Source: a virus. Taken from it: a stretch of DNA of 64,000 nt. Positions within the stretch are counted from its first letter, which is position 1. The number at the start of each line of letters is the position of its first letter. This document shows, piece by piece, positions 1 through 64,000 of the stretch. The notes under the pieces were generated by a model. It was not told where the DNA came from and did no database searches. It saw only the letters and a list, made by a program, of their open reading frames with translations. The position numbers were made by a program, and so were the translations under genes. The stretch is taken from positions 4,328 to 68,327 of IMG/VR virus record IMGVR_UViG_3300045482_000112. One strand, 5' to 3'.

Positions 1-1
1 C

Positions 2-79
2 GGCAAGTCCTCCGGCACCAGGCACATGATAGAAACCGCCAGAAACAAAGGACTCAAGGTCTACGTACACACCGTCTAA
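2..79 (+). CDS. C-terminal end of SLOG/YspA-like (DUF2493-like) protein, partial
   Basis: Frame 2 reads GKSSGTRHMIETARNKGLKVYVHTV*, resembling the 'S.GT..MI..A...G' C-terminus of SLOG proteins. Confidence 0.6.
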   Translation, partial: GKSSGTRHMIETARNKGLKVYVHTV

Positions 80-96
80 CTTACCCAGGGGAGTGC

Positions 97-327
97 ATGC
101 CCCCCATCACCTATGAACTGGTAGCCCCCATCCCCTGCCCGCAGTGTCAGCAGCCCCTCCTCGGGGCCACCCACAAGAACGGAGACCCTGCTGTGGTGTG
201 TCTGGACTGTAGTAAAGCCTGGACCATCGACTCCGACCCCATCCTGCAGCAGGTTGAAAAGGAGACCCATGCCAAAACCCCCCAACACCACCATCATCGG
301 CCTCGTCGGAAACCACGGAAGCGGTAA
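97..327 (+). CDS. small zinc-ribbon protein
   Basis: CPQC...CLDC; GGGGAG RBS. Confidence 0.6.
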   Translation: MPPITYELVAPIPCPQCQQPLLGATHKNGDPAVVCLDCSKAWTIDSDPILQQVEKETHAKTPQHHHHRPRRKPRKR

Positions 328-853
328 GAGTACCCTGACCAGCATCCTGCAGATGGACCTCAGCCTCACCCAGCCCGGCACCCAGGTCCTACACCTGAGC
401 TTCGCCGACCCCATCCGACAGCGCCTCAACAGCATCCTCCCGGTACCCCTGACCCGGACCAAACAACACCCCTACGAAAGAGAAGCCCTGGTATTCCTGG
501 GAGAGATGTGGCGAAGACAGGACCCGGACTTCTTCGTAACCGCCCTCCATAACAAGATAAAGACGGAGCAGCTCCCCTACACCAAAACCATTGTCCTGGT
601 GGATGACGTGTACCATTTCAATGAAAGGGATGCCTGCGACCTGGTTTTCTACTTCCAGAACACCCAGTACCAGGAGCCCTCCGGGTACCGCCCCCTCTCG
701 GTAGCCCAGACCCAGGAGATGCTGGCGGAGGCCGCCATAGTCACTCCCGACCGCTACTTCCCCCTGCAAGACCCTCGGGAACTGGACAACCTCTACCCCT
801 TCGTCTACTCCCAGGTAGCCCTCTTCCTCAAGGAACAAACCCATGCTGCGTGA
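269..853 (+). CDS. deoxynucleoside monophosphate kinase
   Basis: IIGLVGNHGSGKST P-loop, SFADPIR, VLVDDV; AAGGAG RBS before ATG 269. Confidence 0.8.
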   Translation: MPKPPNTTIIGLVGNHGSGKSTLTSILQMDLSLTQPGTQVLHLSFADPIRQRLNSILPVPLTRTKQHPYEREALVFLGEMWRRQDPDFFVTALHNKIKTEQLPYTKTIVLVDDVYHFNERDACDLVFYFQNTQYQEPSGYRPLSVAQTQEMLAEAAIVTPDRYFPLQDPRELDNLYPFVYSQVALFLKEQTHAA

Positions 854-3380
854 CTACATCTGGCAACGCCAGTACGCCCTCCGTCCCGATGAAACCTATG
901 AGCAGGGCCTGCAGAGGGTAGCCAACTTCATCGGTAGTATAGACACCCCCTCCACGGCCCCGCAGTTCCGGGCCCTGATGCAAGAAGGTAAGTTCATGCC
1001 AGGAGGCCGCATCCTGGCCGGAGTGGGAACTGCGCACGGGCAACTCCAGAATTGCTTCGTCCTGGACGGAAAACCCTACGCCGAAGGAACCACTTCCTGG
1101 GTGATGGCCCTGGCCCTGCGCCTGGCCAAAGTCACCAAAGTAGGAGGCGGGTGCGGTCTCAACCTAGACCCCCTCGCTCCCAAAGGTAGCCCCAGCCCCG
1201 AGGCCGGACAACTCCATTTGTACATCGACCCCCACCACCCCAATGCGGAGGACTTCTACAACGGGGCACTGACCGACCCCCAGACCGGGCGGAGGGTTCT
1301 GCGCGGGTACAAGGCAGCCCGCCCTACCCGCACCCTCCACCCCCAGGCCCACCCTGTAGACGACTCCATCCACGACATCTTCTCCTGGGCATTCGAGGCT
1401 GCCAGCCTCCTCTCCCAGGGGGAGGATGTCCACCTGAACCTGTCCAACCTGCGCCCGGAGAACTCCCCCATCTTAGGCAGCGGAGGTACCAGCAGCGGTC
1501 CAGCCTCCTTTGCCCTGGAGGTATTCGACAACATGGCCCACTGGGTCAACCTGGGGGGAGCCCTCTCCGCAGGCCCGGTAGCCGCCCTTCGCTACATCTT
1601 CGCCCCCACCCTGAGGGTTATCCGCCAGGGCGGTACCCGCCGAGGGGCCGGGATGGCCACCCTCTCCATCGACCATCCGGACTGGCAGGACTTCCTGACC
1701 TGCAAGGAACTATCCCGCGAACAGGAGGAAGGGGACATTTCTACCTACAACATCTCCTTCCTGGTACCCGCCTCCTTCATGCTGGAAGCAGCCCAGTCTG
1801 GTACTCCCCAGGAGCAAGTATTACGCCGCATTGCCCACCATGCCCACGCTACCGGAGAGCCCGGACTCCTCTTCCAGGACACCATCAATTTTCACAATGC
1901 CCTGGAAAAGCTGTACGGGCCTATCAAAGCGTCAAATCCATGCGGGGAGATACCCCTTTACCCGGATGAACCCTGCAACCTGGGCGCCCTCAACCTGGCT
2001 GCCTTTGCAGGGCAGGAAGACCATCTAGCCCCCAGCGCCAAACTGGCTACCCGCTTCCTGGACAACGTACTTTCCCTGACCCACGCCCCAATAACCTCCA
2101 TCCAGAAAGCCATTGAAAACCGACGACGCATCGGGCTGGGCATCATGGGCCTGGCCGACTACCTCATTCTCAAAGGGCTGCGCTACGACTCCTCCGAAGG
2201 TCGTCAGGTGGCCCGCAACCTGATGGGCGTCATGACCCTGGCTGCCCTGGAAGAGTCTGAAGCCCTGGGCAAGGAACAGGGCATTCCTAGCCATGTCCAG
2301 CAGGCGGGCCTCCAGCGGCGCAACATCGCCCTGATGACCGTGGCCCCCACCGGTACCACCTCGATGCTGCTGGGGGTCTCTTCAGGTATTGAACCAGTGT
2401 ATGCTGCCTCCTACCAGCGCCGTATAGGCACCGAGTACAAGGAGCTTCTACACCCCCTGCTGGAAACCCTGCTAAACGAGGAGAGAGCCCTTTCCTGGGC
2501 ACGTAACACCCGTACCCCCCTGTTTGATGGAGACTGGAAGCTACCCACCCTCCTCGAGGGTATTCGCCACGCCCACGGTTCCATCCAGCCCCTGGTCAAA
2601 CGAGGCTGGCTGCCCCCCTGGCTGGACGTATTCCTGACCGCCCACGACATCGCCCCCGAGGACCATGTGGCCATGCAGGCCGCCGTCCAGCAGGCCATGG
2701 ATGTTAACTACGCCGGTAACGCCATCTCCAAAACCATCAACCTGCCCTCCCACGCCACCGAAGAACAGGTGTTCAATGCCTACCTGCAAGCCTGGGAACT
2801 GGACTGCAAGGGCATCACTGTCTACCGGGACGGGTCGCGGGGCTTCCAGGTACTCTCTACCGGAGAAGGGGACTTCGACACCTGGGCCGCCCAGTTTGCC
2901 CCCCATCCCACCTCCGCCCTGAGAATAAGAGAACCCGTCATCAATGCCCAGGTACACAAATACGACATCGGCGGGCGGAAACTCTACATAACCATAGGTT
3001 GGAATCAGCAACAAGAGCCCGTAGAGGTCTGGGTCAACCTGGCCCGCCCCACCCCCAACGAGGCAGTCAGCACCGACATCATCGGCAGGCTGTGCAGCCT
3101 GAGTCTCAAGTACGGGGCCTCGGTGCAGGACTTGCAAAAGCACCTGCAGGGGCACTTTGACCAGTCCGGGGGCCTGGCTTCGGGCCTGGGCTTCGTCAAC
3201 TCCATCTGGGATGTAGTGGCTGCGGTACTCAGCGAGTACACGCCCCATTCCACCCCAGCCCCCGTGCTGGCCCTACCCTCCGCCCCCACCGACCACGCCT
3301 GCCCCCACTGCTCCTCCCCCATGGCACGGGAAGAAGGCTGCTGGAAGTGCTACTCCTGCGGTCATAGCAAGTGTGGCTAA
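843..3380 (+). CDS. nrdJ: class II (AdoCbl-dependent) ribonucleotide reductase with C-terminal TSCPD/Zn-ribbon
   Basis: FMPGGRIL, NCFV, NPCGE, PCNLG, TVAPTGT, ISKTINLP, KGITVYRDGSR, C-terminal CPHC..CYSC; no NrdB in window. Confidence 0.93.
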   Translation: MLRDYIWQRQYALRPDETYEQGLQRVANFIGSIDTPSTAPQFRALMQEGKFMPGGRILAGVGTAHGQLQNCFVLDGKPYAEGTTSWVMALALRLAKVTKVGGGCGLNLDPLAPKGSPSPEAGQLHLYIDPHHPNAEDFYNGALTDPQTGRRVLRGYKAARPTRTLHPQAHPVDDSIHDIFSWAFEAASLLSQGEDVHLNLSNLRPENSPILGSGGTSSGPASFALEVFDNMAHWVNLGGALSAGPVAALRYIFAPTLRVIRQGGTRRGAGMATLSIDHPDWQDFLTCKELSREQEEGDISTYNISFLVPASFMLEAAQSGTPQEQVLRRIAHHAHATGEPGLLFQDTINFHNALEKLYGPIKASNPCGEIPLYPDEPCNLGALNLAAFAGQEDHLAPSAKLATRFLDNVLSLTHAPITSIQKAIENRRRIGLGIMGLADYLILKGLRYDSSEGRQVARNLMGVMTLAALEESEALGKEQGIPSHVQQAGLQRRNIALMTVAPTGTTSMLLGVSSGIEPVYAASYQRRIGTEYKELLHPLLETLLNEERALSWARNTRTPLFDGDWKLPTLLEGIRHAHGSIQPLVKRGWLPPWLDVFLTAHDIAPEDHVAMQAAVQQAMDVNYAGNAISKTINLPSHATEEQVFNAYLQAWELDCKGITVYRDGSRGFQVLSTGEGDFDTWAAQFAPHPTSALRIREPVINAQVHKYDIGGRKLYITIGWNQQQEPVEVWVNLARPTPNEAVSTDIIGRLCSLSLKYGASVQDLQKHLQGHFDQSGGLASGLGFVNSIWDVVAAVLSEYTPHSTPAPVLALPSAPTDHACPHCSSPMAREEGCWKCYSCGHSKCG

Positions 3381-3387
3381 CCCCTAT

Positions 3388-3411
3388 CCCCCTCCCGAAG
3401 GAGGGGGTTTT
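3388..3411 (+). terminator. intrinsic terminator
   Basis: CCCCCTCC-CGAA-GGAGGGGG-TTTT right after nrdJ. Confidence 0.75.
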
Positions 3412-3423
3412 CCCTGGAGTCTT

Positions 3424-3702
3424 ATGAAACAAGACAAAGCAACCCTGGAAGTATCCAACATCAAGAAGGGCTTCATCTACAAGGCCGACCTGACCCTCAC
3501 TGAGTCTGCCGAAGGCTGGGGCGTGTACCGCCACCAGCGCCGACTGAGCCTGGCTCCCCAGCGCACCGAAGCCCTCATCCTGGCTGCCGAGAAGGTCCTC
3601 GAAGGCTTCAAGGAGCCCAGCCTCTACACTGCCTTTGTAGACGGAGTTCCTTATGTCCAGCGCGAAGTACTCAAAACCAAAGAAGCGGTGACCTCGAGGT
3701 AG
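3424..3702 (+). CDS. hypothetical protein
   Basis: GGAG RBS, ATG 3424, fits operon. Confidence 0.7.
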   Translation: MKQDKATLEVSNIKKGFIYKADLTLTESAEGWGVYRHQRRLSLAPQRTEALILAAEKVLEGFKEPSLYTAFVDGVPYVQREVLKTKEAVTSR

Positions 3703-3705
3703 TCC

Positions 3706-4392
3706 ATGAGCAAACTACGTCTCTTACAGGCCGGACTGGTGGTCTACATCACTATCCTCATCACCTCCTTCCTGCATGTACTTCACGCTTTCCTGGCCTA
3801 CTCTGACAAGACCATTCAGCTCGGCAGTCTATCCATTCCAGGATGGTGGAGCGGACTGGGAGTGGCTATAGGTCTGGACCTGGCCATCATCTACTTCTCC
3901 TTCGTCTCGGTATTCCTGCAGACCAATGAAAAGGATGCCCAGGGCAAAACCATTCAGTCCCCCGGAGCCCTGGCGGCCCGCTACGGGGCTACCTGGGCCA
4001 TGCTGCTGGTCTGGTTTGCCGTGGTCTACTCCATGGTCTGGCAGCACCTGCAGGCCGGGGAGTGGGTGCCCGCCTTCATTGGGTTCATCCTCTCCCTGTT
4101 TGTCCCCCTGACCTCCCTGCGGGTAGGCCAGGTGCTGGGGGAAATTGCCAAGCTACCCGAGACCGAGACCCGGCCCCAGGAGTACCTGCCCCTGACCTCC
4201 CTGGCCCGAATTATCGACCGGGATGTCAAAGAAGTACTGGCCGCCATCCGCAACTACGAACAGGGTGAGGTGCGCCTGCTACGTCGGGGCAAAGACTGGC
4301 TGGTGCATAGCCAGGATGTGGAGGTGGTGCGTGCGGCAGTATTCGGTTATAACGAACGAAGCAGAACTGCGCAACTTACGCCTGCAACTTGA
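3706..4392 (+). CDS. multi-pass membrane protein (DUF2637-like) with possible C-terminal HTH
   Basis: About four hydrophobic helices, then LPLTSLARIIDRDVKEV HTH-like segment. Confidence 0.6.
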   Translation: MSKLRLLQAGLVVYITILITSFLHVLHAFLAYSDKTIQLGSLSIPGWWSGLGVAIGLDLAIIYFSFVSVFLQTNEKDAQGKTIQSPGALAARYGATWAMLLVWFAVVYSMVWQHLQAGEWVPAFIGFILSLFVPLTSLRVGQVLGEIAKLPETETRPQEYLPLTSLARIIDRDVKEVLAAIRNYEQGEVRLLRRGKDWLVHSQDVEVVRAAVFGYNERSRTAQLTPAT

Positions 4393-6583
4393 AGAAGCTC
4401 CCCTGATAGCCATCGACACCGAAACCACCGGACTGGACATCTACCAGCCCCACTTCCGGCTGGTAGGGGTCAGCCTGGCCCCCAGTGCCTACCAGGGCTA
4501 CTACCTGCCCTTAGACCACCTCAACTTCGCCGGACTCTCCTACCAGCCCCCTATGCTGTCCCAGGAGGCCGTAACCGAGTTGATGAGCTGGGTCTTTGCC
4601 CACAAGCCCACCGTCATGCACAACCGCTCCTACGACCGCAACGTACTGGCCGTGACCCTGGGCCTCGACCACTCCCTGACCCAGACCTCCCAGGACACCA
4701 AGCTGGCCGCCCACCTGCAGGACGAGAACGCTCCCAAGTCCCTGAAGGAACTGGCCAAGCGATGGCTGGGGGTCAGGGATGGAGGGGGAAGGTTCGCCGA
4801 CATAGCCAACACCGCCACCCAGTCCTGGGAAACCCTCTGGACCAGCGAAAAGGTGGGGGCCCTGAACAAGCATGGTCGTACCTACAAGAAGAACCGCTTT
4901 GTCCTGCAGCCGGACTGGCTCACCAAAGCGGAAGCCTTGTACCGCCAGACAGCCGGGGAAGCCTCCAGCCTGGCTTTCCTGTTTGACTACGTGTCCCACC
5001 TGTTCGCCCGCATGAAGTCCCGCACCCTGGTCGAATACTCCGGAGGTATGCCCCAGGACTTCCGGTACCTGCCAGTGAACCTGGCTGCCCATTACGCTGC
5101 CGATGACGCCATGAACACCTACGCCCTCTGGGTCACCCTGTACAACGGGCTTTCCCTGGAAGGACTAACCCCCCTGTACCAGAACCTGGAACTCCAGGTG
5201 GATGACATCATGACCCGCGCGGAACACCGGGGCATCCTGCTACATCCTGAAACCCTCCTCGAGGCCAAGGCCCTGCTGGAGGAACGCAGCATACAAGCTC
5301 GAGAAGAAGCCATGACCGCTCTCTCTCAGGCCCTGGACCCCCGCGACTTCATGGAGGGCAAACTCAACCCCCACACCCTGCTAAACTCCCCCAAACAACT
5401 GGCCTACCTGCTGTATGAGGTCCTGGGATACCCCATCCTGGAGAGAACCGAAACCCACCAGCCCTCCACCAGCCGGAGTGCCTTACAGGGGCTGCTCTCC
5501 CGCCGCAGCAAACCCCGCCTGCGCCCCGACCTCGAGGAACAAGGAGCCCAGTTCCTACAAACCAAACACAAACTGGATGCCATGAAGAAACTGGCCTCCA
5601 CCTATACTGACTCCCTCATCGAAAAAGCCGACCCCCAGTGCCGGGTACACCCCTCCTTCAACATCACCGGCACCGTCTCGGGGAGGATGTCCTCTAACAA
5701 CCCCAATTTTCAGAACATCCCCCGACTCTCCTCTGAAGAGACAGCCAACTCCCCCTGGCTGCACGACATCGACATTCGTAAAGCCTTCGTAGCCGACCCA
5801 GGCTATGTCTTAGTGGACGCCGACTTTGTTTCCATGGAGATGGTGGTCTGCGCCGCCCTCTCCCGAGACGACAACATGACCCGTCTACTCAACGAGGGGA
5901 GGGACCTGCACTGCCACACCGCCCGGTACGCCTTCAAAGTGGGGTTTGACCTGGATGACGCCACCTTCAAGAAGAAGTACAAGGACTACCGGCAAAAGGC
6001 CAAGGTGGTTAATTTCGCTATGATATACGGCGGTACGAGCTGGACCCTCCAAAAGAACTTTGGCTTCACCGAAGAGGAGGCCGAGGCCGCCGTCCAAGGC
6101 TACTTCGAGGGCTTTCCCGGGGTCAAGGTCTGGATGGACCAGGTGTACCAGGAACTCTCCCAGAAGGGCTACGTGGTCTACCCCGAGTACGGATACATCA
6201 AACGCATGGATACCCAGCCTCCCACCAACAAGTGGGATAAGGACGCCGCCAGGCAGTACCGGGCTGCTCTGCGTAGCTGTCAGAATGCCCTCATCCAGGG
6301 CTACAGCGCCTTCATCGTCAAAGATGCCATCGTCCAGCTTAACAAAGCCTTCCTGGAACAGACCCTGGAGTCCCGAGTGGCCTTCCAGGTCCACGATGAA
6401 ATAGGCGTACTGGCCCCCTACCGCGAAGCCGAACAGGTGGGAACCTTGATGTCCAGTATAATGACCAAATGGCTGGGGAAAGTCCTGTTGACCAGTGAGG
6501 TCGAATACAAACGTACCATGTCCAAAAACGAGCCCTCGCTGACCCTGGAGGAACTTCGCGCCCTGGCCCGGTCCTATGAATGA
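4331..6583 (+). CDS. polA: DNA polymerase family A with 3'-5' exonuclease
   Basis: ExoI DTETTG, ExoIII YAADD, TVSGRMSSNNPNFQNIP, motif A DADFVSME, motif B RQKAKVVNFAMIYG, motif C QVHDE; GGAGGT RBS before GTG 4331. Confidence 0.95.
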   Translation: MRQYSVITNEAELRNLRLQLEEAPLIAIDTETTGLDIYQPHFRLVGVSLAPSAYQGYYLPLDHLNFAGLSYQPPMLSQEAVTELMSWVFAHKPTVMHNRSYDRNVLAVTLGLDHSLTQTSQDTKLAAHLQDENAPKSLKELAKRWLGVRDGGGRFADIANTATQSWETLWTSEKVGALNKHGRTYKKNRFVLQPDWLTKAEALYRQTAGEASSLAFLFDYVSHLFARMKSRTLVEYSGGMPQDFRYLPVNLAAHYAADDAMNTYALWVTLYNGLSLEGLTPLYQNLELQVDDIMTRAEHRGILLHPETLLEAKALLEERSIQAREEAMTALSQALDPRDFMEGKLNPHTLLNSPKQLAYLLYEVLGYPILERTETHQPSTSRSALQGLLSRRSKPRLRPDLEEQGAQFLQTKHKLDAMKKLASTYTDSLIEKADPQCRVHPSFNITGTVSGRMSSNNPNFQNIPRLSSEETANSPWLHDIDIRKAFVADPGYVLVDADFVSMEMVVCAALSRDDNMTRLLNEGRDLHCHTARYAFKVGFDLDDATFKKKYKDYRQKAKVVNFAMIYGGTSWTLQKNFGFTEEEAEAAVQGYFEGFPGVKVWMDQVYQELSQKGYVVYPEYGYIKRMDTQPPTNKWDKDAARQYRAALRSCQNALIQGYSAFIVKDAIVQLNKAFLEQTLESRVAFQVHDEIGVLAPYREAEQVGTLMSSIMTKWLGKVLLTSEVEYKRTMSKNEPSLTLEELRALARSYE

Positions 6584-7067
6584 ACTCGTCCAGCCCGTCC
6601 ACACCCTCTTCACCGAACGCACCTTGCGCACCCGACCCTCCCACAAGCACCCCGACCGCCCCAAAGAGGTGGTGGTCTGGTACAACACCGGGTACTGGGA
6701 CATCCCCACCAAAGACCCCGAGAAGGAGGTAAATATGGTCTCCGGGCTAAGGGTCTTCCACTCCGCCCCCAGCCAGGAGTTCCACCAGATTCAGTTCAAC
6801 TGGACTCCCTACCAGCCCAAGGCCCCTGGTCAGTCCGACCCCCTCAAACCGGCCTACTTCCAGTGGGCCGAACAGGGTAAACACCCCCGGCAGGTGGTCC
6901 TTTTTTACCGGGTCTGCGGTCCCCACAACTACACCTCCCACCGGCTGGTGGCCGTAGCTGCCAGCACTCCAGAAACCTACAACCTGCTGAAGAACCGGCT
7001 GGTGGAAGCCTACCTGGACTGGACCCTGACCGGCTACCTACCGGTCATCGGTGGTTCGCGCTCCTAA
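6576..7067 (+). CDS. hypothetical protein
   Basis: Start overlaps polA stop; last gene of + operon. Confidence 0.7.
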   Translation: MNELVQPVHTLFTERTLRTRPSHKHPDRPKEVVVWYNTGYWDIPTKDPEKEVNMVSGLRVFHSAPSQEFHQIQFNWTPYQPKAPGQSDPLKPAYFQWAEQGKHPRQVVLFYRVCGPHNYTSHRLVAVAASTPETYNLLKNRLVEAYLDWTLTGYLPVIGGSRS

Positions 7068-7105
7068 CAACAAAAGCAGGGGGAGGAAACACCCTCCCCA
7101 TGCAC

Positions 7106-7417
7106 CTAAAACTCAGTCCGCACAAAAATACGGAAGATACTCTCCTGGGCCAGCCGGAAGTCGGCTCCCAGGGTCAGACTGGGATTCTCCAGCAGCACCT
7201 GCAACCGGCCATAAAACCGGTCCGGCAGTACTCCCAACTCCGGCAACAGCCACACGTACATCCCCGAGCCCAGGTTTACCTGAGCCAGGGGGTAGTTATA
7301 GCGCAGTAACAGGTAAGGACCTGCTACCGGACGCACCTGATAGCCCGTCTCCAGGCTAAACCGCTGAGCCTGTACCGGCCCCAGCCCCAGTACCAACAAC
7401 ACCAGTAGTAGTTTCAT
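7106..7417 (-). CDS. small secreted/outer-membrane beta-strand protein
   Basis: Signal peptide ending VQA, amphipathic beta strands, terminal Phe. Confidence 0.65.
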   Translation of the reverse strand: MKLLLVLLVLGLGPVQAQRFSLETGYQVRPVAGPYLLLRYNYPLAQVNLGSGMYVWLLPELGVLPDRFYGRLQVLLENPSLTLGADFRLAQESIFRIFVRTEF

Positions 7418-7624
7418 CTAGAACCCCGGTCGCAAAGGGCGAGACGGCCACGGCCCCGTCTCGCCATCTCGCTGAAGAGTCTCACCAGGCGCAGGGCACC
7501 CCATGCTAAACAAAGGCCGACCAGCCAGGCACTGCAGGGACGCCGTAGTAACCCCTGCGCCATACGCCAGCAGCGCTACCAACCCTGCCTGAACCCATCT
7601 ATTCCCCAACAGTTGCTTCACCAT
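7418..7624 (-). CDS. small membrane protein (lysis accessory?)
   Basis: One TM segment, two Cys; GGAGG RBS. Confidence 0.55.
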   Translation of the reverse strand: MVKQLLGNRWVQAGLVALLAYGAGVTTASLQCLAGRPLFSMGCPAPGETLQRDGETGPWPSRPLRPGF

Positions 7625-7931
7625 CAGCTACCTCCAACCCGGAGAGGGTCAGAACCAACTCCGGGTTATCCCGTAAGAGGGCCATCAAGCCCCCGGTAAG
7701 GGCGTGTACCTGGCCCTCCGTAAGCTGAATAAGCAGGGTGTGGTCTAAAGCGTGAATGCACTCGTGTAGCAGGGTATCCTGTACCTGCTCGGGGTGCTGC
7801 TCCAGCAGGGTGATGCGCTGCTCCAGATAGTCCACCTGCCCGGTGACCGACATGCTCAACCCCTCCGAGGACTGTACCCGCACCGTCCAGGTCTTGCCCA
7901 GAATGCGCACCGTCTCGGGCAGGCTACTCAT
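7599..7931 (-). CDS. HEXXH zincin-like small protein
   Basis: TLLHECIHA motif; start ATG 7931. Confidence 0.7.
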   Translation of the reverse strand: MSSLPETVRILGKTWTVRVQSSEGLSMSVTGQVDYLEQRITLLEQHPEQVQDTLLHECIHALDHTLLIQLTEGQVHALTGGLMALLRDNPELVLTLSGLEVADGEATVGE

Positions 7932-8094
7932 CCTCTTCCACCTCGCGGAATGCCTCGTGGGCCTCAAACAGGTTACACATGTCGATAGCCACTTCCACTC
8001 CCAGGCTGGCACACTGTACCTGCACCAGCACTCGAGTCTCGCACTCAATGCCGTAAGGGTCCTTCTCATGCTTGCACAGCTTGCACAGGTCCAT
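7924..8094 (-). CDS. small Cys-rich protein (56 aa)
   Basis: MDLCKLCKHEKDPYGIEC...MCNLFEA; fills operon gap; GGAG RBS. Confidence 0.6.
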   Translation of the reverse strand: MDLCKLCKHEKDPYGIECETRVLVQVQCASLGVEVAIDMCNLFEAHEAFREVEEDE

Positions 8095-8096
8095 GC

Positions 8097-8606
8097 CTAC
8101 TCCACCAGGACCCCCTTGCGGGGCCTGAGACTAAGAAGCTGCGGATGCAGCACTGCCGGGTCCACAAATACCCGGCGAAACTCCTCTAAAGACATCCCCG
8201 CTTCCGGCCAGACCAGAAGACTGCCCCGGCCCATCCGCAGGATGTCGTAGTGCAGGTGGGCCGTCATCCCCGGCCACCCGCCAAAATGACTATTACCGCA
8301 GGTACCTACCGGCTTACCTGCTACCAGCCGGGCCCCCTGGGCACAGTCCACCCGGTCCAGATGAAAGAACCGGAAGACGTAGCCCAGGGCCTCGCTGGTG
8401 GCTACGACATAGTTCCCGTAGCGCCTACGGGCGCCGGTGTCCACCACCCGCAGGGCTACCGGGGCCACCACCGGACGGCCCAGGTCAGCATTGGGGGTAG
8501 CCCCAAAGTTAAGGTCGTATCCAGGATGCAACACCCCCCTGGCGTTGACCTCCCCGTGTCGGTGTCCGATATGGGTAGCTGACATGGGCAGTTGTATTGC
8601 ATCCAT
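8097..8606 (-). CDS. M23 endopeptidase (endolysin)
   Basis: HPGYD (HxxxD), YGNYV, FFHL, AHLHY. Confidence 0.85.
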   Translation of the reverse strand: MDAIQLPMSATHIGHRHGEVNARGVLHPGYDLNFGATPNADLGRPVVAPVALRVVDTGARRRYGNYVVATSEALGYVFRFFHLDRVDCAQGARLVAGKPVGTCGNSHFGGWPGMTAHLHYDILRMGRGSLLVWPEAGMSLEEFRRVFVDPAVLHPQLLSLRPRKGVLVE

Positions 8607-8619
8607 TCCCACCCCAAAC

Positions 8620-8829
8620 CTAAGCCTCCACCCGCCAGTAGCCCGCGTCGTACCGAACCAGCACCCTGGCTCCAGCCAGCAAGGTACCCGCATACCGTAC
8701 CGAGGACAGCACCCGTCCATCCGATAGCCGGATGCGGGCATAAGGCACCCCACTCCACATCCGGGTACCCAGCACCACCCCCCGCAACAGGTCTTTGCGG
8801 GTCTGAATACGATAGTCCGTAGCATTCAA
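8620..8829 (-). CDS. small beta/OB-like tail-tip protein
   Basis: TTG start overlapping the upstream stop; beta-rich ~69 aa. Confidence 0.5.
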   Translation of the reverse strand: MNATDYRIQTRKDLLRGVVLGTRMWSGVPYARIRLSDGRVLSSVRYAGTLLAGARVLVRYDAGYWRVEA

Positions 8830-11375
8830 AAGAAGAACACCTCCTCCGGGGTAGCCTGGGACTCCTGCCAGCGCAGCTGGCCCAGGTCCCGAGTGGTCTG
8901 CCCACCCAGCAAGGTACCCACGTATCCGCACCGCATGGAGGTCACTACATTGCCCCCGGCCTGCAGGCTCACCTCAAAGTCATCCAGCACCAAAAAGTAG
9001 TCCACCGCCTCCACCGGGTGTCCTTCACCCCCTGCTGGACGGCGGGCAATACCCACAAAATCCCCTATCCTCAGTCCCGGATGCCCTACGTAGCGCAACT
9101 CAATTGTGGCTACTTCCAGCATCCTCCGCAGGGCCAACGCGTCGGCCAGCCGTGCCGCCTGGGACTCGTACAGCCGGTAGCCTGCAAGCTCATAGTAGCG
9201 GTCCCCATTCGCATCCTGCTGTACCTGTCCCACCAAAGCCGGGTTGTCCAACCAGTAGTCGGTGACGAAGGGGTTCTCCACCAACTCTTCGTCCTTGGGC
9301 AGCCGGGCCGCCAGGTTCCCCATCTCGGTTACGGCGGTGGGAAACCAGTCCGGCAAATACCGTCCGGTCGCCCGCCGCTTGGTATCCTCCCCTCGCTCCC
9401 CGCTGGCCGAGTACAGCAACAGTCCGTCAAAGCGCAGGGTAAAGGTCGTCCAGGCTACGTGGCTGGTAGCCCGTACCCGCACCCCCAACACCCCCCGATA
9501 CCCGTTGACTTCGCTGATGACCCCGCCTTCGCGCAGGCGCAGGCCCTCGGTAATGAATTCCACCTGCACCTGCGGGTCCAAGAAGGGGTTCAGGTCTACG
9601 GTATCCACCCCCCGGTGAACCAGGCTGACGCTGCCCGGCACGTACACCGCTGCATTTCCCTGAGCATCCGTGAACTGGAAGTCCACCTCCAGGCTGGTCC
9701 AGGCCACCTCCACCACGAAGTCACGGGAAGGTTGCCCCCGGCTACGGTGATGGATAGCTACCGGTACCGTACTGTCCACCCCATCCTCAGTGGTGGCCAA
9801 TCCTTGTACAGCCAGACTCTTGGGAGAGGTCTTGGCCGAATACTCCAGGTTGGGCACATACAGTCGGGATTCCGGCAGGTACCGTCCGCCCACCGCGTTG
9901 AAAACCACGGCCCGAACCTCCCCCAGCCCCGCCTCTGCCTGGGGTACCAGCGGAACCAGGGCCGGATGTCCCGCCACGCTGCCAAACTCCAGCAGGTTGG
10001 CCTGGGCCACGTCCTTTAGCTTGCCCCGCAGGTTCTTGTTGGTGGTCGCGTACAACTGGTACCAGTCCAGGTCACTATCCAGCCGCACCAGCTTGGGGGT
10101 CGCATTCTGCAGCCAGGCATCCACCGGACGAAACATAGCAGGGTCCAGCAGCCAGGGCTTGACCCCCACCCCCGGCGAATGTTGCACTACATGGGCGATG
10201 TACCCACCATCAGTGGAAAACTGGAGGTCCAGCCCCGCCACCCCATCCACATCCGCCCCTACCACATCCCGGTCCAGAGAGTCGGCCAGCAGGTCTGTCA
10301 GTCGACTCACCTCCAGGCTGTAGGAGACCCCGGTAGCATACTCCTCCCGCTGCACCCCGGTTACCCGCCCCAGCACTGCCGGGTTTCCATCCAGCATGAC
10401 CCGCACCAGCGGGGTCTGGTACACCGCCCGGTCCAGCCGAGCATCGGGGACGGCCAGTTGTAGTCTACCGCCCTGCACCGCAGTCACAAACGGAGTCAGG
10501 TCCAGGGTACCATCCAGCAAAACCTGGATACGGGGCACATACAGGTTGGAACTGGAACTGCGCGAGGGCAGGACCGGATTACTGGTCGCATACTCCTCCA
10601 GATACCGTACCCGCAAAGAACTCAGGGCCTGTAGCTGGCCCAGACTGGGCGGGGTCAGGATGCGTACCCTCATGCTGTCATATCCCCGGCGCAGGATGTC
10701 CTCCCGGCGGGGAAGGGCAGTCTGCCAGGCATACCCGGCCTCCCCCCCACTGCCAAAGGCATACTCCATACTCCATCCAGGGGGTAGCCCCGCCACCGAC
10801 TGCCAGCCCTGGGGGGTCAGTACCTGGTGGGTAGCGTCCACCCCCGAAACTTCCAGCAACAGCGAGGAGAGCAGCAGACTCCGGGACACCCAGTGCCCGG
10901 CTCCAGTAGCGGTCTGCTGGAACAGCACCCGGTCCAGGGGTACCGCCACATTGTTAGCATCCAGCACCTCCACCACCCACTCGAACTCTTCCAGCCCGCC
11001 CCAGCGGCGAAACCAGTCGCTGGGCAGACTCAGCGTGTATACCGCGGGGTTGCGCATCTCCTGGGTGCGGGGGGTAGGGGCGGGCACCCAGCGCACCTCA
11101 TCATCTGCGCCCCCAATAAGGTTAGCCCCCTCCACCGAACTTCTCACCCGCAGGGCATGGGGGGAGGGACCGTACAGCGGCAGGAACAGCGCCTCCAGTA
11201 CCGGCTGGGAGTCAGGAAGACGAAGCTGGGTGGCTCCCGGTATAAGGGACACCGGGGGTACCCGCACCCCTGCTGCTTGGGGCACCAGTGCCCCGTACAG
11301 ATAGCGACCCACCGTGCAGTTGGTAGTCTCAGTCGCCTCGATAAAGTTACCGATGGTCAGGTCGAAGGCTGCCAT
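8826..11375 (-). CDS. tail hub/baseplate structural protein
   Basis: 849 aa in tail module; C-terminal GHPGLRIGDFV resembles tail hub proteins. Confidence 0.65.
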   Translation of the reverse strand: MAAFDLTIGNFIEATETTNCTVGRYLYGALVPQAAGVRVPPVSLIPGATQLRLPDSQPVLEALFLPLYGPSPHALRVRSSVEGANLIGGADDEVRWVPAPTPRTQEMRNPAVYTLSLPSDWFRRWGGLEEFEWVVEVLDANNVAVPLDRVLFQQTATGAGHWVSRSLLLSSLLLEVSGVDATHQVLTPQGWQSVAGLPPGWSMEYAFGSGGEAGYAWQTALPRREDILRRGYDSMRVRILTPPSLGQLQALSSLRVRYLEEYATSNPVLPSRSSSSNLYVPRIQVLLDGTLDLTPFVTAVQGGRLQLAVPDARLDRAVYQTPLVRVMLDGNPAVLGRVTGVQREEYATGVSYSLEVSRLTDLLADSLDRDVVGADVDGVAGLDLQFSTDGGYIAHVVQHSPGVGVKPWLLDPAMFRPVDAWLQNATPKLVRLDSDLDWYQLYATTNKNLRGKLKDVAQANLLEFGSVAGHPALVPLVPQAEAGLGEVRAVVFNAVGGRYLPESRLYVPNLEYSAKTSPKSLAVQGLATTEDGVDSTVPVAIHHRSRGQPSRDFVVEVAWTSLEVDFQFTDAQGNAAVYVPGSVSLVHRGVDTVDLNPFLDPQVQVEFITEGLRLREGGVISEVNGYRGVLGVRVRATSHVAWTTFTLRFDGLLLYSASGERGEDTKRRATGRYLPDWFPTAVTEMGNLAARLPKDEELVENPFVTDYWLDNPALVGQVQQDANGDRYYELAGYRLYESQAARLADALALRRMLEVATIELRYVGHPGLRIGDFVGIARRPAGGEGHPVEAVDYFLVLDDFEVSLQAGGNVVTSMRCGYVGTLLGGQTTRDLGQLRWQESQATPEEVFFF

Positions 11376-12499
11376 GCGTTCACCATCCAGTGGTAAGCCT
11401 GGGCCAGGTCCACCCCATCCGTCCGGGCCAGTAGCAGGTCATCCAGGTAAACCGCCCCTCCGCCTACCACCAGACCCTCCGAAGAGGTCTCTATCAGGTG
11501 GGAGGGAAAGGAAGGCACCGTATCCAGTACCCCCGCCAGACCCGCCCGCAGTACCCCGTGGGAATACTGCAGCCCCAGGTAGATGTACTCCCCTGCCGGT
11601 ACTGCCCAGGTCTGGCGGTAATGTATGGTGCCCAGGGCCAGGTCCAGACTAAGAAGCCCTGCGTCCCAGGTCACCTGCAACAGCGCATTCTTACCTTCCG
11701 CCCACAACACCCGGCCTGGGGTTAGGGCACTGTCCACAAACAGCAGAACCCCCACCGACCAGGCGGCATCTAATTGCCAGGGAAACCGGCGTAAGCGGGC
11801 CTCCACCAGCCGCTGGTTGGCTACGCTGGAGTAGAGCCCCTGGTACCGGGGCCCGGTTAGCCGGGTCAGCTCCAGATAGCCCTCCCCGTCCTCAGCGTAG
11901 TACCGGCCCCTTTCCACCTCGTCCGAAAAGGTGGTAAACGTAAACCGCACCCCCTCCCCTGGCCGTACCGTGGGGGGAAGCCCCCTGGAGGCCCTGGCCA
12001 GTACAGGAGACACCTCCGGGCTGGGAACCGGGGGGAGTACCGGGTCTCGAGGGGTGGCAGTTTCGGGGGCGACCAACCTGCCCGAACGCACCTGTCCCCC
12101 GGTACCCAGCACCCGGCTGGTCCCCGCACTGTTAGAAATAACCGGATAGGCCGCCAGTCCGGTGGAGTACAGGGGTTTTCCGTCTCTTGTGCTCACTCCA
12201 GTCAACATGGTCCGGGTAGGCTCCCCAAAAACCACCTGCCACTCCCGTCCGGCTTCGTCCAGCAGCGTTACCACCTCGTCCGGAGGAATCGAGGCCACCA
12301 GGGAGACGAACTCCTCTGGCAGGTCCCGCCACTGTAGCTGGAGCGTGTACGCCGCCAGGTGGGTGTACCCGCGCAGCTCCCGCAACCCCGAGGTGGTCAC
12401 TTCCTGCCGAACCTGCGAGGCCGGTAGGTAGGTCACCTCCGAGGGTGCGGGGAGCAACAGGTCAGCCTCCTCGGTAAACCCCAGGTATCCTATGCGCAT
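11357..12499 (-). CDS. distal tail-like protein with LamG-like C-terminal domain
   Basis: Position; N-terminal YTLQLQWRDL; beta-sandwich C-terminus ending VYLDDLLL. Confidence 0.55.
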   Translation of the reverse strand: MRIGYLGFTEEADLLLPAPSEVTYLPASQVRQEVTTSGLRELRGYTHLAAYTLQLQWRDLPEEFVSLVASIPPDEVVTLLDEAGREWQVVFGEPTRTMLTGVSTRDGKPLYSTGLAAYPVISNSAGTSRVLGTGGQVRSGRLVAPETATPRDPVLPPVPSPEVSPVLARASRGLPPTVRPGEGVRFTFTTFSDEVERGRYYAEDGEGYLELTRLTGPRYQGLYSSVANQRLVEARLRRFPWQLDAAWSVGVLLFVDSALTPGRVLWAEGKNALLQVTWDAGLLSLDLALGTIHYRQTWAVPAGEYIYLGLQYSHGVLRAGLAGVLDTVPSFPSHLIETSSEGLVVGGGAVYLDDLLLARTDGVDLAQAYHWMVNAWQPST

Positions 12500-12505
12500 A
12501 ATTCC

Positions 12506-13885
12506 TCAAAGCAGGGGAACCACCTGAAAGACGTGCTGTTCCGTATAAGGAAGGTACCGATACCCGTCGTAATGGATGCCTTGCAAAGCCCCCCAGCGCA
12601 CCTGGCGGTCTGCGTAGACCGACCGGATACTGGCCCGTTGATGGCGCAGGGACACCTCCCGCCAGCCGTCCTGGTTTACGTCCGGGAGATGCTGGCCATA
12701 AGGGTCGGTAACGGGCACATAGGGCTCCGATACCCAGACATCACTGTCCTTGAGCCAGTACCCTTCGGGCAGCCCCGCACTGCCAAACACCCCAAATCGG
12801 GTCAGGTTCTCCGCAGCATCCAGCAGGGTCACCTCCGCTCCTACCTCCATCCCCTGCAACAGGTGCAGGTACACCCCCGAGGGCCGGAAGACCAACACCC
12901 GGTTGGACCCCGAAATAAAGGCCCCCAGAGCGTCTGTAGGTACCCTAGAAAGCACCGCAGGGTCGGTCGAGGGGTTAGAGGTCATCCAGGCGGGAGAGCC
13001 CGCAGGATTGGCCCGTAAGCCCACCTCAGCCTCCGGTACTGGCTCCACGGTGGCGTTGTGCACCCCGATACGGTGCAGCACCCCGCCCTGCACAAAGGTC
13101 AGGGTATCTGACTGCAGCCGGTGGGTACCCAGGGAAAAGGGGGCGGGAACCACCACCTGTCCGTCCCGAAACCCGGTCCGGGTAAAGGTCTTGAGGTAGG
13201 TCTGGCCCTGGTATCCCCAGGCCAGGTAGCCCTCATCATCTCCCCAGCTCACCAGGCCCGCCGCCTGCACCCAAGCAGTATGGCTAAACCGGGCCCCGGT
13301 GGCCGGGTTCCAAACCGTGAAGCCAGAGGTAGTCGCCACTACCAGCAACTCCTGGACTCCCCCCACCCAGAGAATGCGGTCTGAGGAGGCATGGCCCCCG
13401 TAGCGCCGCACATCGGCAATGGGGTAAATTTCAGTGCCCGGCACCGGAGGCAGGCTCTTATGGGGCCGGTACACGCTGCAGGTAACCTCTATTCGGTAGA
13501 ACTCCGGGGTCTCCTTCAGCGGGCGGTAGGTGGGAGTGAACCCCGAAGTACGGTAGCGTCTCCCCCGGTAGGACAGCCAGCGCTGGGGGCGTACCTCCAG
13601 CAGCAGGCCCAGAACCTGCGAGAGCTGGTCCCTGGGCACGAAGTCCAGGGTAAAGGAGATGGAGCCGCTGGACTCCAGTTCCGGCCAGGCGATGCGCACT
13701 GTCCCGTACCCGGTGTTCTCCGAGTGAATGTCCTTATTGGGCTGGAAGTCCCACTGCACCAGGTCATAGTCCAGCAGGACTCCATCCACATATAGCAGGT
13801 CAGGCGCTGTCAGGTCCGGTTCGGGCTGGGCCTGGCTGTGCCTCACCGTCCCCGGCAGGGCTCGGCGGTACAGGTCTAGCAGCAT
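12506..13885 (-). CDS. minor tail protein
   Basis: Position in tail module; GGAGG RBS before ATG 13885. Confidence 0.6.
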   Translation of the reverse strand: MLLDLYRRALPGTVRHSQAQPEPDLTAPDLLYVDGVLLDYDLVQWDFQPNKDIHSENTGYGTVRIAWPELESSGSISFTLDFVPRDQLSQVLGLLLEVRPQRWLSYRGRRYRTSGFTPTYRPLKETPEFYRIEVTCSVYRPHKSLPPVPGTEIYPIADVRRYGGHASSDRILWVGGVQELLVVATTSGFTVWNPATGARFSHTAWVQAAGLVSWGDDEGYLAWGYQGQTYLKTFTRTGFRDGQVVVPAPFSLGTHRLQSDTLTFVQGGVLHRIGVHNATVEPVPEAEVGLRANPAGSPAWMTSNPSTDPAVLSRVPTDALGAFISGSNRVLVFRPSGVYLHLLQGMEVGAEVTLLDAAENLTRFGVFGSAGLPEGYWLKDSDVWVSEPYVPVTDPYGQHLPDVNQDGWREVSLRHQRASIRSVYADRQVRWGALQGIHYDGYRYLPYTEQHVFQVVPLL

Positions 13886-14345
13886 CTTCCCTCCGAAGGT
13901 GGTGAGCCTCCAGAAACTCGAACATCTCCTCCGCATCGCGGATGAGGCGGGTCCGAGTTCCGGTCAGCGCCTGTAAGTTCTCGAGGATGCTTTTCACCTC
14001 GGTGTAAACAATGGCCGCTAGGGTAAAGCCCAGCAGCATGTTGGCCACTTCCTCAGCCACAAATCCGCTGAGGGTGTTCTTGGCGGTATAGAGGACGGTG
14101 ATGGTAAGCAGGTACTGGATGAGTTTGGGGAAAAACTTACGCCGAAAGGTCTTGGAGTTCCGGGTTCCCTTCTTGCCCGCCACCATCCAGCCCAGCAGGG
14201 TGTCCAGGGCAATGAGTAGGAACAGGCCCTGGTACACCGCAGGCTGGGCCGGGAACAACACAGCCAGTGCCCCGCCCAGTAAAGCCACCGACCAGCCATA
14301 AGGGTCATCGGGAATGACCCGGTGCCAGAGGTCCCGCATGGCCAC
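13800..14345 (-). CDS. holin (Phage_holin_4_1-like)
   Basis: TM helices, LDTLLG, EVKSILENL motif. Confidence 0.8.
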   Translation of the reverse strand: MAMRDLWHRVIPDDPYGWSVALLGGALAVLFPAQPAVYQGLFLLIALDTLLGWMVAGKKGTRNSKTFRRKFFPKLIQYLLTITVLYTAKNTLSGFVAEEVANMLLGFTLAAIVYTEVKSILENLQALTGTRTRLIRDAEEMFEFLEAHHLRREDAARPVPPSPAGDGEAQPGPARTGPDSA

Positions 14346-14348
14346 CCC

Positions 14349-14516
14349 CTAGCGGCTTTCCGAAGGGGTGGCTTCAAGTTCTGCCAGGCGGGCCTGTACC
14401 TTCTCTAGCTGCTCCTGGGCATTCTGCAGTTGTATCTGCGCCCAGTCCAACTCCGCAGTCAGCATCCCGATACGGGTAGCCTGCCTCTGAATAAGGGTGT
14501 CTTTAGGGTCTTGCAT
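14349..14516 (-). CDS. small coiled-coil protein (fibre-associated)
   Basis: MQDPKDTLIQRQATRIGMLTAELDWAQIQLQ..., GGAGG RBS. Confidence 0.65.
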   Translation of the reverse strand: MQDPKDTLIQRQATRIGMLTAELDWAQIQLQNAQEQLEKVQARLAELEATPSESR

Positions 14517-14534
14517 TTCCTACCTCCAGAAAAG

Positions 14535-17303
14535 TTACCAGACTTCGTAAGTGAAGCTGACGATAGGCGCTACGGCATCGTTGTTGCCGCTAAGATGTTG
14601 GCGATGCAGTCTCACCCGGATAATGAAGGTACCTCCGCCCTGGTTGAGAACCCAGTGGTCCACAAACTGGAACATCACGTCTGCCCAGTTATTACCTAAG
14701 GAGTGGGTACCCACCATAATGGCCCCTATCGACCGTATCCCGGTGGGAGCATGAACCCAGCAGTCAAAGTCGTACACCCCTTCCCCGACGTGCTGGGCAC
14801 CAAAGCGACGAGAGTACAGCCGCACTCCGTTGCCCAGGCGCACCTCGCCTTCCTCCACCCGTTCTGCCCCGTTGTAGTTAGCCTGGGCCCAGTATTTAGC
14901 GTATTGGTTGTTGCCATTGGTCCAGATGGCAAAACCACCAATCTGTCCGCTGGTGGGGGTCAAAAAGGTGTTACTCTGATGAACCCGTACCTCGTCCATC
15001 ATCTCTACCGGACGGTTGAAGAAGTAGCGAGGGCGGTCGGTCTCGAAATGGAACCATTCCCCGTTACGGGGGCCCATCTCCCCCCAACCCCAGTCACTTC
15101 TCAGCCCCATGATGCCGTTGGTGTATATCCACAGGCGGTCAATTCCGTGCGTACTGAGGCGGTGACCCTTGTTCTGGTTGATGGAGAAGTGTGGGGTCTG
15201 GTTACTGTACCCCACTGCCCAGGTGGCGCCCTGGTGCCCCGAGGAGAACATAATGCTGGGGGTATCCCCAGCCCCGTCTACCCGGAACTCCGCCACTACC
15301 CCCCAGGAATGGTTTCCGTGTACGTTGCGGAAAAGAACTCCCGGCCCGGCATTGACACTACTGTTGGTGCGTGCAAAGTCTGCCAGTTGAGCATCCGAAC
15401 TGTGCACCGTCAGGGTGTGGCTGGGAGTGACGTTGACCCCAATACCCAACCGCACATTGTACACGTCGAAGATAGTGGAATACCTGGGGTTACCCACCCT
15501 ACCGTCCTGGACAAGCAGCCGCCCATCCGTGGAGAAGGCTAGGCCGATACCGCTCTGAGCATGTTCCACCATAGACGTGTTACCGTTGCGCAGGCTCAGA
15601 CCCACCGGCCAGCCCTGTTGGGCAGTACGGCTGGTAGACGAAATGTCCAGGGTGGTCTCCAGGTACCAGGAGTCGGTGTCCGGGGCGTAGCCGAACTCCC
15701 GTCCCCACTGCCGGGCTCCCTCATCCCAGGGGGCCATCAGGAAACGCCCGTCCACGAGGGTATGGGCCTGCATGGAGTGGGCACCATTGGCCACCAGCAG
15801 GTTGCGTACCGTCAGGTCTCCGCTAAAGGTCCAGGCCCCGGAGATGACCGAGTTGGCGTCCACTCTGGGGAAAACCGCCGATTCAAACCCGTCCAGCAGG
15901 TCGGCATTGAGGTTGGGTATATGGGTACTGCTGGCGACCACCAGGGGGGCAGTACCCGCAGGCGCGCTGCTGACCAACTGCAGGGCCTGGGCATTGCCCG
16001 ACAACACCGCCGCCCCCGCATTGAGGGTAACTCCCCCCGCATTGAAGCTCCCGCCCACCGTAAAGTTCAGGTTACGAACCACCAGGTTATCGAAGGTAGC
16101 TGCCCCTTGCACCAGGCTATTGAGCTGGCTTTGCAGGGCGTCCAGGTACGCCTGTACGTCGTAGCTGAAGCTGTTCTGGTTGGAGGGGAAGTTCAACGAG
16201 TCAAAGGGCTGGGCCAGCACCTCGCGGGACTGCACCCTTGGAGCCTGCACCCCGTCATGGCGGTGGGTGTCGAACAGCGCCTTGAAGGCCGACAGGTCCA
16301 CCCCATCCACCGTGACCCCCGGCGCTACCGTCAGGGGTTGGGCCAGGCTTCCCAGCACCTCCAGGTTCCCCCCTAACCGCAGAGACTGTGTAGCCAGGAG
16401 TCCAGCCCCTGCCTCCTCCAGCCGGGTTCCCTGATTGAACTCCAGGTTTCCGAAGAGACGGCCCCCGCCTCGCGGCAGGTAGGCCCCTTCCAGGGCGGGG
16501 GTCCCGCTGTGCATCAGGGCCAGCCGGGTAATACTGAAACTGGTGGTGGGGGAGTTGGTCCCCTCCAACCGAATCCGCAAACCCCGAGGAGGACCGCTGA
16601 AGGTCAACTCCGGTAGCAAAACACTACGCCCGTCCAGCCCCTGGGTAAAGGAGCCAACAACCGTGTACAGGCTCCCGTCGTAGGAAACCTCTACCTGAAT
16701 GCGGGTCAGGCCCTGGGGAATACCGTCAAAGGCCAGCAGCAAGCGGGCCGTAGCCGCCAGACTGGTGTCCAGTAGGGGAGCACTTCCCGAAACCGTGTAC
16801 TCTATCGGGTACACTTCACTCCCTGCAAAAGAGACTCCCCGCAGGTCAGGAGTAAAAGGATGGAGCCGAACCTCCCCTACCTCCGAGACTCCACCTCGAG
16901 TCAAGGCCACCGAACGAAGGGTGTCCCAGCCCGCATAGACCAGCGCATCGGCCAGGTCGAAGACCAGGTGGGGGCTGGGCCGGTGGTCCCGCACCATGAC
17001 CAGGGGCTTCTCCGCGCTCAGGTGCAGCGACCCTTCCACGTACAGGTCCCCGCCCACCCCGATGTCCCCCGGCTGCAGGGCGCTGTTGCCCCCCGCTGTA
17101 CGGAAAGAGGTGAAGGAAAGGGTACCGTCCAGAATGGACTGTAACACAAAGTCCATCCGCTTGAAGTTGAAATTGAGCGTGTTCTGAGGGTCTACCTGCA
17201 GGGGGCCGGTGTAGGCTGCCCCAGGACGTACATCCTCCACCGCAATGATGGGGTCGTCGTGGTAAAACAGGTTCAGGCCAAACAGCGGAGTTTTCCGCAT
17301 CAT
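14535..17303 (-). CDS. tail fibre / receptor-binding protein
   Basis: 922 aa; YLPRGGG, VDGVDLS, HRHDG, NLNADLLDG fibre motifs; Gly/Asn/Trp-rich C-terminus. Confidence 0.8.
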   Translation of the reverse strand: MMRKTPLFGLNLFYHDDPIIAVEDVRPGAAYTGPLQVDPQNTLNFNFKRMDFVLQSILDGTLSFTSFRTAGGNSALQPGDIGVGGDLYVEGSLHLSAEKPLVMVRDHRPSPHLVFDLADALVYAGWDTLRSVALTRGGVSEVGEVRLHPFTPDLRGVSFAGSEVYPIEYTVSGSAPLLDTSLAATARLLLAFDGIPQGLTRIQVEVSYDGSLYTVVGSFTQGLDGRSVLLPELTFSGPPRGLRIRLEGTNSPTTSFSITRLALMHSGTPALEGAYLPRGGGRLFGNLEFNQGTRLEEAGAGLLATQSLRLGGNLEVLGSLAQPLTVAPGVTVDGVDLSAFKALFDTHRHDGVQAPRVQSREVLAQPFDSLNFPSNQNSFSYDVQAYLDALQSQLNSLVQGAATFDNLVVRNLNFTVGGSFNAGGVTLNAGAAVLSGNAQALQLVSSAPAGTAPLVVASSTHIPNLNADLLDGFESAVFPRVDANSVISGAWTFSGDLTVRNLLVANGAHSMQAHTLVDGRFLMAPWDEGARQWGREFGYAPDTDSWYLETTLDISSTSRTAQQGWPVGLSLRNGNTSMVEHAQSGIGLAFSTDGRLLVQDGRVGNPRYSTIFDVYNVRLGIGVNVTPSHTLTVHSSDAQLADFARTNSSVNAGPGVLFRNVHGNHSWGVVAEFRVDGAGDTPSIMFSSGHQGATWAVGYSNQTPHFSINQNKGHRLSTHGIDRLWIYTNGIMGLRSDWGWGEMGPRNGEWFHFETDRPRYFFNRPVEMMDEVRVHQSNTFLTPTSGQIGGFAIWTNGNNQYAKYWAQANYNGAERVEEGEVRLGNGVRLYSRRFGAQHVGEGVYDFDCWVHAPTGIRSIGAIMVGTHSLGNNWADVMFQFVDHWVLNQGGGTFIIRVRLHRQHLSGNNDAVAPIVSFTYEVW

Positions 17304-17320
17304 GCCCTCCTAGAAAGGAA

Positions 17321-17340
17321 GGAGGGGCTTCGGCCCCTCC
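17321..17340 (-). terminator. intrinsic terminator after tape measure
   Basis: GGAGGGGC-CGAA-GCCCCTCC then TTCCTTTCT on - strand. Confidence 0.7.
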
Positions 17341-17345
17341 GTTGG

Positions 17346-20300
17346 TTAGTCCAGTAATTCCCGGCCCATCTCCTGGTACACTTTCTGCTTGGCCTCGTCT
17401 GCGAGCTTCTGGCGGTCGTACTGCCCGTGCAGGTGGACCTCCACCCTGCGCCGGGCCGACAGGTCAAAGGGAGACTCCTCGAACCGATTGACCCCAGCCT
17501 GGCGGTGGTTCTGCTCCAGGTCGGAGTAGCGTTCCACCAGGGAGGAGACCCCGTTGGCCACCAGCCCCACCACCATCCCGACCGCCAGCGGACCTAAGAA
17601 GGCCCCAGCGGTACCGGCCAGCCCCAGCGCCGACGAGAGGCCCGCCCCCGCCCAGTTGGTAAGGGCAGCAGAGCCTACCTGTACTCCCGCCGCGACCGGG
17701 TTAGGTCCGGCAGACTGTCCAGTTACCATTGTACCAGCAGGGGGATTTTGTGAAACCGGAGCCGGACTCCCCTCTCCTACGCCGGTGGAGGATACGCCTG
17801 GGAAGGCCGCCCCTACCACCCAGCGCACGGCACGGGTGGCCATCTCCTGGGCGATAATCTGCTGAATGGCGTTAGCAAAGGCTTTAAGGAAGTTGGCAAT
17901 GGCCTCCAGCAGGTAGTCGAAGAAGCTGCGGGCCGACTCCTCGTTGGCCCGAAACTCCTCGCTAAGTCCCCGCTGCTCCCCCCGCAACTCCACCAGCTTC
18001 TCGCGGTAGCGCTCCGCCTGTTCGCTGGCCGCCCCGTAATTCTTGACCGCCTCGGCGTACAAGCGCTCATACTCGGCAATCTGCGCGGTCACCAGCCCCT
18101 GCTCGGTACGCAGTTCCCCGGCCCGCGACTCCCGTACCCGCGACTCCTCCATCATGCGGGTAGGAATGCTCATGACCTCCATGAAGAAGCTCTGCAGCAT
18201 CCCCTGCAACTGACCCAGCAGGTCCATCAGCAGGGTTTTCAACTGGTCGGTATTTCTCTTCTGGTCTTCCCTGAAGTCTTTCAGGGCCGCCAGGAGTACC
18301 TGGTGGAACTGCCTGGCCTGCTCAGGACTGGTCTCCAGGCCCAGCCGCTGCATCAGCCCGGCTCCGTCCAGCCCTTCCAAGCTACTGATGAGCTGGCTAC
18401 GGAAGTTCTCTACCTCGGTCTCCCGCTGCTCCTGGGGCAGGTGCTGGCCCAGCCCCCGCTCAAACTCCCGAGTCCGAAACTCCAGGAAAGCCGAGACCAG
18501 CCCACGCAAAGCCTCGGCCCGGTCCAGGTCCCCTTGCGAGTTTTGGGTATCCTGTCTAAGTTGGGCCTGTACTCCTGCCGCTTGCAGGCGGTACTCGCGC
18601 TCTCCCCGCGTCAGGCGGGTATCCCCTAAAATAGCCAGACGGGCCGTATCCAGTCCCTCTCGCAGTTTCTTCAACCGCTGGGACAGGTCTAAGAAGCCCT
18701 TGACCAGCTTCTGCAACTCCTCCTCGCCCATGCCAATGGCCTCGGCCAGGGGACGAAGCTGATTGACCAGCAGGACCGGATTTACCGACAGGCTCTCCAG
18801 GTCCTTGAGGGCCTGGGCGTACTGGGCGTCGGTCAGTAGTCCCTCGGTGAAGGCTTTCTCCAGCCGGTCTACCGTCTCGCTGAGGAAACCTCGATACGCC
18901 GTAAGATAGCCCACCACGGCCTGCTCCAGGTTCACCTGGGCCTCCTCCTTCTCGGCGGAGGTCTTCGCCAGGTCCAGGGCAGTACGGGCCGCCTGTACCT
19001 GCTGGAAGGCTGCCTGCTTGAATTTTGCCACTGCGGTACTGAGTTCCTGTAGGGCCGCTGCCGGGTCGGTTCCCAGCAGGGTCTCGAACCGGGTCCTGTC
19101 CAGTTCATGTCCCTCCACCGCCAACTGAGCCAACCTGCGGGCTTCCGCCACCACCGAGTTGAGGACCGGCTTGAGGGCCGCGTCCACCAAGGCCTTACGT
19201 ACCTCCTCGGACAGCGAGGCCGTCTGGGGCAGAGCCGACAAAGCGGCCTCCACCAGGGCCGTAGCCCGCGTAGCAGGACTGCCTTGCTGTTCTTCCCAGA
19301 GTTCCATCAGTCCTTTACCCAGTGCCTGGGGAATGAACTGGGCATGGCCCACCAAACCCCGGATACGGGCCACCTCGGCCTTCTGTAGTTCCTTCACCGC
19401 ATCCCGGTCGGCATAGGGGGCCATAGACGCCTCCTGCAGCAGGGCCAGGATGCCCAGCCGACTCTCGACAGCCTTGGCTACCTCCTCGTCCTCCATAGCC
19501 AGGTCGGCCTGTTCCTCCAGGGGCTGCACACCCTCGCGTAGTTTACGCATGGTCTCAGAGCCCAGGGACGCTTCGAGCCGAGCCCGAAGCTGCGCCCAGC
19601 GCTGGCGCAGGCGTTCAGTAAACTCCGGTGCCAGACCCGATGCCTCCAGCACCGAGAGGTCCCCCTCCAGTGCGAGTACGGTGTCAATGTTTTTTGCAAG
19701 TTCCTCTTCGGTCATCTCCTCCAGCGCCTCCATGGACTTCTCCAGTCCCCGTACCGCCTCGGGGCCATAGAGGACCTTCACCAATTCTGGAATCAACTCC
19801 TGCGGTATCCCTATTCTGCGTAAACGAGGCAACACCTCCCTGGCTATGTGCTCCTGGAGGTTATCCAGACTGCTGAGGTCTACCCCCTGGTTGCCCACCT
19901 CCGCTCCAAACAGCTTGGCTGCCGCGACAATCCCGTCCCGCATCCGCTTCTCTCTTTCGGCCAGGTCCCTTTCCGAGAGTCCGCTACCTGCAAGGAGGGG
20001 GCGCAGGGTCATCAGGTGCCGCAAAGAGGTCAGGCCCTTGTTACGGGCCTCGGCCTTCTGGGCTTCGGTCAGTACCGAGTCATTCTGAGCTTCGGTTGCG
20101 GTCTGCAGGTCTCCCAGGAAGGTCTCCATGCGGGTGGTCAGGAAAGTCTGTACCTCCTTACGGTGAGCCTGGGTAGCTTCTTCCAGTTGTTTGCGCAACT
20201 CCGCCAGTAGGTGGGGCGCCTCTTTCTGGGCTGCTGCGTCCCCCTGCAGGACGGTAATCCATCCCTGAATCTGGGACAATTGCCGCTGGGACTGAATGTT

Positions 20301-23300
20301 GAAGGTGTTGAGGAACTTCAGGTCCTCTTCCAGTACCCCTACTGCCCGGTCCTGTAAAGTTTCCCGGAGCTTACCCGCTTCCGCCGAATGGAACTCTACT
20401 TGCTGCTTGGCATGGTCAGCACGTACCGCCGCCAGCTCCGCCTGGGTCTGTGAGGCCAGGTTCCTGGAAGCCCGAGCATACTTATCCCGCTCGCCCGCAG
20501 CATGGTCCTTCTTGAGCATCTCCGTCAGGAGGAACCCCAGTTCCCGTTCCCGTTCCCTGGTCAACTTACCGGTCTGCTGCATCCACTGTAGCGTGGCAAT
20601 TCTGCGTTCAATGAGCCGGTCCATCTGCTTGCGCAACTTCGCCTGTAGAGGAGCATTCCCAGCCGACTTACGGTACTCCGCCAGCAGGCTGCGGTACTCA
20701 TCGTGCAACTCGCTTTTCCTCTCGGGGTCGGCCATGGTTTTGTCCAGGCCCCCCCAAGACTCCGCCGCTAGTTCATTCCACGCCTTGATAGAGTCCGAGA
20801 ACCTGTCCGCCAGGTCCTGGGACAGTTCATTTACAGCCTGAAACCGTTCCTCCAGGGGGACCGGCCCCGCCCGCAACGAGTCACGGGTACTGCGCAGGGG
20901 GGCAAATGCCTCCCGAATAAGGCGGTCCGTAGCCCGACTGTCCCGCTGCAGCAATTCATGGAACCGGCCCGCCATCTGAATCTGCGCACGGGCTAGGGCC
21001 TGAAGCTGTTCCTCAAACTGCCCCTGGGTCCTGCGCACAAACTCGGTATACTCAGCCGCTGCGCCGCGTACCCGCGCCTCGAAGTAGGCCCGCATCGGGC
21101 GCAGTTTAGCGATGAGTTCCTGGCTGGACTTAATGGCTGCTTCGGTATCGGCAATGGAGTCTTTGTTCTTGACCCGGTCCTTCTGCAGCCCCTTCAGCGT
21201 TTCGAGCTGGGCTGCCAGCCGGTTCTCGGCATTAGTCAACTCCTCGTAAAACTCATTCAACTGCTTGAGCCGGGTACGCTCAAATGCCTGTTGCATGGCG
21301 GGGAGTTCTTCATCAAACTTCGCCAGAATCTTACCCAGGCTCTGAATCTTCTGCTGACTCTGGCTCAACTGGGCCAGCGGGGCGGATGCCTTGGAGTCCA
21401 CTCGGGGCGCCAGAGACTCTTCCAACGACTCCAAGCCCTTCTCGGCGTCCTCGAATATCCTCTCCAGGTTGGCAATGACCCCATCTGAAGAGAAGAAAAT
21501 ACGGCTGGTCTGCTCCACCAGGTAGGCCAGCCCACTGCGGTTGTTGCGTAGTCCGTCCCTATTTACCCGAAAGGTGGACAGCAGAGCCAAGATGCCCTCG
21601 GTCTCGTCCCGGTGCCTGCGGGCACGGCGGATATAGTCATCCACCATTTGCCGGTCCAGGTCGGTATCCAACGCCACCGTAAACAGGGTGTCAAACCGCT
21701 TCAGTACTGCCGGTACCACGCTGGTCCACTCGTCCGCCGTAGCGTGACGGAACCGCTGCATAATGTCGGTGACATGAGTGGTCAGCTTGTACACGTTGCT
21801 GTTGGTGTCTGCAATGAACTCCGTCATGGGACGGAGGGTATTCTCCAGGCCCATCATGACCTGGGTGCGGGTCTGCTCCAGTTGCAACCGGAAAGCCGTG
21901 CGGGCGGTGTTGGCCTGAATGAGGTCGTTCTGGGCCCGGTCAATATCCAGGGCCAGGGTGCGTATTCTCTCCGCCGAAGCCCCTGAAGCTATGGCCTGAC
22001 GGTGAGCTTGTTGCAGGTTGGCCAGCAGCCGTTCCTGGTTCCTCACACTTTCGTTGAGACGGGTAAAGCCCTGGGGCAGGGTACCGATGTCACTGGCATC
22101 CAGGGAGAACTGCTCCCGGAGCCGGGCCACCTGGACATCGATAATCTTGTCCCTGGCCTCGACAATGGCCTCCTGAAATGCCTGCCTGCGGGTAGGGTCG
22201 GTCTCCCGGGCCAGCGCCTGGGTGAGTACCCGCACCAGGGTCTGGGCTTCCTGGGTCTGCTGCTCAAACCGGTTCAGTCGGGTCAGGTCCACCTCGGCCT
22301 TCAGGCGCTTGACCGCAAACTCCTGGTAAAGCTGGATGGTGGCCATGGCGTCATCGAAATGCTTGATGCGGTCCAGGACCGGTCCTATCTCCTTGAAAGC
22401 GTCAATAAGAACCTGCATGTGGGGGTCTATCTGGTTGTTCGCCCCCCGCCTGTGCAACTGCCGCTGTTGCTCCAGCAGCCGCTGTACCTGATTCTGAGCC
22501 CGGACACGTAGGTCTTCCAGCCGCTGAGTGTCCCTGCCCATGGTAGCCCTAAGCTCTCCCATGAGCCGGATGTCTCCACCCGTGGCCTCGCCTCGAGCCG
22601 CTTTGGCCTGAAGAGCCTGTAGCTGCTGGTACCGGGGGTCGTTGGTATTCGCCAATTCCTGGGTTATCCGGCGCAGCTCCTCCTGGGCCCGAGTGAGCTG
22701 AGCGTTCAGGTTATTCAATTCTGCCGCATGGGTGCTGGCGAAGTTAGCCCGAGCCTCCTGGTAGCGTTTGACCACCTGGTAGAGGTCGCGCATATCCTGC
22801 GCCCCTTCCAGGTCGGCATTGGTAATACCGATTGCCGCCGCCGAAAGGTCCTGGTTTTTGAGCATGGCCAGGGCACGGTCTACATTGATGGCCCGGTTGC
22901 CCAGGGCGTAAGTGAGGCTCCCATTCACCTCTCGGAAGCGGGACTGGCCTCGCTCGTCTTGTACCAGGTTCCGGCCTGTACGTTCGTCCAGCGCCGCCGC
23001 CTCGGCCTTACGGGCCTGGTTGTGGTACATGGCCAGCGCTCCCAGCGCCGAGACCGCCACCACTGCTGCCCCCACCGGGGAGAAAACCAGTTGCAGGGTC
23101 GCCCCCAGCATGGCCAGAATAGGTCCCAGCGCCGAGAGTCCCCCCCGCAGGGCCGAGACCCTCTCCACCGCCTGCTGCAGCGCGGTGCCCAGCACGGTCT
23201 TGGCTCCTCCCTGGGTTCCCAGCGCCGCCCAGGCCCCTGCCGTAGCCACCAACTGGCTGCCCACCAGCTTGCCCAGGAACAGCACCGCCTGCAGTCCCAG

Positions 23301-25241
23301 GGTTATCGCGGTCAGGGCACCGGCAATTCGCAGCAGGTCTCCTGCCGCAATACCCGCCACCTCCAGGTTGTTAAGCCAGTCCAGGAACTCCCCACCACTC
23401 CGGGTCACGGTCTCCACGATGGTCAGCAGTCCCAGCAGCGCCGTCTGCATGGTCAAAATAGAGTTGGAGCCCTGACCCAGCCCCACCGAGTCGAAGGTAG
23501 CCAGCAGCGCCTCATCGATAGCCGCCCCCACCTGCTGCTGGGCCTTGAAGACCTCCCGCCCGCTGGCGTGAAGGAAGCTATCCGCCATCTTCTGCCCGGC
23601 CTTCTCGGCCTCCTCGGCCAGGCGTGGGTAGAGTTCCACCCCTTTCTCCACATACTCCAGCACCTGGGCCAGAGAGTCCGAGACCTCATGCCCGCTCTTG
23701 GCATAGGCCACCGCTGCATTCCGCAACTGTTCGTAAGAAAGGGTCAGCCCAGCCCGGCTGGAGAGGAGCTTGTCGAAATTTTCCACCGCCTTCTCGGCCT
23801 GGGGTCCGGCCAGGGCCACTATTTCGGCCAGCATTCCGGGGTCCACCGACATCCGGCGCTGGCGGATAAGCACATCCTGGCTCTGCTTGAGCATCCCATC
23901 CGCGTCTACCCCGAACTGGTGGTAGACCACGCGGGTACGGTTGAGCAGGTCCGAGAATCCGCTGGTACTCCCGCCCAGCCTGGATATTTCCACCAGAGCT
24001 TGAGACAGCTTGGTGACGGTCTGCTCCGAGGCCCCGGCCAGGGCAATCATCTCCTTACGCAGAACCGATATTTCCTGGGCCTTGGCCTCTTCCCCCCGGC
24101 TCTCCAGGATATTCTCGTACACATGCAGGTTCTTGGTCAGTCCGGTCAGGTCCTCGGCGGTCTTGGCGATGGCCGCCGTGGTCAGGAAAACCACCGCCGC
24201 ACCCAGGCTTCCCAAGGTGTTGGAGAATACGTTGTAAAGCTGGTTCTGGAACTCCTCTACCGTGGGTCCCAGGGTCTCAATGAAGTTATGGAACAGTTTG
24301 TCGTCCTGGGGACTCTGAGGGTTCCGACCATAGAGGAGCGAGAACGCCCGAGCCTGCAGGTTGGCATCCGAGTTGGCCTGGGCGGTACCCAGGGCATTCT
24401 TCAGCCCCCGGCTGCGTCCGGCATCCCCGACCAACTGGGACATGTCCCCCACCCTGGCCGTCTGGAACTGGGTCTGTATCTGCCGCAGGGCTGCCGCGTC
24501 ATTGGTCAGCCGGGTATTCAGCAGCTTCTCCAGCTCATCCAGGTCCTTGAAGGTACTGGACAACTGAGTGGACAACTGGCGCACCAGGGCTGCATTGACT
24601 TGGTGCCCTCCTTTAGGACCGGTAGTCACCCCCAGTTGCTGCACGTTACGCAACAACACCTGAGCGCGGGTCAGGTCGGTCTTGCGGCCCAGCAGCTTGC
24701 TGGCCTCCTTGCTGTCTATCTGCGACAGCACCGTGTCCAGGGTACCCAACTGCTGCACTATGTCCCTGGCGGCGGTACCCGTGACCATTCCCCCGCTGGT
24801 CTTGGAGATATTCCCTACCGCCGTCTGCAGACCGGTCACCGCACTGGTGAAGTCCTTGCGCACCGTGTGTACCCGGCGCATGACGGTACCCAGTTCGGTA
24901 AACAACTGGTTCACCGCAACCGACATATCCTGCATATGGGTCACAGCCATGGCCGAGTTACCACTGCGGATGGCCTCGGTCATAGACTCTTTGGCTGCGC
25001 TGGCCCGAGCAAACAGGGCCTGGTACGCTTGCACATCCTGCTGGGACATTCCCAGGTTGAACCGCTGGTTCATGCCCTGGATGCTCTGGCCCACAAACTC
25101 GGTTCCCGACTCAGTAAACATCACCTTGGCGTTCTTGTTCCCGGAGGCAGTACGGAGCAGGTTTTCCAGGGGTTTGAGGGCCTTTGCCAGTTCGGCTTCC
25201 AGCCCGGCCAGAGACACATTAAAGTCCGCATTCAGGCGCAT
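17346..25241 (-). CDS. tail tape measure protein (~2630 aa)
   Basis: Very long helical Ala/Leu/Glu/Gln-rich ORF with hydrophobic segment, after tail tube and chaperone; GGAG RBS before ATG 25241. Confidence 0.88.
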   Translation of the reverse strand: MRLNADFNVSLAGLEAELAKALKPLENLLRTASGNKNAKVMFTESGTEFVGQSIQGMNQRFNLGMSQQDVQAYQALFARASAAKESMTEAIRSGNSAMAVTHMQDMSVAVNQLFTELGTVMRRVHTVRKDFTSAVTGLQTAVGNISKTSGGMVTGTAARDIVQQLGTLDTVLSQIDSKEASKLLGRKTDLTRAQVLLRNVQQLGVTTGPKGGHQVNAALVRQLSTQLSSTFKDLDELEKLLNTRLTNDAAALRQIQTQFQTARVGDMSQLVGDAGRSRGLKNALGTAQANSDANLQARAFSLLYGRNPQSPQDDKLFHNFIETLGPTVEEFQNQLYNVFSNTLGSLGAAVVFLTTAAIAKTAEDLTGLTKNLHVYENILESRGEEAKAQEISVLRKEMIALAGASEQTVTKLSQALVEISRLGGSTSGFSDLLNRTRVVYHQFGVDADGMLKQSQDVLIRQRRMSVDPGMLAEIVALAGPQAEKAVENFDKLLSSRAGLTLSYEQLRNAAVAYAKSGHEVSDSLAQVLEYVEKGVELYPRLAEEAEKAGQKMADSFLHASGREVFKAQQQVGAAIDEALLATFDSVGLGQGSNSILTMQTALLGLLTIVETVTRSGGEFLDWLNNLEVAGIAAGDLLRIAGALTAITLGLQAVLFLGKLVGSQLVATAGAWAALGTQGGAKTVLGTALQQAVERVSALRGGLSALGPILAMLGATLQLVFSPVGAAVVAVSALGALAMYHNQARKAEAAALDERTGRNLVQDERGQSRFREVNGSLTYALGNRAINVDRALAMLKNQDLSAAAIGITNADLEGAQDMRDLYQVVKRYQEARANFASTHAAELNNLNAQLTRAQEELRRITQELANTNDPRYQQLQALQAKAARGEATGGDIRLMGELRATMGRDTQRLEDLRVRAQNQVQRLLEQQRQLHRRGANNQIDPHMQVLIDAFKEIGPVLDRIKHFDDAMATIQLYQEFAVKRLKAEVDLTRLNRFEQQTQEAQTLVRVLTQALARETDPTRRQAFQEAIVEARDKIIDVQVARLREQFSLDASDIGTLPQGFTRLNESVRNQERLLANLQQAHRQAIASGASAERIRTLALDIDRAQNDLIQANTARTAFRLQLEQTRTQVMMGLENTLRPMTEFIADTNSNVYKLTTHVTDIMQRFRHATADEWTSVVPAVLKRFDTLFTVALDTDLDRQMVDDYIRRARRHRDETEGILALLSTFRVNRDGLRNNRSGLAYLVEQTSRIFFSSDGVIANLERIFEDAEKGLESLEESLAPRVDSKASAPLAQLSQSQQKIQSLGKILAKFDEELPAMQQAFERTRLKQLNEFYEELTNAENRLAAQLETLKGLQKDRVKNKDSIADTEAAIKSSQELIAKLRPMRAYFEARVRGAAAEYTEFVRRTQGQFEEQLQALARAQIQMAGRFHELLQRDSRATDRLIREAFAPLRSTRDSLRAGPVPLEERFQAVNELSQDLADRFSDSIKAWNELAAESWGGLDKTMADPERKSELHDEYRSLLAEYRKSAGNAPLQAKLRKQMDRLIERRIATLQWMQQTGKLTRERERELGFLLTEMLKKDHAAGERDKYARASRNLASQTQAELAAVRADHAKQQVEFHSAEAGKLRETLQDRAVGVLEEDLKFLNTFNIQSQRQLSQIQGWITVLQGDAAAQKEAPHLLAELRKQLEEATQAHRKEVQTFLTTRMETFLGDLQTATEAQNDSVLTEAQKAEARNKGLTSLRHLMTLRPLLAGSGLSERDLAEREKRMRDGIVAAAKLFGAEVGNQGVDLSSLDNLQEHIAREVLPRLRRIGIPQELIPELVKVLYGPEAVRGLEKSMEALEEMTEEELAKNIDTVLALEGDLSVLEASGLAPEFTERLRQRWAQLRARLEASLGSETMRKLREGVQPLEEQADLAMEDEEVAKAVESRLGILALLQEASMAPYADRDAVKELQKAEVARIRGLVGHAQFIPQALGKGLMELWEEQQGSPATRATALVEAALSALPQTASLSEEVRKALVDAALKPVLNSVVAEARRLAQLAVEGHELDRTRFETLLGTDPAAALQELSTAVAKFKQAAFQQVQAARTALDLAKTSAEKEEAQVNLEQAVVGYLTAYRGFLSETVDRLEKAFTEGLLTDAQYAQALKDLESLSVNPVLLVNQLRPLAEAIGMGEEELQKLVKGFLDLSQRLKKLREGLDTARLAILGDTRLTRGEREYRLQAAGVQAQLRQDTQNSQGDLDRAEALRGLVSAFLEFRTREFERGLGQHLPQEQRETEVENFRSQLISSLEGLDGAGLMQRLGLETSPEQARQFHQVLLAALKDFREDQKRNTDQLKTLLMDLLGQLQGMLQSFFMEVMSIPTRMMEESRVRESRAGELRTEQGLVTAQIAEYERLYAEAVKNYGAASEQAERYREKLVELRGEQRGLSEEFRANEESARSFFDYLLEAIANFLKAFANAIQQIIAQEMATRAVRWVVGAAFPGVSSTGVGEGSPAPVSQNPPAGTMVTGQSAGPNPVAAGVQVGSAALTNWAGAGLSSALGLAGTAGAFLGPLAVGMVVGLVANGVSSLVERYSDLEQNHRQAGVNRFEESPFDLSARRRVEVHLHGQYDRQKLADEAKQKVYQEMGRELLD

Positions 25242-25254
25242 ATAACTCCAAAAC

Positions 25255-25286
25255 AAAAAAGGGCGGTAGGCTCTCGCCCACCGCCC
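25255..25286 (-). terminator. intrinsic terminator between chaperone and tape measure
   Basis: GGGCGGTGGGC-GAGA-GCCTACCGCCC-TTTTTT on - strand. Confidence 0.8.
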
Positions 25287-25292
25287 ATTAGT

Positions 25293-25853
25293 TCAAAACA
25301 ACCGCGTCTTTGCCTGTAGCTCCAGTTTGGCCTTCTCCAGTTCGCTGGCCTTTTCCATCAGGCTGAACAGTGAACGCAGAGAGTGGTGCCGCACCTCTTC
25401 CGGCGAGAGTCCGGTGTACAGCGACACGTCATTCAGGAACTCCCAGGTGAACTCGGTCTTGGGGGTAGCGTCTGCCGGTTTGGGGTTCTTGACCCTGCTG
25501 GTCGCAGGGCTGGGCATAAAGCCCTCCAGGTACTTCAGAAACCACTCCACCATGCCCGCGTCGGTAAGTACCCAGTTGAAGCAGGCGTCCTTCCAGGTGT
25601 CCGAAGAGACCTGCTCCTTGAGATAGGGGTAAGTGGCAGTATGCACCAGGCAGGTCAACACCTCCAACAACCGGGCCTCCTCGAGGCGGGTGCCTTTGGT
25701 AGCCGTGCCCAGGGTCTGCTGTACCTCACCAAAGGACTTCTCGTGCCACTCGAACAGCCGCACCCAGAAGTCCACGCTGATGGGAGAGAAACGCACCGTC
25801 CCGAAGGAGGCCTCCCTCGGGACTGGTACGCTGAAGAAGTGGCTGAGTTCCAT
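25293..25853 (-). CDS. tail assembly chaperone
   Basis: Between tail tube and TMP; C-terminal TGLSPEEVRHHSL resembles gpT-like end. Confidence 0.65.
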   Translation of the reverse strand: MELSHFFSVPVPREASFGTVRFSPISVDFWVRLFEWHEKSFGEVQQTLGTATKGTRLEEARLLEVLTCLVHTATYPYLKEQVSSDTWKDACFNWVLTDAGMVEWFLKYLEGFMPSPATSRVKNPKPADATPKTEFTWEFLNDVSLYTGLSPEEVRHHSLRSLFSLMEKASELEKAKLELQAKTRLF

Positions 25854-26836
25854 TACAGCCTGTAGGTGTGAATGATGCCGGGCATGGTGGCACCCTCGGC
25901 AAAGGCCGAGAAGTTCACCGAACCCTCAATGTAGTCCGGTCCGCTGATATTGTGGCCGGGCCACTCCAGGAGGGCGTAGGGAATGTCCACCACAAAACTG
26001 GAGGGAACCGTACCGGTACCGGTGGTCACCGAGTTGGTGGGGTCGATGAAGGAAATTTCCAGCTCCATCCACTCCGCATTCAGCACCGCGTTGTACAGGG
26101 CCTGGCGGTCGGTGAGGGGGTTGGCGTCGGTGGAGAAGCTACCGGTCACCTCGAAGCGTTGACCATTCACATCCCTGCGGAACCGGCTGCCCATACGGTA
26201 GCGGTTGGTGTTGAGCTGGCGGTTGAAAGTGACATCGAAGCTGGAGACCGGAATCTCTTCCAGTACCGCCCCGGCCCGGCCCAGGCGCACGATGGCGTGT
26301 TCAAAGTACAGCCCGTACTCCACCGCGGGAATGTTCCCGGCCAGGGGCACCCCGCTCACTCCGGCCTCAATGCCCGCTACTTCCAGGCTGACCCGAGCAA
26401 GCTGGTTGATGCTGCCGTTGAGGGCAAAGGAGCCCACCTTACAGTCGGTGAACTGGCGGGTGGTCTCCCCGTCCGAAACCCCCACCGTAACGTAAGGAGT
26501 CTCGACAATGGTGGGGCGGTAGGTCTTGCGGAAGTTGGGGGCTACCAGGGAGGAGTCCACCGTCACGTCCGCAAAGATAAAGGGTAGAATGAGGTCCAGA
26601 CCCCGATTGGTGGCTTCCACCTCCAGGCTACCCCCCACATCCAGAGTCCCCAGACGGGCCAGCCTGCGGTCACGTACCGCCTGGGCCCGGAGAGCTTCGG
26701 ACTGGTAGATGGTGGGCCGGGCTTGCAGGCTCTCGCTCAGGAAAGGAACGGCATAGTCGGTAGGGGCCAGAGTAGCGGGTACGCCCCGCCCAGTCTGAGC
26801 CTTCATCTGCAGAACAGAGTCAACGCCTTTAGGCAT
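25853..26836 (-). CDS. major tail tube protein
   Basis: 327 aa beta-rich; ESL, VGGSLEVE, FTDCKVGSF, EVTGSF typical of tube proteins. Confidence 0.8.
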   Translation of the reverse strand: MPKGVDSVLQMKAQTGRGVPATLAPTDYAVPFLSESLQARPTIYQSEALRAQAVRDRRLARLGTLDVGGSLEVEATNRGLDLILPFIFADVTVDSSLVAPNFRKTYRPTIVETPYVTVGVSDGETTRQFTDCKVGSFALNGSINQLARVSLEVAGIEAGVSGVPLAGNIPAVEYGLYFEHAIVRLGRAGAVLEEIPVSSFDVTFNRQLNTNRYRMGSRFRRDVNGQRFEVTGSFSTDANPLTDRQALYNAVLNAEWMELEISFIDPTNSVTTGTGTVPSSFVVDIPYALLEWPGHNISGPDYIEGSVNFSAFAEGATMPGIIHTYRL

Positions 26837-26838
26837 AT

Positions 26839-27054
26839 TTACACCTCAAGAAGGGCATCCGGTTCGGATGCGGTAATGGGAGTCTCAGGACCGGTGTCCT
26901 CGACCACAAACTCGGGGCCGGTGAACATACTCGCGCTCCACTCCGGCATCAGGGTGCGGACCCCTTTGCGTAGGACAAACTTGAAACCGCCCGCCACATT
27001 GACGGCCAGCTCCGGCTGAGGGCCTAGGTAGGTTACGTGGATGGAACCTCGCAT
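26839..27054 (-). CDS. small virion-associated protein
   Basis: In-operon ORF. Confidence 0.6.
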   Translation of the reverse strand: MRGSIHVTYLGPQPELAVNVAGGFKFVLRKGVRTLMPEWSASMFTGPEFVVEDTGPETPITASEPDALLEV

Positions 27055-27055
27055 A

Positions 27056-27532
27056 TTAGTTCCTGTAGCGCCACACGCCCGCCACCGGAATAGCAGCCAC
27101 GCTCTTGAAGCCCCAGTCGGCCTGCAAGTTATCGTCCTCGTCTGCCATCACGTAAGCGTAGTCGGTTTCGCCTAAAACAAATCGCTCGCACCCCCCGAAG
27201 GAGGGCTGCGCCGGGTCAGTCAGCGCGTCCATAACCTGCCAGAGCAGGTCGGACATGTTTCGCATCCCCTGGCGCTGGTCGGGATGCTCGTAGTGAACCT
27301 CTATGAGGACTCCTACGTGCTTGCCCCGGCGCTCCAGGCCCTGAATGCCCAGCACCTCCACCGGGAAGTTGGGTCCCAGAGGCACAATGGCCGCACAGGG
27401 GTAGCCCATTCCCGCAGGTACCTTGCCCAGCCCCACCTCAGTGAAGCGGTCGGTACCTCCATCGGTGTAGGTGAACACCAGCGCCCGCAGCCGGGCCTCG
27501 AGGTCGTCTACAAAAGGTAATTCCAGGTTCAT
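27056..27532 (-). CDS. tail terminator-like protein
   Basis: Position upstream of tail tube; YPCAAIVP motif; 158 aa. Confidence 0.6.
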   Translation of the reverse strand: MNLELPFVDDLEARLRALVFTYTDGGTDRFTEVGLGKVPAGMGYPCAAIVPLGPNFPVEVLGIQGLERRGKHVGVLIEVHYEHPDQRQGMRNMSDLLWQVMDALTDPAQPSFGGCERFVLGETDYAYVMADEDDNLQADWGFKSVAAIPVAGVWRYRN

Positions 27533-28494
27533 GTCCTCGCCTCCAGAGCCGACTCCAGCGCAGCCAGGGCGTACTGCTGGTCCCAGAGAGGGAAGCTGTC
27601 CCGCCGAAGCTGGAACCGTCGCCGGGGACTGAGCAACAAAGCCCGCATCGAGATATGGGTCCGCATGGGCCGGTTCCAGGTCACCTCTACTCCCGGTACC
27701 ACCATGCGAGCAGTCTCGGACAGACTCAGGCCCCCCTCCCCTGCCGCCCTGCGCACAGACTCCGCCGCACTGACCCGCTTGGCTAAGGCCTTCAGGGCTA
27801 CCCGGTTAGGGGTATTCCGGTTCCCCAGCCGCACCTTCAGCTCCACCGGCATCACCAGGAAGGAGCGGGCAAACGCCCCACTCTGCACCCCATAGGGAAG
27901 CCCCATCAGGTGTCCCGAGCGGTGTTGTACCCTCCGGGCCCGCTTGCGCAACTCGGTACGACGGGCCGGGTCTTTGGTCTGGCGGGCCTGCCTCTCCAGG
28001 GAACGCATCAGGTCGGCCTTGACTGCCGCCATCTGCTGGTCCCGTCGCTGTCGCCTGCTGGTCGGTTCCCCCGTCTGGGTCCCCTCCCGCTGGTACTCGC
28101 GGTAGCTGCGGTACCCTCTGCGAGTCAGCCAGGACCGGGACTTCCGCATAGAGGGCGACTTGAAGGAGGCGATGCCCTCGTACTCCTGCTCAAAGGTCCG
28201 CCAGCGATTGACCTTGAATCCAGCAGGACGCCCCTTCTGGGTAATGAGCCGGTACAGGCCCATACCCATCAGATGCTGTACCCGGTCGGCCAGGTCCTCT
28301 TCCTGCTTTACCAGCGCCTCGTACAGCATCTCCTGGGCCATCTGGCGGCGCACCGAGAACTGTCCTTTATGCTGATACATGAAGAGCTTGGCCAAGCCCT
28401 CCTGCAGACTCTGGGTAACCCGCTCCGCTACCTCGCCCGTAAGGACACTGAGGTCCACGGTATGGCGGGGCGTCCTAGAGTTTGGGGAAGCCAT
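27529..28494 (-). CDS. neck/tail completion protein, Arg-rich
   Basis: Position between adaptor and terminator. Confidence 0.5.
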   Translation of the reverse strand: MASPNSRTPRHTVDLSVLTGEVAERVTQSLQEGLAKLFMYQHKGQFSVRRQMAQEMLYEALVKQEEDLADRVQHLMGMGLYRLITQKGRPAGFKVNRWRTFEQEYEGIASFKSPSMRKSRSWLTRRGYRSYREYQREGTQTGEPTSRRQRRDQQMAAVKADLMRSLERQARQTKDPARRTELRKRARRVQHRSGHLMGLPYGVQSGAFARSFLVMPVELKVRLGNRNTPNRVALKALAKRVSAAESVRRAAGEGGLSLSETARMVVPGVEVTWNRPMRTHISMRALLLSPRRRFQLRRDSFPLWDQQYALAALESALEART

Positions 28495-28879
28495 AGTCCA
28501 TCTCCGAACCGTCTACAAACTCAGGGGCCGCCAACGAAATGCCTTTACTGGCCAACTCCAGCCGGATGTACTCGTCCAGGGTGGCGTAGGCTTCCGCCCA
28601 GTATTCCTTACGCAGTACATCGTGGGTGGGAAAGAACCGTAAAATACGGGCCGCTATCATCTGGCCCCGCACCTCGTCCAGAGTCCTCGGAAGGGCCTGA
28701 GTAAAGTTGGGGGCAGATAGTCCGGCCAGAGCCATACGGTCGGTAATGCGGCGCTGGGTTTTGTCTACGAACTGCTGAAAAGTGGTGGGGGTGACCCCCG
28801 CCCGACCATCCTGGGTCACCTGCTCGGGACGGGTGTAGCCTGGCGGCATAAACGCCCAGACGCTATCCAGGAGGGACAT
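28475..28879 (-). CDS. head-tail adaptor
   Basis: 134-aa helical protein downstream of MCP. Confidence 0.55.
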   Translation of the reverse strand: MSLLDSVWAFMPPGYTRPEQVTQDGRAGVTPTTFQQFVDKTQRRITDRMALAGLSAPNFTQALPRTLDEVRGQMIAARILRFFPTHDVLRKEYWAEAYATLDEYIRLELASKGISLAAPEFVDGSEMDYGFPKL

Positions 28880-29031
28880 TACTCCTCCTTATTCTTCTTG
28901 TAGGGTCGGGCCAGTCCCTTTTCTACCAGGGTCTGCGCCAGAACCCTGGACAGGGTAAGCACGTCCCCTTTGTATGCAAAGGGCTTGCTGCCCCCTACAT
29001 AAAGTACCTCAACTAGAATTTCCACTTTCAA
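28879..29031 (-). CDS. small head-associated protein
   Basis: KGDVLTLSRVLAQTLVEKGLA pattern of small post-capsid proteins; GGAGG RBS. Confidence 0.55.
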   Translation of the reverse strand: MKVEILVEVLYVGGSKPFAYKGDVLTLSRVLAQTLVEKGLARPYKKNKEE

Positions 29032-29052
29032 GTACACACCTCCTGAAAAGCA

Positions 29053-29076
29053 GGGGGGGCGCGGGTACGCCCCCCC
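29053..29076 (-). terminator. terminator after MCP
   Basis: G/C hairpin followed by TGCTTTT on - strand. Confidence 0.65.
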
Positions 29077-29087
29077 AGTAGGCAACT

Positions 29088-30269
29088 TTAGATGTAGCGC
29101 AGGAACTTCAGGCGGTGGCTTCTAAGGGTCTTGGGGTTGTAATCGGTTAGACGGGGCAGCCCGTGGAACCCGTGGAAAATCTCGTAGAAGGGGTTGGCCC
29201 GCTGCAACTGGTTGTTGGTCAGAGCGTAGGGGCCGGTGCCCAGACGAATGGCCCCGGTCTCGGTGTTGCTGTGGGCATGGGCAGTGAAGGTGAACTTGCC
29301 CAGAGGACCGCTACCGTCCAGGATGAGGGTCATATGGCCCTGGGGAATGAAGCGGTGGAAGACCCCTGCCGCATCGAAGTACCCCTTGTCATACACCACC
29401 ACCGAGATACCGGTCATGGCCTTGAAGGCGTTGGTCACGAACTCATCGGGGAAGTAGTAGGCCGGACGGCGCTCGCGGTTGGCCTCGGTCTCGGTCAGGT
29501 TGAACTTGTACCAGGTGTCCCAGAACAGGGTGTTCTCCCGCATGGTCTTGATGAACTCAGGGCCCACCAGTACCTCGACTACCTTGTAGGGGAAGCCGCT
29601 GTCCACCAGGTCGTCCTGCAGGTCGGCGAAGAAGCGGATGGGGTCCGCAGTTGCCGGAGTCTGACCGTTGGCGTCCTTCACGTCCCAGAGGGCAGGCAGG
29701 GTAATGTTGGGGTTGTGGAGCATATAGTCCACGTTGTAGGCCACCTTCGCGGGGTTATCGGGCAGGTTGGCGGCCACCGCAATACCACCGGTGGTCAGCA
29801 ACTGAGCCACCAGCCACTCCATCCGGCGCAGACGGCGGTCGCGCATAGCCACCAGCGCCGAGGCCACCTCGGACTGGATGGTCAGAGGGCGCAGCTTGGG
29901 AGCCATGGAGGCCAGGTGCAGAATTTCAGCCTCGCCCCAGCGGGCGGCTTCCTTGAAGTGAGCCCCGGCCCAAGTGGTCTTGTGAACCGAGACGCTGGAG
30001 GCCCGGCTCACGGTGTAGGGGTCGGTGGACAGGGTGTGGAAGTAGGTCATCCCGTAGTCGAAGGGATTCTGGATGGCGTAAATCTCCAGTTCCGAGGAAA
30101 GAATGCTCTCGGTAGGAAAGTATTTACGAACCAGGCTGTAGCTGCCGACATCGGCCTGGCCTTGTTTGTCGGTGTCCAGGTCTTCCAGGATGGCTTCAAC
30201 CTGGGCCTGGGTGGGAAACCGCAGACCCTCGCGGATGGGGTTCACTTCTACAATAGCAGGGTAAGACAT
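29088..30269 (-). CDS. major capsid protein (lambda gpE-like)
   Basis: 393 aa, RRMEWLVAQLLTTG, NVDY, DPIRFF; after decoration gene. Confidence 0.85.
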   Translation of the reverse strand: MSYPAIVEVNPIREGLRFPTQAQVEAILEDLDTDKQGQADVGSYSLVRKYFPTESILSSELEIYAIQNPFDYGMTYFHTLSTDPYTVSRASSVSVHKTTWAGAHFKEAARWGEAEILHLASMAPKLRPLTIQSEVASALVAMRDRRLRRMEWLVAQLLTTGGIAVAANLPDNPAKVAYNVDYMLHNPNITLPALWDVKDANGQTPATADPIRFFADLQDDLVDSGFPYKVVEVLVGPEFIKTMRENTLFWDTWYKFNLTETEANRERRPAYYFPDEFVTNAFKAMTGISVVVYDKGYFDAAGVFHRFIPQGHMTLILDGSGPLGKFTFTAHAHSNTETGAIRLGTGPYALTNNQLQRANPFYEIFHGFHGLPRLTDYNPKTLRSHRLKFLRYI

Positions 30270-30291
30270 CAGTTACTCTCCTCTAAAAGTC

Positions 30292-30930
30292 TTAATACAC
30301 CGCACCGCGAGGGGCCACGGCCATCTTGGTGTCGATAAACACAGCGCCGAACTTCACCGAGACGCCGGGCAGACCCGCCACAAAGGCGCTGTTGCCCCCT
30401 GCAATCTGGTCCGCACGGGCACCGGGAATCTCCAGAGCCATCGAGAAGTTCTGGCTGAGGCTGCTTTCGTAGACCACACCCTGTACCGGCTGTCCCGCGC
30501 CCGCTTGGGAAAGCAGGAGTTCCGCGCCCACCGGCAAGGCCAGTGAGAAGGTGACGGTATCCTCACCGCTCACCAGTCCGGTATCCTCGTTCTTCTGGGC
30601 GAAGGTCGCGGCAGTGACAGTCACAGCCGCGGTAGTTCCCGGACCGGTGGAGACCTCCACCGCCGTACCCACCACAAAGCGGCTGACCGCCCAGTTCACC
30701 CGGTAGGTGGTGCCGGAGACCAGCGCCCCAATTTCTGCCAGTACAATGGGTATCGCCACCCCCGAAGAGTCGAGGGCTACCAGAGCCCCGCGCCGGGGGT
30801 TCCCGTAGGTGGCCACATCAAAAGTAGCGGCCACGGTCAGAGGAGGACGCAACAGGCCCTCGATGGAGTCGTGGTGGGGCTGGGACGCCTTGAGCACTTC
30901 GCGCCAGGGAGTTTGTCCGGGTTTCAACAT
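30292..30930 (-). CDS. head decoration protein
   Basis: Between protease and MCP; Ala/Gly/Val/Thr-rich. Confidence 0.65.
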   Translation of the reverse strand: MLKPGQTPWREVLKASQPHHDSIEGLLRPPLTVAATFDVATYGNPRRGALVALDSSGVAIPIVLAEIGALVSGTTYRVNWAVSRFVVGTAVEVSTGPGTTAAVTVTAATFAQKNEDTGLVSGEDTVTFSLALPVGAELLLSQAGAGQPVQGVVYESSLSQNFSMALEIPGARADQIAGGNSAFVAGLPGVSVKFGAVFIDTKMAVAPRGAVY

Positions 30931-30948
30931 GTCTGTATCTCCTGAAAA

Positions 30949-32004
30949 TTACTTGAAGTCCGCGAGTCTGGCGCGGGCCAGTTTCTTAGCTTCTTCCACA
31001 TTGAAGTCGCCCATCTCGGCGTCTTCGCCAGTGGAGTCGGTACCGGTAGCGGAAGCGGGGGTCTCCTGCGAGAAGAGAGCCACGCTGGGCAGTCCGGCAA
31101 AAACCTTATCCAGCAAGGCCACCGGGGACAGCTTGCTCTCCTTGCCTTCCTCGCTGAAGCTGACCTCCCCCTCATGCTCCGCCGCAAACAGGTACAGGGC
31201 CAGCACCGCCTCCCGCGCAGCGGGGGCAATACGGCTGTGTCCCTTATCGTCCTTGACCAGGCGCCCTACCTTGTCGCTGAACTCCAGGGCCAGGCGGGCG
31301 GTACGGGCTTCCCTCTCGGCCTGCTTGCGGGCAGCCTCCGAGGCTTCCAGGCGGGCCGTAAGCTCGGTCAGCTTGCGGTCCAGGTCCAACTGCTGTTGCT
31401 TGATGTCGTCTACATTCATCTCGGTCCCTTGGGATAAGTGGTCTTCCTCCACCGCGTCGGTAAACTGGTGAAGTTCCTGCATTACCGGGTAGTTGGTGAG
31501 CGCCAGGCCCACCAGGCGCTTCTCGTAGGGGCGTATCTCGGGAGAGAAGTCCCTCAGCCTCCCCTTCTCGATGGCCTCCAGGGTCTCGGGGGTGGCCTCA
31601 AGCTGGGCAAACAGGGCCCACTTTCCGTCCTCGTCCTTGTCCACCTTGAACTCGCCGGTCTTGGTGCGGACCCAGCCGTAGTGGTTATAGCCTCCGCGCC
31701 AGTGGTCCACGTTGAGCGGGACGTCCCGCGCCGCGTTGTCCACAAACGCCTGCAGGTCCTGCTTGGTAAAGGTAAACTTCTTGAGGGTAACCCGCCCCGA
31801 AGCATCCTCGACCGGCTTGGCGTAGGTCCCCTCCTTACACACCACCACCGGCCTCGAGACTGCGTTACCGGTAAACAGAGGCGGAGTGTCCGAGAGGGGG
31901 AACTTGATAGGCATCCGCACTTCCACCGGACGGCCATAGCTCATCTCGAACAACACGTTACCCGTGTCCTGGGTCCCCCGCTGGGGGTCTCTCATCACCT
32001 TCAT
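30949..32004 (-). CDS. prohead protease/scaffold (Mu gpI-like)
   Basis: VPLNVDH, YGWV, FSPEI, LVGLALTNYP; coiled-coil C-terminus. Confidence 0.8.
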   Translation of the reverse strand: MKVMRDPQRGTQDTGNVLFEMSYGRPVEVRMPIKFPLSDTPPLFTGNAVSRPVVVCKEGTYAKPVEDASGRVTLKKFTFTKQDLQAFVDNAARDVPLNVDHWRGGYNHYGWVRTKTGEFKVDKDEDGKWALFAQLEATPETLEAIEKGRLRDFSPEIRPYEKRLVGLALTNYPVMQELHQFTDAVEEDHLSQGTEMNVDDIKQQQLDLDRKLTELTARLEASEAARKQAEREARTARLALEFSDKVGRLVKDDKGHSRIAPAAREAVLALYLFAAEHEGEVSFSEEGKESKLSPVALLDKVFAGLPSVALFSQETPASATGTDSTGEDAEMGDFNVEEAKKLARARLADFK

Positions 32005-33419
32005 CGCACACTCCTCCTGCGGCTCCCTACAAGCTGCCGCCGCTTGTCCGCATCAAAGCCCATCCAGCGCCGAATGGCAGAAGGGGCATGTTCCACTACC
32101 GCTGCAAACGCCTTGGCGTCAAAGCTTCCGTCCTTCTGGCTGGCCGAGACCATCTGGCTATAGGCGTTGAGTACACTGGCAGGGTCGGCCCTCTCGGACT
32201 CGTCCACCTTCAGGGTAGGGAAGTTCACCGCCTCTGGCCAGTTGACCAGCACCAGCTTGGGTATCAGGTAGGTGTTGATGTACTCCAGGAACTGGATGAG
32301 AAGGCTTTGCATGTACCGCCCGGACGCTTTGGTCACCGCATCCGAGAGTTTGTAGTTACCCCCACTGTCCCCTTCGCTGGTCAGGAACCCCAGCCCCATG
32401 CTGCGGTAAATACCATCCACCACCCGGCTCAGGTAGGGCAGGGCGTCGGGCATCTGGGCATTGACTACCTCGATGCTGAACTCGTACCCGTCCGGGACCA
32501 GCATCCCGGTTCGCGGCTTGGCAGCAAAGGCCGTCAGGGTATTGCGGGCCCCCTGCCATTCCAGGGACTCCCGTACCACGCTTTTGGGCAGCTTCAGTAC
32601 CGGAATACCCAGCAAGAACCTCTCGAACCCGGCATTGATAAGCTGTAGCATGGCCCGTTTTATCTTCCAGTTGACCCAGGCTCCCTCCAGAATAGAGTTA
32701 CCCACCAGGTCCCCGTCATCGTCGTGCACAAACAGCACCGACTTGAACATCGGAAGTTTAACCTCCCGGTAGGCGGCAGCCTCGCCCTGTACCAGCCCTC
32801 GCACCACCAGGCGCTGGGGGCCACCTCGAGCGTCCCTCTCCACCTCAGCCAGGTTCACCGGATGGATGGGCACCAGCTTGTCCAGCACCGCCAGACCATC
32901 CTGGCCCAGGGTTAGCACTATCTCCATGGCACTGCGCCGGAAGATGAGGGCTTGGTAGTAGCTTTTCAACAAGCGGCCATAGGGGTATTTCCCGGCCCGC
33001 TTACCGTCTAGACCCAGCGAGTCCGCAATAAAAGCAGCAATATCCAGGTCCCTGGTATCCTCGCTGGCCGGTTCGATGTAGTAGCTGGCCGTCCTGAGAC
33101 TGGAGTAGATGAACTTCATGGCGTCCTGGATGGTGTCATCCCGGAGCATCTTGAAGTATTCCTTGTACCAGTCCTCGAGGCTGAGACCCCCCACCTCCAG
33201 CCCGTCATTCAGAACTCCCGGCAGGTCAATACGCAGGTTCCTGACCCGCGCACTCCCTACCAGCCGCTCCGCCTCTCGGGGGTCTATGGCCCCGGTAGCG
33301 GCCAGCGACACTACCTGGGTGTGTTCCCCATTGGTGATGACTCCGAAATCGGTTGCGTGTACCGGCAACTCAGGATTCGGAGCATCCCGTTGCCAGAACC
33401 TCCATTTAGGCTTAGCCAT
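32001..33419 (-). CDS. portal protein (DUF935-like)
   Basis: After TerL; GNSILE, ERFLLGIPV, INTYLIPKLVLVNW. Confidence 0.82.
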   Translation of the reverse strand: MAKPKWRFWQRDAPNPELPVHATDFGVITNGEHTQVVSLAATGAIDPREAERLVGSARVRNLRIDLPGVLNDGLEVGGLSLEDWYKEYFKMLRDDTIQDAMKFIYSSLRTASYYIEPASEDTRDLDIAAFIADSLGLDGKRAGKYPYGRLLKSYYQALIFRRSAMEIVLTLGQDGLAVLDKLVPIHPVNLAEVERDARGGPQRLVVRGLVQGEAAAYREVKLPMFKSVLFVHDDDGDLVGNSILEGAWVNWKIKRAMLQLINAGFERFLLGIPVLKLPKSVVRESLEWQGARNTLTAFAAKPRTGMLVPDGYEFSIEVVNAQMPDALPYLSRVVDGIYRSMGLGFLTSEGDSGGNYKLSDAVTKASGRYMQSLLIQFLEYINTYLIPKLVLVNWPEAVNFPTLKVDESERADPASVLNAYSQMVSASQKDGSFDAKAFAAVVEHAPSAIRRWMGFDADKRRQLVGSRRRSVR

Positions 33420-33426
33420 CGGTCTC

Positions 33427-34842
33427 CTAGGTAAAAAGCTGCTCCAGGTCATCCACTGCATCCAGAGCGTTATCCTGCATATGTACCAGCCAGCCCAGGT
33501 CCTGGCCCCCTGTCTCCACGGAACCAGACCCGTGCTCGGCCACCTGCCACCAGGCCAGGGCCAGGGAGACCACCCGGTCATCCTTGCCCCTGCCCGCAGC
33601 CTTCATCTGCAGGCGCCCTCCGGGGGTGCGCTCGTACACAAAGTCCCGAAACTCGTCCAGATACTCCTTGTCATCCGGTAGAATGATGCGCTTATGTTCT
33701 ATGGCCAGGGCCAGCTTGTTGATGTACTCCTCTTTAATGTTGGTGGTCTTGAAGGCCACCCCCTCAAAGGGTATCTGCATGGAAGCCATCTGTCCGGCCA
33801 GCACATCCCCGCTACCCTGTACATCGGCTACCACAAAGGCCCGGTACTTCTGCTGCATGTTCTTCAGTCTCTCGAGCTGTCGTTCCCAGGAAACCGTGTT
33901 CACTCGCAGGACCTCCACTACCTTACGGCGGTCCATGTCCACTGCTGTAAACACCGAGAAGTCATCCAGTCGCCCAAAGTCGGCCCCTATCACATAGCGA
34001 GTCATGGAGCGTACCGGCTCCGTGATGATGGAATGTCCCTCATGCTGCACCGGGGCCTTGGGTACCTCCACCAGCCCCTGGAAGACCGAACCCGAGTCGG
34101 GGATGAACTCGGCCCCGTACTCCTGCCGGTAGGTCCTGTCTGGCTGTACCCGCTTCTGTTCCTCGAAGAACTCTCTGGGTACTGTCGGGTTGGCCTCCCA
34201 GGTGGGAAGCTGCCAGGCCGCGTACTTGGTGTAGTTGGGGTACCTGGGATGTTCCGCCATCTCCAGGGCTTCCCGGAACATGGCGTGTACCCAGTTGAAT
34301 CCCTTGGGCGTGGTAATAATAAGTACCCACCCATTTGTCGTGGTTAGTGTAGGCAGCAAAGCCTCGTACCAGACCTTCTCGTCCACCATGGCCGCCTCGT
34401 CCATGATGATGAAGTCCAGACTGGCCCCTCTCAGGTTGTCGGGGGAGTCCCCGCTCTTCCCCTGAAAACGGGAAACCCCCAGAAACTTCCCCTGAGCATC
34501 ATAATGCTCTATACTCATCCGCAGGTTGCGGTACGAGACCTTCAACTTGCGGGTACCTGGCAGTACGACATCTGCCCTGCGGACATACTCCACTACCCTC
34601 TCGAAGATGATGGTGGCCTGTTCGTAAGTGGGGGCCACCACCCAGCCCGTACGTCCCGACCGCATCAGAATTTCAAAGGCCGCCTCCACACTGGCAACCT
34701 CGCTCTTCCCGCTCTGACGGCCTATAATAGCCACCCGGTACAGGCTCCAGGAGTTATGAATGGCTTCCTGGTAGGGGTAGGGCTGGTAGTTGATTAGCTT
34801 GAAGAAAGCTGCGCTGGGAGCAGCCTCGCGTATGTACCTCAC
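33427..34842 (-). CDS. terL: terminase large subunit
   Basis: PYPYQ, GRQSGKS, FIIMDEAA, TTPKGFN, GADFG, DDRVVSLALA. Confidence 0.95.
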   Translation of the reverse strand: MRYIREAAPSAAFFKLINYQPYPYQEAIHNSWSLYRVAIIGRQSGKSEVASVEAAFEILMRSGRTGWVVAPTYEQATIIFERVVEYVRRADVVLPGTRKLKVSYRNLRMSIEHYDAQGKFLGVSRFQGKSGDSPDNLRGASLDFIIMDEAAMVDEKVWYEALLPTLTTTNGWVLIITTPKGFNWVHAMFREALEMAEHPRYPNYTKYAAWQLPTWEANPTVPREFFEEQKRVQPDRTYRQEYGAEFIPDSGSVFQGLVEVPKAPVQHEGHSIITEPVRSMTRYVIGADFGRLDDFSVFTAVDMDRRKVVEVLRVNTVSWERQLERLKNMQQKYRAFVVADVQGSGDVLAGQMASMQIPFEGVAFKTTNIKEEYINKLALAIEHKRIILPDDKEYLDEFRDFVYERTPGGRLQMKAAGRGKDDRVVSLALAWWQVAEHGSGSVETGGQDLGWLVHMQDNALDAVDDLEQLFT

Positions 34843-34862
34843 CCAGCCCCCTTAAATAAGAA

Positions 34863-34906
34863 GACCCCCTTCTTGGAGGGGGTCATTTACGCTACATTAT
34901 ACACCA
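34863..34906 (-). promoter_or_regulatory. -10 box followed by hairpin upstream of terL
   Basis: TGGTGTATAAT then GACCCCCT-CCAAGA-AGGGGGTC-TTCTTATTT on - strand. Confidence 0.5.
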
Positions 34907-34914
34907 TGCTTTTT

Positions 34915-35472
34915 TTACAAAATCTCGTACTCAACATCCTCTACATCCGGCTTGCGAACCAGGTCGTCCTCGGTCTGGGCTGCCGTCAGTCGAGGGGTAG
35001 TACTCCCCGAGGTCTGGCCCTCCGACAGCTTGGTCAGTACCGCTGCCCGGTTCTGGGCCAGCCTCTCCACCCCCTGCAGCATCCCCATCAGGTCCTTGGC
35101 AGTAACCTGCATCACTTTGCTGCCGTCCGCACGGCGTACCTGACCCTTCCGTAAGTGCAAGAAGTCGTTGCGTGCCTCCACAAAGAGGTCCATCAACTCC
35201 TGCTGGGCTACCGCATTGAGGGCCAGGTACTCGCGCACCTCGCCCTCGGCCAGTTCCCGGTAGGAAGCCCCCTCCATCCGGGACTTCATCTCCTTCAGGG
35301 CCCGCTGCACTGCTGTCCGGTTGGTGGAAAACCCCACATTCTGCAAAGTGTCCGCAATCATGTCAATGCTGTAGCCCCAGACATGGTAATTCCAGATGTG
35401 ACGGTACAACTCCACATCCTCGGGAGTGGGGGCACATTGCTCCGCCAGACTGCGAAAGCTAATTTCGGGCAT
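34915..35472 (-). CDS. terminase small subunit (putative)
   Basis: N-terminal HTH plus helical region directly upstream of terL. Confidence 0.6.
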   Translation of the reverse strand: MPEISFRSLAEQCAPTPEDVELYRHIWNYHVWGYSIDMIADTLQNVGFSTNRTAVQRALKEMKSRMEGASYRELAEGEVREYLALNAVAQQELMDLFVEARNDFLHLRKGQVRRADGSKVMQVTAKDLMGMLQGVERLAQNRAAVLTKLSEGQTSGSTTPRLTAAQTEDDLVRKPDVEDVEYEIL

Positions 35473-36184
35473 AGGCCCTCAGAGCCTCAAGCACCCCCAC
35501 ACTGCGCCGGAAGCCCTTCGTGGTGGGAGCCGAGTCCTTGTCCTGGATGACCTTGGCCACCAGGGTTTCAAACTCGTCTACCTCCATCTCCGACTCGAAG
35601 GGCAGTACCACATTCAGAATATTCCGCTCCTTGTTCCCCAGCGGACGGCTACCGGGAGGTACCGCCCTGCCTTTAGCCTGCCTGGCCGCCATCAAGGCCT
35701 CGGTCAGCATCTCCTTGCGCTGTCCGGTAGCGCTGGCCACTTCCTCCAGGGTCCTGCCCCTGGACGTCAGCCACTCCACGATGACCCCGGTCTTTCTGGC
35801 ATCCTCGAGACTTCCTCTGCCCTTATGGTTCAGGGCCTGACCCAACTCGGCCAACTCCGCCTCGGTAAACTCCGACAGTTTGCCCATCACCAGCAACGGG
35901 ATAGTAGGGTCATTCACCAACCCATCCAGGAAGGCCAGCTTGCGGGCAGTGAATTTCTGCTCCCCGTCCACAACCAGGTACCTGCGGCTTCCAGGCTCCA
36001 CGGTAGTGCCCTCATAGTGTACCGGACGGTCAAACTCCACCACCAGCGGGCAGTCCTTCATGTCCCACTTGGCGATAGACGCCTTGAGGTCGTCCATCTC
36101 ATTCTCGGTCGTACCGTGGGGGTTCCAGGGGTTGGGGCTAACCTCATTCATCGGGGCGTATACCAGTTCCATTTTCTTACTCAT
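35459..36184 (-). CDS. ParB/Srx N-terminal domain protein with HTH
   Basis: PNPWNP, LKASI, YLVVDGEQK. Confidence 0.8.
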   Translation of the reverse strand: MSKKMELVYAPMNEVSPNPWNPHGTTENEMDDLKASIAKWDMKDCPLVVEFDRPVHYEGTTVEPGSRRYLVVDGEQKFTARKLAFLDGLVNDPTIPLLVMGKLSEFTEAELAELGQALNHKGRGSLEDARKTGVIVEWLTSRGRTLEEVASATGQRKEMLTEALMAARQAKGRAVPPGSRPLGNKERNILNVVLPFESEMEVDEFETLVAKVIQDKDSAPTTKGFRRSVGVLEALRAYARN

Positions 36185-36809
36185 CGCTAGACTCCATCGC
36201 TAAAAGTTCCTCGTAAGTGAGGTCCTCTCGAAAAACCTCGTTGTAGTAGTAGGGGTAGTGTCCCCCGCCAAACACCTGCCTGGCCGTTACCGAAAGCGCG
36301 TCCTTGCCGTCCAGGTGGATGAGGGAGTCCGCCCGGTCAAAGCTCCACTCCACCACGGGGGAGTCCCCGGCGATACCCACCAGGATGACCCTGTCCACCA
36401 GCAGGCTCAACTGCCTGGAATGGATGCGAAACCTCCAGCGAGGGGCGGGTATGCGGGCATCCCGGTTCAACCGGCTACCCTTCACCTCCACCCGCTCCCC
36501 ACCAATGAAGCAGTCCACTGTCCCATTAGCCCCAGGCATCAGCTCCACCTCCGGGTAGCGGGCCTGAACGTATTCCAGGGCCATGACCCCCGTCTCCCGA
36601 TGGGTCAACGGTAGCCCCCCCAGAGCCAGCATGAACTTGCTCCACCCACCCCACTCCAGCTCAACTATTCTGGCCGAAGGGTACGCCACCCCATGCTGGG
36701 TCTCCCAGTAGGTGCGGTTCTCCCCTCTCCAGTCCAGTCTTACCGGTAGCTTCCCGGTACGCGCTCTAAAGTCTTCGGCCAGACGCATATGCCTTGCGCG
36801 TCTGTCCAT
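36177..36809 (-). CDS. PD-(D/E)xK nuclease-like protein
   Basis: VDCFIGGERVEVKGS; N-terminal YPSARIV..WGGWSKF resembles homing-endonuclease-associated repeat. Confidence 0.6.
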   Translation of the reverse strand: MDRRARHMRLAEDFRARTGKLPVRLDWRGENRTYWETQHGVAYPSARIVELEWGGWSKFMLALGGLPLTHRETGVMALEYVQARYPEVELMPGANGTVDCFIGGERVEVKGSRLNRDARIPAPRWRFRIHSRQLSLLVDRVILVGIAGDSPVVEWSFDRADSLIHLDGKDALSVTARQVFGGGHYPYYYNEVFREDLTYEELLAMESSDE

Positions 36810-36817
36810 GCCCTCTC

Positions 36818-36826
36818 ATTATACCA
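36818..36826 (-). promoter_or_regulatory. extended -10 promoter, near-leaderless
   Basis: TGGTATAAT 8 nt upstream of ATG 36809. Confidence 0.65.
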
Positions 36827-36835
36827 TTCCTCCTT

Positions 36836-37453
36836 TTACACAAAGGTAAACGTCTCATCCAGGTAACGAGCGTACACCGCCTGTCTTAAAATATCCCCCA
36901 CATCCTGCCCCACCCCGGTCAGGTACCCATACAGCGGATAGGGGTAGACCACCTCTTCATCCGCCCAAAACAACCTCACCGCCAGGGTGTACACCTCCAC
37001 CACCTCATACTTCACACTCTCCTCCGGCACTCCCCTCTTCCAGAAGACCTGCTTGTCCCGGTACCGGTTCTGCTGTAGATGGCTCCAGGGCTGGATGGGC
37101 CGGGTAGGACAGTCAATAAGAACCCCGTAGTCCACCGGCACCCCCTGGACCTCCAGCTCATGCCTCATCGCGGAGACATGCTGCAGTCCCAGTATTGGCA
37201 GTACCCGCCGCTGTACCAGGTCGAACAACGACACATTGCAGAACGTCACCAGCGAGGCCGCCTCCTTTTCCGCCAGGTAACCCCTCTGCCGGTAACTCCT
37301 GAGAATAGTAGCCCTGGCTCCCTCCGCCTCTTCTCCTGACCCATCCACAAACTGCATGGTAGGGAGTACCCGCAAACTTACTCCCTCCTCCACCTGAAAA
37401 GAATGCACCACCTGCAGGTGTTCCAGCCGGTAGGTAGTCTGCCAATTCTGCAT
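36836..37453 (-). CDS. hypothetical protein, leaderless
   Basis: TAGAAT 7 nt upstream of ATG; first gene of leftward block. Confidence 0.7.
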   Translation of the reverse strand: MQNWQTTYRLEHLQVVHSFQVEEGVSLRVLPTMQFVDGSGEEAEGARATILRSYRQRGYLAEKEAASLVTFCNVSLFDLVQRRVLPILGLQHVSAMRHELEVQGVPVDYGVLIDCPTRPIQPWSHLQQNRYRDKQVFWKRGVPEESVKYEVVEVYTLAVRLFWADEEVVYPYPLYGYLTGVGQDVGDILRQAVYARYLDETFTFV

Positions 37454-37860
37454 ACCTTCAATTCTACTTCACCCTCTCATAGAAGTCGAACTTGTTATTT
37501 CTAAAGAAATTCCCCCCGTTTTTGAAGGTTGGGTTGGGAAATGGGACTTTAGTGCTGCGTGACGGCATAACGCCTACACTCCATAAACACGATAAAAAAG
37601 GCCCTCCCCGCACCTTGCTGCGCTACAGGCTTTGGTGTTGGTTTTTGCTGCTGCAAGACATACTTATATCAGGAAAGGAGATGACTCCGACCCCAAACCC
37701 AAGGCTAGGGCCGAACCCCTAGCCGCTGACAAAAAATCAAAGTGTGGGACTCTACAGAATCCTGCATAAATCCAGCAAGACAATGCTGGTTGGCGGTCTG
37801 CGGGAGCAGTAGCCAGGGCCACCCTACGCGCCCATAGAAGCGTAGGGAAAAGGAAAGAGT

Positions 37861-38187
37861 ATGAAAAACCCTGCAACAAGAGCAGAAGAGCTCGAAGTGC
37901 TGAACAGCTTCGGCTACCGGGTGATTCTGCCCGTAGCCGTCCAGGAGGGCGAATACGCCCTCCTGGAGTTCAAGTCCATGCCGCCCTTGATGGGCGACAT
38001 GGACGTAGTCACGACGGAGGCGCGGTACATACTTGCCTGGAAATACATCCAGGTGGGTTTTGTCCGGGTGATTACCCGGACAAAAGACGAGCGTACGCTC
38101 GGAGTCCACGTCAGGGTATCTCTCGATACCCCAAAGGAGTTCTCGGTAGTGGGGGAGCGGCTCGCCCGCTCCCTGCACAAAAGTTAA
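37861..38187 (+). CDS. hypothetical protein
   Basis: AAGGAAAGAG RBS; 108 aa. Confidence 0.7.
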   Translation: MKNPATRAEELEVLNSFGYRVILPVAVQEGEYALLEFKSMPPLMGDMDVVTTEARYILAWKYIQVGFVRVITRTKDERTLGVHVRVSLDTPKEFSVVGERLARSLHKS

Positions 38188-38229
38188 CCCCCCCCCCCCC
38201 TGCCCGGAGGGTATCCGGGCAAGGAAACC

Positions 38230-38349
38230 ATGCCCAAAAAGAAGTACTACTGGGTCGTGTCCGCGCGGTTTACCGCGCGGTACGACACATATAACCAGGC
38301 CTTAGCAGCATGGGCCAGCCTCAGGCTGGCCCATATAGAGTACCGATAG
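38230..38349 (+). CDS. 39-aa hypothetical protein
   Basis: AAGGA RBS; MPKKKYYWVVSARF...; followed by terminator. Confidence 0.55.
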   Translation: MPKKKYYWVVSARFTARYDTYNQALAAWASLRLAHIEYR

Positions 38350-38353
38350 TTAT

Positions 38354-38381
38354 GCCCCCAGCCGTAAGGCTGGGGGCTTTT
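38354..38381 (+). terminator. intrinsic terminator
   Basis: GCCCCCAGCC-GTAA-GGCTGGGGGC-TTTT. Confidence 0.85.
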
Positions 38382-38399
38382 CCTTTGGGCCAGGGCAGG

Positions 38400-39000
38400 A
38401 GACCCACTCCCACCGCCCACCCCCCAGTTCAGCGAGGCTTACGCCTCGCCTCACTTCCACCCACCGACAGCAAAGCCCCCCGGCATGGCCGAGGCTCTCT
38501 ACGCTCGCCAGGAAAGACAAAGGCAACACTACGTGTCCCACCGCCCACCCCCCACTCCCACCCCTAGAGAACCTCACTCACCCGCCAACGACCCTCGGGC
38601 CAACAACACCCCAAGGACCCACCGCCCGCTCGGCTACGCCGCAGCCTCAAGGGCAGCGCGACTAGAGTCCCACCTCCCGCTCGGTCCCAAAGGGGCCTCA
38701 AGGGCAGCGCGACTAGAGTCCCGCCGCCCACCCCCGGCCCTGGCCTCGCACGCTCGGCCAGGCTTGCCCACCCTTACGACCCCCCACACCACAACCTGGC
38801 CGCCCAAAGAAAAGCTAGGCTGCGGCCACAGGCCGCACTCGACTGTCCTCACCCCCACCCCCACGCCTCGCACCCTACGCTGAGGGACAAAGACCAGTGG
38901 AAAGTTCTACCCGACCAAGGCCCCACCGCCCGTTCAGTTACTACGTAGCCTCAAGGGGGGCAGAACACGTAGTGTCCCACCGCCCACCCCCGCCTCCCAC
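38400..39000. repeat. C-rich non-coding repeat tract
   Basis: CCCACCGCCC(ACCCC) repeated about six times; exact 28-bp repeat at 38644 and 38695. Confidence 0.75.
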
Positions 39001-39110
39001 ACTACCCAGGAAAGAAAGGTAACAAGAGAGTATGGACAGGGTTGCCTGGGTGGGGAAAGAGGGGTAAAAAGGCAAAAAGGGAGAAAAAGTAGAGGACATA
39101 CAACTCATGA

Positions 39111-39310
39111 CTGGGTCGTAGCCCCAGGGCTTTGATGCGCGACTAGCACGGTCCGTCTGCCGTGTCAAGGCCCCCTCCCCGCTACCTGGGGGCCTCCTCC
39201 CCGCTAGCGCGGGTCCCCTCCCCCAGCGGGTCCCCTCCTTGACACGGTTCGCTTCGCCAGCCGTCCCGTGCTGGGCAGTCGCCAAAGCCCTGGGTCTACT
39301 ACTGACCCAG
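39111..39310. promoter_or_regulatory. 200-nt fold-back hairpin upstream of RNAP gene
   Basis: Nested inverted repeats CTGGGTC/GACCCAG, CCCAGGGCTTTG/CAAAGCCCTGGG, GCGACT/AGTCGC, AGCACGG/CCGTGCT, CCGTGTCAAGG/CCTTGACACGG. Confidence 0.75.
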
Positions 39311-39323
39311 GCAAGGAGTTGTT

Positions 39324-41477
39324 ATGCTAAGCATAGAGAAATTCAAGGAAACAATTAAGGAAAAGAAGGAGCACCTCACAGAAGCCCGTAAAGTATACAC
39401 GGGCTCGTTTTCAGAGAGAGGATGGGAGAGGGACTCGTTCGCTCTCCTTTTCAATAATGACGTAAAAATCGAGGACGTAGTGGTAGGGAAGGAGCCTGCC
39501 ACTGTTTTAGACAACATGGAATTCGTGGGGGGCAACTCCCACCGGGTGGTGTACATGGACCTGAAAGGGTTCATGGCCAAATACCCCATCCTTGGAAAAT
39601 GGTGGGGGGAGAAAGGAGACTCCCACCTCCTGGCCAGTATGTTTTTAAGGCCAGGAAAGTTATTCCAGGGGGAAGGGTATATTTCCCTGCCCCCAAAAAA
39701 CAATAAGGAGGTCAATGATGGCCTCCTGATGACCCTGAGCCGTAAAGAATGGGGTCGTTTGGTAGAGGGGTTTGAACTGCCCCTCGAGACCGCCCTAGTT
39801 CAGGGGACGGTGTTTAGTCCCCAGGACGGAATTGTTGGAAAGGGCACCATCCGGGTGGTACTGCCCGGTGAGAAGCCCCAAACTTTTGTGGGGAGCTGGA
39901 AGTCCCTGCCCGAGGAGGTAGGGTCGCTGCTATTTTCCAGTATTTCGGTGCTGGAAACGGACGCCACCTATCGACCCAGGGCGTCTATCAATTTACAGGA
40001 GTACACCTACTGGGCCAGGGCAAGGGGGTACTCCTTGTCTCCATGGGTCTTGGAAGAGGCCCTGGCCGGGGTCAATAAAATTATGGTGGGGGAAAAGTCC
40101 TCCATCTACAACGGGTGGGGGTACCTCTCCCGTCTAGGGATACCCGCCCCCGACTCCATGCTGAAGGAGATGGAGGAGGGCCTGAAGGGAGGGCTATACA
40201 AGGCCCTCACTCGCTGGGAGCTGTCCCGTGCGGCAGGGTGGAGGGGTAAGGTCTCCGGGTCCGAGAAGTTGGCGGACCGGGAGATTCTGATGCCCAAAAG
40301 CTCAGATACCGTGATAGGGGACACGGTATACGCCACCAGAAACCCCGCCCTACCCATCAATGGGTGGGTGAGATACACGGTAGTGGGCCACGTAGGAGGC
40401 AATGTGGCCTATGTAAGTGGGGCGAGCGATAGCAAGTTCGCCCAAGTTTTAGGGGGAGACTTCGACGGGGATGACCTGGTGGTGCTGTACAGGAACCCCG
40501 TGCAGGGCGAATACGAGCCCGTGGTCAACCTCCAGCAGTGGAAGGCCGAGGGAAGGAAGTACGGCACCTCGGCAGAGGACCGGTTGGCCCGCTGGAACAA
40601 GGAGCGGGAAACCAATATCGGGCAGTGGGACATCCTAGCCCGATACTGTGCCGACTTCAATATGCTGAGCGAGGAGCTGGTCCTGCAGTTCTCCAAACTC
40701 ATACAGTTCAGCATCTCTCTGAAGAAGAGAGTGGGAGAACTGGAAGTGCCCAGAGTGGTATACACGGCCATGAAGATGGTGGGTCCCATGAAGGAGCTAT
40801 CGCCCACCTACTTCCTCCGCACCTTCAGGGATAGCACCAAGGAGTCCCGCGAGGCCGGAATGGTCACCCACGCAGAGGCCCTGGCCGAGCTGATGCCCAT
40901 TGTCGAGGCAGTCTCTGATGGGCTCGAGGCAGTCTCGGTGGGGAAAACCCGCTGGGACTTTTCGAGGGCCAGAGAAGTGGCCTTGAAAGTGAGGGACAAC
41001 GACGCCCTCAAGGTGGTCGCAAAAGAGTACCTTGAGAAGTTTGTGGCCCTCAGCACCGCCAAATTCCAGGCTGCAGAGGCCGAGGATGGGGATGTACGGA
41101 GCATCCTCAATCGGGAGCTCAGGTACCTACTGCAAGTAGAAATGCCCGAGTTCATGCTGGGCCTGGAGGAGGAACAGGCCCTGGAGTTCTCCGCCGAATT
41201 GGTCAAGGTGTTCCCCAACAGCATCTTCTGGGTGTTCGCGGTACACCCGGAATTCCTCAGAAGGGTGGCCATGGCTACCTTCGCTGGAGAGAAGGCCATG
41301 TTGGTGGGGGAGCATAGCTTGCAGGAGGGGGATACAGTTATCATCCCCCCCTACACCCGAGAAGTTGAGGTTGGAGGGCAGATGATGAAGCTCTCCAACG
41401 GAGTAATGCTCTGGGAGGAGGTGAAAACCGCCACCGTGGTGAAGGTGTATGCCAAGTCGGTGGTCCTGAAATTCTAA
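39324..41477 (+). CDS. single-subunit double-psi beta-barrel RNA polymerase (YonO/QDE-1/P23-45 gp64-like)
   Basis: LGGDFDGDDL catalytic loop, upstream YATRNPAL and IVGKG; 717 aa; AAGGAG RBS. Confidence 0.8.
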   Translation: MLSIEKFKETIKEKKEHLTEARKVYTGSFSERGWERDSFALLFNNDVKIEDVVVGKEPATVLDNMEFVGGNSHRVVYMDLKGFMAKYPILGKWWGEKGDSHLLASMFLRPGKLFQGEGYISLPPKNNKEVNDGLLMTLSRKEWGRLVEGFELPLETALVQGTVFSPQDGIVGKGTIRVVLPGEKPQTFVGSWKSLPEEVGSLLFSSISVLETDATYRPRASINLQEYTYWARARGYSLSPWVLEEALAGVNKIMVGEKSSIYNGWGYLSRLGIPAPDSMLKEMEEGLKGGLYKALTRWELSRAAGWRGKVSGSEKLADREILMPKSSDTVIGDTVYATRNPALPINGWVRYTVVGHVGGNVAYVSGASDSKFAQVLGGDFDGDDLVVLYRNPVQGEYEPVVNLQQWKAEGRKYGTSAEDRLARWNKERETNIGQWDILARYCADFNMLSEELVLQFSKLIQFSISLKKRVGELEVPRVVYTAMKMVGPMKELSPTYFLRTFRDSTKESREAGMVTHAEALAELMPIVEAVSDGLEAVSVGKTRWDFSRAREVALKVRDNDALKVVAKEYLEKFVALSTAKFQAAEAEDGDVRSILNRELRYLLQVEMPEFMLGLEEEQALEFSAELVKVFPNSIFWVFAVHPEFLRRVAMATFAGEKAMLVGEHSLQEGDTVIIPPYTREVEVGGQMMKLSNGVMLWEEVKTATVVKVYAKSVVLKF

Positions 41478-41578
41478 GAACCCCGGAGTAGAGGCACCTC
41501 CACAGGCTTTGCCGCGTGGGGGATGCCCACCTATTATAAAAAGACCGTCACCTCGCTCGGTTACTTCGGCACCTAAGA

Positions 41579-41604
41579 GGGCCGCTTCGCGGCCCGAATC
41601 GGTG
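41579..41604 (+). repeat. hairpin module A copy 1
   Basis: GGGCCGC-TTC-GCGGCCC-GAATCGGTG. Confidence 0.85.
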
Positions 41605-41654
41605 AGGACAAAAGAGGGAAAAGAAACAGCCCTCTGGCGTCCGAAGGAGGAGTT

Positions 41655-41972
41655 ATGGAATTAAAGAACTTAACCCCCCATGCCCTGGTGGTTGCAGGGC
41701 GAACCATCGAGCCCTCGGGGGTCGTGGCAAGAGTTAGTGTGTCGTTCGAGGATGCCGGGTCCGTGGATGGCATCCCCGTGGTGTCTCAGGTATTCGGGCA
41801 GGTGGAGGGCCTGCCCGAGCCCCAGGAGGGCGTGGCCTTCATCGTCAGCGGTATGGTTCTAGCGACGATAAAGGGCCGGGCGGACGTGTTCGCCCCGGAC
41901 ACCGGCCCCACCGCCATCAGGAACGAGAAGGGCCACATCATCGGGGTGGTCCGTCTCGTGGCAGCGGGGTAG
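41655..41972 (+). CDS. conserved viral hypothetical protein (NLTPH type)
   Basis: NLTPH, PSG..ARV, GLPEP..G...IVS, RADVFAPD; strong RBS. Confidence 0.8.
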   Translation: MELKNLTPHALVVAGRTIEPSGVVARVSVSFEDAGSVDGIPVVSQVFGQVEGLPEPQEGVAFIVSGMVLATIKGRADVFAPDTGPTAIRNEKGHIIGVVRLVAAG

Positions 41973-41977
41973 TTACC

Positions 41978-42235
41978 ATGGTCCCCACCCTGGCCTCCCT
42001 GGGGCGGGCGGTGTTTGTCTGCCGCACGGCCCAGGGATGGGATGTTAGCCCTCATCAGCGGGTATCCCGTAGCAGGCTGCAGGCATTTACTGCCAGCGGC
42101 CAGCTCCGGCTGCTGGATACCCCCACAATAGCCTTCGTCCAGTCGGGGGAGAAGTGGGTGCCCGCAGGCATCTACGACTCCCCCGATGGCCCCATCGCGC
42201 TGGAGCTGCGGCAGGTAGCCGTGGCTTCGGCGTAG
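41978..42235 (+). CDS. hypothetical protein
   Basis: In-operon 85-aa ORF. Confidence 0.6.
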   Translation: MVPTLASLGRAVFVCRTAQGWDVSPHQRVSRSRLQAFTASGQLRLLDTPTIAFVQSGEKWVPAGIYDSPDGPIALELRQVAVASA

Positions 42236-42253
42236 GTAGTAGTAGGAGGACCC

Positions 42254-42403
42254 ATGTATACCAATATAGAAATAGAAGAGCAAGGGGACGGCTGGGTAGT
42301 TTCCCAGGCGTCCAACGGCATTATAATCGGGGTCTACTCCACCTGGGAACAAGCCTGGGCAGTTGCCACCGCAATCGATGCCGAGCTCGGCGTCCCCCAG
42401 TAG
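42254..42403 (+). CDS. 49-aa hypothetical protein (DUF2188-like)
   Basis: AGGAGG RBS; GDGWVV...YSTWEQAWAVA. Confidence 0.65.
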   Translation: MYTNIEIEEQGDGWVVSQASNGIIIGVYSTWEQAWAVATAIDAELGVPQ

Positions 42404-42410
42404 CCCCCAG

Positions 42411-42442
42411 CCCCAGGGTCCAAAAGACTCTGGGGTATTTTT
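42411..42442 (+). terminator. intrinsic terminator
   Basis: CCCCAGGGTC-CAAAA-GACTCTGGGG then TATTTTT. Confidence 0.7.
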
Positions 42443-42629
42443 CTGTACCCCGGCTTGACCGGTGGTACTCCTGGCAAAAGCCACAGGGCCGCATTCGCGG
42501 GGGCTATAACCCCGGCCCTGGCGATGAAGCTGAGCTTTATCGCCCTCGAGGTTCCACAAGAACCGAGAGTGATGGCTTTCTAAACAACAAACCAAGGTTT
42601 TGGTTGTGGGGTACAACTAAAACCTCGAC

Positions 42630-42746
42630 ATGCCTCTGTGAGGGCCTACAAGGGGCCTAGAAGCGCTTACCCCCCCGTCTCCAGTCTTACCCCTACAACC
42701 GGGGGTGGAGGAGCTTCTAGGTACCCTACAGAGGCTTATAGGGGGT
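42630..42746 (+). repeat. ~117-bp long-hairpin repeat copy 1
   Basis: ATGCCTCTGTGAGG...CTAGAAG...CTCCAGT..CTTACCCCTA...CTTCTAGG...CTACAGAG..TTATAGGGGGT shared with 44076. Confidence 0.8.
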
Positions 42747-42808
42747 GTTTACCCTCGAGGTGTCGGCTCGTCCCCAGAGTTCCCTCGAGGGTACCCCGAC
42801 ACTCTGCA

Positions 42809-42834
42809 GGGCCGCTTCGCGGCCCGAACCGGTG
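42809..42834 (+). repeat. hairpin module A copy 2
   Basis: GGGCCGC-TTC-GCGGCCC-GAACCGGTG directly before RBS. Confidence 0.85.
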
Positions 42835-42848
42835 ATAAGGAGGACAGA

Positions 42849-43355
42849 ATGTTATACGTGGTTTTCAACACCGACAAGCCCACTCCCTTCGTAAATATCG
42901 GGGGGGTCCAGTTCGGCCCCCTGGGTACGGGAAAGTACCTGGGGAACGACTGGAGCTACCTGGTTATCCCCGAGGTAGCAGGGCGCTTGCTTTCCGTGCA
43001 GGTGCCTTCCAGGGCCACTGCCAGGGATGCCAGCTTCCACGGCCAGTTCGGGGATGGCGTATATGCCGTCCTCCTGGCCCGGTACAACGGGAGACGGTCC
43101 CCAACCCTGTTCCTCACCGATGAGGCCGACCATGAGCCCATCGGAACCGGAGGGGCCAAGTGCGTCTGGCAGTACGGGGATGGCCACGGTATGAAGTTCG
43201 GGGCCCTCCTCCGGCTGGACCCCGTAGCTCAGGTAAAACTGAGCGTAACGGGGCACCACGACCACGGCTGGGCCCGTCACATCTTCAAATTTCAGGATGG
43301 GGTAGTCTCCCGCATCCCCAGGAATGGGGGCTGGAAGACTCCCCCAGTAATTTAG
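42849..43355 (+). CDS. hypothetical protein
   Basis: AAGGAGG RBS before ATG 42849. Confidence 0.75.
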   Translation: MLYVVFNTDKPTPFVNIGGVQFGPLGTGKYLGNDWSYLVIPEVAGRLLSVQVPSRATARDASFHGQFGDGVYAVLLARYNGRRSPTLFLTDEADHEPIGTGGAKCVWQYGDGHGMKFGALLRLDPVAQVKLSVTGHHDHGWARHIFKFQDGVVSRIPRNGGWKTPPVI

Positions 43356-43363
43356 GGAGAGTT

Positions 43364-43672
43364 ATGCGAATAGACATAAAGGCCACCCTGGCCGCCCTGA
43401 TGGGGATGCCGGGGGAGTTAGTCACTAGGACAAACCCCGCCAGTAGCGCGGTGGGGCCGTCCACCGAGTTTGCCGTCCGGGACCAGGACGGGGAGGACAG
43501 CCTGGAACTCCTCCTCGACTACCTGGTCATCTCCGTATCCTGGGGGTCCATGAGTTTCTGGGACCGCTGGGAGGGGGAGCCCGGAGAACCCCTGCGGTAC
43601 ACGGGAACCGTAGGGGACGCCCACAGAAGACTACCCGCATGGGTGGTCTTCGAGGAAGGGGGTGCGGGTTGA
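43364..43672 (+). CDS. hypothetical protein
   Basis: GGGAG RBS, ATG 43364. Confidence 0.7.
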   Translation: MRIDIKATLAALMGMPGELVTRTNPASSAVGPSTEFAVRDQDGEDSLELLLDYLVISVSWGSMSFWDRWEGEPGEPLRYTGTVGDAHRRLPAWVVFEEGGAG

Positions 43673-43861
43673 TGCCCTCATAGGGTGGTTTGTCGGGTGG
43701 TACTCGAGGCGAGAGTCCTCAGGATGGCTCCCGCTAGGGGGGCTATACCCCGGCCACACCGTGGGGGGATGACCTGCCTCAAAACTTTCCTAGGCAGGTA
43801 CCGCCAGGTAGACGCCATGGGGGTGCTGAAGAGGAGCGAAGCGACTGTTCCCCACCTGAGA

Positions 43862-43887
43862 GGGCCGCGAAGCGGTCCGAACCGGTG
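43862..43887 (+). repeat. hairpin module A copy 3 (GAA loop)
   Basis: GGGCCGC-GAA-GCGGTCC-GAACCGGTG. Confidence 0.8.
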
Positions 43888-44075
43888 ATGAGAAAGAGCA
43901 GAAGGAGCGCGGAGAAGCGCTCCGGGTAGGGACAGCAAAGGTAAACCCAATCCTGCACCTGAGAAAGGAGGTCACCCCATCTATAAAGTGTGCTCCCAGC
44001 CGCAATTCCTATCCAATGAAGGGGGTAGAATCCCCCCAAATCAGGAAATGCGTCCAGGGCATACTAAAATGCCAT

Positions 44076-44193
44076 ATGCCTCTGTGAGGCTCTGTAGGGG
44101 GTCTAGAAGGCTGACCCCCCCCCTCTCCAGTACTTACCCCTAGACCAGGGGGTCGAGGCGCTTCTAGGGGGTCTACAGAGCCTTATAGGGGGT
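44076..44193 (+). repeat. ~118-bp long-hairpin repeat copy 2
   Basis: GGCTCTGTAG/CTACAGAGCC and CTAGAAG/CTTCTAG stems. Confidence 0.8.
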
Positions 44194-44230
44194 AATGACG
44201 GGGGGCGTAGCGACCCGTCGTTGCCCTTGA

Positions 44231-44254
44231 GGTTCCGAAGGAACCGAACGGGTG
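44231..44254 (+). repeat. hairpin module A copy 4 (compensatory stem)
   Basis: GGTTCC-GAA-GGAACC-GAACGGGTG. Confidence 0.7.
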
Positions 44255-44723
44255 TTTAGGGGTAGCATGTCGGGAAGGTTGGCCGAATGCCCCCCACCCC
44301 AGAGAAGAGGGGGTGACCTCCGGGTTAAAAACTTTCCTGGGCATGTACCGCCGTATAGACGCCATGGGGACCCTACAGACGCCGAGCTAAGGCCCCATCC
44401 AGAGCCCGGAGGCCCCCCCGCCGCAGGGCTCGGGATGCCGGGGGGACTAAAAACTTTACGGAGCGTGTACCGCCCGGCAGGCCACAGGGGGTAACTCCCC
44501 TCAGCCGTGTTGCAGAAAGGAGGCATGGTATACTGGGCAGTACCAGCCCATTTAGTCTGACTCCATAGCCCCCCTCCCATGACAAGTCGCTTCGCTCCTT
44601 GTCTGGGCGGGAGGGGGGTTGGGGGGTGGGAAATGTAACGACTCACCCTAGAGATTCCTTGGGCCGAGTGAGGAATATGCGGTGCAGGACGTAGGGGAGG
44701 CATGTACCGGTGCCACGCAACAT

Positions 44724-44752
44724 CGACCCCTAACGACCCCTAACGACCCCTA
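44724..44752. repeat. 3x10-bp tandem repeat
   Basis: CGACCCCTAA-CGACCCCTAA-CGACCCCTA. Confidence 0.85.
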
Positions 44753-45191
44753 TCCACCCTTTCTCCCCCTTCCCGACCCTCCCCCCTTATCCCCCTCACC
44801 CGTCACTAACCTCGTCCAGGACGAGGTTTCTCTCCTACGGAGGAGATGTCCACAGGACTATACTCAGTACAATTCCAGTTAGGTAAACGGCTACACCACA
44901 GTCTTTTTACTTAACTGAGCATGTACCGCCAGTCCTGCTACCGACATTTCCTCCCTCACCATTCCTACCCTGTGTCTGGGACACACTTCCCCCTCGTCTT
45001 GAAGGGAGCTTCTGCTATTCTCCTTTCTCTTCTAGTACAAAGGACTGGGAGGGAAAAGGTGTATCCAGAGAGAGAAAGGGTTAACTCCATGTCCTTCACC
45101 CTAATACATGTCTTTTACTAGTAGGCATGTACGGGGTCATTGTCTTTTACCCTTAACTCCACGTCCTCTACCAGTAAAGAACAAGGAGAAA

Positions 45192-45278
45192 GGTAAGGAA
45201 CGTAGAGAGATAGTAGAAAGGACTGGGAGATAAAGGGTAAGGGACGTAGAGAGACAGTAGAAAGGACTGGGAGATAAA
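45192..45278. repeat. 2x44-bp purine-rich tandem repeat
   Basis: GGTAAGGRACGTAGAGAGAYAGTAGAAAGGACTGGGAGATAAA twice; AAAGGACTGGGAG also at 45039. Confidence 0.85.
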
Positions 45279-45402
45279 CAATAGAGAACAGAGAGGAGAT
45301 TAGGATTTTTGCTACCCTAGCCCAAGTACCCCCCTGTGTACAATGAGAGAAGCCCCGCGATGTGCCCGCATCCGGGGCTTTGCCATTCCTTGAAAGGAGT
45401 GT

Positions 45403-45963
45403 ATGAAGCTCGGGAACACCCCAAACAAAACCGTGGTTGTGTACCGCCTGTACCCCACAAAGGAGCAAGAAAGTACCCTGCTGCTCACACTAGACCTAAC
45501 GTGGAAGCTATACAACATCGCCCTGACGGAACGGAAGGAAGCCTGGAAACGACACAAGAAGAACCTATCCGCATACGACCAGATGTATGCCTTACCCTAC
45601 CTCAAGAAGACAAGACCCGAGTTCCAAAAGGTCTACGCTCAGGTGCTCCAGCAAACCCTTATCCAGGTGGAACAAACGTTCAACAGATTCTTCGCAAAAG
45701 TCCGCCTGAAAGAGAAGGCAACCTATCCCCAGGTTGTAGAAAGAGGGGAGTGGACTAGCTTCACCTTTCCGCAAGTCGTGGTGGGTACAAAATGGCAAGG
45801 TCCAGGTAAGTTACGAGAAAACGGTACCGTCAAAATTCCCAAGATAGGAGACGTTCGGATAGACGTGCACCGTCCCCTTGAAGGGACACCTAAAGCCCTC
45901 ACCATCAGTTACCAGAACGAGCAATGGTACGCACTGTACTCCTGTGACGTACCACCAACCTGA
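45403..45963 (+). CDS. TnpB N-terminal (WED/REC) protein lacking RuvC
   Basis: YRLYPTKEQ, LYNIAL.ER, VYAQVLQQ, FNRFF, SFTFPQ, KIPKIG, HRPLEG..K..TI..WY; ends before RuvC-I. Confidence 0.85.
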   Translation: MKLGNTPNKTVVVYRLYPTKEQESTLLLTLDLTWKLYNIALTERKEAWKRHKKNLSAYDQMYALPYLKKTRPEFQKVYAQVLQQTLIQVEQTFNRFFAKVRLKEKATYPQVVERGEWTSFTFPQVVVGTKWQGPGKLRENGTVKIPKIGDVRIDVHRPLEGTPKALTISYQNEQWYALYSCDVPPT

Positions 45964-45982
45964 GCCCACAATAACCACAGCA

Positions 45983-46022
45983 ACCCACCCAGAAAGACAC
46001 TCCATGTCCGACTGGGTGGGTT
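45983..46022 (+). terminator. hairpin after truncated tnpB
   Basis: ACCCACCCAG...CTGGGTGGGT then TCTCTT. Confidence 0.5.
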
Positions 46023-46029
46023 CTCTTGT

Positions 46030-46114
46030 GCCGCTTCGCGGCTAGACCGGTGATGAAGGGAAGCGTAGCGACCCGTCATTACCTATGAGGGCCGCTTCGC
46101 GGCCCGAACCGGTG
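46030..46114 (+). repeat. hairpin module A copies 5 and 6 joined by hairpin B
   Basis: GCCGC-TTC-GCGGC-TAGACC-GGTGATGAAGGG..GCGTAGCGA..CCCGTCATTACC-TATGA-GGGCCGC-TTC-GCGGCCC-GAACCGGTG. Confidence 0.85.
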
Positions 46115-46145
46115 GGGAGTAAACAACCCACCCAAGGAGGCAGTC

Positions 46146-46370
46146 ATGTTTGAAGTCTACGGCACCATTACCTACTACACCAACACGTTCGACAACCATA
46201 CCCGTCAAAAGTACATCATCCAGAAGTTTTCCTCCAGGACGAATGCCGAACGGTACCGCCGTCTCATGGACGATACCAACCCGGACACTGACCTGGCCAT
46301 CCGCTCCGTACCCAACTTCCCCCGCCGCCCGGTAGTAAGACGCATCCGGGTAGCATCCGCCGCCCACTAG
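46146..46370 (+). CDS. hypothetical protein
   Basis: AAGGAGG RBS. Confidence 0.7.
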   Translation: MFEVYGTITYYTNTFDNHTRQKYIIQKFSSRTNAERYRRLMDDTNPDTDLAIRSVPNFPRRPVVRRIRVASAAH

Positions 46371-46440
46371 CCACGGAAGCAAGTACACACTTCCACCACC
46401 CCACAGCCCAGGCGCAGGGTTATGCGTCGTAGGAGTTTCT

Positions 46441-46830
46441 ATGTTGACCATTCAAGGTGTTGTTACCCCAGGAAAAGCAGAGTTCTTCAAAGGTCTGCAA
46501 TTCACCCCCAAGGGCCAGCCCTTCACCGAGCTGCGCATCAACCTCGGGGATAGCGACCGTCCGCGCTGGCATGGGGTCACGGTGTACGGTGCCGAGGCCC
46601 AGCTTACCGCCCTGCTAGACTCCCTCAAGAAGCCTGAGGGGGGACACACCAGCCTGCTGGTACGTGCCCCCGCCCAGCCCCGCACCTTCACCGCCTCCAT
46701 CCGCAATGCCGAAGGGGAGGTAACGGGGCAGAAGGAACTCCTCTCCTTCTCTACCAACTTCAACTCCCTCCAGGTATGGAGAAACGACATCCGCAGTTGG
46801 GTGGACTACGCCAACCAGCCCCTGTTCTAA
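46441..46830 (+). CDS. SSB-like OB-fold protein
   Basis: FTPKGQPFTELRI...WHGVTVYG..A resembles SSB. Confidence 0.6.
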   Translation: MLTIQGVVTPGKAEFFKGLQFTPKGQPFTELRINLGDSDRPRWHGVTVYGAEAQLTALLDSLKKPEGGHTSLLVRAPAQPRTFTASIRNAEGEVTGQKELLSFSTNFNSLQVWRNDIRSWVDYANQPLF

Positions 46831-46844
46831 GCCCACACTCCCAC

Positions 46845-46881
46845 GAGGGATAGGTGCCTGCTGCCTATCCCTCAACCTTTT
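46845..46881 (+). terminator. intrinsic terminator
   Basis: GAGGGATAGG...CCTATCCCTC then AACCTTTT. Confidence 0.55.
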
Positions 46882-46890
46882 GAGGTCTCT

Positions 46891-47430
46891 ATGTTGTCAG
46901 TCGCTCCTACGCCCGCCCTGGCTGCTTGGAAATTCCTTGGTGATGTGTACACGGCTCACCGTCACGCCAGAGACGTACTCCGCTACCTCGAGAAACATAC
47001 CCACCCGCAGGAGGACTTCCTTCCAAAAGACCTCATTCAGAAAATCCAGTATTTCCAGTTACAGGACACAAAACTACGCCTGGAGTTCTACCAGCTCACC
47101 CGCCTGTCCCAGAACTTCCAATCCCTACAACTCGCCGCTTACGCAGTTTGGGGGCACGCCCTGGAGTCCGACCGGCCTATCCCGGAAATGTCGGTACAGG
47201 AAACCGATACTTTCCTGTTCCCCACCCCCGCTGCCAACCTCCTGCGCCAGGCCATACGGTACACCCCCCAGGGGGAGGAGCTGCTAGAAGAAGCCCACGG
47301 ATGGCTGCAATATGCCATCGGTACCAACCCTCGCCAACTCGGCTGTGCTGACCCCATTCTCGGGCCAGTACGCGCCATCAAACTGCTTTTACCCACCTGG
47401 ATGGGGAAGCCTTATGAGACTAGCCATTGA
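46891..47430 (+). CDS. hypothetical protein
   Basis: GAGG RBS; overlaps amidase start. Confidence 0.7.
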   Translation: MLSVAPTPALAAWKFLGDVYTAHRHARDVLRYLEKHTHPQEDFLPKDLIQKIQYFQLQDTKLRLEFYQLTRLSQNFQSLQLAAYAVWGHALESDRPIPEMSVQETDTFLFPTPAANLLRQAIRYTPQGEELLEEAHGWLQYAIGTNPRQLGCADPILGPVRAIKLLLPTWMGKPYETSH

Positions 47431-47986
47431 CCCCGGTCACGGGATGAGCAACCGCACTGCGGGAGTACTGGACCCCGGTGCGGTACACGGCACCACCACC
47501 GAAGTTGAGGTGGCCCTGGCTATCGCCCTCACCCTCAACCACGTTTGTCAGGAACAGGGCATCTCCACCTGGCTGTCCCGCAGCAACAACAGCCAGCCCA
47601 CCCCACTTAACACCAGGGTGTCCCGGGCCTTGGCTGCCGGATGTACCCACCTCATCAGCATCCACCTCAATGCCGCCGCCTCCAGTCAGGCCAACGGCAC
47701 CGAGACCCTGTACGCCGACAGTGCCGACCTGGTACTGGCCCGTGATGTCCAGGCGGCTGCCCTGGCGGCCTGGGGCCTCAGGGACCGGGGCATCAAGCGG
47801 GAGAAGTCCCCCGAGTTTCCCGGAGACCTCCTCATCCTGGATAACCGTATTCGCGGAGTCCTGCTGGAAGTGGGCTTCATCTCCAACAACAGGGACCGCG
47901 AAGCCATGGCCAGCCGCGAGGCTCGCCTCACCTTCGCCCGCCAACTAGCTTCGAGGTTAAAACATTATGAACCGCTTGCAAAGTAA
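47414..47986 (+). CDS. N-acetylmuramoyl-L-alanine amidase (Amidase_3)
   Basis: IDPGHG, ISIHLNA, ANGTE, LLEVGFISN. Confidence 0.93.
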   Translation: MRLAIDPGHGMSNRTAGVLDPGAVHGTTTEVEVALAIALTLNHVCQEQGISTWLSRSNNSQPTPLNTRVSRALAAGCTHLISIHLNAAASSQANGTETLYADSADLVLARDVQAAALAAWGLRDRGIKREKSPEFPGDLLILDNRIRGVLLEVGFISNNRDREAMASREARLTFARQLASRLKHYEPLAK

Positions 47987-48179
47987 CCTGGAAATTCTCA
48001 AGCGTCTAGAGGAACATGTACGTCGCCATCCCACCATACGACTGGGGCAGGCCATGGTCAACCTGGGCGTAGTGCAGATGCAGTCCCACGGGGTTGTCCT
48101 ATGCGCCTGCGACCCCTTTATGGAGGAGCCCCAGGACACCCTGGCCCGCATGAAGCTACGGGACCCCATCCCCGTATGA
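47967..48179 (+). CDS. hypothetical protein
   Basis: HPTIRLGQA...DPF.EE small phage protein; coupled. Confidence 0.65.
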   Translation: MNRLQSNLEILKRLEEHVRRHPTIRLGQAMVNLGVVQMQSHGVVLCACDPFMEEPQDTLARMKLRDPIPV

Positions 48180-48595
48180 GACTCCTGCCCCTGCTGTTCC
48201 TCCTGGCCCTGCCCCTGCCCACTCTTCCCGCCCCCTCCCTGCTGCAATTCCAGCCCCTGCCTCCAGCACCCACCTACACCCTGCTGGAGGTCACTCTAAC
48301 CGCCTATAACTCCCTGCCCTACCAAACCGACAGTACCCCCCACATCACTGCCAGCAGTACCCGCACCCGTCCCGGAGTGGTAGCGGTGTCTCGAGACCTG
48401 CTACGAGTCTTCCCCTACGGCACCCGAGCCCGCATCCTCTCCCACACCTGCGGTACCCGCCCACCCAACTCCCACCTCATCGTGGAAGACACCATGCACC
48501 GTCGCAAACAAAACCAGGTGGACATCTGGATGCCTAGCTACTCCCAGGCCATCCAGTGGGGGCGGTGTAAAGGGACGGTGAAGTTCTATGAGTAG
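48176..48595 (+). CDS. secreted 3D-domain (MltA-like) protein
   Basis: Signal peptide; TAYNS..QTDSTP.ITAS, VAVSRD, PYGT, VEDT, VDIWM, AIQWGR. Confidence 0.85.
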   Translation: MRLLPLLFLLALPLPTLPAPSLLQFQPLPPAPTYTLLEVTLTAYNSLPYQTDSTPHITASSTRTRPGVVAVSRDLLRVFPYGTRARILSHTCGTRPPNSHLIVEDTMHRRKQNQVDIWMPSYSQAIQWGRCKGTVKFYE

Positions 48596-49181
48596 CCTGG
48601 ACCGTCTCATAGCCCCCTGGGCAGAGATAATCCCCTACCCTATACAACAGCCCCCCCCAGGACAAACCGCCCTGCTGGAGGTCCCCTTACTAACCTACCT
48701 CGACCACAACAAGGTGAGGAGGTCCTTGCTTCCCCTGGGCCCAAACTTGGCCCTTACCACCACATGGACCTTGGCCGACATCGAACACCTGCCCCACGGT
48801 GTCAGTAGAACCCTGTTGTTGCCCCCGACAGACGTGTCCCCCAACCTGCGGGTTATCTGGGCCAGCGACGGATGGCGCCACATAGCCCCCAGCCCCTACC
48901 TGGAAGTCAGCGAAGACGTTGTACTGTTCGACCATTCGGAAATGCGTATCGCTGTTATTCCAGGCCGGGTAGGCAATGTACTCAGAGCCCCAGAGTCGTT
49001 CTACCCCGAGAAGTATAACTTTACCACCTCGCACCAGTCCGTCGCTCTGGTCTATACGGAGGCCCCATACCAGGCCCAACTGCGCATAGGTGACCAGGGG
49101 ACCTGGCCCGCCGCTGGAGAGCCTCCCTACCCAAACCCATCACCATCGCAAACTTTCTGGATAAACTCACCTTACGGATAG
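48588..49181 (+). CDS. hypothetical protein, paralogue family member
   Basis: LLPLGPNLAL, SFYPE. Confidence 0.7.
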   Translation: MSSLDRLIAPWAEIIPYPIQQPPPGQTALLEVPLLTYLDHNKVRRSLLPLGPNLALTTTWTLADIEHLPHGVSRTLLLPPTDVSPNLRVIWASDGWRHIAPSPYLEVSEDVVLFDHSEMRIAVIPGRVGNVLRAPESFYPEKYNFTTSHQSVALVYTEAPYQAQLRIGDQGTWPAAGEPPYPNPSPSQTFWINSPYG

Positions 49182-49229
49182 GAAAGACCCTGAAGAGGTC
49201 GGGAGTCCAGATATTTGCAGAGAGGCTTT

Positions 49230-49883
49230 ATGTCCATAGACCTAGCGTTTTGGAACAAACACATCCAGAGTCTGGCCTCGGGCCGAGTTCTGGTCGAAGA
49301 GGAGTCCCATTACCGCAAAGACCTGCCTCCACTCATACGGATTCAGGACATCCCTAACGGAAACGCCTACTACCTCCTGCAGCTCTCCCCCAACCTGGCC
49401 CTACAAGCTACCGAATTCGCCCTGATGCACCCGCCGCACGCCAGCTTCCCCATTAACGACTACTACGTAAAAGCAACCACCTTCCACCTATTCACCAGGA
49501 TGTGGTTCCCAGAGGGGTTTGAACATATACAGCCCAGCCCCTGGGTCAGGATAGCCCCCCACGTGATACACATCAACCTTCCCTACCTGAACCTCTTCCT
49601 GTTTCAGGTGCGGGTACCCGATGAGCATCTGCTACTGACCTCCTTCTATCCGGAGCAGTACGCCCTGGGAAACCACCCCACGGAGTTATTGTTGTACAGC
49701 GAGTCCAATGTTCGCCAGGAACTGCTCACCTCCACCCGGCGCACCCTCTACGCCTGGTCCACCCCCATGCCGGGGGACGTGACCGCCAAGAACTTCATCG
49801 ACCGCCTCGCCACCCGAATGGCCAGAAGTTTCGGGGGCCGAGGAAAAAGCCTGTTCCCCGAACGAGCCTTCACCTGGAGATAA
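49230..49883 (+). CDS. hypothetical protein, paralogue family member
   Basis: LLQLSPNLAL, WFPEG, SFYPE. Confidence 0.7.
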   Translation: MSIDLAFWNKHIQSLASGRVLVEEESHYRKDLPPLIRIQDIPNGNAYYLLQLSPNLALQATEFALMHPPHASFPINDYYVKATTFHLFTRMWFPEGFEHIQPSPWVRIAPHVIHINLPYLNLFLFQVRVPDEHLLLTSFYPEQYALGNHPTELLLYSESNVRQELLTSTRRTLYAWSTPMPGDVTAKNFIDRLATRMARSFGGRGKSLFPERAFTWR

Positions 49884-49885
49884 CC

Positions 49886-50302
49886 ATGGTCAAAACCGTG
49901 CAAGAGATGCAGTCCTGGCTGAAAGAACAGGGCTGGAGCACCCCCAAGGTACTGCAGGAGAGTCTGGACTGGTACACCCAATTGGTAGACGAGTCTACCC
50001 TCATCCTCCACACCGATGAAGAAGCCGCCATCTACACCCGAAACGAGGAAGGCTGGCCCCTCAATGATGTACAACTGCGCTACATGGCCCCCCTCGGAGT
50101 AAACCTCTCGTTCGGGGAACTCTGGCTGGCCCTGAACCGTTTCTACAGTCGTACCCCAAGCATCGACGAGATGCGTGCCATCGGTATTCTGGAACGAGGG
50201 AATGCCTCTCCCGCCATGCAGGCCGAATGCGCCCGCAGAATGCCCGCCATTCTCAACCCGGCTATGCAGGTGGTCCTTTCCGACTGGATGGAGACCCTGT
50301 GA
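49886..50302 (+). CDS. hypothetical protein
   Basis: GGAG RBS; coupled. Confidence 0.7.
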   Translation: MVKTVQEMQSWLKEQGWSTPKVLQESLDWYTQLVDESTLILHTDEEAAIYTRNEEGWPLNDVQLRYMAPLGVNLSFGELWLALNRFYSRTPSIDEMRAIGILERGNASPAMQAECARRMPAILNPAMQVVLSDWMETL

Positions 50303-50985
50303 CCCCCGCCCAGTGGTGCTACGAAGCGGGCCTCACCAACCCGGTATACGACATTACCCAGTTCCCCAACGAGGGGCAGTTACTCGAGTTCACCCAGTTA
50401 TACTACGAACAAAAAGACGGGGCCACCTTCGTGCACGAGGTCCGTGGGAGCGCCCACTTCCTGCCTAACGGGAAAATATACTACTTGAAGGAGATACGCC
50501 AGCGAACCCTGGGACTCCTCTACCCACTCAACGACCATCTGGCCCTGGCACATCTCGACCCCCGGCACCCCCTGCCAGGAGAGGTGTACTTCATGCCCCC
50601 CCTGGAGATACCCATCAACAAAAAACCCTACTCCTCTACGCACTGGCGACTCTGGGCCCCCTTCGGTCTGCGGGCCGTGCCTGCGGTAGACGGGGTACGG
50701 GTGGAGGACACCTCGATAAACGTCCGCCTGCCCTCTATACAGTTTACGGTAGGACGTCTCGAGGACGGGGTGTGTCGAGAACTGGGCCTTCCCGCCCAGC
50801 GTAATCAAATATTGGCGCTGGTCTCCTCCCCCCAGGGCACCAACCTATACAACCTGGAAACCCAAACTGTCCTGGCCACCGGACCCCACAAGCCCATCAC
50901 CTACACCAGCCTCTACCGCGAGCTTAAGGAGGAACTGTGTATATTCTCAAGCCTACGCCCCAGTACCTGCAATTCCCCAGCGTGA
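50299..50985 (+). CDS. hypothetical protein, paralogue family member
   Basis: LYPLNDHLAL, LWAPFG; GTGA coupling. Confidence 0.65.
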   Translation: MTPAQWCYEAGLTNPVYDITQFPNEGQLLEFTQLYYEQKDGATFVHEVRGSAHFLPNGKIYYLKEIRQRTLGLLYPLNDHLALAHLDPRHPLPGEVYFMPPLEIPINKKPYSSTHWRLWAPFGLRAVPAVDGVRVEDTSINVRLPSIQFTVGRLEDGVCRELGLPAQRNQILALVSSPQGTNLYNLETQTVLATGPHKPITYTSLYRELKEELCIFSSLRPSTCNSPA

Positions 50986-51518
50986 CCAGCATCCGGCTGG
51001 ACCTGCTGTGCAGTGTCCGGGGAGAGATAATGACCGCCACCCAGTCCATCTCGGTCTCCGCCGACCATATCGGCGCTCACGACCATCCCATGCTCACCCC
51101 TTGCATCCAGGACCAGTTAGACCCGGATGGGTTTGCCGTCCTGCACAGGATGGACTGGTTCCAGCCCCACGCGGATGCAGTAGTACTCCCCCTACCTGCC
51201 CAGTACCACAGTAAAGCTATTCTATTCGACCCCAACAAGGACATCGATAACGCCAAACTCAACAGTACCTTGGGCAAATATCACTCGAGCTTACTGGCCC
51301 ATGTAGCCCAGACCCCTCACGGAAAACTCTACTGGGCTTTTTCATACAGGAAGGGCCGCCACTACATCCAAGAGGTGCGCCAGAACCAAATAACCTACTG
51401 GTTCAATCACCGGGTGGCTTACTGTCGCATCTCCCCCTCAACCATCAACCTAATGCACCGCAAAGGCGGGCTTGACGTCAAAGTAACCCAGCATATCCTG
51501 GAACACGTAGTCGTCTAG
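50937..51518 (+). CDS. hypothetical protein
   Basis: AAGGAGG RBS before GTG. Confidence 0.7.
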   Translation: MYILKPTPQYLQFPSVTSIRLDLLCSVRGEIMTATQSISVSADHIGAHDHPMLTPCIQDQLDPDGFAVLHRMDWFQPHADAVVLPLPAQYHSKAILFDPNKDIDNAKLNSTLGKYHSSLLAHVAQTPHGKLYWAFSYRKGRHYIQEVRQNQITYWFNHRVAYCRISPSTINLMHRKGGLDVKVTQHILEHVVV

Positions 51519-51535
51519 CACCCACTGGAGCGCCC

Positions 51536-52309
51536 ATGAATGAAAAGGACTGGCCCCTGTTGTACCAACTGGCGGTCCACCTGCCACCCTTCCTGGTTAA
51601 AGCTGCAGCCAGCGAAACCCCGTTTACCGACCTCCTCTACGAGCCCATCGAACACCCCATCCCCCACTACCACCTGAGAACCCGAGTCCTCAAGCTGCGG
51701 GTAGAGGACCAGTATGTGCAGGGGGTCTACAACCGGCACATAGTGGACCGCGCCCTCCTGTACCCCCTGGGTCCCAAAGCCGCCCTGGTCACCACCTCCG
51801 AAAATGCCGTACTGCCAGGGCTGTCTATCCGCCTCACCTCAAATACCCTACACGCCATAACTCGAGACCGAGGCCACCCCACCAAACTCTGGCTTCCCGA
51901 AGGACCCGAAGCGGGTCTTCCCGGCATCCCCGGAGTCTCCTGGTACCCCGAGTACGGGGTAGCCACCTTCCAGGTCTTGGGCCTGATGGTGGTCCTCTTT
52001 GCGGCCCGGTTCCTCCCTGGGCAGGAGCATAAGCTCAACCCGGCCATACTCTCCTTCTACCCGGAATTCCACGCCAAGAATGCCTTTGTCGAACATCCTC
52101 CAGGCTGGTTGGCCCTGGTCCGCACCTCCACAAACGAGGTACTGACCCGCTCCGACCTCGCGGAGAACCCGGCCTGGACCTGGGATATGCCCAAAACCCC
52201 CCTGCCCACCCAGCCCGAAGAGCTACTCCGCTACCTGGAAGTCCGGGTCTCCAGAACAGTTAAACAATCATCCAAAGGACTCTTCGCACACCGTTCACTG
52301 ACCCTGTAG
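51536..52309 (+). CDS. hypothetical protein, paralogue family member
   Basis: LYPLGPKAAL, LWLPEG, SFYPE. Confidence 0.7.
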   Translation: MNEKDWPLLYQLAVHLPPFLVKAAASETPFTDLLYEPIEHPIPHYHLRTRVLKLRVEDQYVQGVYNRHIVDRALLYPLGPKAALVTTSENAVLPGLSIRLTSNTLHAITRDRGHPTKLWLPEGPEAGLPGIPGVSWYPEYGVATFQVLGLMVVLFAARFLPGQEHKLNPAILSFYPEFHAKNAFVEHPPGWLALVRTSTNEVLTRSDLAENPAWTWDMPKTPLPTQPEELLRYLEVRVSRTVKQSSKGLFAHRSLTL

Positions 52310-52316
52310 GAGAGTC

Positions 52317-52811
52317 ATGCTAACTCTTAACACACACCCCGTCCTGAACCCCCACAACTCCCCCGTCGAGGTGTCCCTGCTGTACGAGGACTCCTCTGGC
52401 CTGTACCTGCGTACCAGCACCATCGTCACGGGAAACCTGCACCAGACCCTCCACCACACCCAACGGTTCCTGGGCCACCAGCGAGAGGGGGTAGCCCTGG
52501 TAAACGACCTCCACCTTTTCCACCTGAACTCGAGCTGGTACCTGTTCACCTTAGAGGACTACACCCTCATCATCAACCCCAGCTACCCTCTCGACCTCAA
52601 ATGGACCCAGCAGTACCTGCCCAGAGGGTACATTGCAGGGGTGACCCCCTCCAACGCCTTCTGGGTGGCCCACCTGCCCGCCCCGGCCTGTCTCGAGTAC
52701 CGCGCCGAGAACTGTTCCGGTACCCTACCCCTTGACCCCGCCGCCCTGTCTCAGAACCCCCTGGACACCTACCTATCGCAGTTGTTAGAAGCCCACCTGG
52801 AGTCCCTATGA
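52317..52811 (+). CDS. hypothetical protein
   Basis: AGGAG RBS; ATGA coupling to ATPase. Confidence 0.7.
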   Translation: MLTLNTHPVLNPHNSPVEVSLLYEDSSGLYLRTSTIVTGNLHQTLHHTQRFLGHQREGVALVNDLHLFHLNSSWYLFTLEDYTLIINPSYPLDLKWTQQYLPRGYIAGVTPSNAFWVAHLPAPACLEYRAENCSGTLPLDPAALSQNPLDTYLSQLLEAHLESL

Positions 52812-53878
52812 CCATCACCAAAGCTGCTGCCACCCTTCTCAAAGTCCTCAAAGCCAACACCGCCCGCAAGCGGGGAGAGTACAAGCTGACCCCCATGCTC
52901 TGGGGACCCCCCGGAGTGGGCAAGTCCGCAGTGGTGCGCCAGGCCATGCGCCACCTCAACGAGTACGCCCTCAAGGACCTGCGCCTGTCCACCATGCTTC
53001 CCGTGGACGTGCGGGGGGTTCCGGCCCTGCCCAAGGACACCGATGCTCCTGACGCCCGGTTCCGCTTCATCCCCCCGGAGTTCCTGCCCCAGGACTCCCA
53101 GAAGACCCTACTCTTCTTCGATGAAGTGAACACGGCCCCTCCATCCAACCAGGTAGTGGCCTACGAAATAGCCCTGGACTACGCCATGGGGGGACACCCC
53201 CTGCCGGAAGGAACCCTGGTCGTCCTGGCCGGAAACCGTACCGAGGACAAGGGGGCTACCTTCGATATGCCCGCCCCCCTGGCCAACCGCCTGCTGCACA
53301 TCCAGGTGGAGCCGGATGTGGACTCCTTCTTTGACTACGGCATCGAGCGTAACCTCAACCCCATGGTACTGGGCTTCCTGAAATTCCGCCGTCCCCTGCT
53401 GTACGTACCCCCCAGCGGCAAGGAGAAAGCCTTCCCTACCCCCAGGAGCTGGGAGTTTGTCTCCATCCTCTTGCAGGCCGAAAGCATGGACCACCAGCGG
53501 GTGGACGTGGAGTTACTGGCTGGAGTTGTAGGTCAAGGGGCCGCTACCGAGTTTGCCTCCTACATCAAGATGCACAAACACCTGCCCGACCTGGACGCCA
53601 TCCTGGACAAGGGGGGCGTGTTCACCCACCAGGAGGACAGCGTTAAGTATGCTTACCTTATCGGGTTGACCGCCCGGTTCATGGAGCGACCCACCGAAAA
53701 ACGGGCCAATCACTACGTCACTGCCCTCACTACCCTCCCCGAGGAACTGCAGGCCATGGGCGTGTACATGACCCGCAGCCCCCACAAACCCTCCAACGCC
53801 CTGGTCCACGTCACCAAGGCCCCCGACTTCATTAAAATACGGGATGCGGTACGGGGCGTACTGTCCCCCGAAAGCTGA
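52808..53878 (+). CDS. MoxR-like AAA+ ATPase
   Basis: WGPPGVGKS, DVRGVP, LFFDEVN, AGNR, PLANR, FPTPRSWE. Confidence 0.9.
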   Translation: MTITKAAATLLKVLKANTARKRGEYKLTPMLWGPPGVGKSAVVRQAMRHLNEYALKDLRLSTMLPVDVRGVPALPKDTDAPDARFRFIPPEFLPQDSQKTLLFFDEVNTAPPSNQVVAYEIALDYAMGGHPLPEGTLVVLAGNRTEDKGATFDMPAPLANRLLHIQVEPDVDSFFDYGIERNLNPMVLGFLKFRRPLLYVPPSGKEKAFPTPRSWEFVSILLQAESMDHQRVDVELLAGVVGQGAATEFASYIKMHKHLPDLDAILDKGGVFTHQEDSVKYAYLIGLTARFMERPTEKRANHYVTALTTLPEELQAMGVYMTRSPHKPSNALVHVTKAPDFIKIRDAVRGVLSPES

Positions 53879-53886
53879 AGGTGCCC

Positions 53887-54249
53887 ATGGATGTCCCAAG
53901 TGAACTACAACCATACCTGGTCTACGACACAGCGAAAAGCCAGCCCCCCAACCAGCTAACCCCCCTGTGCAGGGGGCAGGTCCGACGCCTCTTGTTCAAG
54001 CTGCGAGAAACCTTCGCCCTAGAAGTCGTCATCCGATACAGGAGTTACCCCACCTATCCCGCTCAAATGTTTGTACGGGCAATAGGCTGGAACGGTCACA
54101 GATGGGTTCACCTGGGACGCAGGAACCGGACACTGAAAGGACCTCCCCGCATGGAGCCCATCCTGCGGGACTTCATGGGTCAGCGAGACCCCCAGTTTCG
54201 GGCTGAAAAGCAGGAGCCGTTCCCCCCAGATTACCGCTTCTACTTCTAG
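53887..54249 (+). CDS. hypothetical protein
   Basis: In-operon ORF. Confidence 0.6.
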   Translation: MDVPSELQPYLVYDTAKSQPPNQLTPLCRGQVRRLLFKLRETFALEVVIRYRSYPTYPAQMFVRAIGWNGHRWVHLGRRNRTLKGPPRMEPILRDFMGQRDPQFRAEKQEPFPPDYRFYF

Positions 54250-54257
54250 GGTGCCCT

Positions 54258-54578
54258 ATGCAGAACTTCAACGCCCTGCTCTGGAGCTCCCACATCCCGG
54301 AAAGCTGGTTCCAGTACTGCATAGGCTCGAACTGTAAGGGCCTGGGATTCCAGCTCAATAACGCTCGAATCTGGGTCACCTACAGCCAAACCAGGGACTA
54401 CAATGTCCGCATGGAATACCGCCACAGAATAACCAGAGCCTGGAGAACCTTCTTCAGAACCCACTGTTTCAAGGATGAGCTGCCCAAAATCTATCAGAGT
54501 GCCCTGTACCTGCTGAAGCACCACTACCAGGACCTGGCCCACCAGGAGACTCCCCATGACCCCGGAACAGAAACTTAA
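54258..54578 (+). CDS. hypothetical protein
   Basis: In-operon ORF. Confidence 0.6.
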   Translation: MQNFNALLWSSHIPESWFQYCIGSNCKGLGFQLNNARIWVTYSQTRDYNVRMEYRHRITRAWRTFFRTHCFKDELPKIYQSALYLLKHHYQDLAHQETPHDPGTET

Positions 54579-55668
54579 GTTTGCCCGTACCATTCTCCCC
54601 ACAGTGGAGCCTTTCTATGGCTCCCTGGTGTTCAATGCCCGCACCGAGTTTGTGGACGAACCCGGTACCGCCTGGACCGATGGGAAAACCATCAAATTCA
54701 GCCGGGAGTTCGCGGAAGAACTCACCCGCGAAGAATTTACCGGAGTCCTGTTACACGAGGTACTGCACGTTGCGTACCTGCACATCCCCCGGCTAAGGAG
54801 TGGGGGCCTCAACCCCCTAAAGTGGAATTACGCCACCGACTACGTGATAAACCTGCAGATACAGAAGCTGACAGACGGCTACTCCAACTCCCGTCGCAAG
54901 GACATTATCCTACCCAAAGGTTGTCTCTATGACGCCAAGTTCGAGGGCATGTCCGCCGAACAGGTCTATGCCCTACTGTCCGATAGCCCGAGCAACCCCT
55001 CCGACACCCTTAACGGAGACCTTCAAAAGGAGCAGGTCTCAGGCGAGGAACTTCAACAGGCCGCCGAGGAGTGGAGAGGGCTCGTAGCCCAGGCTGCCAA
55101 TCAGGCCCGAATGCGAGGTACCTTACCTGCCGGGGCGGACCGGGAACTGCATGACCTCCTCTACCCCAAGATAGACTGGAGGGAACGCCTCAAACAATTC
55201 CTGCAAACCTTCCCCATTGACTACGACTACATGCACCGGGACCGCAGGTTCCTCCACAGCCGGGTTATCATCCCCTCCCTGACCGGCGAGAGACTCACCG
55301 GGGTTCTGGCCATCGACACCTCGGGCTCCATCGACGAAGACCAGGTACGCCAGTTCATGAGTGAGGTTTACTCAGTGGTGGAGAGCTTCGCCCGTGTAGA
55401 CCTATGGGTTTTATGCTGCGACACCGAAGTGCTGAACCCCCAGCAGATAACCACCCGCAAAGAGTTGGAGGGATACCAGCTTACAGGGAGGGGCGGTACC
55501 CGCTTTGAGCCGGTATTCCAGTGGGTGGAGACAGAGCAGCCCGGCACCTCCTTCGTGGTCTACTTCACGGACGGACACGGCTCCTTTGGGGATGCGCCGG
55601 ATGTACCCACCCTGTGGGTCATGACCACCGACACCATTCCACCTTTCGGTAACCACTGTCGTCTGTAG
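54556..55668 (+). CDS. metallopeptidase-vWA protein (DUF2201-like)
   Basis: TAWTDG, HEVLH, WNYATDYVIN, MIDAS DTSGS, GRGGT.F, YFTDG. Confidence 0.9.
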   Translation: MTPEQKLKFARTILPTVEPFYGSLVFNARTEFVDEPGTAWTDGKTIKFSREFAEELTREEFTGVLLHEVLHVAYLHIPRLRSGGLNPLKWNYATDYVINLQIQKLTDGYSNSRRKDIILPKGCLYDAKFEGMSAEQVYALLSDSPSNPSDTLNGDLQKEQVSGEELQQAAEEWRGLVAQAANQARMRGTLPAGADRELHDLLYPKIDWRERLKQFLQTFPIDYDYMHRDRRFLHSRVIIPSLTGERLTGVLAIDTSGSIDEDQVRQFMSEVYSVVESFARVDLWVLCCDTEVLNPQQITTRKELEGYQLTGRGGTRFEPVFQWVETEQPGTSFVVYFTDGHGSFGDAPDVPTLWVMTTDTIPPFGNHCRL

Positions 55669-55680
55669 GAAAGGAGACAA

Positions 55681-55706
55681 GACAGGGGCTTCGGTCCCTG
55701 TCTTTT
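55681..55706 (+). terminator. intrinsic terminator
   Basis: GACAGGGGC-TTCG-GTCCCTGTC-TTTT. Confidence 0.8.
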
Positions 55707-55709
55707 GCT

Positions 55710-56423
55710 ATGGTTTTTACCCTGACTGCCAGTAACTTCGAGTATGCCCGAGCATTCAGCGAAGGCCCCCATGCCTACTCCACCACCCTGAAGCTGACCA
55801 ACAAAACCTTCGGCCTATTAAAGCACGCCCCATCCACCTTCCTGAAAAGACTGGCCCGCCAGTTGATGAAGGTAGGACGGGAAACAGTGCCTGTCGAAAA
55901 AATCTCCGACGCCCCTGCCCGCTACGGCCTACACATCAGACTCACCGGTCCCTGCACGAAAACCGAGTACCTGTTCCTGCCCTCGTACCTCATTCACGCC
56001 ACCGGACAGGATTACTATCGCAACACCGCCCATATAGTACGCTTCTTGTTTCAGGTCCTGGTGCGAATCTACTCCCCCTACTATAGGCATACCCGCACCG
56101 AGGCCCCATACACCTACCGTAACAAGGGGGACCAGGTGTACATGAATTACGGAGGAAAGGGCCAGATTCGCATCACCCCCAAAGAACAGCTTATTCGCTA
56201 CACTTACACCCACCTCAGCGCCTATAAACCCCACGCCCTGGTCTACCGACTGATGAACCAGTACCCCCACTGGACCCACGAGATAAACGTGCAGGGAGTA
56301 ACCCACCCCCAGGTTTTCCACCACCATTTGGAGAACCTGAAAGTGGCTTCCCACCTGACCGGAGGCGACGTGTGGATACGGAAATTCCTGCCCCAGACCC
56401 CCCCTGACGAACTCCCCTTCTGA
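55710..56423 (+). CDS. hypothetical protein
   Basis: 237-aa ORF with typical codon pattern. Confidence 0.65.
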   Translation: MVFTLTASNFEYARAFSEGPHAYSTTLKLTNKTFGLLKHAPSTFLKRLARQLMKVGRETVPVEKISDAPARYGLHIRLTGPCTKTEYLFLPSYLIHATGQDYYRNTAHIVRFLFQVLVRIYSPYYRHTRTEAPYTYRNKGDQVYMNYGGKGQIRITPKEQLIRYTYTHLSAYKPHALVYRLMNQYPHWTHEINVQGVTHPQVFHHHLENLKVASHLTGGDVWIRKFLPQTPPDELPF

Positions 56424-56481
56424 TACCCCAGTCCCGCCCCCACCCCTGGTAGAATGGAGGTACTTCCCTGCTGGAGGCCCG

Positions 56482-56943
56482 ATGGGGCTGGATAGACTGC
56501 TGCATAACCTGCCCGCCCGGCAGCGTACCCACCTGCGGAGCTCCTACCAGGACTGGATGGAGCAGGTACACCGCACCAACCATGCCCTGATGCTGACCAG
56601 TGACGAGGGCCTGCGCTGGTGCATGAACAACCGTCCCACCTGGCAAGCCTACCGGATACAGCCCTATACCCCCAACCAAGGCATCAGCTTCAACGCTCGA
56701 GGCCAGGTAACCCCGGTTGCGGTAGACCTGGTAACTAGCGGTCAGACCGTAGAGATACTGGACCTGTCCACCTTCCCGACCGAACTCAGGCCCCTTCTCC
56801 TCTCCCCCCAACGGCCCAGAACCCTCTGCGCGCTCCTGAAACAGATGGAGCGCAGCTTTCCCATTTTGCGTGAGGCTCCCTATGAACCAAGAATTCTTCA
56901 CCCCCGAACAGCTCGCAAAACTCCAGGCCAAACTCCCCAGTGA
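56482..56943 (+). CDS. hypothetical protein
   Basis: TGGTAGAAT extended -10 at ~56448; GGAGG RBS. Confidence 0.65.
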   Translation: MGLDRLLHNLPARQRTHLRSSYQDWMEQVHRTNHALMLTSDEGLRWCMNNRPTWQAYRIQPYTPNQGISFNARGQVTPVAVDLVTSGQTVEILDLSTFPTELRPLLLSPQRPRTLCALLKQMERSFPILREAPYEPRILHPRTARKTPGQTPQ

Positions 56944-57526
56944 CCTGGTGAAAACCCGCTCCCAGTCCGGTCAAACCTTCTCCTACATCGAGGGCTACCA
57001 GGCCATCGAACATGCCAACCAGATATTCGGCTTCGGTCACTGGAGCGGTACCGTAGAAAGACTCGACCAGGTAAGCGCCACTGCCACCGAGAACGCCAAA
57101 GGCGCCCAGTACCGGGTAGCCTACCTGTGCGTGTACCGGGTCCGGGTGGACAGCCCCATCACCGGAGACTCCACCGATTTCTCGGATGTGGGGTACGGTT
57201 CCGGCGTCAGTTACAACAGCATGGGGGACGCCGTCGAGTCTGCCGCCAAGGAGGCCGTGACCGACGCCATGAAGCGCACCCTGCGCAACTTCGGTAACCA
57301 GTTCGGTCTGACCCTCTACGACAAAGAGCAGAAAAACGTGGAGCGCTACCCCACCTACGCCCAGGTATCTGCCGCCTTTAAGCTAGTGCCCGAAGCCCTC
57401 AAGGAAAACGCCAAGAAAAAGATGGCCGACATCCTGACCGCCAACAACCAGACCCAGCTCAAAGACGCGGACGGTAAAACCCTACAGGAGGTGTTCCAGG
57501 CTTTCCAGCAGATGGCTAGAGCATGA
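56882..57526 (+). CDS. sak: Rad52/Rad22-family single-strand annealing protein
   Basis: SYIEG..AIEHANQIFGFGHWS, DVGYG, AAKEAVTDAMKR.LR.FGNQFGL.LY. Confidence 0.9.
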   Translation: MNQEFFTPEQLAKLQAKLPSDLVKTRSQSGQTFSYIEGYQAIEHANQIFGFGHWSGTVERLDQVSATATENAKGAQYRVAYLCVYRVRVDSPITGDSTDFSDVGYGSGVSYNSMGDAVESAAKEAVTDAMKRTLRNFGNQFGLTLYDKEQKNVERYPTYAQVSAAFKLVPEALKENAKKKMADILTANNQTQLKDADGKTLQEVFQAFQQMARA

Positions 57527-58701
57527 ACACCGAAACCCTCGAACTACAGTTCCTGGCGGCAGTACAAGCCAACGAAAAGGCAGGGCACTGGCTTCGGCTG
57601 GTGCCCGAGTCCTATTTCCAGAACGCCACTGCCCGCCGCATCCGCAACAAGATACTCTCCGGGGAGACCCTGACCATCCAGGAAGCGGCCTTCCTGCGCC
57701 AGCAGCGGGTGGACTACACCCCGGACATGTACGCCCAGTCCCTGGTCACCGAGGGCTACCTTAAGGAAACCGGACAGTACGCCGAGAGCCTGGCCGAGCA
57801 GGTACGCAGTCGCAAGGTAGCCCAGGTGGAACAGCTACTGGTCACCTCCCCCGTCCGTCCCAGCCTGGAACCGGCCCTCACTGCCGAGGAGCGCTTTCTC
57901 CTCGAGGGAGAGAAGGCGGTGGAGTATGCCTACCCCCTTCCGACAGCCCTGGCGCAGCTACAAACCTACTGGGGCCGTCTGCTACCAGGGGCCATCCACG
58001 TAGTGGCCGCCGATAATGGAGTGGGAAAGAGCCTCCTGCTGGAACAGATGGCCCTGGGACTGGCCCTGAATAATGTACCAGTGGTGGACTACAGCGTAGA
58101 GATGCCCTTCATCCCCCGCATGTTGCGTTACCATCAGCACGTTTACGGTCCCGGTCACAGTGTCAACGAGTTCTACGAGAAGTGGGCCAACCAGCAACTC
58201 TCCTCCGAGGAAATTAAGGGCATTGTCAAACCCTTCCACCAGAAACCGCTGTACGTGCAGACCATCGCCCGCACCAACGAGATGCTGGTACACGCCGAAC
58301 AGATGTACCACAGCCGGGGAGTCAGAGTTTTCGGGGTGGACTTCCTGCAGGCCCTGCAAGGTCCCAGCAGCATGACCAAGTTCGAGGCTATCGCCTACAG
58401 CATCACCCAGATATTCAACTTCACCAAGCGTAACCCCAGCACCTGGATGGTGGTATCCACCTACAACCGCGAGGGGAAAAGTGCCCAGCGGATGGACAAG
58501 CAGGGCCGACGCCAAATGCCCGCCAACCAGGACCTGATGGGGGCCAACGAAATTGAAACCTACGCCTGGACCATCACCCACCTGCTGCGGGAAGAGGGTC
58601 TGGGGGACAACCGCAGGTTCTACATGACCAAGAACCGCTTCGGACTCCTGGGAGACTTCCAGTTGCGGTTCAATGGCCTGACGCTAACCTTCGAGCCGTG
58701 A
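57523..58701 (+). CDS. DnaB-like replicative helicase
   Basis: ADNGVGKS, SVEM, VDFLQ, STYNR, KNRFG. Confidence 0.85.
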   Translation: MNTETLELQFLAAVQANEKAGHWLRLVPESYFQNATARRIRNKILSGETLTIQEAAFLRQQRVDYTPDMYAQSLVTEGYLKETGQYAESLAEQVRSRKVAQVEQLLVTSPVRPSLEPALTAEERFLLEGEKAVEYAYPLPTALAQLQTYWGRLLPGAIHVVAADNGVGKSLLLEQMALGLALNNVPVVDYSVEMPFIPRMLRYHQHVYGPGHSVNEFYEKWANQQLSSEEIKGIVKPFHQKPLYVQTIARTNEMLVHAEQMYHSRGVRVFGVDFLQALQGPSSMTKFEAIAYSITQIFNFTKRNPSTWMVVSTYNREGKSAQRMDKQGRRQMPANQDLMGANEIETYAWTITHLLREEGLGDNRRFYMTKNRFGLLGDFQLRFNGLTLTFEP

Positions 58702-58710
58702 GGTACAACC

Positions 58711-58815
58711 ATGGAAATTCTGCTTCTGCTGCTAGTCTGTACAGCCGGGGTACTGTGGGCGTTACTCCTCAGAACCTACTACCACCGCCTTCGCAAGGAG
58801 GCCCGAAAGAGGTAA
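58711..58815 (+). CDS. 34-aa single-TM protein
   Basis: MEILLLLLVCTAGVLWALLL...; GAGG RBS. Confidence 0.55.
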   Translation: MEILLLLLVCTAGVLWALLLRTYYHRLRKEARKR

Positions 58816-58816
58816 C

Positions 58817-59092
58817 ATGGAAATGATTCTCGCAATAGCCACCTTCTTCGCCGGTTTTATGGCCTTCCAGTACGGAGTACAGGTCAAGTACCTGGAAAAC
58901 CAGCTACGCCAGCGCCCTACCGGTACCTACACCCCCGCCCAAATGTGGGTGGGCATCGACTACAAGAAACAACTCACCCTCTCGCTGGACCGTAAACTCG
59001 CGGCCCAGGCTGCAGGGGCTATGGGTACCGTGCGTACTCTGGAACAGTACCTGCAAGAACTTACCCAGGAAACCCCTGTTGAACACAATTGA
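58817..59092 (+). CDS. membrane-anchored hypothetical protein
   Basis: N-terminal TM; GAGG RBS. Confidence 0.65.
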   Translation: MEMILAIATFFAGFMAFQYGVQVKYLENQLRQRPTGTYTPAQMWVGIDYKKQLTLSLDRKLAAQAAGAMGTVRTLEQYLQELTQETPVEHN

Positions 59093-59921
59093 AGACGTAA
59101 TGCTGGCAGTCAATGCCCACCTGGTAGAAGCCGAACAAACCCAGGGCAGTTCCCTACGCCTATCCTCAGCCGGTACCTGCGCCCGCAAACTGGCCTGGGC
59201 CAATCACCTGTGGGAGGAGATGCCCCCCATCTCCTCGAGGGCCGCCTCCATCTTTGCCCTGGGCCACCTCCTGCACGACGCAGAAAGGAACCTCATCCGC
59301 GAAGTAGCCCCCCTGGTGCGGGAAGAGGAAAGAGTCTACCTGAAAATACCGGACCTGACCCAGGACCTGCACCAGCTACACCCCATCATCCACCCCCAGA
59401 CCGTAAGAAACGGGAACGGATACACCCTGATGGTACCCGGTCATGTGGACGGAGTGCTGGAATTGGACGACGGCCCCGTACTGGTGGACATCAAAACCAC
59501 CAGCACCCGCTCCTTCGGGGAGATGGTCAAGGACGGTCCTAGCTACGAGTACCGGGCCCAGTTGAATGCCTATATGGAAGCTACCGGCATCCACCAGGCG
59601 TGGCTCTGGCTATACAACAAGGAGACCTCCCATCGGGCGGCGGTGCCGGTACCCTACGACCCCCGCATTGTGGAGGAGGTCAAGGCCCGTTTCCGCAGGG
59701 CCGCCCTGGCTACCCCGGACAGCCCCCCTCCCAGGGAGTACGCCCCCAAGCAAGAAATGAGGAAAAAGGAACCCACCGGACGGGAGTACCTGCCCTGGCA
59801 GTGTTCCTATTGCAGCTTCACCAGCCGCTGCTGGTCCTCAGAGGGTTTCGAGATGGTGCTGGAAAACAACAAGCCTCGCTGGCTCCGCAATACCCCATCT
59901 GACGAACTCGAGCTAGTGTAA
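59079..59921 (+). CDS. Cas4-like PD-(D/E)xK exonuclease
   Basis: N-terminal C, G..LH, GHVDG, DIKT, QLNAY, C-terminal CSYC....C. Confidence 0.85.
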   Translation: MNTIEDVMLAVNAHLVEAEQTQGSSLRLSSAGTCARKLAWANHLWEEMPPISSRAASIFALGHLLHDAERNLIREVAPLVREEERVYLKIPDLTQDLHQLHPIIHPQTVRNGNGYTLMVPGHVDGVLELDDGPVLVDIKTTSTRSFGEMVKDGPSYEYRAQLNAYMEATGIHQAWLWLYNKETSHRAAVPVPYDPRIVEEVKARFRRAALATPDSPPPREYAPKQEMRKKEPTGREYLPWQCSYCSFTSRCWSSEGFEMVLENNKPRWLRNTPSDELELV

Positions 59922-59981
59922 ACTACCCAACACTTGTAATCAGAACCATTACACTTCATAACGTCCCCGTAAGGGGACCTG

Positions 59982-60030
59982 TGGGCCATCGGGCGACATA
60001 GGGGAGGTTCAACTCCTCCCTGGCCCAACC
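59982..60030 (+). ncRNA. tRNA-like minihelix (acceptor stem + T arm, no anticodon arm)
   Basis: TGGGCCA/TGGCCCA stem, GGGAGG-TTCAACT-CCTCCC T arm, then ACC. Confidence 0.5.
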
Positions 60031-60099
60031 CGGAGGTTCGCCGGAGACTCCTGACTGCAGCAGGAGCCCCCGACGAGCCCCACTTACACAGGATAAACC

Positions 60100-60660
60100 A
60101 TGAGCGCAGAATTCATCTACACCGGTAAAGTAGAAGGCATCATAGAGAGCAGCAAAACTGGTAAGCCCGTCTTCAAGGGTAGCGTAGGAGGCATGGGAGT
60201 CTGGGTATATGGCCGAGCCGCCGAAGCCCTGGACACCCTGAATGGCCGCTACGCGCTGGTGAAGGGGCTCATCGAGAGCCGTGATAGTAACAATGGTCGG
60301 AGCTACCCCAAGTTCCGGGTGTTCAACGCCATGCAGGCTGACCCCAAACACCAGGTCAACCTGTTTGTGGCCCAGGGAGAGGTAGAGGCCAACAAGCGTA
60401 TCAAGGATGGTCTGTGCGAGACCGTTGTGTCGGTCAAAGGCAGCGACTTCCAGAACGGCCAAAAGATGGAAGTACAGTACAGCCTGCCTATCTCCAACGC
60501 CAGAGCTACCGACAGCGACATCGGTAAGAAGGTCACCGTTACCGGACGCCTGGCTTTCCGCGACAAGTTCACCGACCTCCTGGGGGAAGGGATTGCTTTT
60601 GAGACTGCCTCTGAGCCCGGCGAAGACCTCTCCCTCCCCGAGGACGAGGAACTGCTGTAG
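60100..60660 (+). CDS. ssb: single-stranded DNA-binding protein (probably two OB folds)
   Basis: Two beta-rich halves (ALVKGLIES; KVTVTGRL) and acidic tail PEDEELL. Confidence 0.65.
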   Translation: MSAEFIYTGKVEGIIESSKTGKPVFKGSVGGMGVWVYGRAAEALDTLNGRYALVKGLIESRDSNNGRSYPKFRVFNAMQADPKHQVNLFVAQGEVEANKRIKDGLCETVVSVKGSDFQNGQKMEVQYSLPISNARATDSDIGKKVTVTGRLAFRDKFTDLLGEGIAFETASEPGEDLSLPEDEELL

Positions 60661-60663
60661 GCC

Positions 60664-61122
60664 GTGAGCGCATCCAAGCGTAAAGGAAGTGCCTACGAAC
60701 GCGAACTGGTAAGGCACTTTGAATCCCAGGGTCTCAGTGCCCGACGAGTGTACGCCAGCGGAGCCGTAGGCACCGTACTCAAGCAGACCACCGGTACCGA
60801 CCACCAGGACCTGCGGGGGGATGTGCAGGTGGAAATACACAACCAGACCCTGTGTCTGGAAGTGAAGTTCCGCAAGCACGAGTTCCCCCAATGGCTCACT
60901 ACCATCAGCGAACCAGGACAGACCGGCGACTGGCTGGTCTATCCTGGGCCCGACCTCAACCTTGCCCTGGAAGTACGAAGGGACCCATGGAATCAGAAAA
61001 AACTCAAGAAGCTCCTACCCCGAACCCTAACCCAGATGCTGGGGAACTCGGATATACTAGCCCTGCGGTTTCCCAAGAAGCCTCAGAATCCATCGGGGTG
61101 GCTGCTGCTCCTGCCTCTGTAG
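60664..61122 (+). CDS. Holliday junction resolvase (Hjc-like)
   Basis: KRKGSAYERELV, GDV, LEVK. Confidence 0.82.
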   Translation: MSASKRKGSAYERELVRHFESQGLSARRVYASGAVGTVLKQTTGTDHQDLRGDVQVEIHNQTLCLEVKFRKHEFPQWLTTISEPGQTGDWLVYPGPDLNLALEVRRDPWNQKKLKKLLPRTLTQMLGNSDILALRFPKKPQNPSGWLLLLPL

Positions 61123-61142
61123 ACCCCCAGCCGGTGTTCAAC

Positions 61143-61448
61143 ATGGACACCTTCATGGTGGACTACCTCAACTCCATCAACGAGCACTCCCTCCAAACCG
61201 TGGAGAGCGGGGTTCATGAGATGGTGCAGCACCATGTCTCCTGGTTCCTGAACTCGGTCTTCGTGTCGGACCAGGAGCTCCTCAGCATGATGAGCCTGGG
61301 GTTTGGACTGGGGGTTATGTTCACCTCCATCCTGACCAACCCCAACGTCACCAACCGCCCGGAACTGCTAAAGAAGCTGGGCAACGAATACACGGTGGCT
61401 GCCATATACGCTCTAGTCCAGCCCCCCAAGGAGACGATAAAAGCATGA
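61143..61448 (+). CDS. hypothetical protein
   Basis: Fills gap, ATGA coupling; start uncertain. Confidence 0.55.
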   Translation: MDTFMVDYLNSINEHSLQTVESGVHEMVQHHVSWFLNSVFVSDQELLSMMSLGFGLGVMFTSILTNPNVTNRPELLKKLGNEYTVAAIYALVQPPKETIKA

Positions 61449-62437
61449 GCCCCCTGCGTTACGAAGCCGTGGTCTCTCTGGACGCAGGTGCGGTGTGTCC
61501 TGGATGTGGGGAGGGAAGGTTGGAGCCGGAAGACGCAGGCTATCGTCTGCGCTGTCCGGTCTGCAGCGGCCTCTACCGCCCCACCACCCGCCGCTACGCC
61601 CTCCGATACCCACGGGTTCCTAACGCCCCCGGACATGACGTATTCCTGCGTACCTACGTAACCGACGCCCAGGGCATCGACCTGGCCATGTTCGCCGTAG
61701 ACATCGACACCGGCAAGCTGGAGGATGCCGAGACCGCCTACCAGGCCCTGGTCTCGGTCTCTGGCCCGGTGGTGCAGATGTACTTCTCGGGAGCCAAAGG
61801 TTACCACCTGGTCATACCGCTGGAAACCTGGCACTACCGGGGCGCCAACTGGCCCTCGGTATTCCGCAAACTCACCGAACTCCTGGGTATAGATGGCCTG
61901 TGCGACCGCAGCATCTACAAGCACCGGGCCATGCTCCGTGCTCCGAACACCACCAACACCAAAACCGGCAAGCCCAAGACTCTCCTGCGAGACGCCTCCA
62001 GTACCACGGTAGACCCCGCCTGGGATGCCCTAGTACTACAGGCCCAGCAGCAAGCCGCCCACGACCCAACACCCCTGATGCCGGACGACGAACCCTGGTT
62101 CTTCTTGCAGGAGTTTCAGCCCCCGTGCATCACAAAACTATGGCTGAACGGTCTCCCCTACCAAGGTAGCAGGCACCTGGCCTACCTCCATCTGGCCTCC
62201 TACTACATCCGCAGGGGGGATGCACAAATAGAAGCTAACCAGTACCTCGAGGACTACGCCTCCATCTTTGAGTTCAACACCGAGACTCCCGAGGCCGCCA
62301 GAGTATCTGCAGCAAAAAGGATAGTCCAAAGTGCCTACAACAACGGCCTGCGTTTTGTTTGTGAGCGAGGGGAAACCCTCCGTGTCTGCGAGGATACATG
62401 CCTGCTGTACAACAAAACGACTTCTCCAAACCCCTGA
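61445..62437 (+). CDS. AEP primase with Zn ribbon and PriL-like Cys-rich C-terminus
   Basis: CPGC..CPVC, VDID, FSGAKGYH, RAP, PPCI...C...C..C. Confidence 0.82.
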   Translation: MSPLRYEAVVSLDAGAVCPGCGEGRLEPEDAGYRLRCPVCSGLYRPTTRRYALRYPRVPNAPGHDVFLRTYVTDAQGIDLAMFAVDIDTGKLEDAETAYQALVSVSGPVVQMYFSGAKGYHLVIPLETWHYRGANWPSVFRKLTELLGIDGLCDRSIYKHRAMLRAPNTTNTKTGKPKTLLRDASSTTVDPAWDALVLQAQQQAAHDPTPLMPDDEPWFFLQEFQPPCITKLWLNGLPYQGSRHLAYLHLASYYIRRGDAQIEANQYLEDYASIFEFNTETPEAARVSAAKRIVQSAYNNGLRFVCERGETLRVCEDTCLLYNKTTSPNP

Positions 62438-62931
62438 GCCTGGACGCCTGGTGCCCTCCCCCAGGTACCGATAATTCCTACCTGCCGGATGAGCACTTTA
62501 TTCGCTATACTGAGGAGATGCAGATGCGGGGGGATGCACACTGGCCCCCGAGCATTATCTCCTTCAACGGGCACCCCATTCCCTTACCCAACGTAGACAT
62601 ACAATATATAGGACGAGGAAGCACCTTTCTCAAATGCCTGGTTACCTTCAAGAAAAGAGCCCTCGACCCGCAGTTAGGACTGCTGGTGGAAAGCCACTAC
62701 CATACCCTCCCGGCCTGGCAGGGGGATAACAACATCATCCACCTGATGGAACTCCTCCCTGCCGAGGACCACCGGGACGTGAACATGCAGGAATTCTACG
62801 AGTCGGAACAAGAACTGGACACCGATTACCTGAACCGCCTGAGAAGGTTCTACACCGACGAGGAACTGTTGGAAAAGGTACCCGAGGTGTTCTACTACCT
62901 GGACCCGGCCTTGACAACCATTTCAGACTGA
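62398..62931 (+). CDS. hypothetical protein
   Basis: GAGGA RBS; 177 aa acidic. Confidence 0.65.
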   Translation: MPAVQQNDFSKPLSLDAWCPPPGTDNSYLPDEHFIRYTEEMQMRGDAHWPPSIISFNGHPIPLPNVDIQYIGRGSTFLKCLVTFKKRALDPQLGLLVESHYHTLPAWQGDNNIIHLMELLPAEDHRDVNMQEFYESEQELDTDYLNRLRRFYTDEELLEKVPEVFYYLDPALTTISD

Positions 62932-62992
62932 ACTAATATACCCGTACACTCCCTGTACGGAGTGAGGATTGAAACGAACCCGTAAGCATCAA

Positions 62993-63024
62993 GAGAAAAG
63001 CCACTCAAAAAGAGTGGCTTTCTC
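62993..63024. terminator. bidirectional terminator
   Basis: AAAGCCACTC-AAAAA-GAGTGGCTTT between convergent genes. Confidence 0.75.
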
Positions 63025-63025
63025 G

Positions 63026-64000
63026 CTATTCCCGCTGCCCCTTGGCCAACCTCACCGGAGAGGCCGCCTGCAGTACCTCCGTCAGGTCTTCCAGGTTCAG
63101 GCGCGAGTATCGGTCCGTCATGTGAGTGGTGGTATGCCCCAGGACAGCCTGAGTGACGGTACGGGCCACTCCCTGCCTGTCCAGGGCGGTTACGAACCCC
63201 CTGCGAAAAGCGTGGGGGGTCATATGCTCCACCTCTGCAACCCTGCACAGCCGGGTGATGAGCTGCAACAGAGAACTCCGTCCCATAGGCTGTACCTCCA
63301 CCCCGGTACCCGCCAGAAAAACCCGCTCGCTGTCGCTGGGGGGACGTTCATGCCGTATGTATTGATACACTTTACTCTTCACCTCCCTTCCTACCGGCAC
63401 GTAGCGGTCCTTCCCGCCCTTGGAGGCCCGGATATGCACCACGTTGGGCTGTTCCAGGTCTTTAATGGTAAGGCCACAGAGGTCGGAAGCCCTCATACCG
63501 GTTGCGTACAGTAGGGTCAGGATAGCCTGGTCCCGCAAGGGCTGGCGGGTCTGTCCTGCGGCCCTCAGTAAGCGGTTAAAGTCGGTAGCCCGTACCACCG
63601 GGAGGGTCTTCTCCGGTACCCTGGGGAAAAATTCCCGGCAGAACTGCTGGGTAGCGAAGAGGTTCTCAGGAACTATCCTCTGGCGGTAACACCAGATGGC
63701 GAAAGTCCTGACTGGGCGGAGCCGTACATGCACCCCTCCGGCGGTCAGTGCCTCCACTACGTACCCATTCTCCGCCTTCATGATGTTGGGCACATTGCCT
63801 TTGGGTTGTTCCGCAGTCCAGGCTGCAAACTTGAGCAGGTTGCGCTCCGTAAGGCAGTCTGTCGTGGTCTGCCGCAATACTTCCCGCATGTACCACTCCA
63901 GCTTCTGCAATGCAAAGGTGTACACACGCTGGGTATTGGGCGAGAGATTCTTGCGCTTGGCTTGTAAGAACTCTGCAATGACCGAGGCCAACTTCTCCAT
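63026..64000 (-). CDS. tyrosine recombinase/integrase (start at window edge)
   Basis: LRDQAIL.LLYATGMRASD, KGGKDR, TPHAFRR, LGH, TDRY; N-terminal core-binding domain. Confidence 0.92.
   Translation of the reverse strand: MEKLASVIAEFLQAKRKNLSPNTQRVYTFALQKLEWYMREVLRQTTTDCLTERNLLKFAAWTAEQPKGNVPNIMKAENGYVVEALTAGGVHVRLRPVRTFAIWCYRQRIVPENLFATQQFCREFFPRVPEKTLPVVRATDFNRLLRAAGQTRQPLRDQAILTLLYATGMRASDLCGLTIKDLEQPNVVHIRASKGGKDRYVPVGREVKSKVYQYIRHERPPSDSERVFLAGTGVEVQPMGRSSLLQLITRLCRVAEVEHMTPHAFRRGFVTALDRQGVARTVTQAVLGHTTTHMTDRYSRLNLEDLTEVLQAASPVRLAKGQRE

Follow-up and report, generated by a model that had tools for sequence, protein, structure and literature searches.

A conserved long fold-back directly upstream of a gp64-type RNA polymerase gene in phiFa-type phages and its possible part in first expression of the gene

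How the first genes are expressed in phiFa-type Thermus phages, where a gp64-like polymerase is present and a virion polymerase is lacking, was left open by Chaban et al. in the accessible part of that paper (PMC10770324). The question arises again in a 64,000-nt stretch of viral DNA (IMG/VR record IMGVR_UViG_3300045482_000112, positions 4,328 to 68,327), referred to below as the window, in which a 717-aa single-chain RNA polymerase (RNAP) gene (39324..41477, + strand), recognised by motif and homology, is preceded by a long imperfect fold-back whose base lies inside the ribosome-binding site. The record is the genome of a Thermus-type tailed phage with a tape measure, an endolysin, a ParB-like and other genes.

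The RNAP gene product contains the catalytic motifs RNPALP...GGDFDGDD, corresponding to DxDGD with an upstream [RK]xP, and its best and sole match among 50,697 phage records was gp44 of Thermus phage phiFa, annotated as 'RNA polymerase' (36% identity, 87% coverage, E 3e-78). Alignment of a family profile with P23-45 gp64 covered 210 columns of the catalytic region (hhalign probability 73%, E 3.1e-5). Judged from these motifs and alignments, the 717-aa product is a putative gp64-type non-virion two-barrel RNAP distantly related to P23-45 gp64. Searches of Pfam, PHROGs and PDB (sequence and profile) returned no RNAP match for the protein, and the family was small, with 7 proteins including the query among 5.8 billion sequences, three of them (P0002-P0004) at 53-38% identity. 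No second polymerase was visible in the phage: a search of its own record with the RNAP returned that gene alone, DFDGD was confined to the RNAP open reading frame within the record, and the 2,636-aa tape measure reading frame was without a polymerase domain by Pfam. In phiFa, a siphovirus with long terminal repeats, the gp44 gene lies inside the 6.6-kb long terminal repeat and is the sixth gene in a co-directional early cluster.

The fold-back had been placed at 39111-39310 by a first-pass annotation made from the sequence alone, and it was found there, although its true extent is larger at 39100-39322, with approximately 79 Watson-Crick pairs, a left arm (39100-39170), an apex (39171-39236) and a right arm (39237-39322). 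The nested inverted repeats of that annotation were also found, including I1 (39115-39162 / 39255-39302) and I9 (39108-39117 / 39304-39313) from the repeat finder and I5 (39160-39170 / 39237-39247), which is complementary at 11 of 11 positions. They had been said to end 3 nt before the ribosome-binding site, but ACAACTC (39100-39106) and GAGTTGT (39316-39322) form an outer stem that takes in the final three bases of the Shine-Dalgarno sequence AAGGAG (39313-39318), which together with the start codon ATG at 39324 makes up the initiation region of the RNAP gene (39313..39326, + strand). The region 39100-39325 was folded and compared with 200 dinucleotide shuffles per molecule, and none of the 200 was as good as the + strand single-stranded DNA (-72.7 kcal/mol, z -9.95), the - strand single-stranded DNA (-77.8 kcal/mol at 37 C, z -10.02, weakening to -45.8 kcal/mol at 70 C) or the + strand RNA (-124 kcal/mol, z -8.42). 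With z-scores near -10 for both DNA strands, the earlier claim of a fold-back upstream of the RNAP gene was borne out. There was no T-run after the hairpin, which is therefore not an intrinsic terminator, and an Rfam 15 cmscan of 37400-39500 (E up to 1) gave six weak matches, which were confined to 38260-38457; 39100-39322 had no hit. A short upstream reading frame (ATG 39107 to TAG 39121, behind GAGGA) was considered and dropped as its frames and lengths differ in the other lineages.

Four independent lineages were read as DNA: the window; L005 (record G001); L006/L008 (record G002), with the left arm taken from the other end of a circularly permuted contig; and phiFa with its near-twin L007. 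A long fold-back of 160-220 nt was present directly 5' of the RNAP Shine-Dalgarno in all four, and its 3' base was located 0-3 nt before the Shine-Dalgarno or inside it in each case. The z-scores on the + and - strands, respectively, were -9.8 and -9.7 in the window, -11.0 and -11.9 in L005, -7.9 and -9.4 in G002, and -7.3 and -8.6 in phiFa, with none of 200 dinucleotide shuffles as good in any of the eight tests. BLAST of the window fold-back against the records of the three relatives gave only 11-18-nt matches at chance level, and it follows from this lack of usable similarity that the arms have co-varied. An alignment of the four hairpins by MAFFT and RNAalifold had a covariation term of only -0.69 with the arms mis-registered, and reliance was therefore placed on the folds and shuffles of each lineage. 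As the fold-back is kept in four of four lineages with almost no BLAST similarity, it is a selected cis-element, one that is real, tied to the gene and probably dedicated to expression of the phage RNAP.

Short blocks were retained within the arms. The window and L005, with polymerases that are only approximately 34% identical, have identical outer stem blocks ACAACTC / GAGTTGT next to the Shine-Dalgarno, identical CTAGCACGG / CCGTGCTGG and identical TTCGCTTCGCC at the GCTTCGC minihairpin. G002 retains GTGTCAAGGCC / GGCCTTGACAC and two GCTTCGC words, and the phiFa fold-back contains GCGCAAGGC / GCCTTGCGC. A GTCAAGG/CCTTGAC core is common to the window, L005 and G002, where phiFa has GCAAGG/CCTTGC. 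No further relatives were detected by a protein scan of viral contigs and a scan of genome contigs, and a DNA similarity search of 38800-39700 against phages gave no match. Two pattern scans of viral contigs with the conserved blocks returned G001 and G002 again, the new matches being chance occurrences inside coding DNA (L031 and L034). No mention of the fold-back was found in the accessible portions of the literature on phiFa (PMC7515739, PMC10770324 and PMC6452258); the word 'hairpin' has no occurrence in those of the first two, and that of the third contains nothing on phiFa promoters.

Hairpins are abundant in the genome around this locus, and the fold-back could be the largest case of a general hairpin packing, with no dedicated role beyond, for example, protection of early transcripts from nucleases or RNA-guided defence. 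Perfect hairpins of 10-12 bp were crowded into the region 37860-38480 (z -9.4 and -9.2), the window had 12 perfect hairpins of at least 9 bp compared with 0-4 in 10 simulations, and the RNAP coding starts of G002 and phiFa were also strongly folded. In a sliding 200-nt scan, a frame shorter than the whole 223-nt fold-back of the window, the element ranked sixth behind neighbouring hairpin clusters. In phiFa, precisely these transcripts are the targets of type III CRISPR spacers, according to the accessible text of PMC7515739, as would be in keeping with a protective function. However, the fold-back was the top 200-nt frame in G001 (z -5.2), and in phiFa its copies in the two repeats ranked third and fourth behind palindromes at the repeat boundary. 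The exact place of the element and several 7-11-nt blocks were kept between lineages, which argues for a specific function; we consider a lack of dedicated role highly improbable.

A terminator-like hairpin with a T-run (38354..38385, + strand) closes the upstream + strand unit, so any promoter of the RNAP unit should lie between this hairpin and 39323. This interval contains seven same-strand copies of GTCCCACCGCCC (0-1 mismatch) and three copies of a 51-nt repeat (38407..38991, + strand), and a purine-rich tract with many Shine-Dalgarno-like words (39005..39099, + strand) directly 5' of the fold-back. The order of same-strand C-rich repeats, purine-rich tract, fold-back, Shine-Dalgarno and gene was common to four of four lineages, with phased A-tracts in L005 at the place of the purine-rich tract. 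Further upstream, the window and L005 shared minus-strand genes, two small plus-strand reading frames, a terminator-like hairpin and a 700-900-nt non-coding stretch. L005 has a near-consensus sigmaA promoter (TTGACT-17-TAAGGT) that lies beyond the fold-back, approximately 325 nt 5' of the ATG; it follows the terminator-like hairpin, and no other such hairpin was listed on the + strand between the promoter and the fold-back. A relaxed scan of the coding strand, requiring TANNNT together with a -35 that has TTG or matches in 4 or more of its 6 positions, found no sigmaA-type promoter in window positions 37450-39330 or in phiFa 1-2570, so a leader transcript would have no visible start in two of the four lineages.

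Our best guess, to which we give a probability of roughly 0.38, is that the fold-back acts as an mRNA leader through which translation or processing of the RNAP message is gated. We infer that the element is transcribed and acts at the RNA level: it would be carried within a long 5' leader starting upstream and would form an RNA hairpin of approximately -60 kcal/mol at 70 C, with a base that abuts or covers the ribosome-binding site. Such a hairpin would gate translation, with the purine-rich tract as a possible ribosome landing or standby region; alternatively, it may be a processing or stabilising site for a double-strand RNase of the RNase III type, like hairpins that precede early regulatory genes in other phages. 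This reading is favoured by the position of the hairpin base against the Shine-Dalgarno in all four lineages, by the strand-specific architecture that they share with no T-run after the hairpin, and by a stability (-59.9 to -67.9 kcal/mol for the RNA hairpins at 70 C) at which the RNA hairpin survives the host growth temperature. With the whole fold-back in RNA, the probability at 70 C that the Shine-Dalgarno is paired was 0.99 in L005, where it is fully paired with an anti-Shine-Dalgarno sequence, and 0.60 in the window, the two lineages with identical stem blocks despite their divergent polymerases. The sigmaA-like promoter upstream of the fold-back is also consistent with a leader, in L005 only, and as the gp44 gene is sixth in its co-directional early cluster, read-through RNA in phiFa would contain the hairpin. 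Against a leader, masking of the Shine-Dalgarno is not universal (0.13 in phiFa), the window and phiFa have no visible sigmaA-type promoter in the scanned regions, and conservation of TTGAC in the stem is without an obvious explanation in RNA.

Leader hairpins of early phage genes include the RNase III site R1 before T7 gene 1 and the lambda N leader. The fold-back resembles these as a stable hairpin directly 5' of a key early gene, at or over the ribosome-binding site and lacking a terminator T-run, but its length is three- to fourfold theirs, wobble pairs are practically lacking, and it contains conserved -35-like and minihairpin words.

The composition of the pairs points less clearly to RNA. 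Where selection acts on one strand at the RNA level, wobble pairs usually remain on it, and no such signature, with wobble on the sense strand only, was seen in the four lineages. Watson-Crick-only folds contained 262 pairs in total (79 in the window and 63, 56 and 64 in the others), beside which there were four 1x1 mismatches (A-G, C-T twice and T-T) and no G-T or A-C opposition. When wobble was allowed, 1-2 G-U pairs per hairpin were formed on the + strand and 1-3 on the - strand, with no strand difference. The - strand folded better than the + strand in five of five loci, by 1.4-8.8 kcal/mol. GCGAAGC is an exceptionally stable DNA minihairpin, while its complement GCTTCGC is not known as a specially stable RNA loop. 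The absence of wobble oppositions, the greater stability of the - strand and the conserved GCTTCGC word therefore count against an RNA leader, and the first of these, together with the template-strand GCGAAGC minihairpins and the two lineages in which no sigmaA-like promoter was seen upstream, keeps the DNA-level readings alive. Template switching, however, can keep palindromes perfect whatever their function, so the argument from purity is weaker than it looks.

Variation among close relatives of phiFa was followed in contigs (probably DNA) of four sequencing runs with depths of approximately 4-10, three of the runs being from one study. Differences from L007 were mostly in hairpin loops and bulges, the exception being two stem changes in one run, and one triloop was the exact reverse complement (GGA to TCC). 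Triloop inversions show that these palindromes fold at the DNA level.

The first of the DNA-level readings was that of the first-pass annotation, which had likened the fold-back to an Frpo/ssi-type promoter for the host sigmaA RNAP, with the folded - strand, as single-stranded DNA or as a cruciform arm, supplying the -35 and -10 elements. TTGACA occurs on both arms as described, on the - strand at 39168-39163 and on the + strand at 39239-39244 (read from the sequence), the latter one base left of the mirror-image position; the two copies lie in the left half CCGTGTCAAGG (39160..39170) and the right half CCTTGACACGG (39237..39247) of an apex-proximal perfect 11-bp stem. On the - strand of the left arm, TTGACA is followed by a 17-nt spacer (39146-39162) ending in TGC and by TAGTCG (39145-39140), the + strand letters of the two boxes being TGTCAA (39163-39168) and CGACTA (39140-39145). 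The TGC and TAGTCG proposed as a '-10' are contained in CGACTAGCACGG (39140..39151), which reads CCGTGCTAGTCG on the - strand. The right arm has no promoter geometry, the hexamer after its 27-nt spacer being TGGGCA, which is not -10-like, and GCTTCGC at 39251-39257 on the + strand is GCGAAGC on the - strand, the template, where the minihairpin is bulged out of this arm. In the minimum-energy fold of the - strand, TAGTCG is paired, and the opposite arm has a 4-nt bulge (GCCC) exactly at the T|A step. The assignment of strands was also correct, as in the folded - strand the left arm would be the non-template strand and the right arm followed by the RNAP gene would be the template. If mRNA started inside the right arm in this way, the ribosome-binding site would be free.

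Comparison across lineages left this proposal with mixed support: the stable fold, the TTGACA box and the strand geometry held, and the -10, the spacing and the expected plasmid similarity did not. The -35-like box was TTGACA in the window and G002, TTGACC in L005 and TTGCGC in phiFa, in each case within a perfect 9-12-bp stem, so that TTGAC was kept in three of the four lineages and TTG in all of them. TTGACA was otherwise scarce in the window, with 10 copies where 20.2 +/- 4.9 were expected, and two of the ten are those of the fold-back. The helix was irregular at the TA of the putative -10 in four of four lineages, in L005 through one bulged base at the T|A step, and TGCTAG, an extended -10-like TGn followed by TA, was identical in the window and L005. 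The Watson-Crick-only pairs, the more stable - strand, the energies of -38 to -46 kcal/mol held by the single-stranded DNA hairpins at 70 C, and the scans of the window and phiFa with no sigmaA-like promoter upstream are likewise in favour. The -10 consensus of Thermus is TANNNT in the accessible text of bioRxiv 10.64898/2026.04.20.719267, and the final T, whose lack was acknowledged as a caveat by the first-pass annotation, was absent in all four lineages. The -10 candidates and their spacers were TAGTCG at 17 nt, TAGGCC at 19, TAAGGC at 20 and TAAGGC at 21. A blastn search of 39100-39325 against 72,556 plasmid records gave no match at E up to 0.01, and there is thus no similarity to Frpo/ssi elements among those plasmids. 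The model would also need an imperfect 220-bp repeat, with 66 nt at its centre, to be extruded from linear phage DNA, the conventional promoter upstream in L005 speaks against it, and the reach of the palindrome into the Shine-Dalgarno is superfluous to it. We know of no single-stranded entry stage for these double-stranded tailed phages, nor of a source of single-stranded DNA. Taken together, a host-read promoter of this type appears unlikely.

Promoters of the Frpo/ssi kind reportedly go back to Masai and Arai in 1997. They are single-stranded DNA promoters of the leading regions of the F and ColIb-P9 plasmids (PMC9849209 and PMC11541004, accessible portions). Relative to the elements as presented there, the phage fold-back is similar in its long imperfect stem-loop, in a TTGACA rebuilt in the stem, in a helix defect at the would-be -10, and in that the folded strand is the template strand of a gene in need of first expression. 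It differs in having no canonical -10 in any of the four lineages, a variable spacing and no plasmid similarity, in being carried by a tailed phage whose DNA is double-stranded and for which no single-stranded entry is known, and in a palindrome that enters the ribosome-binding site.

Two phage systems offer precedents in favour of a promoter of this kind. In P23-45, a homologous non-virion RNAP gene lies at the early end of a related siphovirus with a control signal immediately 5', and transcription by the virion RNAP starts 9 nt before the gp64 ATG (PMC10770324, accessible part), so a promoter occupies the same position as the fold-back. No such fold-back precedes gp64, where a 30-nt terminator hairpin and an AT-rich virion-RNAP promoter are found instead; unlike P23-45, the window and phiFa-type phages are without this virion-RNAP promoter motif or a tape-measure-fused RNAP and have the fold-back in their place. 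The second precedent is N4. Its hairpins have 5-7-bp stems with a purine triloop and are read by an injected T7-like enzyme. For its first transcription this double-stranded DNA phage requires a DNA hairpin to be extruded from its duplex, as stated in the accessible text of PMC13434306, which makes N4 an example of a phage able to use extruded hairpin promoters. The short G+C stem closed by a purine triloop here, GCGAAGC on the template strand, is like the N4 virion RNAP promoters, but the fold-back is 160-220 nt long, the phage RNAP is of the two-barrel type and no virion RNAP is known.

The minihairpin suggests a second DNA-level reading in which the signal is for the phage's own two-barrel RNAP, a GCGAAGC-type template-strand hairpin promoter framed by the larger palindrome. 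Transcription of the RNAP gene would then be self-amplifying, the first enzyme perhaps arriving with the virion. GCTTCGC was kept in the same orientation in the fold-backs of the window, L005 and G002 (twice), and in that of a phiFa-like variant. It was in excess in the window (8 against 2.8 expected) with six of the eight copies in 39-46.1 kb, and a 45-nt motif based on the GCGAAGC minihairpin precedes downstream genes in five + strand copies. A profile of this five-copy motif, however, had no match in the fold-back at E up to 100 and nothing beyond chance level in the relatives at E up to 10. The word TAGGGGCGG occurs in hairpin loops of the phiFa early cassettes and resembles the P23-45 gp64 promoters TCTAGRGGC, and GTAGAGGACA is common to the window (39089-39098) and phiFa, but the latter lies 5' of the fold-back in the window and inside the fold-back 3' base in phiFa. 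As promoter words, CTAGRGG of the P23-45 type (7 against 37 expected in the window) and GTAGAGGAC with up to 1 mismatch (31 against 17 expected) were rejected, neither defining a promoter set; words like GTAGAGGAC were scattered through the window with no link to gene starts. A related virion RNAP, gp66 of a crAss-like phage, transcribes single-stranded and not native double-stranded DNA (bioRxiv 10.1101/2020.03.07.982082, accessible part), a template preference that would suit such a signal. Some other source would still have to supply the first RNAP molecules, and we regard a promoter for the phage enzyme as distinctly unlikely.

It is also conceivable that the fold-back is a replication-origin or single-strand initiation palindrome, situated beside the RNAP gene because transcription activates the origin. 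Seven same-strand repeats, a purine/A-rich tract and a large palindrome follow one another in series, L005 has its phased A-tracts at the same place, the pairs are Watson-Crick only on both strands, and the exact triloop inversion between close relatives is a mark of palindromes folding as DNA during replication. At approximately 39 kb the cumulative GC skew passes through a local minimum, but the change extends no further than 39-44 kb and may simply reflect a module with another history. Beside the fold-back no initiator or replication gene was identified, and the tight register with the Shine-Dalgarno in four of four lineages would be left unexplained by an origin, which is very unlikely on this evidence.

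The fold-back is the one conserved non-coding element situated exactly at the RNAP gene in every relative found, and few local structures in each genome are more extreme. Under any of the readings, be it a translation-gating leader, a structure-dependent promoter or an origin palindrome, it presents a defined and mutable target for the question of first expression in phiFa-type phages. The broader proposition, that first transcription of the RNAP gene in these double-stranded thermophilic phages starts inside an extruded or single-stranded fold-back that rebuilds promoter elements, seems to us doubtful. Such a structure-dependent start might use the -35 box with a pre-distorted TA, or the template-strand GCGAAGC, and might be read by the host sigmaA enzyme or by the two-barrel enzyme of the phage. 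Were the fold-back a structured promoter, the principle of Frpo and N4 would also apply to a step that depends on the host polymerase in a double-stranded phage at 70 C.

A series of perfect 10-12-bp hairpins at 37860-38480 (z of -9.4 and -9.2) precedes the RNA polymerase (RNAP) unit, overlaps in part a plausible 108-aa ORF (37861-38187) with no homologue in the phage collection, and closes with a terminator-like hairpin at 38354-38385. Seven copies of the C-rich repeat GTCCCACCGCCC, each with 0-1 mismatch, lie on the + strand within 600 bp at 38407-38991, interspersed with three copies of a 51-nt repeat. Across the remainder of the 64-kb window, the same tolerance gave a single further match to GTCCCACCGCCC, on the - strand at 40620. 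The word GCGCGACTAG occurs three times (38656, 38707 and 39137), the last copy being within the left arm of the fold-back that directly precedes the RNAP gene. In the Thermus phage phiFa and in the relative G002, the fold-back is likewise preceded by hairpins whose loops contain similar C-rich words.

Downstream of the RNAP gene, a 45-nt minihairpin motif, yTRAGAGGGCC-GCTTCGC-GGCCCGAACCGGTGA, was present in five + strand copies at 41563-41617, 42796-42849, 43847-43901, 46020-46067 and 46074-46125 (nhmmer E-values of 1e-13 to 2e-9), all of them within the + strand gene region. A Shine-Dalgarno sequence and ATG are seen directly after two of the five copies, and one copy carries an inverted triloop (GAA). 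As a candidate signal, the motif may serve the early genes in promotion or in transcript processing. No copies were found in the relatives; the relative L005 (record G001) has a motif of its own, in four copies, built on GCGCC-TCC-GGCGC. The kilobase with the lowest GC content of the window (0.494) contains an ORF at 45403-45960 that matches the PHROG transposase entry phrog_506 (E 1e-28).

Three early intergenic cassettes of common build were identified in phiFa (L004) at 886-1628, in each case opening with a hairpin of 12-14 bp whose loop is GTAGCCGCCCAT, followed after a spacer by a 9-bp hairpin whose loop is TAGGGGCGG. The latter loop resembles TCTAGRGGC, the promoter word of gp64, the non-virion RNAP of the related Thermus phage P23-45. 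Dense long palindromes of AGCTAGCTTCGTAGTA-type repeats at 6600-7130 begin where the 6,638-bp terminal repeat of phiFa ends and constitute the strongest local fold of its genome.

The G002 record (67,481 bp) is circularly permuted with its break within the left arm of the fold-back, and its ends (L006 1-32; contig 1-70) overlap by 32 nt with two mismatches. The palindrome probably caused this during assembly.

CTAG was depleted across the whole window: base composition predicts approximately 227 sites and 66 were found, of which 34 fall in 37.7-48.5 kb. TTGACA was likewise depleted (10 found, 20.2 expected). Positive GC skew was confined to 39000-44000, the 5-kb block with the polymerase gene, while the rest of the window was negative, a pattern that holds whatever the gene orientation.

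Hairpin triloops were swapped for their exact reverse complements: GGA to TCC between close relatives, at 2890-2892 of L007 (a near-twin of phiFa), and TTC to GAA between copies of the 45-nt motif, at 43867 of the window. Such exact reverse-complement swaps, in L007 and in the window, are the characteristic trace left when the template is switched across a hairpin in DNA.

Follow-up and report, generated by a model that had tools for sequence, protein, structure and literature searches.

A putative non-virion two-barrel RNA polymerase of the phiFa clade in a groundwater provirus record and the non-coding elements around its gene

Introduction

The locus described here raises the question of whether a 717-aa open reading frame in a 64,000-nt stretch of viral DNA (the window, taken from IMG/VR record IMGVR_UViG_3300045482_000112) encodes an RNA polymerase (RNAP) that transcribes its own phage, and which sequences would then control it. 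The family concerned has already been described from Thermus phages, with gp64 of P23-45 and gp44 of phiFa, and the enzyme itself is an added member. Chaban et al. 2024 (PMC10770324) report that gp64, alone and as a monomer, elongates RNA primers with DNA as the template, that it is absent from P23-45 virions, and that ChIP-seq places it on 49 kb of the phage genome; they also state that phiFa encodes a homolog of this non-virion RNAP (nvRNAP) but no virion RNAP (vRNAP). How the transcription programme starts in phages with an nvRNAP only, and what the nvRNAP recognizes, are left open there (PMC10770324). For the enzymes of the phiFa clade, gp44 included, no reports of activity, transcripts or promoters were found in the literature searched.

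Results

The reading frame is preceded by an AAGGAG Shine-Dalgarno sequence 5-10 nt before its ATG (Table 1). Its motif residues are G172-K173-G174, T338-R339-N340-P341, and G377-G378-D379-F380-D381-G382-D383, the last of these followed by D384. Invariant positions are K173, G174, R339, N340, P341, G377, G378, D379, D381, G382, D383, and D384 in an alignment of seven sequences, and K173, G174, K193, R339, P341, G378, D379, D381, G382, and D383 in one of 20 sequences. The three aspartates D379, D381, and D383 are kept in 20/20 aligned relatives and are matched to the gp64 motif in an HMM alignment. The 717-aa frame and the GGDFDGD, TRNP, and GKG motifs on which the original prediction was built are thus real, and at the level of sequence their conservation across the family confirms that they are not chance strings. 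The family is small: a search of 5.8 billion proteins gave six relatives, and one of 1.84 billion gave 21 cluster representatives. Of this rare enzyme class the gp64 branch alone has been studied. A six-frame scan of the whole window for open frames of at least 100 aa gave a single RNAP-like match, the 717-aa frame itself. The same scan also showed one in-frame DDDGD at about position 32723, which stands without the remainder of the RNAP motif.

Searched singly, the protein gave no match in Pfam, in PHROGs or by phmmer on the PDB, and no Pfam family, the RdRP family model included, was reached at E ≤10. At a cutoff of E 10, a profile made from 20 family members matched just four sequences in the PDB, namely gp64 (8f72, E 2.2e-6), gp62 of phage P74-26 (8f5m, E 2.9e-5), and the gp96 vRNAP twice (8h2n, E 0.12; 8h2m, E 1.6); chains of QDE-1 or RDR were absent from these matches. 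It should be noted that a direct blastp comparison with gp64 was not significant (E 1.4, 24% over 153 residues). Since neither this comparison nor the single-protein phmmer search of the PDB reaches significance, the link to gp64 rests on a profile match of about 150 residues together with the predicted fold.

The AlphaFold model of the protein (pLDDT 88.0, pTM 0.81) predicts that a single chain contains two double-psi beta-barrels and that its connector and C-terminal region form a clamp. When the model was compared by VIA with 48,161 chains, the best structural match was P74-26 gp62 (8f5m_A, Z 22.4, 508 of 592 residues aligned, model residues 36-654), and high scores were also obtained with plant RDR2 (Z 21.4, 571 residues aligned) and QDE-1 (Z 18.5). 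The virion polymerases gp96 (Z 12.7, 332 residues) and crAss phi14:2 gp66 (Z 11.3, 491 residues) and the beta-prime-type subunits (Z 7-9, model residues 287-526) scored lower. As gp62 and RDR2 tie, a template preference cannot be read from the structure. Foldseek against the PDB at E up to 0.001 returned 28 chains, all of which were QDE-1, gp62/gp64, RDR2, gp96 or 6vr4, with QDE-1 as the top match (E 4.1e-13). The structure prediction and Foldseek search that had been proposed as a check therefore yielded a modelled double-psi fold with matches to QDE-1 and gp62/gp64. In BFVD the top match was a 701-aa protein aligned over its full length (E 9.5e-56, TM 0.84/0.86), which from its length and 33% identity we take to be phiFa gp44; next came a 616-aa protein of P23-45 (E 1.9e-12).

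Within the model, the first barrel is taken as beta-subunit-like; its boundaries are a reading of the model's secondary structure, and the region lies inside the alignments with gp62, QDE-1, and RDR2 (model residues 27/36 to 654). For the second barrel, VIA comparison of model residues 303-391 with isolated double-psi barrels gave Z 6.8 (7dww) and Z 6.5 (7dbo), and the HMM alignment pairs this stretch with gp64 residues 276-426. The names bridge helix and trigger loop are applied to helices 417-466 from their position, the alignments with beta-prime-type subunits reaching residue 526. The C-terminal region folded by itself (residues 645-717) had a pLDDT of 75 and a best VIA Z of 4.9, and in the ESM Atlas the domain matched generic small barrels, with no usable feature match. 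The full-length BFVD match to the 701-aa protein suggests that this predicted beta-domain is common to phiFa-type enzymes.

Table 1. Positions of the polymerase gene, its predicted domains, and the surrounding features in the window.
Feature	Position	Strand	Evidence or remark
Tape-measure-like protein, 2636 aa	17346..25256	-	Translation; matches phiFa tape measure gene
Host-type intrinsic terminator, early block	38354-38377	+	
Four CCGCCCAC(C) boxes (38413, 38541, 38724, 38980) with flanking repeats	38407..38991	+	
Long imperfect RNAP leader hairpin	39100..39322	+	MFE -126.6 kcal/mol, z -7.97, 0/200 shuffles
RNAP gene (P0001), 717 aa	39324..41477	+	ATG-start ORF, homologs, profile, model, fold, synteny
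Predicted first beta-barrel, residues ~134-225, with invariant K173, G174, K193	39723..39998	+	Model strands E134-223
Predicted second beta-barrel, beta-prime-like, residues ~297-392, with R339-N340-P341	40212..40499	+	VIA, HMM alignment
Predicted metal-binding D379-x-D381-G-D383, second barrel	40458-40472	+	
Predicted helices 417-466 past second barrel, with invariant G433, R440, K468	40572..40721	+	H417-429, H432-444, H450-466
Predicted C-terminal small beta-domain, residues 655-717	41286..41474	+	Outside every PDB alignment (model ranges end 654-658)
Element e1	41570..41605	+	58.3 bits, z -3.3; 93 nt past RNAP stop, 50 nt before ATG 41655
Host-type intrinsic terminator, early block	42410-42436	+	
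Element e2	42800..42835	+	53.4 bits; 17 nt before ATG 42852
Element e3, loop GAA, one G-U pair	43853..43888	+	52.5 bits
Element e4, same architecture as e1	44222..44255	+	Weak model match, 13.7 bits, E 0.21
Element e5, degenerate, 5-bp stem	46021..46053	+	15.1 bits, E 0.078
Element e6, heading long + strand gene block	46080..46115	+	55.8 bits; 32 nt before ATG 46148
Tyrosine recombinase, last gene of provirus record	63026..64000	-	Pfam PF00589 Phage_integrase, E 8.2e-31

The genomic setting was addressed by a tblastn search of 50,697 phage records (E up to 0.01), which found one record only, that of phiFa, at gene 44 (E 3e-78, 36% identity, 87% coverage); in blastp the protein matched phiFa gp44 at E 4e-99. 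The window is collinear with Thermus phage phiFa over 34 ORF pairs of 25-61% identity, with the RNAP gene at the syntenic place, and the same gene order is found in two further lineages, L002 and L003. A scan of metagenomes gained only L008, a near-identical phiFa strain, and L009, a second copy of L002. The position of the RNAP gene is syntenic with the phiFa long terminal repeat (LTR), and the window record is a provirus cut, the IMG/VR class of the record being provirus. The tyrosine recombinase noted in the original prediction was recovered by Pfam, and it is placed like phiFa gp14, a ‘XerD-like integrase’ (blastp to phiFa ORF 23803-24660). A motif scan found no DxDGD in the 2636-aa tape-measure protein, which, as in phiFa, thus carries no fused virion RNAP, and the AT-rich promoter word of the P23-45-type vRNAP had no match at up to two mismatches. 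The window thus lacks both the DFDGD-bearing RNAP domain at the N-terminus of the tape measure and the AT-rich promoter word, which in the vRNAP phages (P23-45, P74-26, G20c, and TSP4) precedes the pre-early genes. It gave no Rfam match at gathering thresholds and no tRNA with ARAGORN. In phiFa escapers, gene 44 is reported to have tolerated in-frame deletions only, so that it is presumably essential (PMC7515739).

Two suggestions about the enzyme fared less well. It had been thought probably thermostable, which appears doubtful given a groundwater sample and a proteome IVYWREL index corresponding to ~45 °C for the window phage vs ~67 °C for the phiFa control; the sequence occurs in full in only one metagenome and in part in two, all of them groundwater or aquatic, and no RNA data set is listed as containing it. 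The adjacent small ORFs had been put forward as possible cofactors. In the early block, the RNAP is the only gene common to the window, phiFa, L002, and L003, and since the small ORFs are not conserved they are poor candidates for this role; gp64, moreover, is reported to work alone as a monomer (PMC10770324).

Upstream of the RNAP gene, the CCGCCCAC boxes lie within a non-coding stretch of ~970 nt. Clusters of four copies within 600 nt were seen in none of 300 shuffles each of the window genome, phiFa, and L003, and in all three the cluster is on the + strand, upstream of the RNAP gene and within 1 kb of it; in phiFa the boxes are at 1543-2007. The array is followed by the leader hairpin, which base pairs with GGAGUUGU of the Shine-Dalgarno sequence and spacer according to the pair table. 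Equivalent leaders have z -7.47 in L003 and z -5.81 in phiFa, and z -2.4 in L002, where the leader is truncated by the contig end. Alignment of the four leaders by MAFFT/RNAalifold was poor (-13.5 kcal/mol), and we therefore relied on the single-sequence folds. A scan for sigma-70-type promoters over 9.3 kb (37300-46600) showed no enrichment, with 3 sites vs 2.6 expected; on the + strand, the region leading up to the RNAP gene contained none. Two host-type intrinsic terminators on the + strand point to host RNAP reading the early block.

Downstream of the gene, a series of repeated elements was found (e1 to e6). The architecture, as seen in e1, comprises an outer 4-bp helix, an internal loop, an inner 7-bp GC helix, a 3-nt loop, and a GAAYCGGTGA tail; in e4 both helices are compensatorily changed (GGTTCC/GGAACC and GCCC/GGGT). 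A covariance model of the window element (R1) found no copy in the window outside 41.5-46.1 kb, and in L002-L007 even its best match (15.4 bits, E 0.18) was not convincing. Elements with a GC-rich 5-7-bp stem, a 3-nt loop, and a conserved tail of ~10 nt are present in 4/4 phiFa-like lineages, on the strand of the RNAP gene and from its stop codon onward; in phiFa the hairpins have a TCC loop and lie at 5111, 5163, 7681, 18176, and 31084. Perfect GC-rich triloop hairpins in general are not in overall excess (9 vs 9.3 expected in the window, 12 vs 6.25 in phiFa), and it is the specific families alone which stand out from this background. A search for a word shared before the middle genes yielded C-rich low-complexity words only. 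The new result is thus that three non-coding features are common to phiFa-like genomes, namely the CCGCCCAC array, the leader hairpin, and the hairpin-plus-tail element.

Discussion

The reading frame, the conservation of its motifs, the profile link, the predicted fold, and the synteny together lead us to regard the 717-aa protein, with a probability of roughly 0.87, as a non-virion single-polypeptide two-barrel DNA-dependent RNAP of the phiFa gp44 clade and a remote relative of gp64. The original prediction of a single-chain double-psi-barrel RNAP akin to gp64, QDE-1, and the crAss enzymes agrees with the profile and the predicted fold; the enzyme is not of an unrecognized kind, phiFa gp44 having been annotated and published.

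Activity, template, timing, and promoters are inferred, and we picture them as follows. The active site would be formed by the two double-psi beta-barrels of one chain. In the second barrel, D379, D381, and D383 would hold the catalytic Mg2+; in the first, two invariant lysines, K173 and K193, would lie where the barrel of the beta subunit touches the substrate. Helices 417-466 would take the place of bridge helix and trigger loop, and the remaining chain would form a clamp, to give a crab-claw enzyme that is monomeric and sigma-free. Judging from gene order, the RNAP gene would lie in a block equal to the long terminal repeat of phiFa, which holds the early genes of that phage. In a phage without a virion polymerase the first RNAP mRNA would most likely be made by the host RNAP; the phage enzyme may then transcribe the early and middle genes on the + strand, with the late genes on the - strand read, as in P23-45, by the RNAP of the host.

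An enzyme of this kind might instead be packaged in the virion and injected, and so carry out pre-early transcription without the host RNAP. We consider this unlikely, even though no sigma-70-type promoter stands out 5' of the RNAP gene and the chain has an extra C-terminal beta-domain which is missing from the solved gp62 and gp64 chains. The two terminators in the early block are of host type, the virions of P23-45 are reported to be without gp64 (PMC10770324), and an 80 kDa crab-claw is not obviously able to pass a siphovirus tail; tail passage is the explanation which Chaban et al. offer for the flatness of gp96 (PMC10770324).

Another view would make the enzyme mainly RNA- or ssDNA-templated, of the QDE-1/RDR kind, serving for example dsRNA synthesis or the priming of replication and not phage transcription. 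The fold matches RDR2 and QDE-1 as well as it does gp62/gp64, and QDE-1 is active on both DNA and RNA templates (PMC9508822); this view is nonetheless very unlikely, in that the sequence profile reaches phage enzymes only, the gene occupies the position of phiFa gene 44, among early genes that are otherwise those of a DNA phage, and the closest characterized relative, gp64, is DNA-templated and found on phage DNA in ChIP-seq (PMC10770324). That the protein is a decayed or non-catalytic relative retained for some other role is scarcely credible, since the three aspartates and other core residues are invariant in 20/20 relatives, the frame is intact across 717 codons, and the reading frame of gene 44 is kept in the phiFa escapers (PMC7515739); beyond the absence of any assay nothing specific speaks for it.

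For the DNA-dependent phage RNAP that we favor, the three non-coding features are candidates for the control and the promoter logic, which the original prediction rightly called unknown. One tentative proposal, possible rather than probable, is that phiFa-type polymerases read structured promoters, the lineage-specific hairpin-plus-tail elements being recognition or start sites that co-evolve with the enzyme. This would put a two-barrel single-subunit RNAP on a hairpin-type promoter, a promoter geometry known from the unrelated virion RNAP of N4. The CCGCCCAC array and the leader hairpin occluding the Shine-Dalgarno sequence might then act as a switch by which the polymerase gene is kept silent and later fired, in a phage without a virion polymerase which is here probably temperate.

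The record places the phiFa branch outside hot springs and in a provirus as classed by IMG/VR, and the comparison of four lineages reveals that non-coding elements on either side of the polymerase gene are conserved. The six 36-nt elements, the four-box array, and the one leader hairpin offer concrete and cheap targets for the question of how nvRNAPs start and what they recognize. More speculatively, were activity to be shown, a compact sigma-free RNAP that may be moderately heat-tolerant and starts from a short, defined promoter would be of practical use as a tool enzyme.

Among known systems, phiFa gp44 (QKE11339.1, annotated ‘RNA polymerase’) is similar in length (701 vs 717 aa) and occupies the same place in a collinear genome, between ParB/gp51/gp50-type genes and replication genes. 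The same classes of non-coding element surround its gene, but the sequences of the repeated elements differ. The two enzymes belong to different subclades, the window RNAP grouping with P0002-P0005 and gp44 with P0006, P0007, P0009, and P0010 at 41-57% identity; their sources are groundwater and a hot spring, respectively, with a lower thermophily index for the window. P23-45 gp64 and P74-26 gp62 (8F72, 8F5M) share the single-chain two-barrel design, DxDGD, the crab-claw with clamp, and probably an early-region gene, and they are the only significant profile matches in the PDB, at ~14% identity in structural alignment. They differ in length, gp64 being shorter by 100 residues and having no counterpart of the N-terminal helix (1-35) or of the C-terminal beta-domain (655-717). 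P23-45 also carries a vRNAP fused to its tape measure protein and uses AT-rich promoters, neither of which is present in the window phage.

In QDE-1 and RDR2 the two-barrel core, the connector, and the C-terminal helical region superpose on the model, and the spacing of R-N-P and GGD-x-DGD presumably resembles the RdRP signature; these enzymes, however, have no sequence-level match to the window RNAP, have different N-terminal domains in chains of 900-1100 residues, and synthesize siRNA precursors. The barrels and the bridge-helix region are also common to gp96 and phi14:2 gp66. In these two, however, the RNAP is carried in the virion as part of a large fused polypeptide, and gp96 is described as without a clamp (PMC10770324). 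SPbeta YonO is likewise a single-chain, (pro)phage-encoded, distant relative of multisubunit RNAPs (PMC5467207). The comparisons made did not connect it with the window RNAP, as the original prediction had done: YonO was not among the named entries of the best 50 BFVD matches, several of which are unnamed, and tblastn of the phage collection matched phiFa only. The arrangement of the locus, a polymerase gene in the probable early block with conserved repeated elements directly downstream on the same strand, recalls T7, an analogy which is functional only, as T7 RNAP is a right-hand polymerase whose fold is unrelated to that of the two-barrel enzymes.

Identity and Predicted Fold of the Polymerase

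The 717-aa protein encoded in the early block is very probably an RNA polymerase (RNAP), as the original prediction had it, and is an added member of an already published family rather than a new kind of enzyme. A search of 5.8 billion clustered proteins identified six homologs, all without annotation, that align with the query at 33-54% identity. The GKG, TRNP and GGDFDGD motifs first read from the sequence (G172-K173-G174, T338-R339-N340-P341, and G377-G378-D379-F380-D381-G382-D383) are invariant among these six, and K173, G174, K193, R339, P341, G378, D379, D381, G382, and D383 are also invariant in a 20-sequence alignment enlarged by distant relatives; the motifs are conserved and no accident. 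A six-frame scan of the window found the aspartate signature in this ORF and in one unrelated DDDGD.

The single sequence gave zero matches in Pfam, PHROGs, and the PDB sequences. Exhaustive phmmer against 1.84 billion cluster representatives returned 21 relatives at E ≤1e-3, 18 at 1e-10, and eight at 1e-30. The family profile (20 proteins) matched four PDB sequences at E ≤10, all of them phage polymerases: P23-45 gp64 (8f72, E 2.2e-6), P74-26 gp62 (8f5m, E 2.9e-5), and the tape-measure-fused polymerase gp96 (8h2n, E 0.12; 8h2m, E 1.6). The profile alignment to gp64 covers the R-x-P ... DxDGD ... K-K/R stretch. An AlphaFold2 model built from the family alignment was confident (pLDDT 88.0, pTM 0.81) and was aligned structurally to 48,161 PDB representatives, where it matched gp62 (Z 22.4; 508 residues aligned, model 36-654), maize RDR2 (Z 21.4; 571 residues), QDE-1 (Z 18.5), gp96 (Z 12.7), crAss-like phi14:2 gp66 (Z 11.3), the largest subunits of cellular, poxvirus, and ASFV polymerases (Z 7-9; residues 287-526), and isolated double-psi barrels (Z 6.5-6.8; residues 303-391). 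Foldseek against the PDB found 28 chains at E ≤1e-3, each from these same families. Since structural alignments and Foldseek agree, the double-psi-barrel fold called for beforehand is present in the predicted structure. In the viral structure library the best match was a 701-aa protein superposed over its full length (E 9.5e-56, TM 0.84/0.86), followed by the 616-aa protein of P23-45 (E 1.9e-12). Because gp62 and RDR2 tie as matches, a DNA or an RNA template cannot be read from the fold alone.

Local BLAST divided the family into three groups. The phiFa-type clade (700-745 aa) comprises two subclades, one with gp44 of the Thermus phage phiFa and P0006, P0007, P0009, and P0010 (41-57% identity), the other with the RNAP of the window and P0002-P0005 (36-54% identity to it). 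The proteins of a second, apparently undescribed clade (P0012-P0021, P0025) measure 600-890 aa and share 27-29% identity with the first clade across residues 100-475; one member lies among phage-like genes on a contig, L006, binned to a groundwater Planctomycetota MAG, adjoining phage-type exonuclease and DNA-repair genes. The third group is gp64, whose similarity to the others is marginal (E 1e-6 to above 1; with the RNAP of the window, E 1.4).

Genome Context and Lifestyle

Among 50,697 phage records, tblastn with the RNAP matched one, phiFa, in gene 44, which is annotated "RNA polymerase" (36% identity, 87% of the query). A local all-ORF comparison with phiFa gave 34 collinear ORF pairs of 25-61% identity, the other 17 of its 51 rows being shadow frames over the same genes. 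The shared order runs from ribonucleotide reductase and DNA polymerase (+) through a late block (-) of tail genes, a 2636-aa tape measure, capsid, portal, and large terminase, a ParB-like gene with one more small gene, the early block including the RNAP (+), and ATPase, helicase, exonuclease, resolvase, and primase genes, to the tyrosine recombinase (-), whose presence in the same phage was also confirmed (PF00589, E 8.2e-31). Two IMG/VR contigs of phiFa-like phages, L002 and L003, have the same order; the small terminase of the late block has a match in L003 only.

According to IMG/VR the record is a provirus that was cut out of a longer contig, and a 77,793-nt contig is listed for the RNAP in the protein database. 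The first gene of the record is a homolog of phiFa gp13 and the last is the integrase; in phiFa these two genes adjoin with a tRNA-Lys between them, and such ends would be expected if the phage had integrated at an attP adjacent to int. In the likely source run, the Logan contigs stop no more than ~220 nt from either end of the record. For these reasons the phage may be temperate, in which case the polymerase gene would need tight control.

Two expectations did not hold up, namely that the enzyme is probably thermostable and that adjacent small ORFs may be cofactors. The DNA of the window was found in one full and two partial holders, all groundwater or aquatic metagenomes from three studies, one of them possibly the source. 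By the Zeldovich relation between IVYWREL fraction and temperature, the phage (0.406; 54 proteins ≥150 aa) would correspond to ~45 °C and the phiFa control (0.429) to ~67 °C; moderate thermophily is possible, and Thermus-like stability is not indicated. At the thresholds applied, no homolog in phiFa, L002, or L003 was found for any small ORF of the early block, the 105-aa ORF directly 3' of the RNAP gene included; these ORFs resemble early genes that evolve fast.

Non-coding Features Flanking the Gene

The non-coding features found here bear on control of the gene and possibly on the targets of its enzyme (see table). Upstream, after a 39-codon ORF and an intrinsic terminator, lie ~970 non-coding nt in which the + strand bears four CCGCCCAC(C) boxes. 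Clusters of four boxes, likewise + strand and at most 1 kb upstream of the polymerase gene, occur also in phiFa and L003, hence in all three lineages in which the region is available (L002 was left out because its contig ends 150 nt before its gene); shuffling gave such a cluster in 0/300 trials for each genome, and none was found in the P23-45 genome. Sequence here is hypervariable: a relative of 85-90% identity in metagenome run X3 covers the flanking genes and not 37835-38935. The upstream region is also strongly C-rich throughout on the + strand; in P23-45, a triplex-forming tract is annotated within the terminal repeat, 1.4 kb upstream of gp64. In the Logan contigs of the likely source run, a 57-nt side branch of similar depth (60 vs 67-73) diverges after 38399; it may represent either a variant strain or another context for the 30-mer at 38370-38399.

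The RNAP leader (220 nt before the start codon) folds as one long imperfect hairpin (-126.6 kcal/mol, z -8.0, 0/200 shuffles), its base predicted to be paired with GGAGUUGU of the Shine-Dalgarno and spacer. In L003 (z -7.5) and phiFa (z -5.8) the leaders are predicted to fold likewise, and the Shine-Dalgarno is occluded in two of the three minimum-energy folds.

A 36-nt element occurs six times on the + strand (e1-e6), from 93 nt 3' of the RNAP stop as far as 46.1 kb. In it an outer helix of 4 bp is separated by an internal loop from an inner GC helix of 6-7 bp, which is closed by a 3-nt loop, and the tail GAAYCGGTGA follows. A covariance model made from four of the copies gives these 52-58 bits, and the diverged copies are its two next-best + strand matches in the window; e4 carries a compensatory change in both helices. 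Copies e1, e2, and e6 lie 17-50 nt upstream of start codons. Every relative has its own version of the element, beginning at its polymerase gene or just beyond; in phiFa, short stop-to-start gaps are filled by the copies at 18176 and 31084, whose tails end in GGAGG.

Features of the window and of related genomes
Genome	Feature	Position	Strand	Remarks
Window	C run	38187-38200		~12 C, directly after stop of 108-aa ORF 37861-38187
Window	39-codon ORF	38231-38350
Window	Intrinsic terminator	38354-38377
Window	Break in Logan contigs	38370-38399		at terminator hairpin after 39-codon ORF
Window	RNAP gene	39324..41477	+	ATG start, AAGGAG upstream
Window	Sigma-70-like site	41509-41537	+	TTGCCG, 17 nt, TATTAT; 9/12 positions; between RNAP stop and e1; sole such + strand site of early block
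Window	e1	41570..41605	+
Window	105-aa ORF	41655-41972	+	two PHROG matches without assigned function (E 2.8e-20, 1e-19)
Window	115-nt block	42630-42746, 44076-44193		common to both
Window	e2	42800..42835	+
Window	Repeat-dense 1.7 kb	43673-45402		no convincing ORF; no Rfam match for repeats
Window	ACTTTCCTAGGCAGGTACCGCC-like words	43784, 44331, 44453, 44909
Window	e3	43853..43888	+
Window	e4	44222..44255	+
Window	Tandem 44-nt repeats	45189-45276
Window	186-aa ORF	45403-45963	+	sole domain HTH_OrfB_IS605 (Pfam E 6.8e-10); PHROG "transposase"
Window	e5	46021..46053	+
Window	e6	46080..46115	+
Window	HNH endonuclease-like gene	54556-55668	+	replication block; PHROG E 1e-90; common to phiFa
Window	Cas4/RecB-type exonuclease	59079-59921	+	replication block; E 3e-30; common to phiFa
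Window	Tyrosine recombinase	63026..64000	-
phiFa	Element	5111, 5163, 7681		AGGCGC-TCC-GCGCCT plus tail
phiFa	Element	31084		much the same tail
phiFa	Element	18176		somewhat different tail
phiFa	TCC-loop hairpin	16363		other stem, T-rich tail; inside gp24
L002	Elements	2570, 2617, 6544
L003	Elements	12114 to 18958		at least six copies
L006	822-aa distant homolog	9284-11752	+	29% identity over residues 101-473
P23-45 (L007)	AGGCGC-TCC-GCGCCT hairpin	32790		single, inside gp13; repeated in phiFa

That the phage polymerase uses the elements as promoters or start sites would fit their T7-like layout, their lineage-specific sequence, and their restriction to the gene strand; we nevertheless hold it to be unlikely, at about one chance in five. 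Alternatively, they may act as terminators that lack a U-run, or between cistrons in RNA processing or stability. No paper in the literature searched addresses phiFa-type polymerase promoters or these elements, and the figures and supplements of PMC10770324 may bear on both. The 186-aa ORF, which lies at the border of the early block and the middle genes with e5 and e6 directly after it, looks like the N-terminal fragment of a TnpB-type gene.

Comparison with Known Systems

The phiFa block bearing gene 44 is a 6.6-kb long terminal repeat. PMC7515739 describes it as carrying early genes 40-49 of the phage; the host is protected by type III spacers that target this repeat, and in escape mutants gene 44 tolerated no deletions other than in-frame ones. 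By position, the tandem 44-nt repeats of the window are like those just outside the end of this repeat (phiFa 6744-6975).

Chaban et al. (2024; PMC10770324) describe gp64 as a non-virion polymerase and a monomer that extends RNA on a DNA template and occupies early and middle genes; they propose that it starts at GC-rich promoters. Compared with the solved gp62 and gp64 chains, the RNAP of the window has an additional N-terminal helix (1-35) and an additional C-terminal beta-domain of ~60 residues (655-717), which when folded alone had no significant structural match (best Z 4.9). P23-45 has an AT-rich word before its pre-early genes, whereas the window phage lacks it. A motif scan found no DxDGD in the 2636-aa tape-measure protein; the window phage thus resembles phiFa and G18, which by the same source have a gp64 homolog and no tape-measure-fused virion polymerase.

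Follow-up and report, generated by a model that had tools for sequence, protein, structure and literature searches.

Triloop hairpin modules with compensated stems behind a two-barrel RNA polymerase gene: candidate hairpin promoters of a phage

In phage T7, the RNA polymerase (RNAP) gene ends the host-transcribed early unit, and the class II promoters phi1.1A/1.1B lie directly behind it. To our knowledge, P23-45 is the only phage of the wider group considered here with mapped RNAP promoters. Its non-virion RNAP, gp64, uses experimentally mapped "GC-rich" promoters (Chaban et al. 2024, PMC10770324); in its running text, the promoter logo and start-site tables aside, that paper makes no mention of a hairpin. 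Relatives of the same RNAP clade, phi14:2 gp66 and QDE-1, are described as transcribing single-stranded but not double-stranded DNA (bioRxiv 10.1101/2020.03.07.982082). Recognition of hairpins is described for the virion RNAP of phage N4, which binds GCGGAGC/GAA-loop hairpins; its promoters are built on a GC-rich heptamer in which C:G closes a G-R-A loop of the template strand, and hairpin extrusion requires the C:G closing pair, a 5' G, and a 3' A in the loop (PMC4496689; PMC13037366). Mini-hairpins of the type reported below are also described at the G4 complementary-strand origin and at RSF1010 ssiA, where CCGAAGG is read by the primase RepB' (PMC13037366).

The locus compared here lies in a 64,000-nucleotide stretch of viral DNA (the window; positions 4,328 to 68,327 of IMG/VR record IMGVR_UViG_3300045482_000112). 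On its + strand, at 39324..41477, a gene encodes a 717-aa protein that a preliminary description had taken for a two-barrel RNAP, an assignment upheld by sequence and structure comparison. The protein matched gp44 of Thermus phage phiFa, annotated "RNA polymerase," in tblastn (36% identity, 87% coverage, E 3e-78), and GGDxDGDD is invariant among seven homologues. An AF2 model (pLDDT 82.8) retrieved QDE-1 (E 1.8e-13), P74-26 gp62 (1.7e-11), and the gp64 RNAP (1e-10) in Foldseek; by this model, the protein folds as a single-subunit, QDE-1/gp64-type two-barrel RNA polymerase, of the phiFa gp44 type. P23-45 gp64 is marginally alignable to it, around the catalytic motif only (23% over 168 aa, E 0.06). 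The T7/N4-like RNAP family PF00940 had no match in four records, a weak negative because the control matched nowhere either.

Six hairpin modules (m1 to m6) lie on the + strand within 4.5 kb starting 102 nt past the RNAP gene, with loop centres at 41587, 42817, 43870, 44238, 46036, and 46097. Module m1 (41570..41605) consists of CACC, 5 nt, a 7-bp hairpin with a TTC loop (41579-41595), GAATC, and GGTGA, the hairpin being followed by GAATCGGTGA. Its stem and loop recur in m2 (42800..42835; 7-bp hairpin 42809-42825, loop TTC, then GAACCGGTGA), to whose hairpin that of m6 is identical (46080..46115; 7-bp hairpin 46089-46105, loop TTC, then GAACCGGTGG). The hairpin of m3 (43853..43888; hairpin 43862-43878, then GAACCGGTGA) has seven pairs, one of them G.T, and a GAA loop. 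In m4 (44223..44255), a 6-bp GGTTCC/GGAACC hairpin (44231-44245) encloses a GAA loop and is followed by GAACGGGTG. The weakest module, m5 (46026..46053; 5-bp hairpin 46030-46042, loop TTC, then TAGACCGGTGA), stands in tandem with m6, 61 nt ahead of it. The stem had been described as swapped in one copy and the loop as inverted in two, and we found the same, with the swapped stem and one of the two inverted loops combined in m4: G-A-A lies on the non-template strand in m3 and m4 and on the template strand in the other four. The template-strand core is GCGAAGC in four of the six copies, and the core of m4 is CCGAAGG.

Exact GAACCGGTG occurs at three sites in the window, all three in modules, and with up to one mismatch at 30 sites, five of which are modules. 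A first pattern test with up to two mismatches was weak (5 matches versus 2.49 expected, with 12 of 100 shuffles reaching 5); the case for the modules rests on the four exact copies and a covariance-model search. The model, built from m1, m2, m3, and m6, scored its own seeds at 58.8 to 63.4 bits (63.4, 59.9, 58.8, and 62.9, respectively); its best further + strand matches were m4 (18.1 bits, E 0.005) and m5 (14.1 bits, E 0.09), and the next on that strand was 13.9 bits at 63227. Over the whole window, the search gave nothing convincing beyond the six modules, none outside 41.5-46.2 kb and none on the - strand, which agrees with the earlier account of a same-orientation set confined to the neighbourhood of the RNAP gene.

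Three modules precede an RBS-ATG, again as previously described: the start codons at 41655, 42849, and 46146 lie 59, 23, and 40 nt past the stems of m1, m2, and m6. The first genes behind them, all on the + strand, encode proteins of 105 aa (41655..41972; phrog_21731, function unknown), 168 aa (42849..43355; no family), and 74 aa (46146..46370; no family), and no ORF follows m3 or m4. An intrinsic terminator at 42410..42446 on the + strand (11-pair stem 42410-42436, 5-nt loop, T-rich tail) closes the m1 gene group, and m2 lies downstream of it. On the same strand, a terminator-like hairpin at 45984..46029 (9-bp stem, 19-nt loop, tail TTCTCTTGT), read from the sequence and not listed by a terminator scan with a loop limit of 8, stands between a TnpB N-terminal fragment (HTH_OrfB_IS605, E 6.8e-10) and m5/m6. 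Both m2 and m5/m6 thus sit between a terminator and the following genes, and m6 heads a + strand block with AAA+ ATPase, vWA-peptidase, DnaB, and PD-(D/E)XK genes; the block behind the tandem m5/m6 measures 18 kb. Degenerate module relics can also be read at 42486-42504 and 42548-42575.

Four genomes with this RNAP type were compared, namely, the window, phiFa, and two uncultured relatives (G001 and G002). The three relatives have analogous modules, each combining a triloop on a G+C stem with a G-rich box at constant spacing from that loop, and the first module lies 102 nt (window), 442 nt (phiFa), ~360 nt (G001), and 144 nt (G002) past the RNAP stop. When G+C-stem triloop hairpins were counted per loop type against dinucleotide shuffles, the window had 4 TTC hairpins (expected 0.67), G001 had 12 GGA (0.07) and 5 TCC (0.13), G002 had 5 TCC (0.03), and phiFa had 15 TCC (0.6) and 8 GGA (0.7), terminal-repeat copies being counted twice. 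In a small control set of four genomes, P23-45 (1-50 kb scanned), phiKo, P23-77, and phiYS40, no triloop type stood out; three of the Thermus phages, lacking the RNAP, have no such hairpin family. In phiFa, where loop centres include 5118, 5170, 7689, 16819, 18183, and 31092, a 12-pair intrinsic terminator after the RNAP gene (4688-4716) is followed by tandem modules (5111 and 5163) and gene 43, spacers of ~400 nt separating terminator from module. The relatives' modules are spread over 15-25 kb, gene-oriented and directly ahead of single genes' ribosome sites, and the template-strand core is GCGGAGC in phiFa and G001.

The structure is conserved beyond the sequence, as had been claimed from the window alone. 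Compared with m1, m4 has three doubly compensated stem pairs. Modules before orthologous genes of phiFa and G001 differ by compensated pairs, with downstream proteins 41.5% and 26% identical, and a third module pair, which has the upstream coding sequence in common, also shows compensated differences. The closing pair is C-G in 25/25 modules and the sense-strand loop is T-Y-C in 21/25, otherwise its complement; pairing statistics over these 25 modules are partly circular, since the relatives' modules were found by requiring a perfect stem. The distance of the G-rich box from the loop centre is constant across stems of 5-8 bp: GG stands at +15/+16 in six of seven phiFa TCC modules and four of five G001 modules, and at +14/+15 in four of six window modules. 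In five cases, no gene uses this box as its ribosome site.

With the modules, their compensated conservation, their placement, and their link to this RNAP family established in four genomes, the best reading, which we consider about an even call, is that they are cis-acting DNA signals, namely, N4-like hairpin promoters for the phage's own single-subunit two-barrel RNAP. On this account, the host RNAP would transcribe the early block, in which the polymerase gene comes last, and we infer that negative supercoiling and high temperature would extrude the short G+C inverted repeat as a hairpin, the template-strand arm bearing the very stable GCGAAGC mini-hairpin with its G-A-A loop closed by C:G. 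The phage polymerase, from a clade preferring single-stranded templates, would bind the template-strand hairpin and start RNA at a set distance beyond it, within or beside the conserved CGGTG box, ~13-17 nt from the loop centre. Small early gene groups would be transcribed from m1 and m2, and the long replication-gene block from the tandem m5/m6. The earlier suggestion of hairpin promoters is partly supported, by the modules in RNAP-bearing relatives, by their placement, and by the lack of such a hairpin family in three Thermus phages without the RNAP. Against it, m3 and m4 have no ORF behind them and carry G-A-A on the non-template strand, and a strict N4-type mechanism would not use them rightward; P23-45, with mapped gp64 promoters, shows no such hairpin family. 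The G.T outer pairs on the sense strand, the phiFa modules in 30-nt intercistronic gaps, a terminator-like phiFa copy (16358-16382), and a sigma-70-like site ahead of m1 (TTGCCG, 17 nt, TATTAT; 41509-41537) also count against promoters. With that site upstream, m1 could belong to a leader; sigma-70-like sites are no commoner here than expected by chance (3 found versus 2.9 expected). Because phiFa is cultured, the promoter idea can be tested there.

It is possible, if on the unlikely side, that the hairpins act in RNA, as intercistronic or 5'-leader stem-loops giving the message behind or ahead of them exonuclease protection, a processing site, or a site for a phage or host RNA-binding factor that tunes the next gene's translation. 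Several phiFa modules sit in the 30 nt that separate a stop codon from the following ribosome site, with constant spacing at 16813, 18176, and 31084, and in the relatives the hairpin comes after a single-stranded tract rich in purines or in A, an arrangement known from endonuclease sites. Imperfect outer pairs are sense-strand G.T in m3 and in three modules of relatives versus A.C in one case, as expected if the sense strand or the RNA folds; a CACC/GGTG helix outside the stem could lengthen the fold in five of the six window copies, the energy model predicts stable RNA hairpins at 70 C, and promoters could sit anywhere in the ~400-nt terminator-module spacers. However, the loops are restricted to sense T-Y-C or its complement and always closed by C-G; U-Y-C triloops are not known to be especially stable in RNA, unlike the complementary G-R-A loop in DNA (PMC13037366), and the phages' own terminators have 4- to 5-nt loops. 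The inverted loops of m3 and m4 would give an entirely different RNA loop between conserved flanks. No Rfam family matched the modules (one sub-threshold match fell elsewhere in 37-47 kb), and action in RNA does not predict the link to the RNAP gene position seen in 4/4 genomes.

We consider it improbable that the hairpins are ssi-type DNA-priming or other replication elements, used by the phage's archaeo-eukaryotic-type primase on unwound DNA near an origin in the non-coding island at 43.7-45.4 kb. In that island the G+C content falls to 0.54 and tandem repeats occur (a 10-mer x3 at 44724 and a 44-mer x2 at 45189), GCGWAGC heptamers cluster there (of the window's 12 GCGAAGC sites, 8 are in 39.2-46.1 kb), genes for the small subunit of a eukaryotic-type primase are present in phiFa and P23-45, and such mini-hairpins occur at the G4 origin and at ssiA, whose core m4 shares (PMC13037366). 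However, a priming signal needs neither the gene orientation nor the position before ribosome sites seen over 15-25 kb in the relatives, P23-45 has the primase without the hairpin family, and m1 and m2 stand outside the island, with small early genes around them.

That the modules terminate, pause, or attenuate transcription by the phage or host RNAP, the phage enzyme having no need of a U-tract, looks very improbable. They are sense-strand G+C hairpins between genes, the phiFa copy at 16358-16382, directly after gene 25, resembles an ordinary terminator (11-pair stem plus TTTT), and several modules of relatives (phiFa 5177-5163, L007 12450-12436 and 12140-12126), read on the antisense strand, passed a terminator scan owing to the A-rich tract upstream. 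Terminators in these phages, however, have 4- to 5-nt loops and T runs (tetraloops in P23-45; loop GTAA in a second window terminator at 38354-38377), whereas the modules have 3-nt loops, and those of the window lack a T run on both strands. They also stand after canonical terminators and directly before genes, in tandem before the 18-kb block, where termination would shut off essential genes, and they keep a downstream box at a fixed distance. Most doubtful of all is a selfish or neutral repeat spread by local duplication (a REP/MITE-like palindrome, an IS200/IS605-end relic, or a dimeric-protein site): a ~400-nt segmental duplication (42452-42850 / 43687-44260) includes m2 and m4, m3 and m6 have 74 nt in common at 74% identity, the TnpB fragment ends 67 nt before m5, and degenerate relics exist, but the copies all point one way with none in the 54 kb outside the island, a module 16-mer had 57 exact IMG/VR matches with a hairpin in none, a 23-mer had 2 matches in 185,579 species genomes, both unrelated, analogous modules precede orthologous genes whose proteins are 26-41% identical, and the m4 stem has another sequence with its pairing intact, a change that would disrupt binding by a dimer that reads sequence.

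The candidate promoters resemble T7 phi1.1A/1.1B as first phage-polymerase promoters, partly tandem, right after the polymerase gene; T7 promoters, however, are 23-bp duplex sequences without a hairpin, and the T7 polymerase is unrelated to the window RNAP. With the G4 origin and ssiA they have in common a stable GNA/GNNA mini-hairpin, which there marks the start of RNA synthesis on single-stranded DNA, and the m4 core CCGAAGG is that of ssiA; those elements are primase-read and occur once or twice per replicon, at origins, whereas the modules are many, gene-oriented, and before ribosome sites (PMC13037366). The P23-45 gp64 promoters are likewise G+C-rich and in the same gene region (PMC10770324), but P23-45 (1-50 kb) lacks the enriched triloop hairpin family that the window phage has, and it additionally has a tape-measure-fused virion RNAP, of which tblastn found no counterpart in the window phage. 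The N4 polymerase is a T7-like virion enzyme, unlike the unrelated QDE-1/gp64-type window RNAP, which is not known to be virion-packaged, and two of the six window modules, unlike N4 promoters, have the loop on the other strand. The parallel with N4 P1-P3, the early promoters of virion RNAP gp50, is closer than the preliminary description stated, the module template strand reading GCGAAGC, a heptamer of the N4 type (PMC4496689; PMC13037366). Both sets have a 5-7 bp inverted repeat with a 3-nt loop, a template heptamer G-C-G-(A/G)-A-G-C with a C:G closing pair, inner bases that are conserved and outer stem positions that may vary as long as they pair, gene orientation at the head of early units, and a conserved position at a fixed distance downstream, 11 nt from the loop in N4 and ~13-17 nt from the loop centre here (PMC4496689).

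The six triloop-hairpin modules that the preliminary description placed beside the RNAP gene are real: all lie on the + strand, their loops centred at 41587 (m1), 42817 (m2), 43870 (m3), 44238 (m4), 46036 (m5), and 46097 (m6). Four of them (m1, m2, m3, and m6) are near-identical over ~30 nt, reading CACCT-N-AGAG, then a stem of 7 bp, a loop of 3 nt, and GAAYCGGTG. Stem lengths from m1 to m6 are 7, 7, 7 (with one G.T pair), 6, 5, and 7 bp, and every loop is 3 nt. The loop inversion described for two copies was recovered in m3, the copy with the G.T pair, and in m4, both of which carry GAA; m4 is also the copy with the swapped stem, in which three pairs are changed on both sides and the flanks are kept. 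The 5-bp stem of m5 is accompanied by a weaker flank. The inner stem bases of the modules are thus conserved, and the outer bases vary but stay paired, as the three compensated pairs of m4 illustrate.

A covariance model built from m1, m2, m3, and m6 and run over both strands of the 64 kb recovered m4 (E 0.005) and m5 (E 0.09) and gave no other credible match, in agreement with the claim that the modules are confined to the vicinity of the RNAP gene; matches on the - strand fall at the same places because the module is palindromic. Two degenerate look-alikes were seen by eye, one at 42486-42504 (GGGCCGC...GCGG stem, 4-nt loop) and an m4-like GGTTC...GAACC hairpin at 42548-42575 followed by GAGAGTGATGG, and neither was reported by the model at E values up to 10. 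Beyond the window, a module 16-mer had 57 matches in IMG/VR, none of which (0/57) had the hairpin, and a 23-mer matched only two unrelated genomes among genome contigs. GCGNAGC heptamers occur 48 times in the window, a mild excess over the 31 expected from shuffles.

m1 lies 102 nt past the RNAP stop, its stem ending 59 nt before ATG 41655, and is followed by three small genes and then by a canonical terminator with a T run (42410-42436). m2 starts 373 nt past this terminator and lies 23 nt before ATG 42849, and m3 and m4 fall within a 1.7-kb stretch without convincing ORFs. Further downstream, the order is a TnpB N-terminal fragment, a terminator-like hairpin (45984-46020), the tandem m5/m6, and ATG 46146, from which a block of genes for an AAA+ ATPase, a vWA-metallopeptidase, DnaB, and a PD-(D/E)XK nuclease extends to the end of the window; this block is syntenic with the replication genes of the cultured Thermus phage phiFa. 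The fragment, a 186-aa ORF at 45403-45963, corresponds to the N-terminal part of TnpB/IS605 OrfB (HTH_OrfB_IS605, E 6.8e-10; phrog_506 transposase, E 1e-28, profile positions 8 to 175 of 403), without the nuclease part behind it.

Several other repeats were observed in this region. A self-complementary element of ~117 nt, which could be a structured RNA and has no Rfam match, occurs twice (42630-42746 and 44076-44193, 71 to 84% identity), each copy ~40 to 60 nt upstream of a module (m2 and m4); both copies belong to a segmental duplication of ~400 nt (42452-42850 and 43687-44260), which contains the D19 repeat as well. Sense-strand mini-hairpin heptamers followed by GAC (family D5: GCGAAGC at 43836-43842, GCGTAGC at 44205-44211 and 46063-46069) lie 25 to 30 nt upstream of m3, m4, and m6, and none precede m1 or m2. 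A second same-strand family of the ACTTTCCTrGGCAkGTACCGCC type (D2/D4) is present at 43784-43816, 44331-44363, 44453-44485, and 44909-44941, with weaker copies seen by eye near 44690 and 45110; it is found only in the noncoding island and has no gene behind it. The same island holds TGGTATACT at 44526-44534 (+), a candidate extended -10-like element. A tandem 10-mer (three copies, 44724-44763) and a tandem 44-mer (two copies, 45189-45276) lie in the lowest-G+C stretch of the window (0.54, 44 to 46 kb), and these iteron-like repeats may indicate an origin of replication. The stretch at 38397-39000, upstream of the RNAP gene, holds families D3, D6, and D9, with three 51-nt units, each with a variable hairpin-forming centre between conserved flanks, and four copies of GTCCCACCGCCCACCCCC; these repeats are candidate signals for expression of the RNAP gene itself.

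The window comes from an IMG/VR record of 68,327 bases, which is classified as a provirus with an estimated completeness of 64%. Near-identical public sequence to window positions 39300 to 46400 was found in no RNA run and only in two groundwater metagenome DNA runs, one of which may be where this DNA came from; their contigs over this interval (one identical long contig and five short ones, four of them identical) contain no variants. The phage reads as siphovirus-like: the - strand carries the structural genes, among them that of a 2,636-aa tape measure, and a + strand gene block begins near 38 kb. The N-terminus of the tape measure matched only that of phiFa and did not match the RNAP part of gp96 from Thermus phage P23-45.

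The 717-aa product of the RNAP gene (39324-41477, +) has no Pfam or PHROG family, and sequence and structure comparisons together identify it as a single-subunit two-barrel RNAP of the QDE-1/gp64 clade, with two double-psi beta-barrels and a DxDGD metal site. This assignment is made because the protein is 36% identical to the annotated RNA polymerase gp44 of phiFa over 87% of its length (E 3e-78), because its GGDFDGDD motif fits a GGDxDGDD signature shared by seven homologues (D379, D381, and D383 invariant), and because of the fold matches of its AlphaFold model (pLDDT 82.8). Foldseek matched the model to QDE-1 (1.8e-13), P74-26 gp62 (1.7e-11, TM 0.54 on the target), and a gp64 RNAP entry (1e-10), with further matches to plant RDR2, P23-45 gp96, and phi14:2 gp66. 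By BLASTP, the alignment with P23-45 gp64 extends no further than the catalytic region, at 23% identity over 168 aa (E 0.06), so the protein falls in the phiFa branch and is no close relative of gp64. The closer homologues are 53 to 36% identical. A single-protein search of viral contigs returned no close relatives, and a seven-sequence profile found two distant loci in viral contigs and two in metagenome contigs (one being the same record), no locus among the matches listed for genome contigs, and only a chance match in the PDB (E 0.34). The two-barrel enzyme is the only polymerase found in the window phage; PF00940 (T7-like RNAP) was absent from its record, from phiFa, and from two uncultured relatives, G001 and G002, a weak negative because the control also had no match.

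We compared the four genomes available to us that encode this type of RNAP, namely, the window, phiFa (complete), G001 (81% complete), and G002 (63% complete), taking the relatives' hairpins from whole-record scans and expected counts from shuffles. A family of triloop hairpins with G+C stems is present in all four. Loop counts (expected counts in parentheses) were TTC 4 (0.67) in the window; TCC 15 (0.6) and GGA 8 (0.7) in phiFa, where terminal-repeat copies are counted twice; GGA 12 (0.07) and TCC 5 (0.13) in G001; and TCC 5 (0.03) in G002. No such family was found in the control phages P23-45, phiKo, P23-77, and phiYS40. Loops of the GNA/TNC type occurred in 5 of 28 hairpins in P23-45 (1 to 50 kb, no repeated type), in 0 of 8 in phiKo, and in 3 of 12 in P23-77; phiYS40 had no hairpins and, at 32% G+C, is a poor control. 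Some hairpins of phiFa and G001 lie inside coding sequence and are probably due to chance or codon use. Three fall within the tape measure gene, and one pair lies in homologous ribonucleotide reductase (RNR) sequence that is also present in P23-45. In RNR coding sequence, AGGCGC-GGA-GCGCCT occurs in both P23-45 (8453-8467 of the DNA labelled L010) and G001 (41434-41448); some such hairpins are therefore coding-sequence coincidences.

The intergenic or gene-boundary set comprises 19 modules in the relatives, or 25 with the six of the window, and the sense-strand loops of the 19 are TCC (17) or GGA (2). The first module follows the RNAP stop by 442 nt in phiFa, ~360 nt in G001, and 144 nt in G002; in phiFa, the first modules are in tandem at 5111 and 5163, after a strong terminator (4688-4716) and before gene 43. 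In phiFa and G001, modules precede orthologous genes whose proteins are 41.5% and 26% identical and also stand behind the conserved end of the RNR gene, where stem changes are compensated. Between these orthologous modules the compensated outer pairs differ, and the inner CGC-loop-GCG is constant. Pairs were counted on loop-anchored sequences, as MAFFT misplaced the inverted-loop copies. The closing pair is C-G in 6/6 window modules and in 25/25 with the relatives, and neither closing-pair identity nor loop type played any part in module selection. At pair positions 3 to 6, numbered from the loop centre, 99 of the 100 cells for the 25 modules hold a Watson-Crick pair, with two to four pair types per position; there is some circularity in this figure, since perfect stems were a selection criterion for the modules of the relatives. 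Counted from the loop centre, a conserved G-rich box falls at +13 to +17 whatever the stem length. Its GG occupies +15/+16 in 6 of the 7 TCC modules of phiFa and in 4 of the 5 modules of G001, and +14/+15 in 4 of the 6 modules of the window; in five cases the box is distinct from any gene's ribosome site. A further phiFa hairpin (16358-16382 of the DNA labelled L080) has the same GCGC-TCC-GCGC core in an 11-pair stem followed by TTTT, 26 nt past the gene 25 stop and inside what is annotated as the start of gene 24; this hairpin resembles an ordinary terminator, and gene 24 may have been assigned a wrong start.

A hairpin could also act in the transcript, as a stabiliser, a processing site, or a factor-binding site. 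The G.T pairs fall on the sense strand, an outer CACC/GGTG helix is possible in 5 of 6 copies, and the phiFa hairpins are flanked by a stop codon and a ribosome site, with constant spacing, one of them resembling an ordinary terminator. Energy models predict module folding to be stable to 70 to 80°C both as RNA and as DNA, and an Rfam search of 37 to 47 kb at E values up to 1 gave only a sub-threshold Thr_leader match (38306-38386). We consider such an RNA-level role unlikely, yet still worth serious attention. Use of the modules as priming signals is quite improbable: these phages encode an archaeo-eukaryotic-type primase, and mini-hairpins mark primase starts in G4 and RSF1010 ssiA (PMC13037366), but the modules are placed at gene fronts. 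As terminators the modules fit poorly, and this role is more improbable still. None of the six was listed by an intrinsic-terminator scan that does list 38354-38377 and 42410-42436, and intrinsic termination was rejected because no module has a T run behind it (the tails read GAACCGGTG), the real terminators of this phage having a T run and 4- to 5-nt loops. Read antisense, several modules of relatives do pass the scan (phiFa, in the DNA labelled L001, 5163-5177; a relative's DNA, L007, 12126-12140 and 12436-12450) because the upstream A-rich tract becomes a T-rich tail, and those of the window do not. A selfish repeat or an operator is also a poor fit and the least probable of these readings, a duplex operator being rejected because of the stem of m4 and an IS605 end because there are no copies elsewhere.

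The best-supported reading, on which we are evenly balanced, is that the modules are putative promoters, which the phage RNAP would recognise as a hairpin of the template strand; it is preferred because of the template-strand core, the stability of the mini-hairpin, its use by phage N4, the preference of the polymerase clade for single-stranded DNA, and a T7-like layout. The order (polymerase gene, terminator, first and often tandem modules, and genes) resembles that of T7. The template-strand core is GCGAAGC in m1, m2, m5, and m6 and GCGGAGC in phiFa and G001. GCGNAGC is described as a mini-hairpin of extraordinary stability that depends on the C-G closing pair (PMC13037366 and PMC3201870), and the former source also reports that the N4 virion RNAP binds GCGGAGC, the very heptamer carried by phiFa, with nanomolar affinity. 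Extrusion of the N4 hairpin at physiological supercoiling needs a loop 5′ G and 3′ A and a closing C:G (PMC4496689), and a template-strand G-(A/G)-A loop with C:G closure is found in 4 of 6 window copies. Members of the polymerase clade, phi14:2 gp66 among them, transcribe single-stranded DNA and not duplex in vitro, and no common promoter motif was found for gp66 (bioRxiv 10.1101/2020.03.07.982082); the YonO promoter sequence was left undetermined (PMC5467207). Against the promoter reading, m3 and m4 carry G-A-A on the nontemplate strand, and neither has a gene behind it. If the N4 model holds strictly, these two copies would be inactive, act leftward, or indicate that the loop strand is irrelevant. 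The promoter interpretation in the preliminary description is thus plausible and strengthened by comparison with the relatives, though unproven.

How phage single-subunit two-barrel RNAPs, a group including phiFa gp44, YonO, crAss-like virion enzymes, and relatives of QDE-1, an RNAi polymerase of eukaryotes, find their genes is largely open. The mapped promoters of P23-45 gp64 are called GC-rich, with no hairpin mentioned in the accessible text (PMC10770324), and no repeated promoter motif emerged from the P23-45 intergenic regions and CGTAG-containing sites. Our literature search, whose coverage excluded most subscription journals, found no paper on a hairpin promoter for a two-barrel or Thermus phage RNAP, beyond those on N4-like phages. 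We propose, tentatively and by analogy, that phage RNAPs of the QDE-1/gp64 clade initiate on extruded template-strand GCG(A/G)AGC mini-hairpins, a principle that would have been reached independently of the T7-like enzyme of N4. Which strand bears the G-R-A loop may then set the direction of transcription. If so, one structured single-strand signal would have been arrived at by two unrelated polymerase folds, the preference of the clade for single-stranded templates would be explained, and a polymerase-promoter pair that is compact and probably thermostable would be at hand for study. The window adds a link to a cultured, published system with an N4-type GCGGAGC core, and because T. thermophilus HB27 supports the growth of phiFa, the idea is open to direct test.

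Although they may function in the manner of N4 promoters, the modules stand outside the N4 system. N4 virion RNAP promoters combine a 5- to 7-bp stem with a GC-rich heptamer whose centre is at -11, the inner bases of the hairpin being conserved and the outer ones free (PMC4496689). The modules share the inverted repeat, the 5- to 7-bp stem, and the 3-nt loop, as well as the combination of conserved inner bases with variable, paired outer bases. In N4, the start is fixed relative to the loop centre, on its 3′ side; in the modules, a conserved G-rich box lies at +13 to +17. Unlike in N4, where the polymerase belongs to the T7-like gp50 family, the polymerase here is a two-barrel enzyme.
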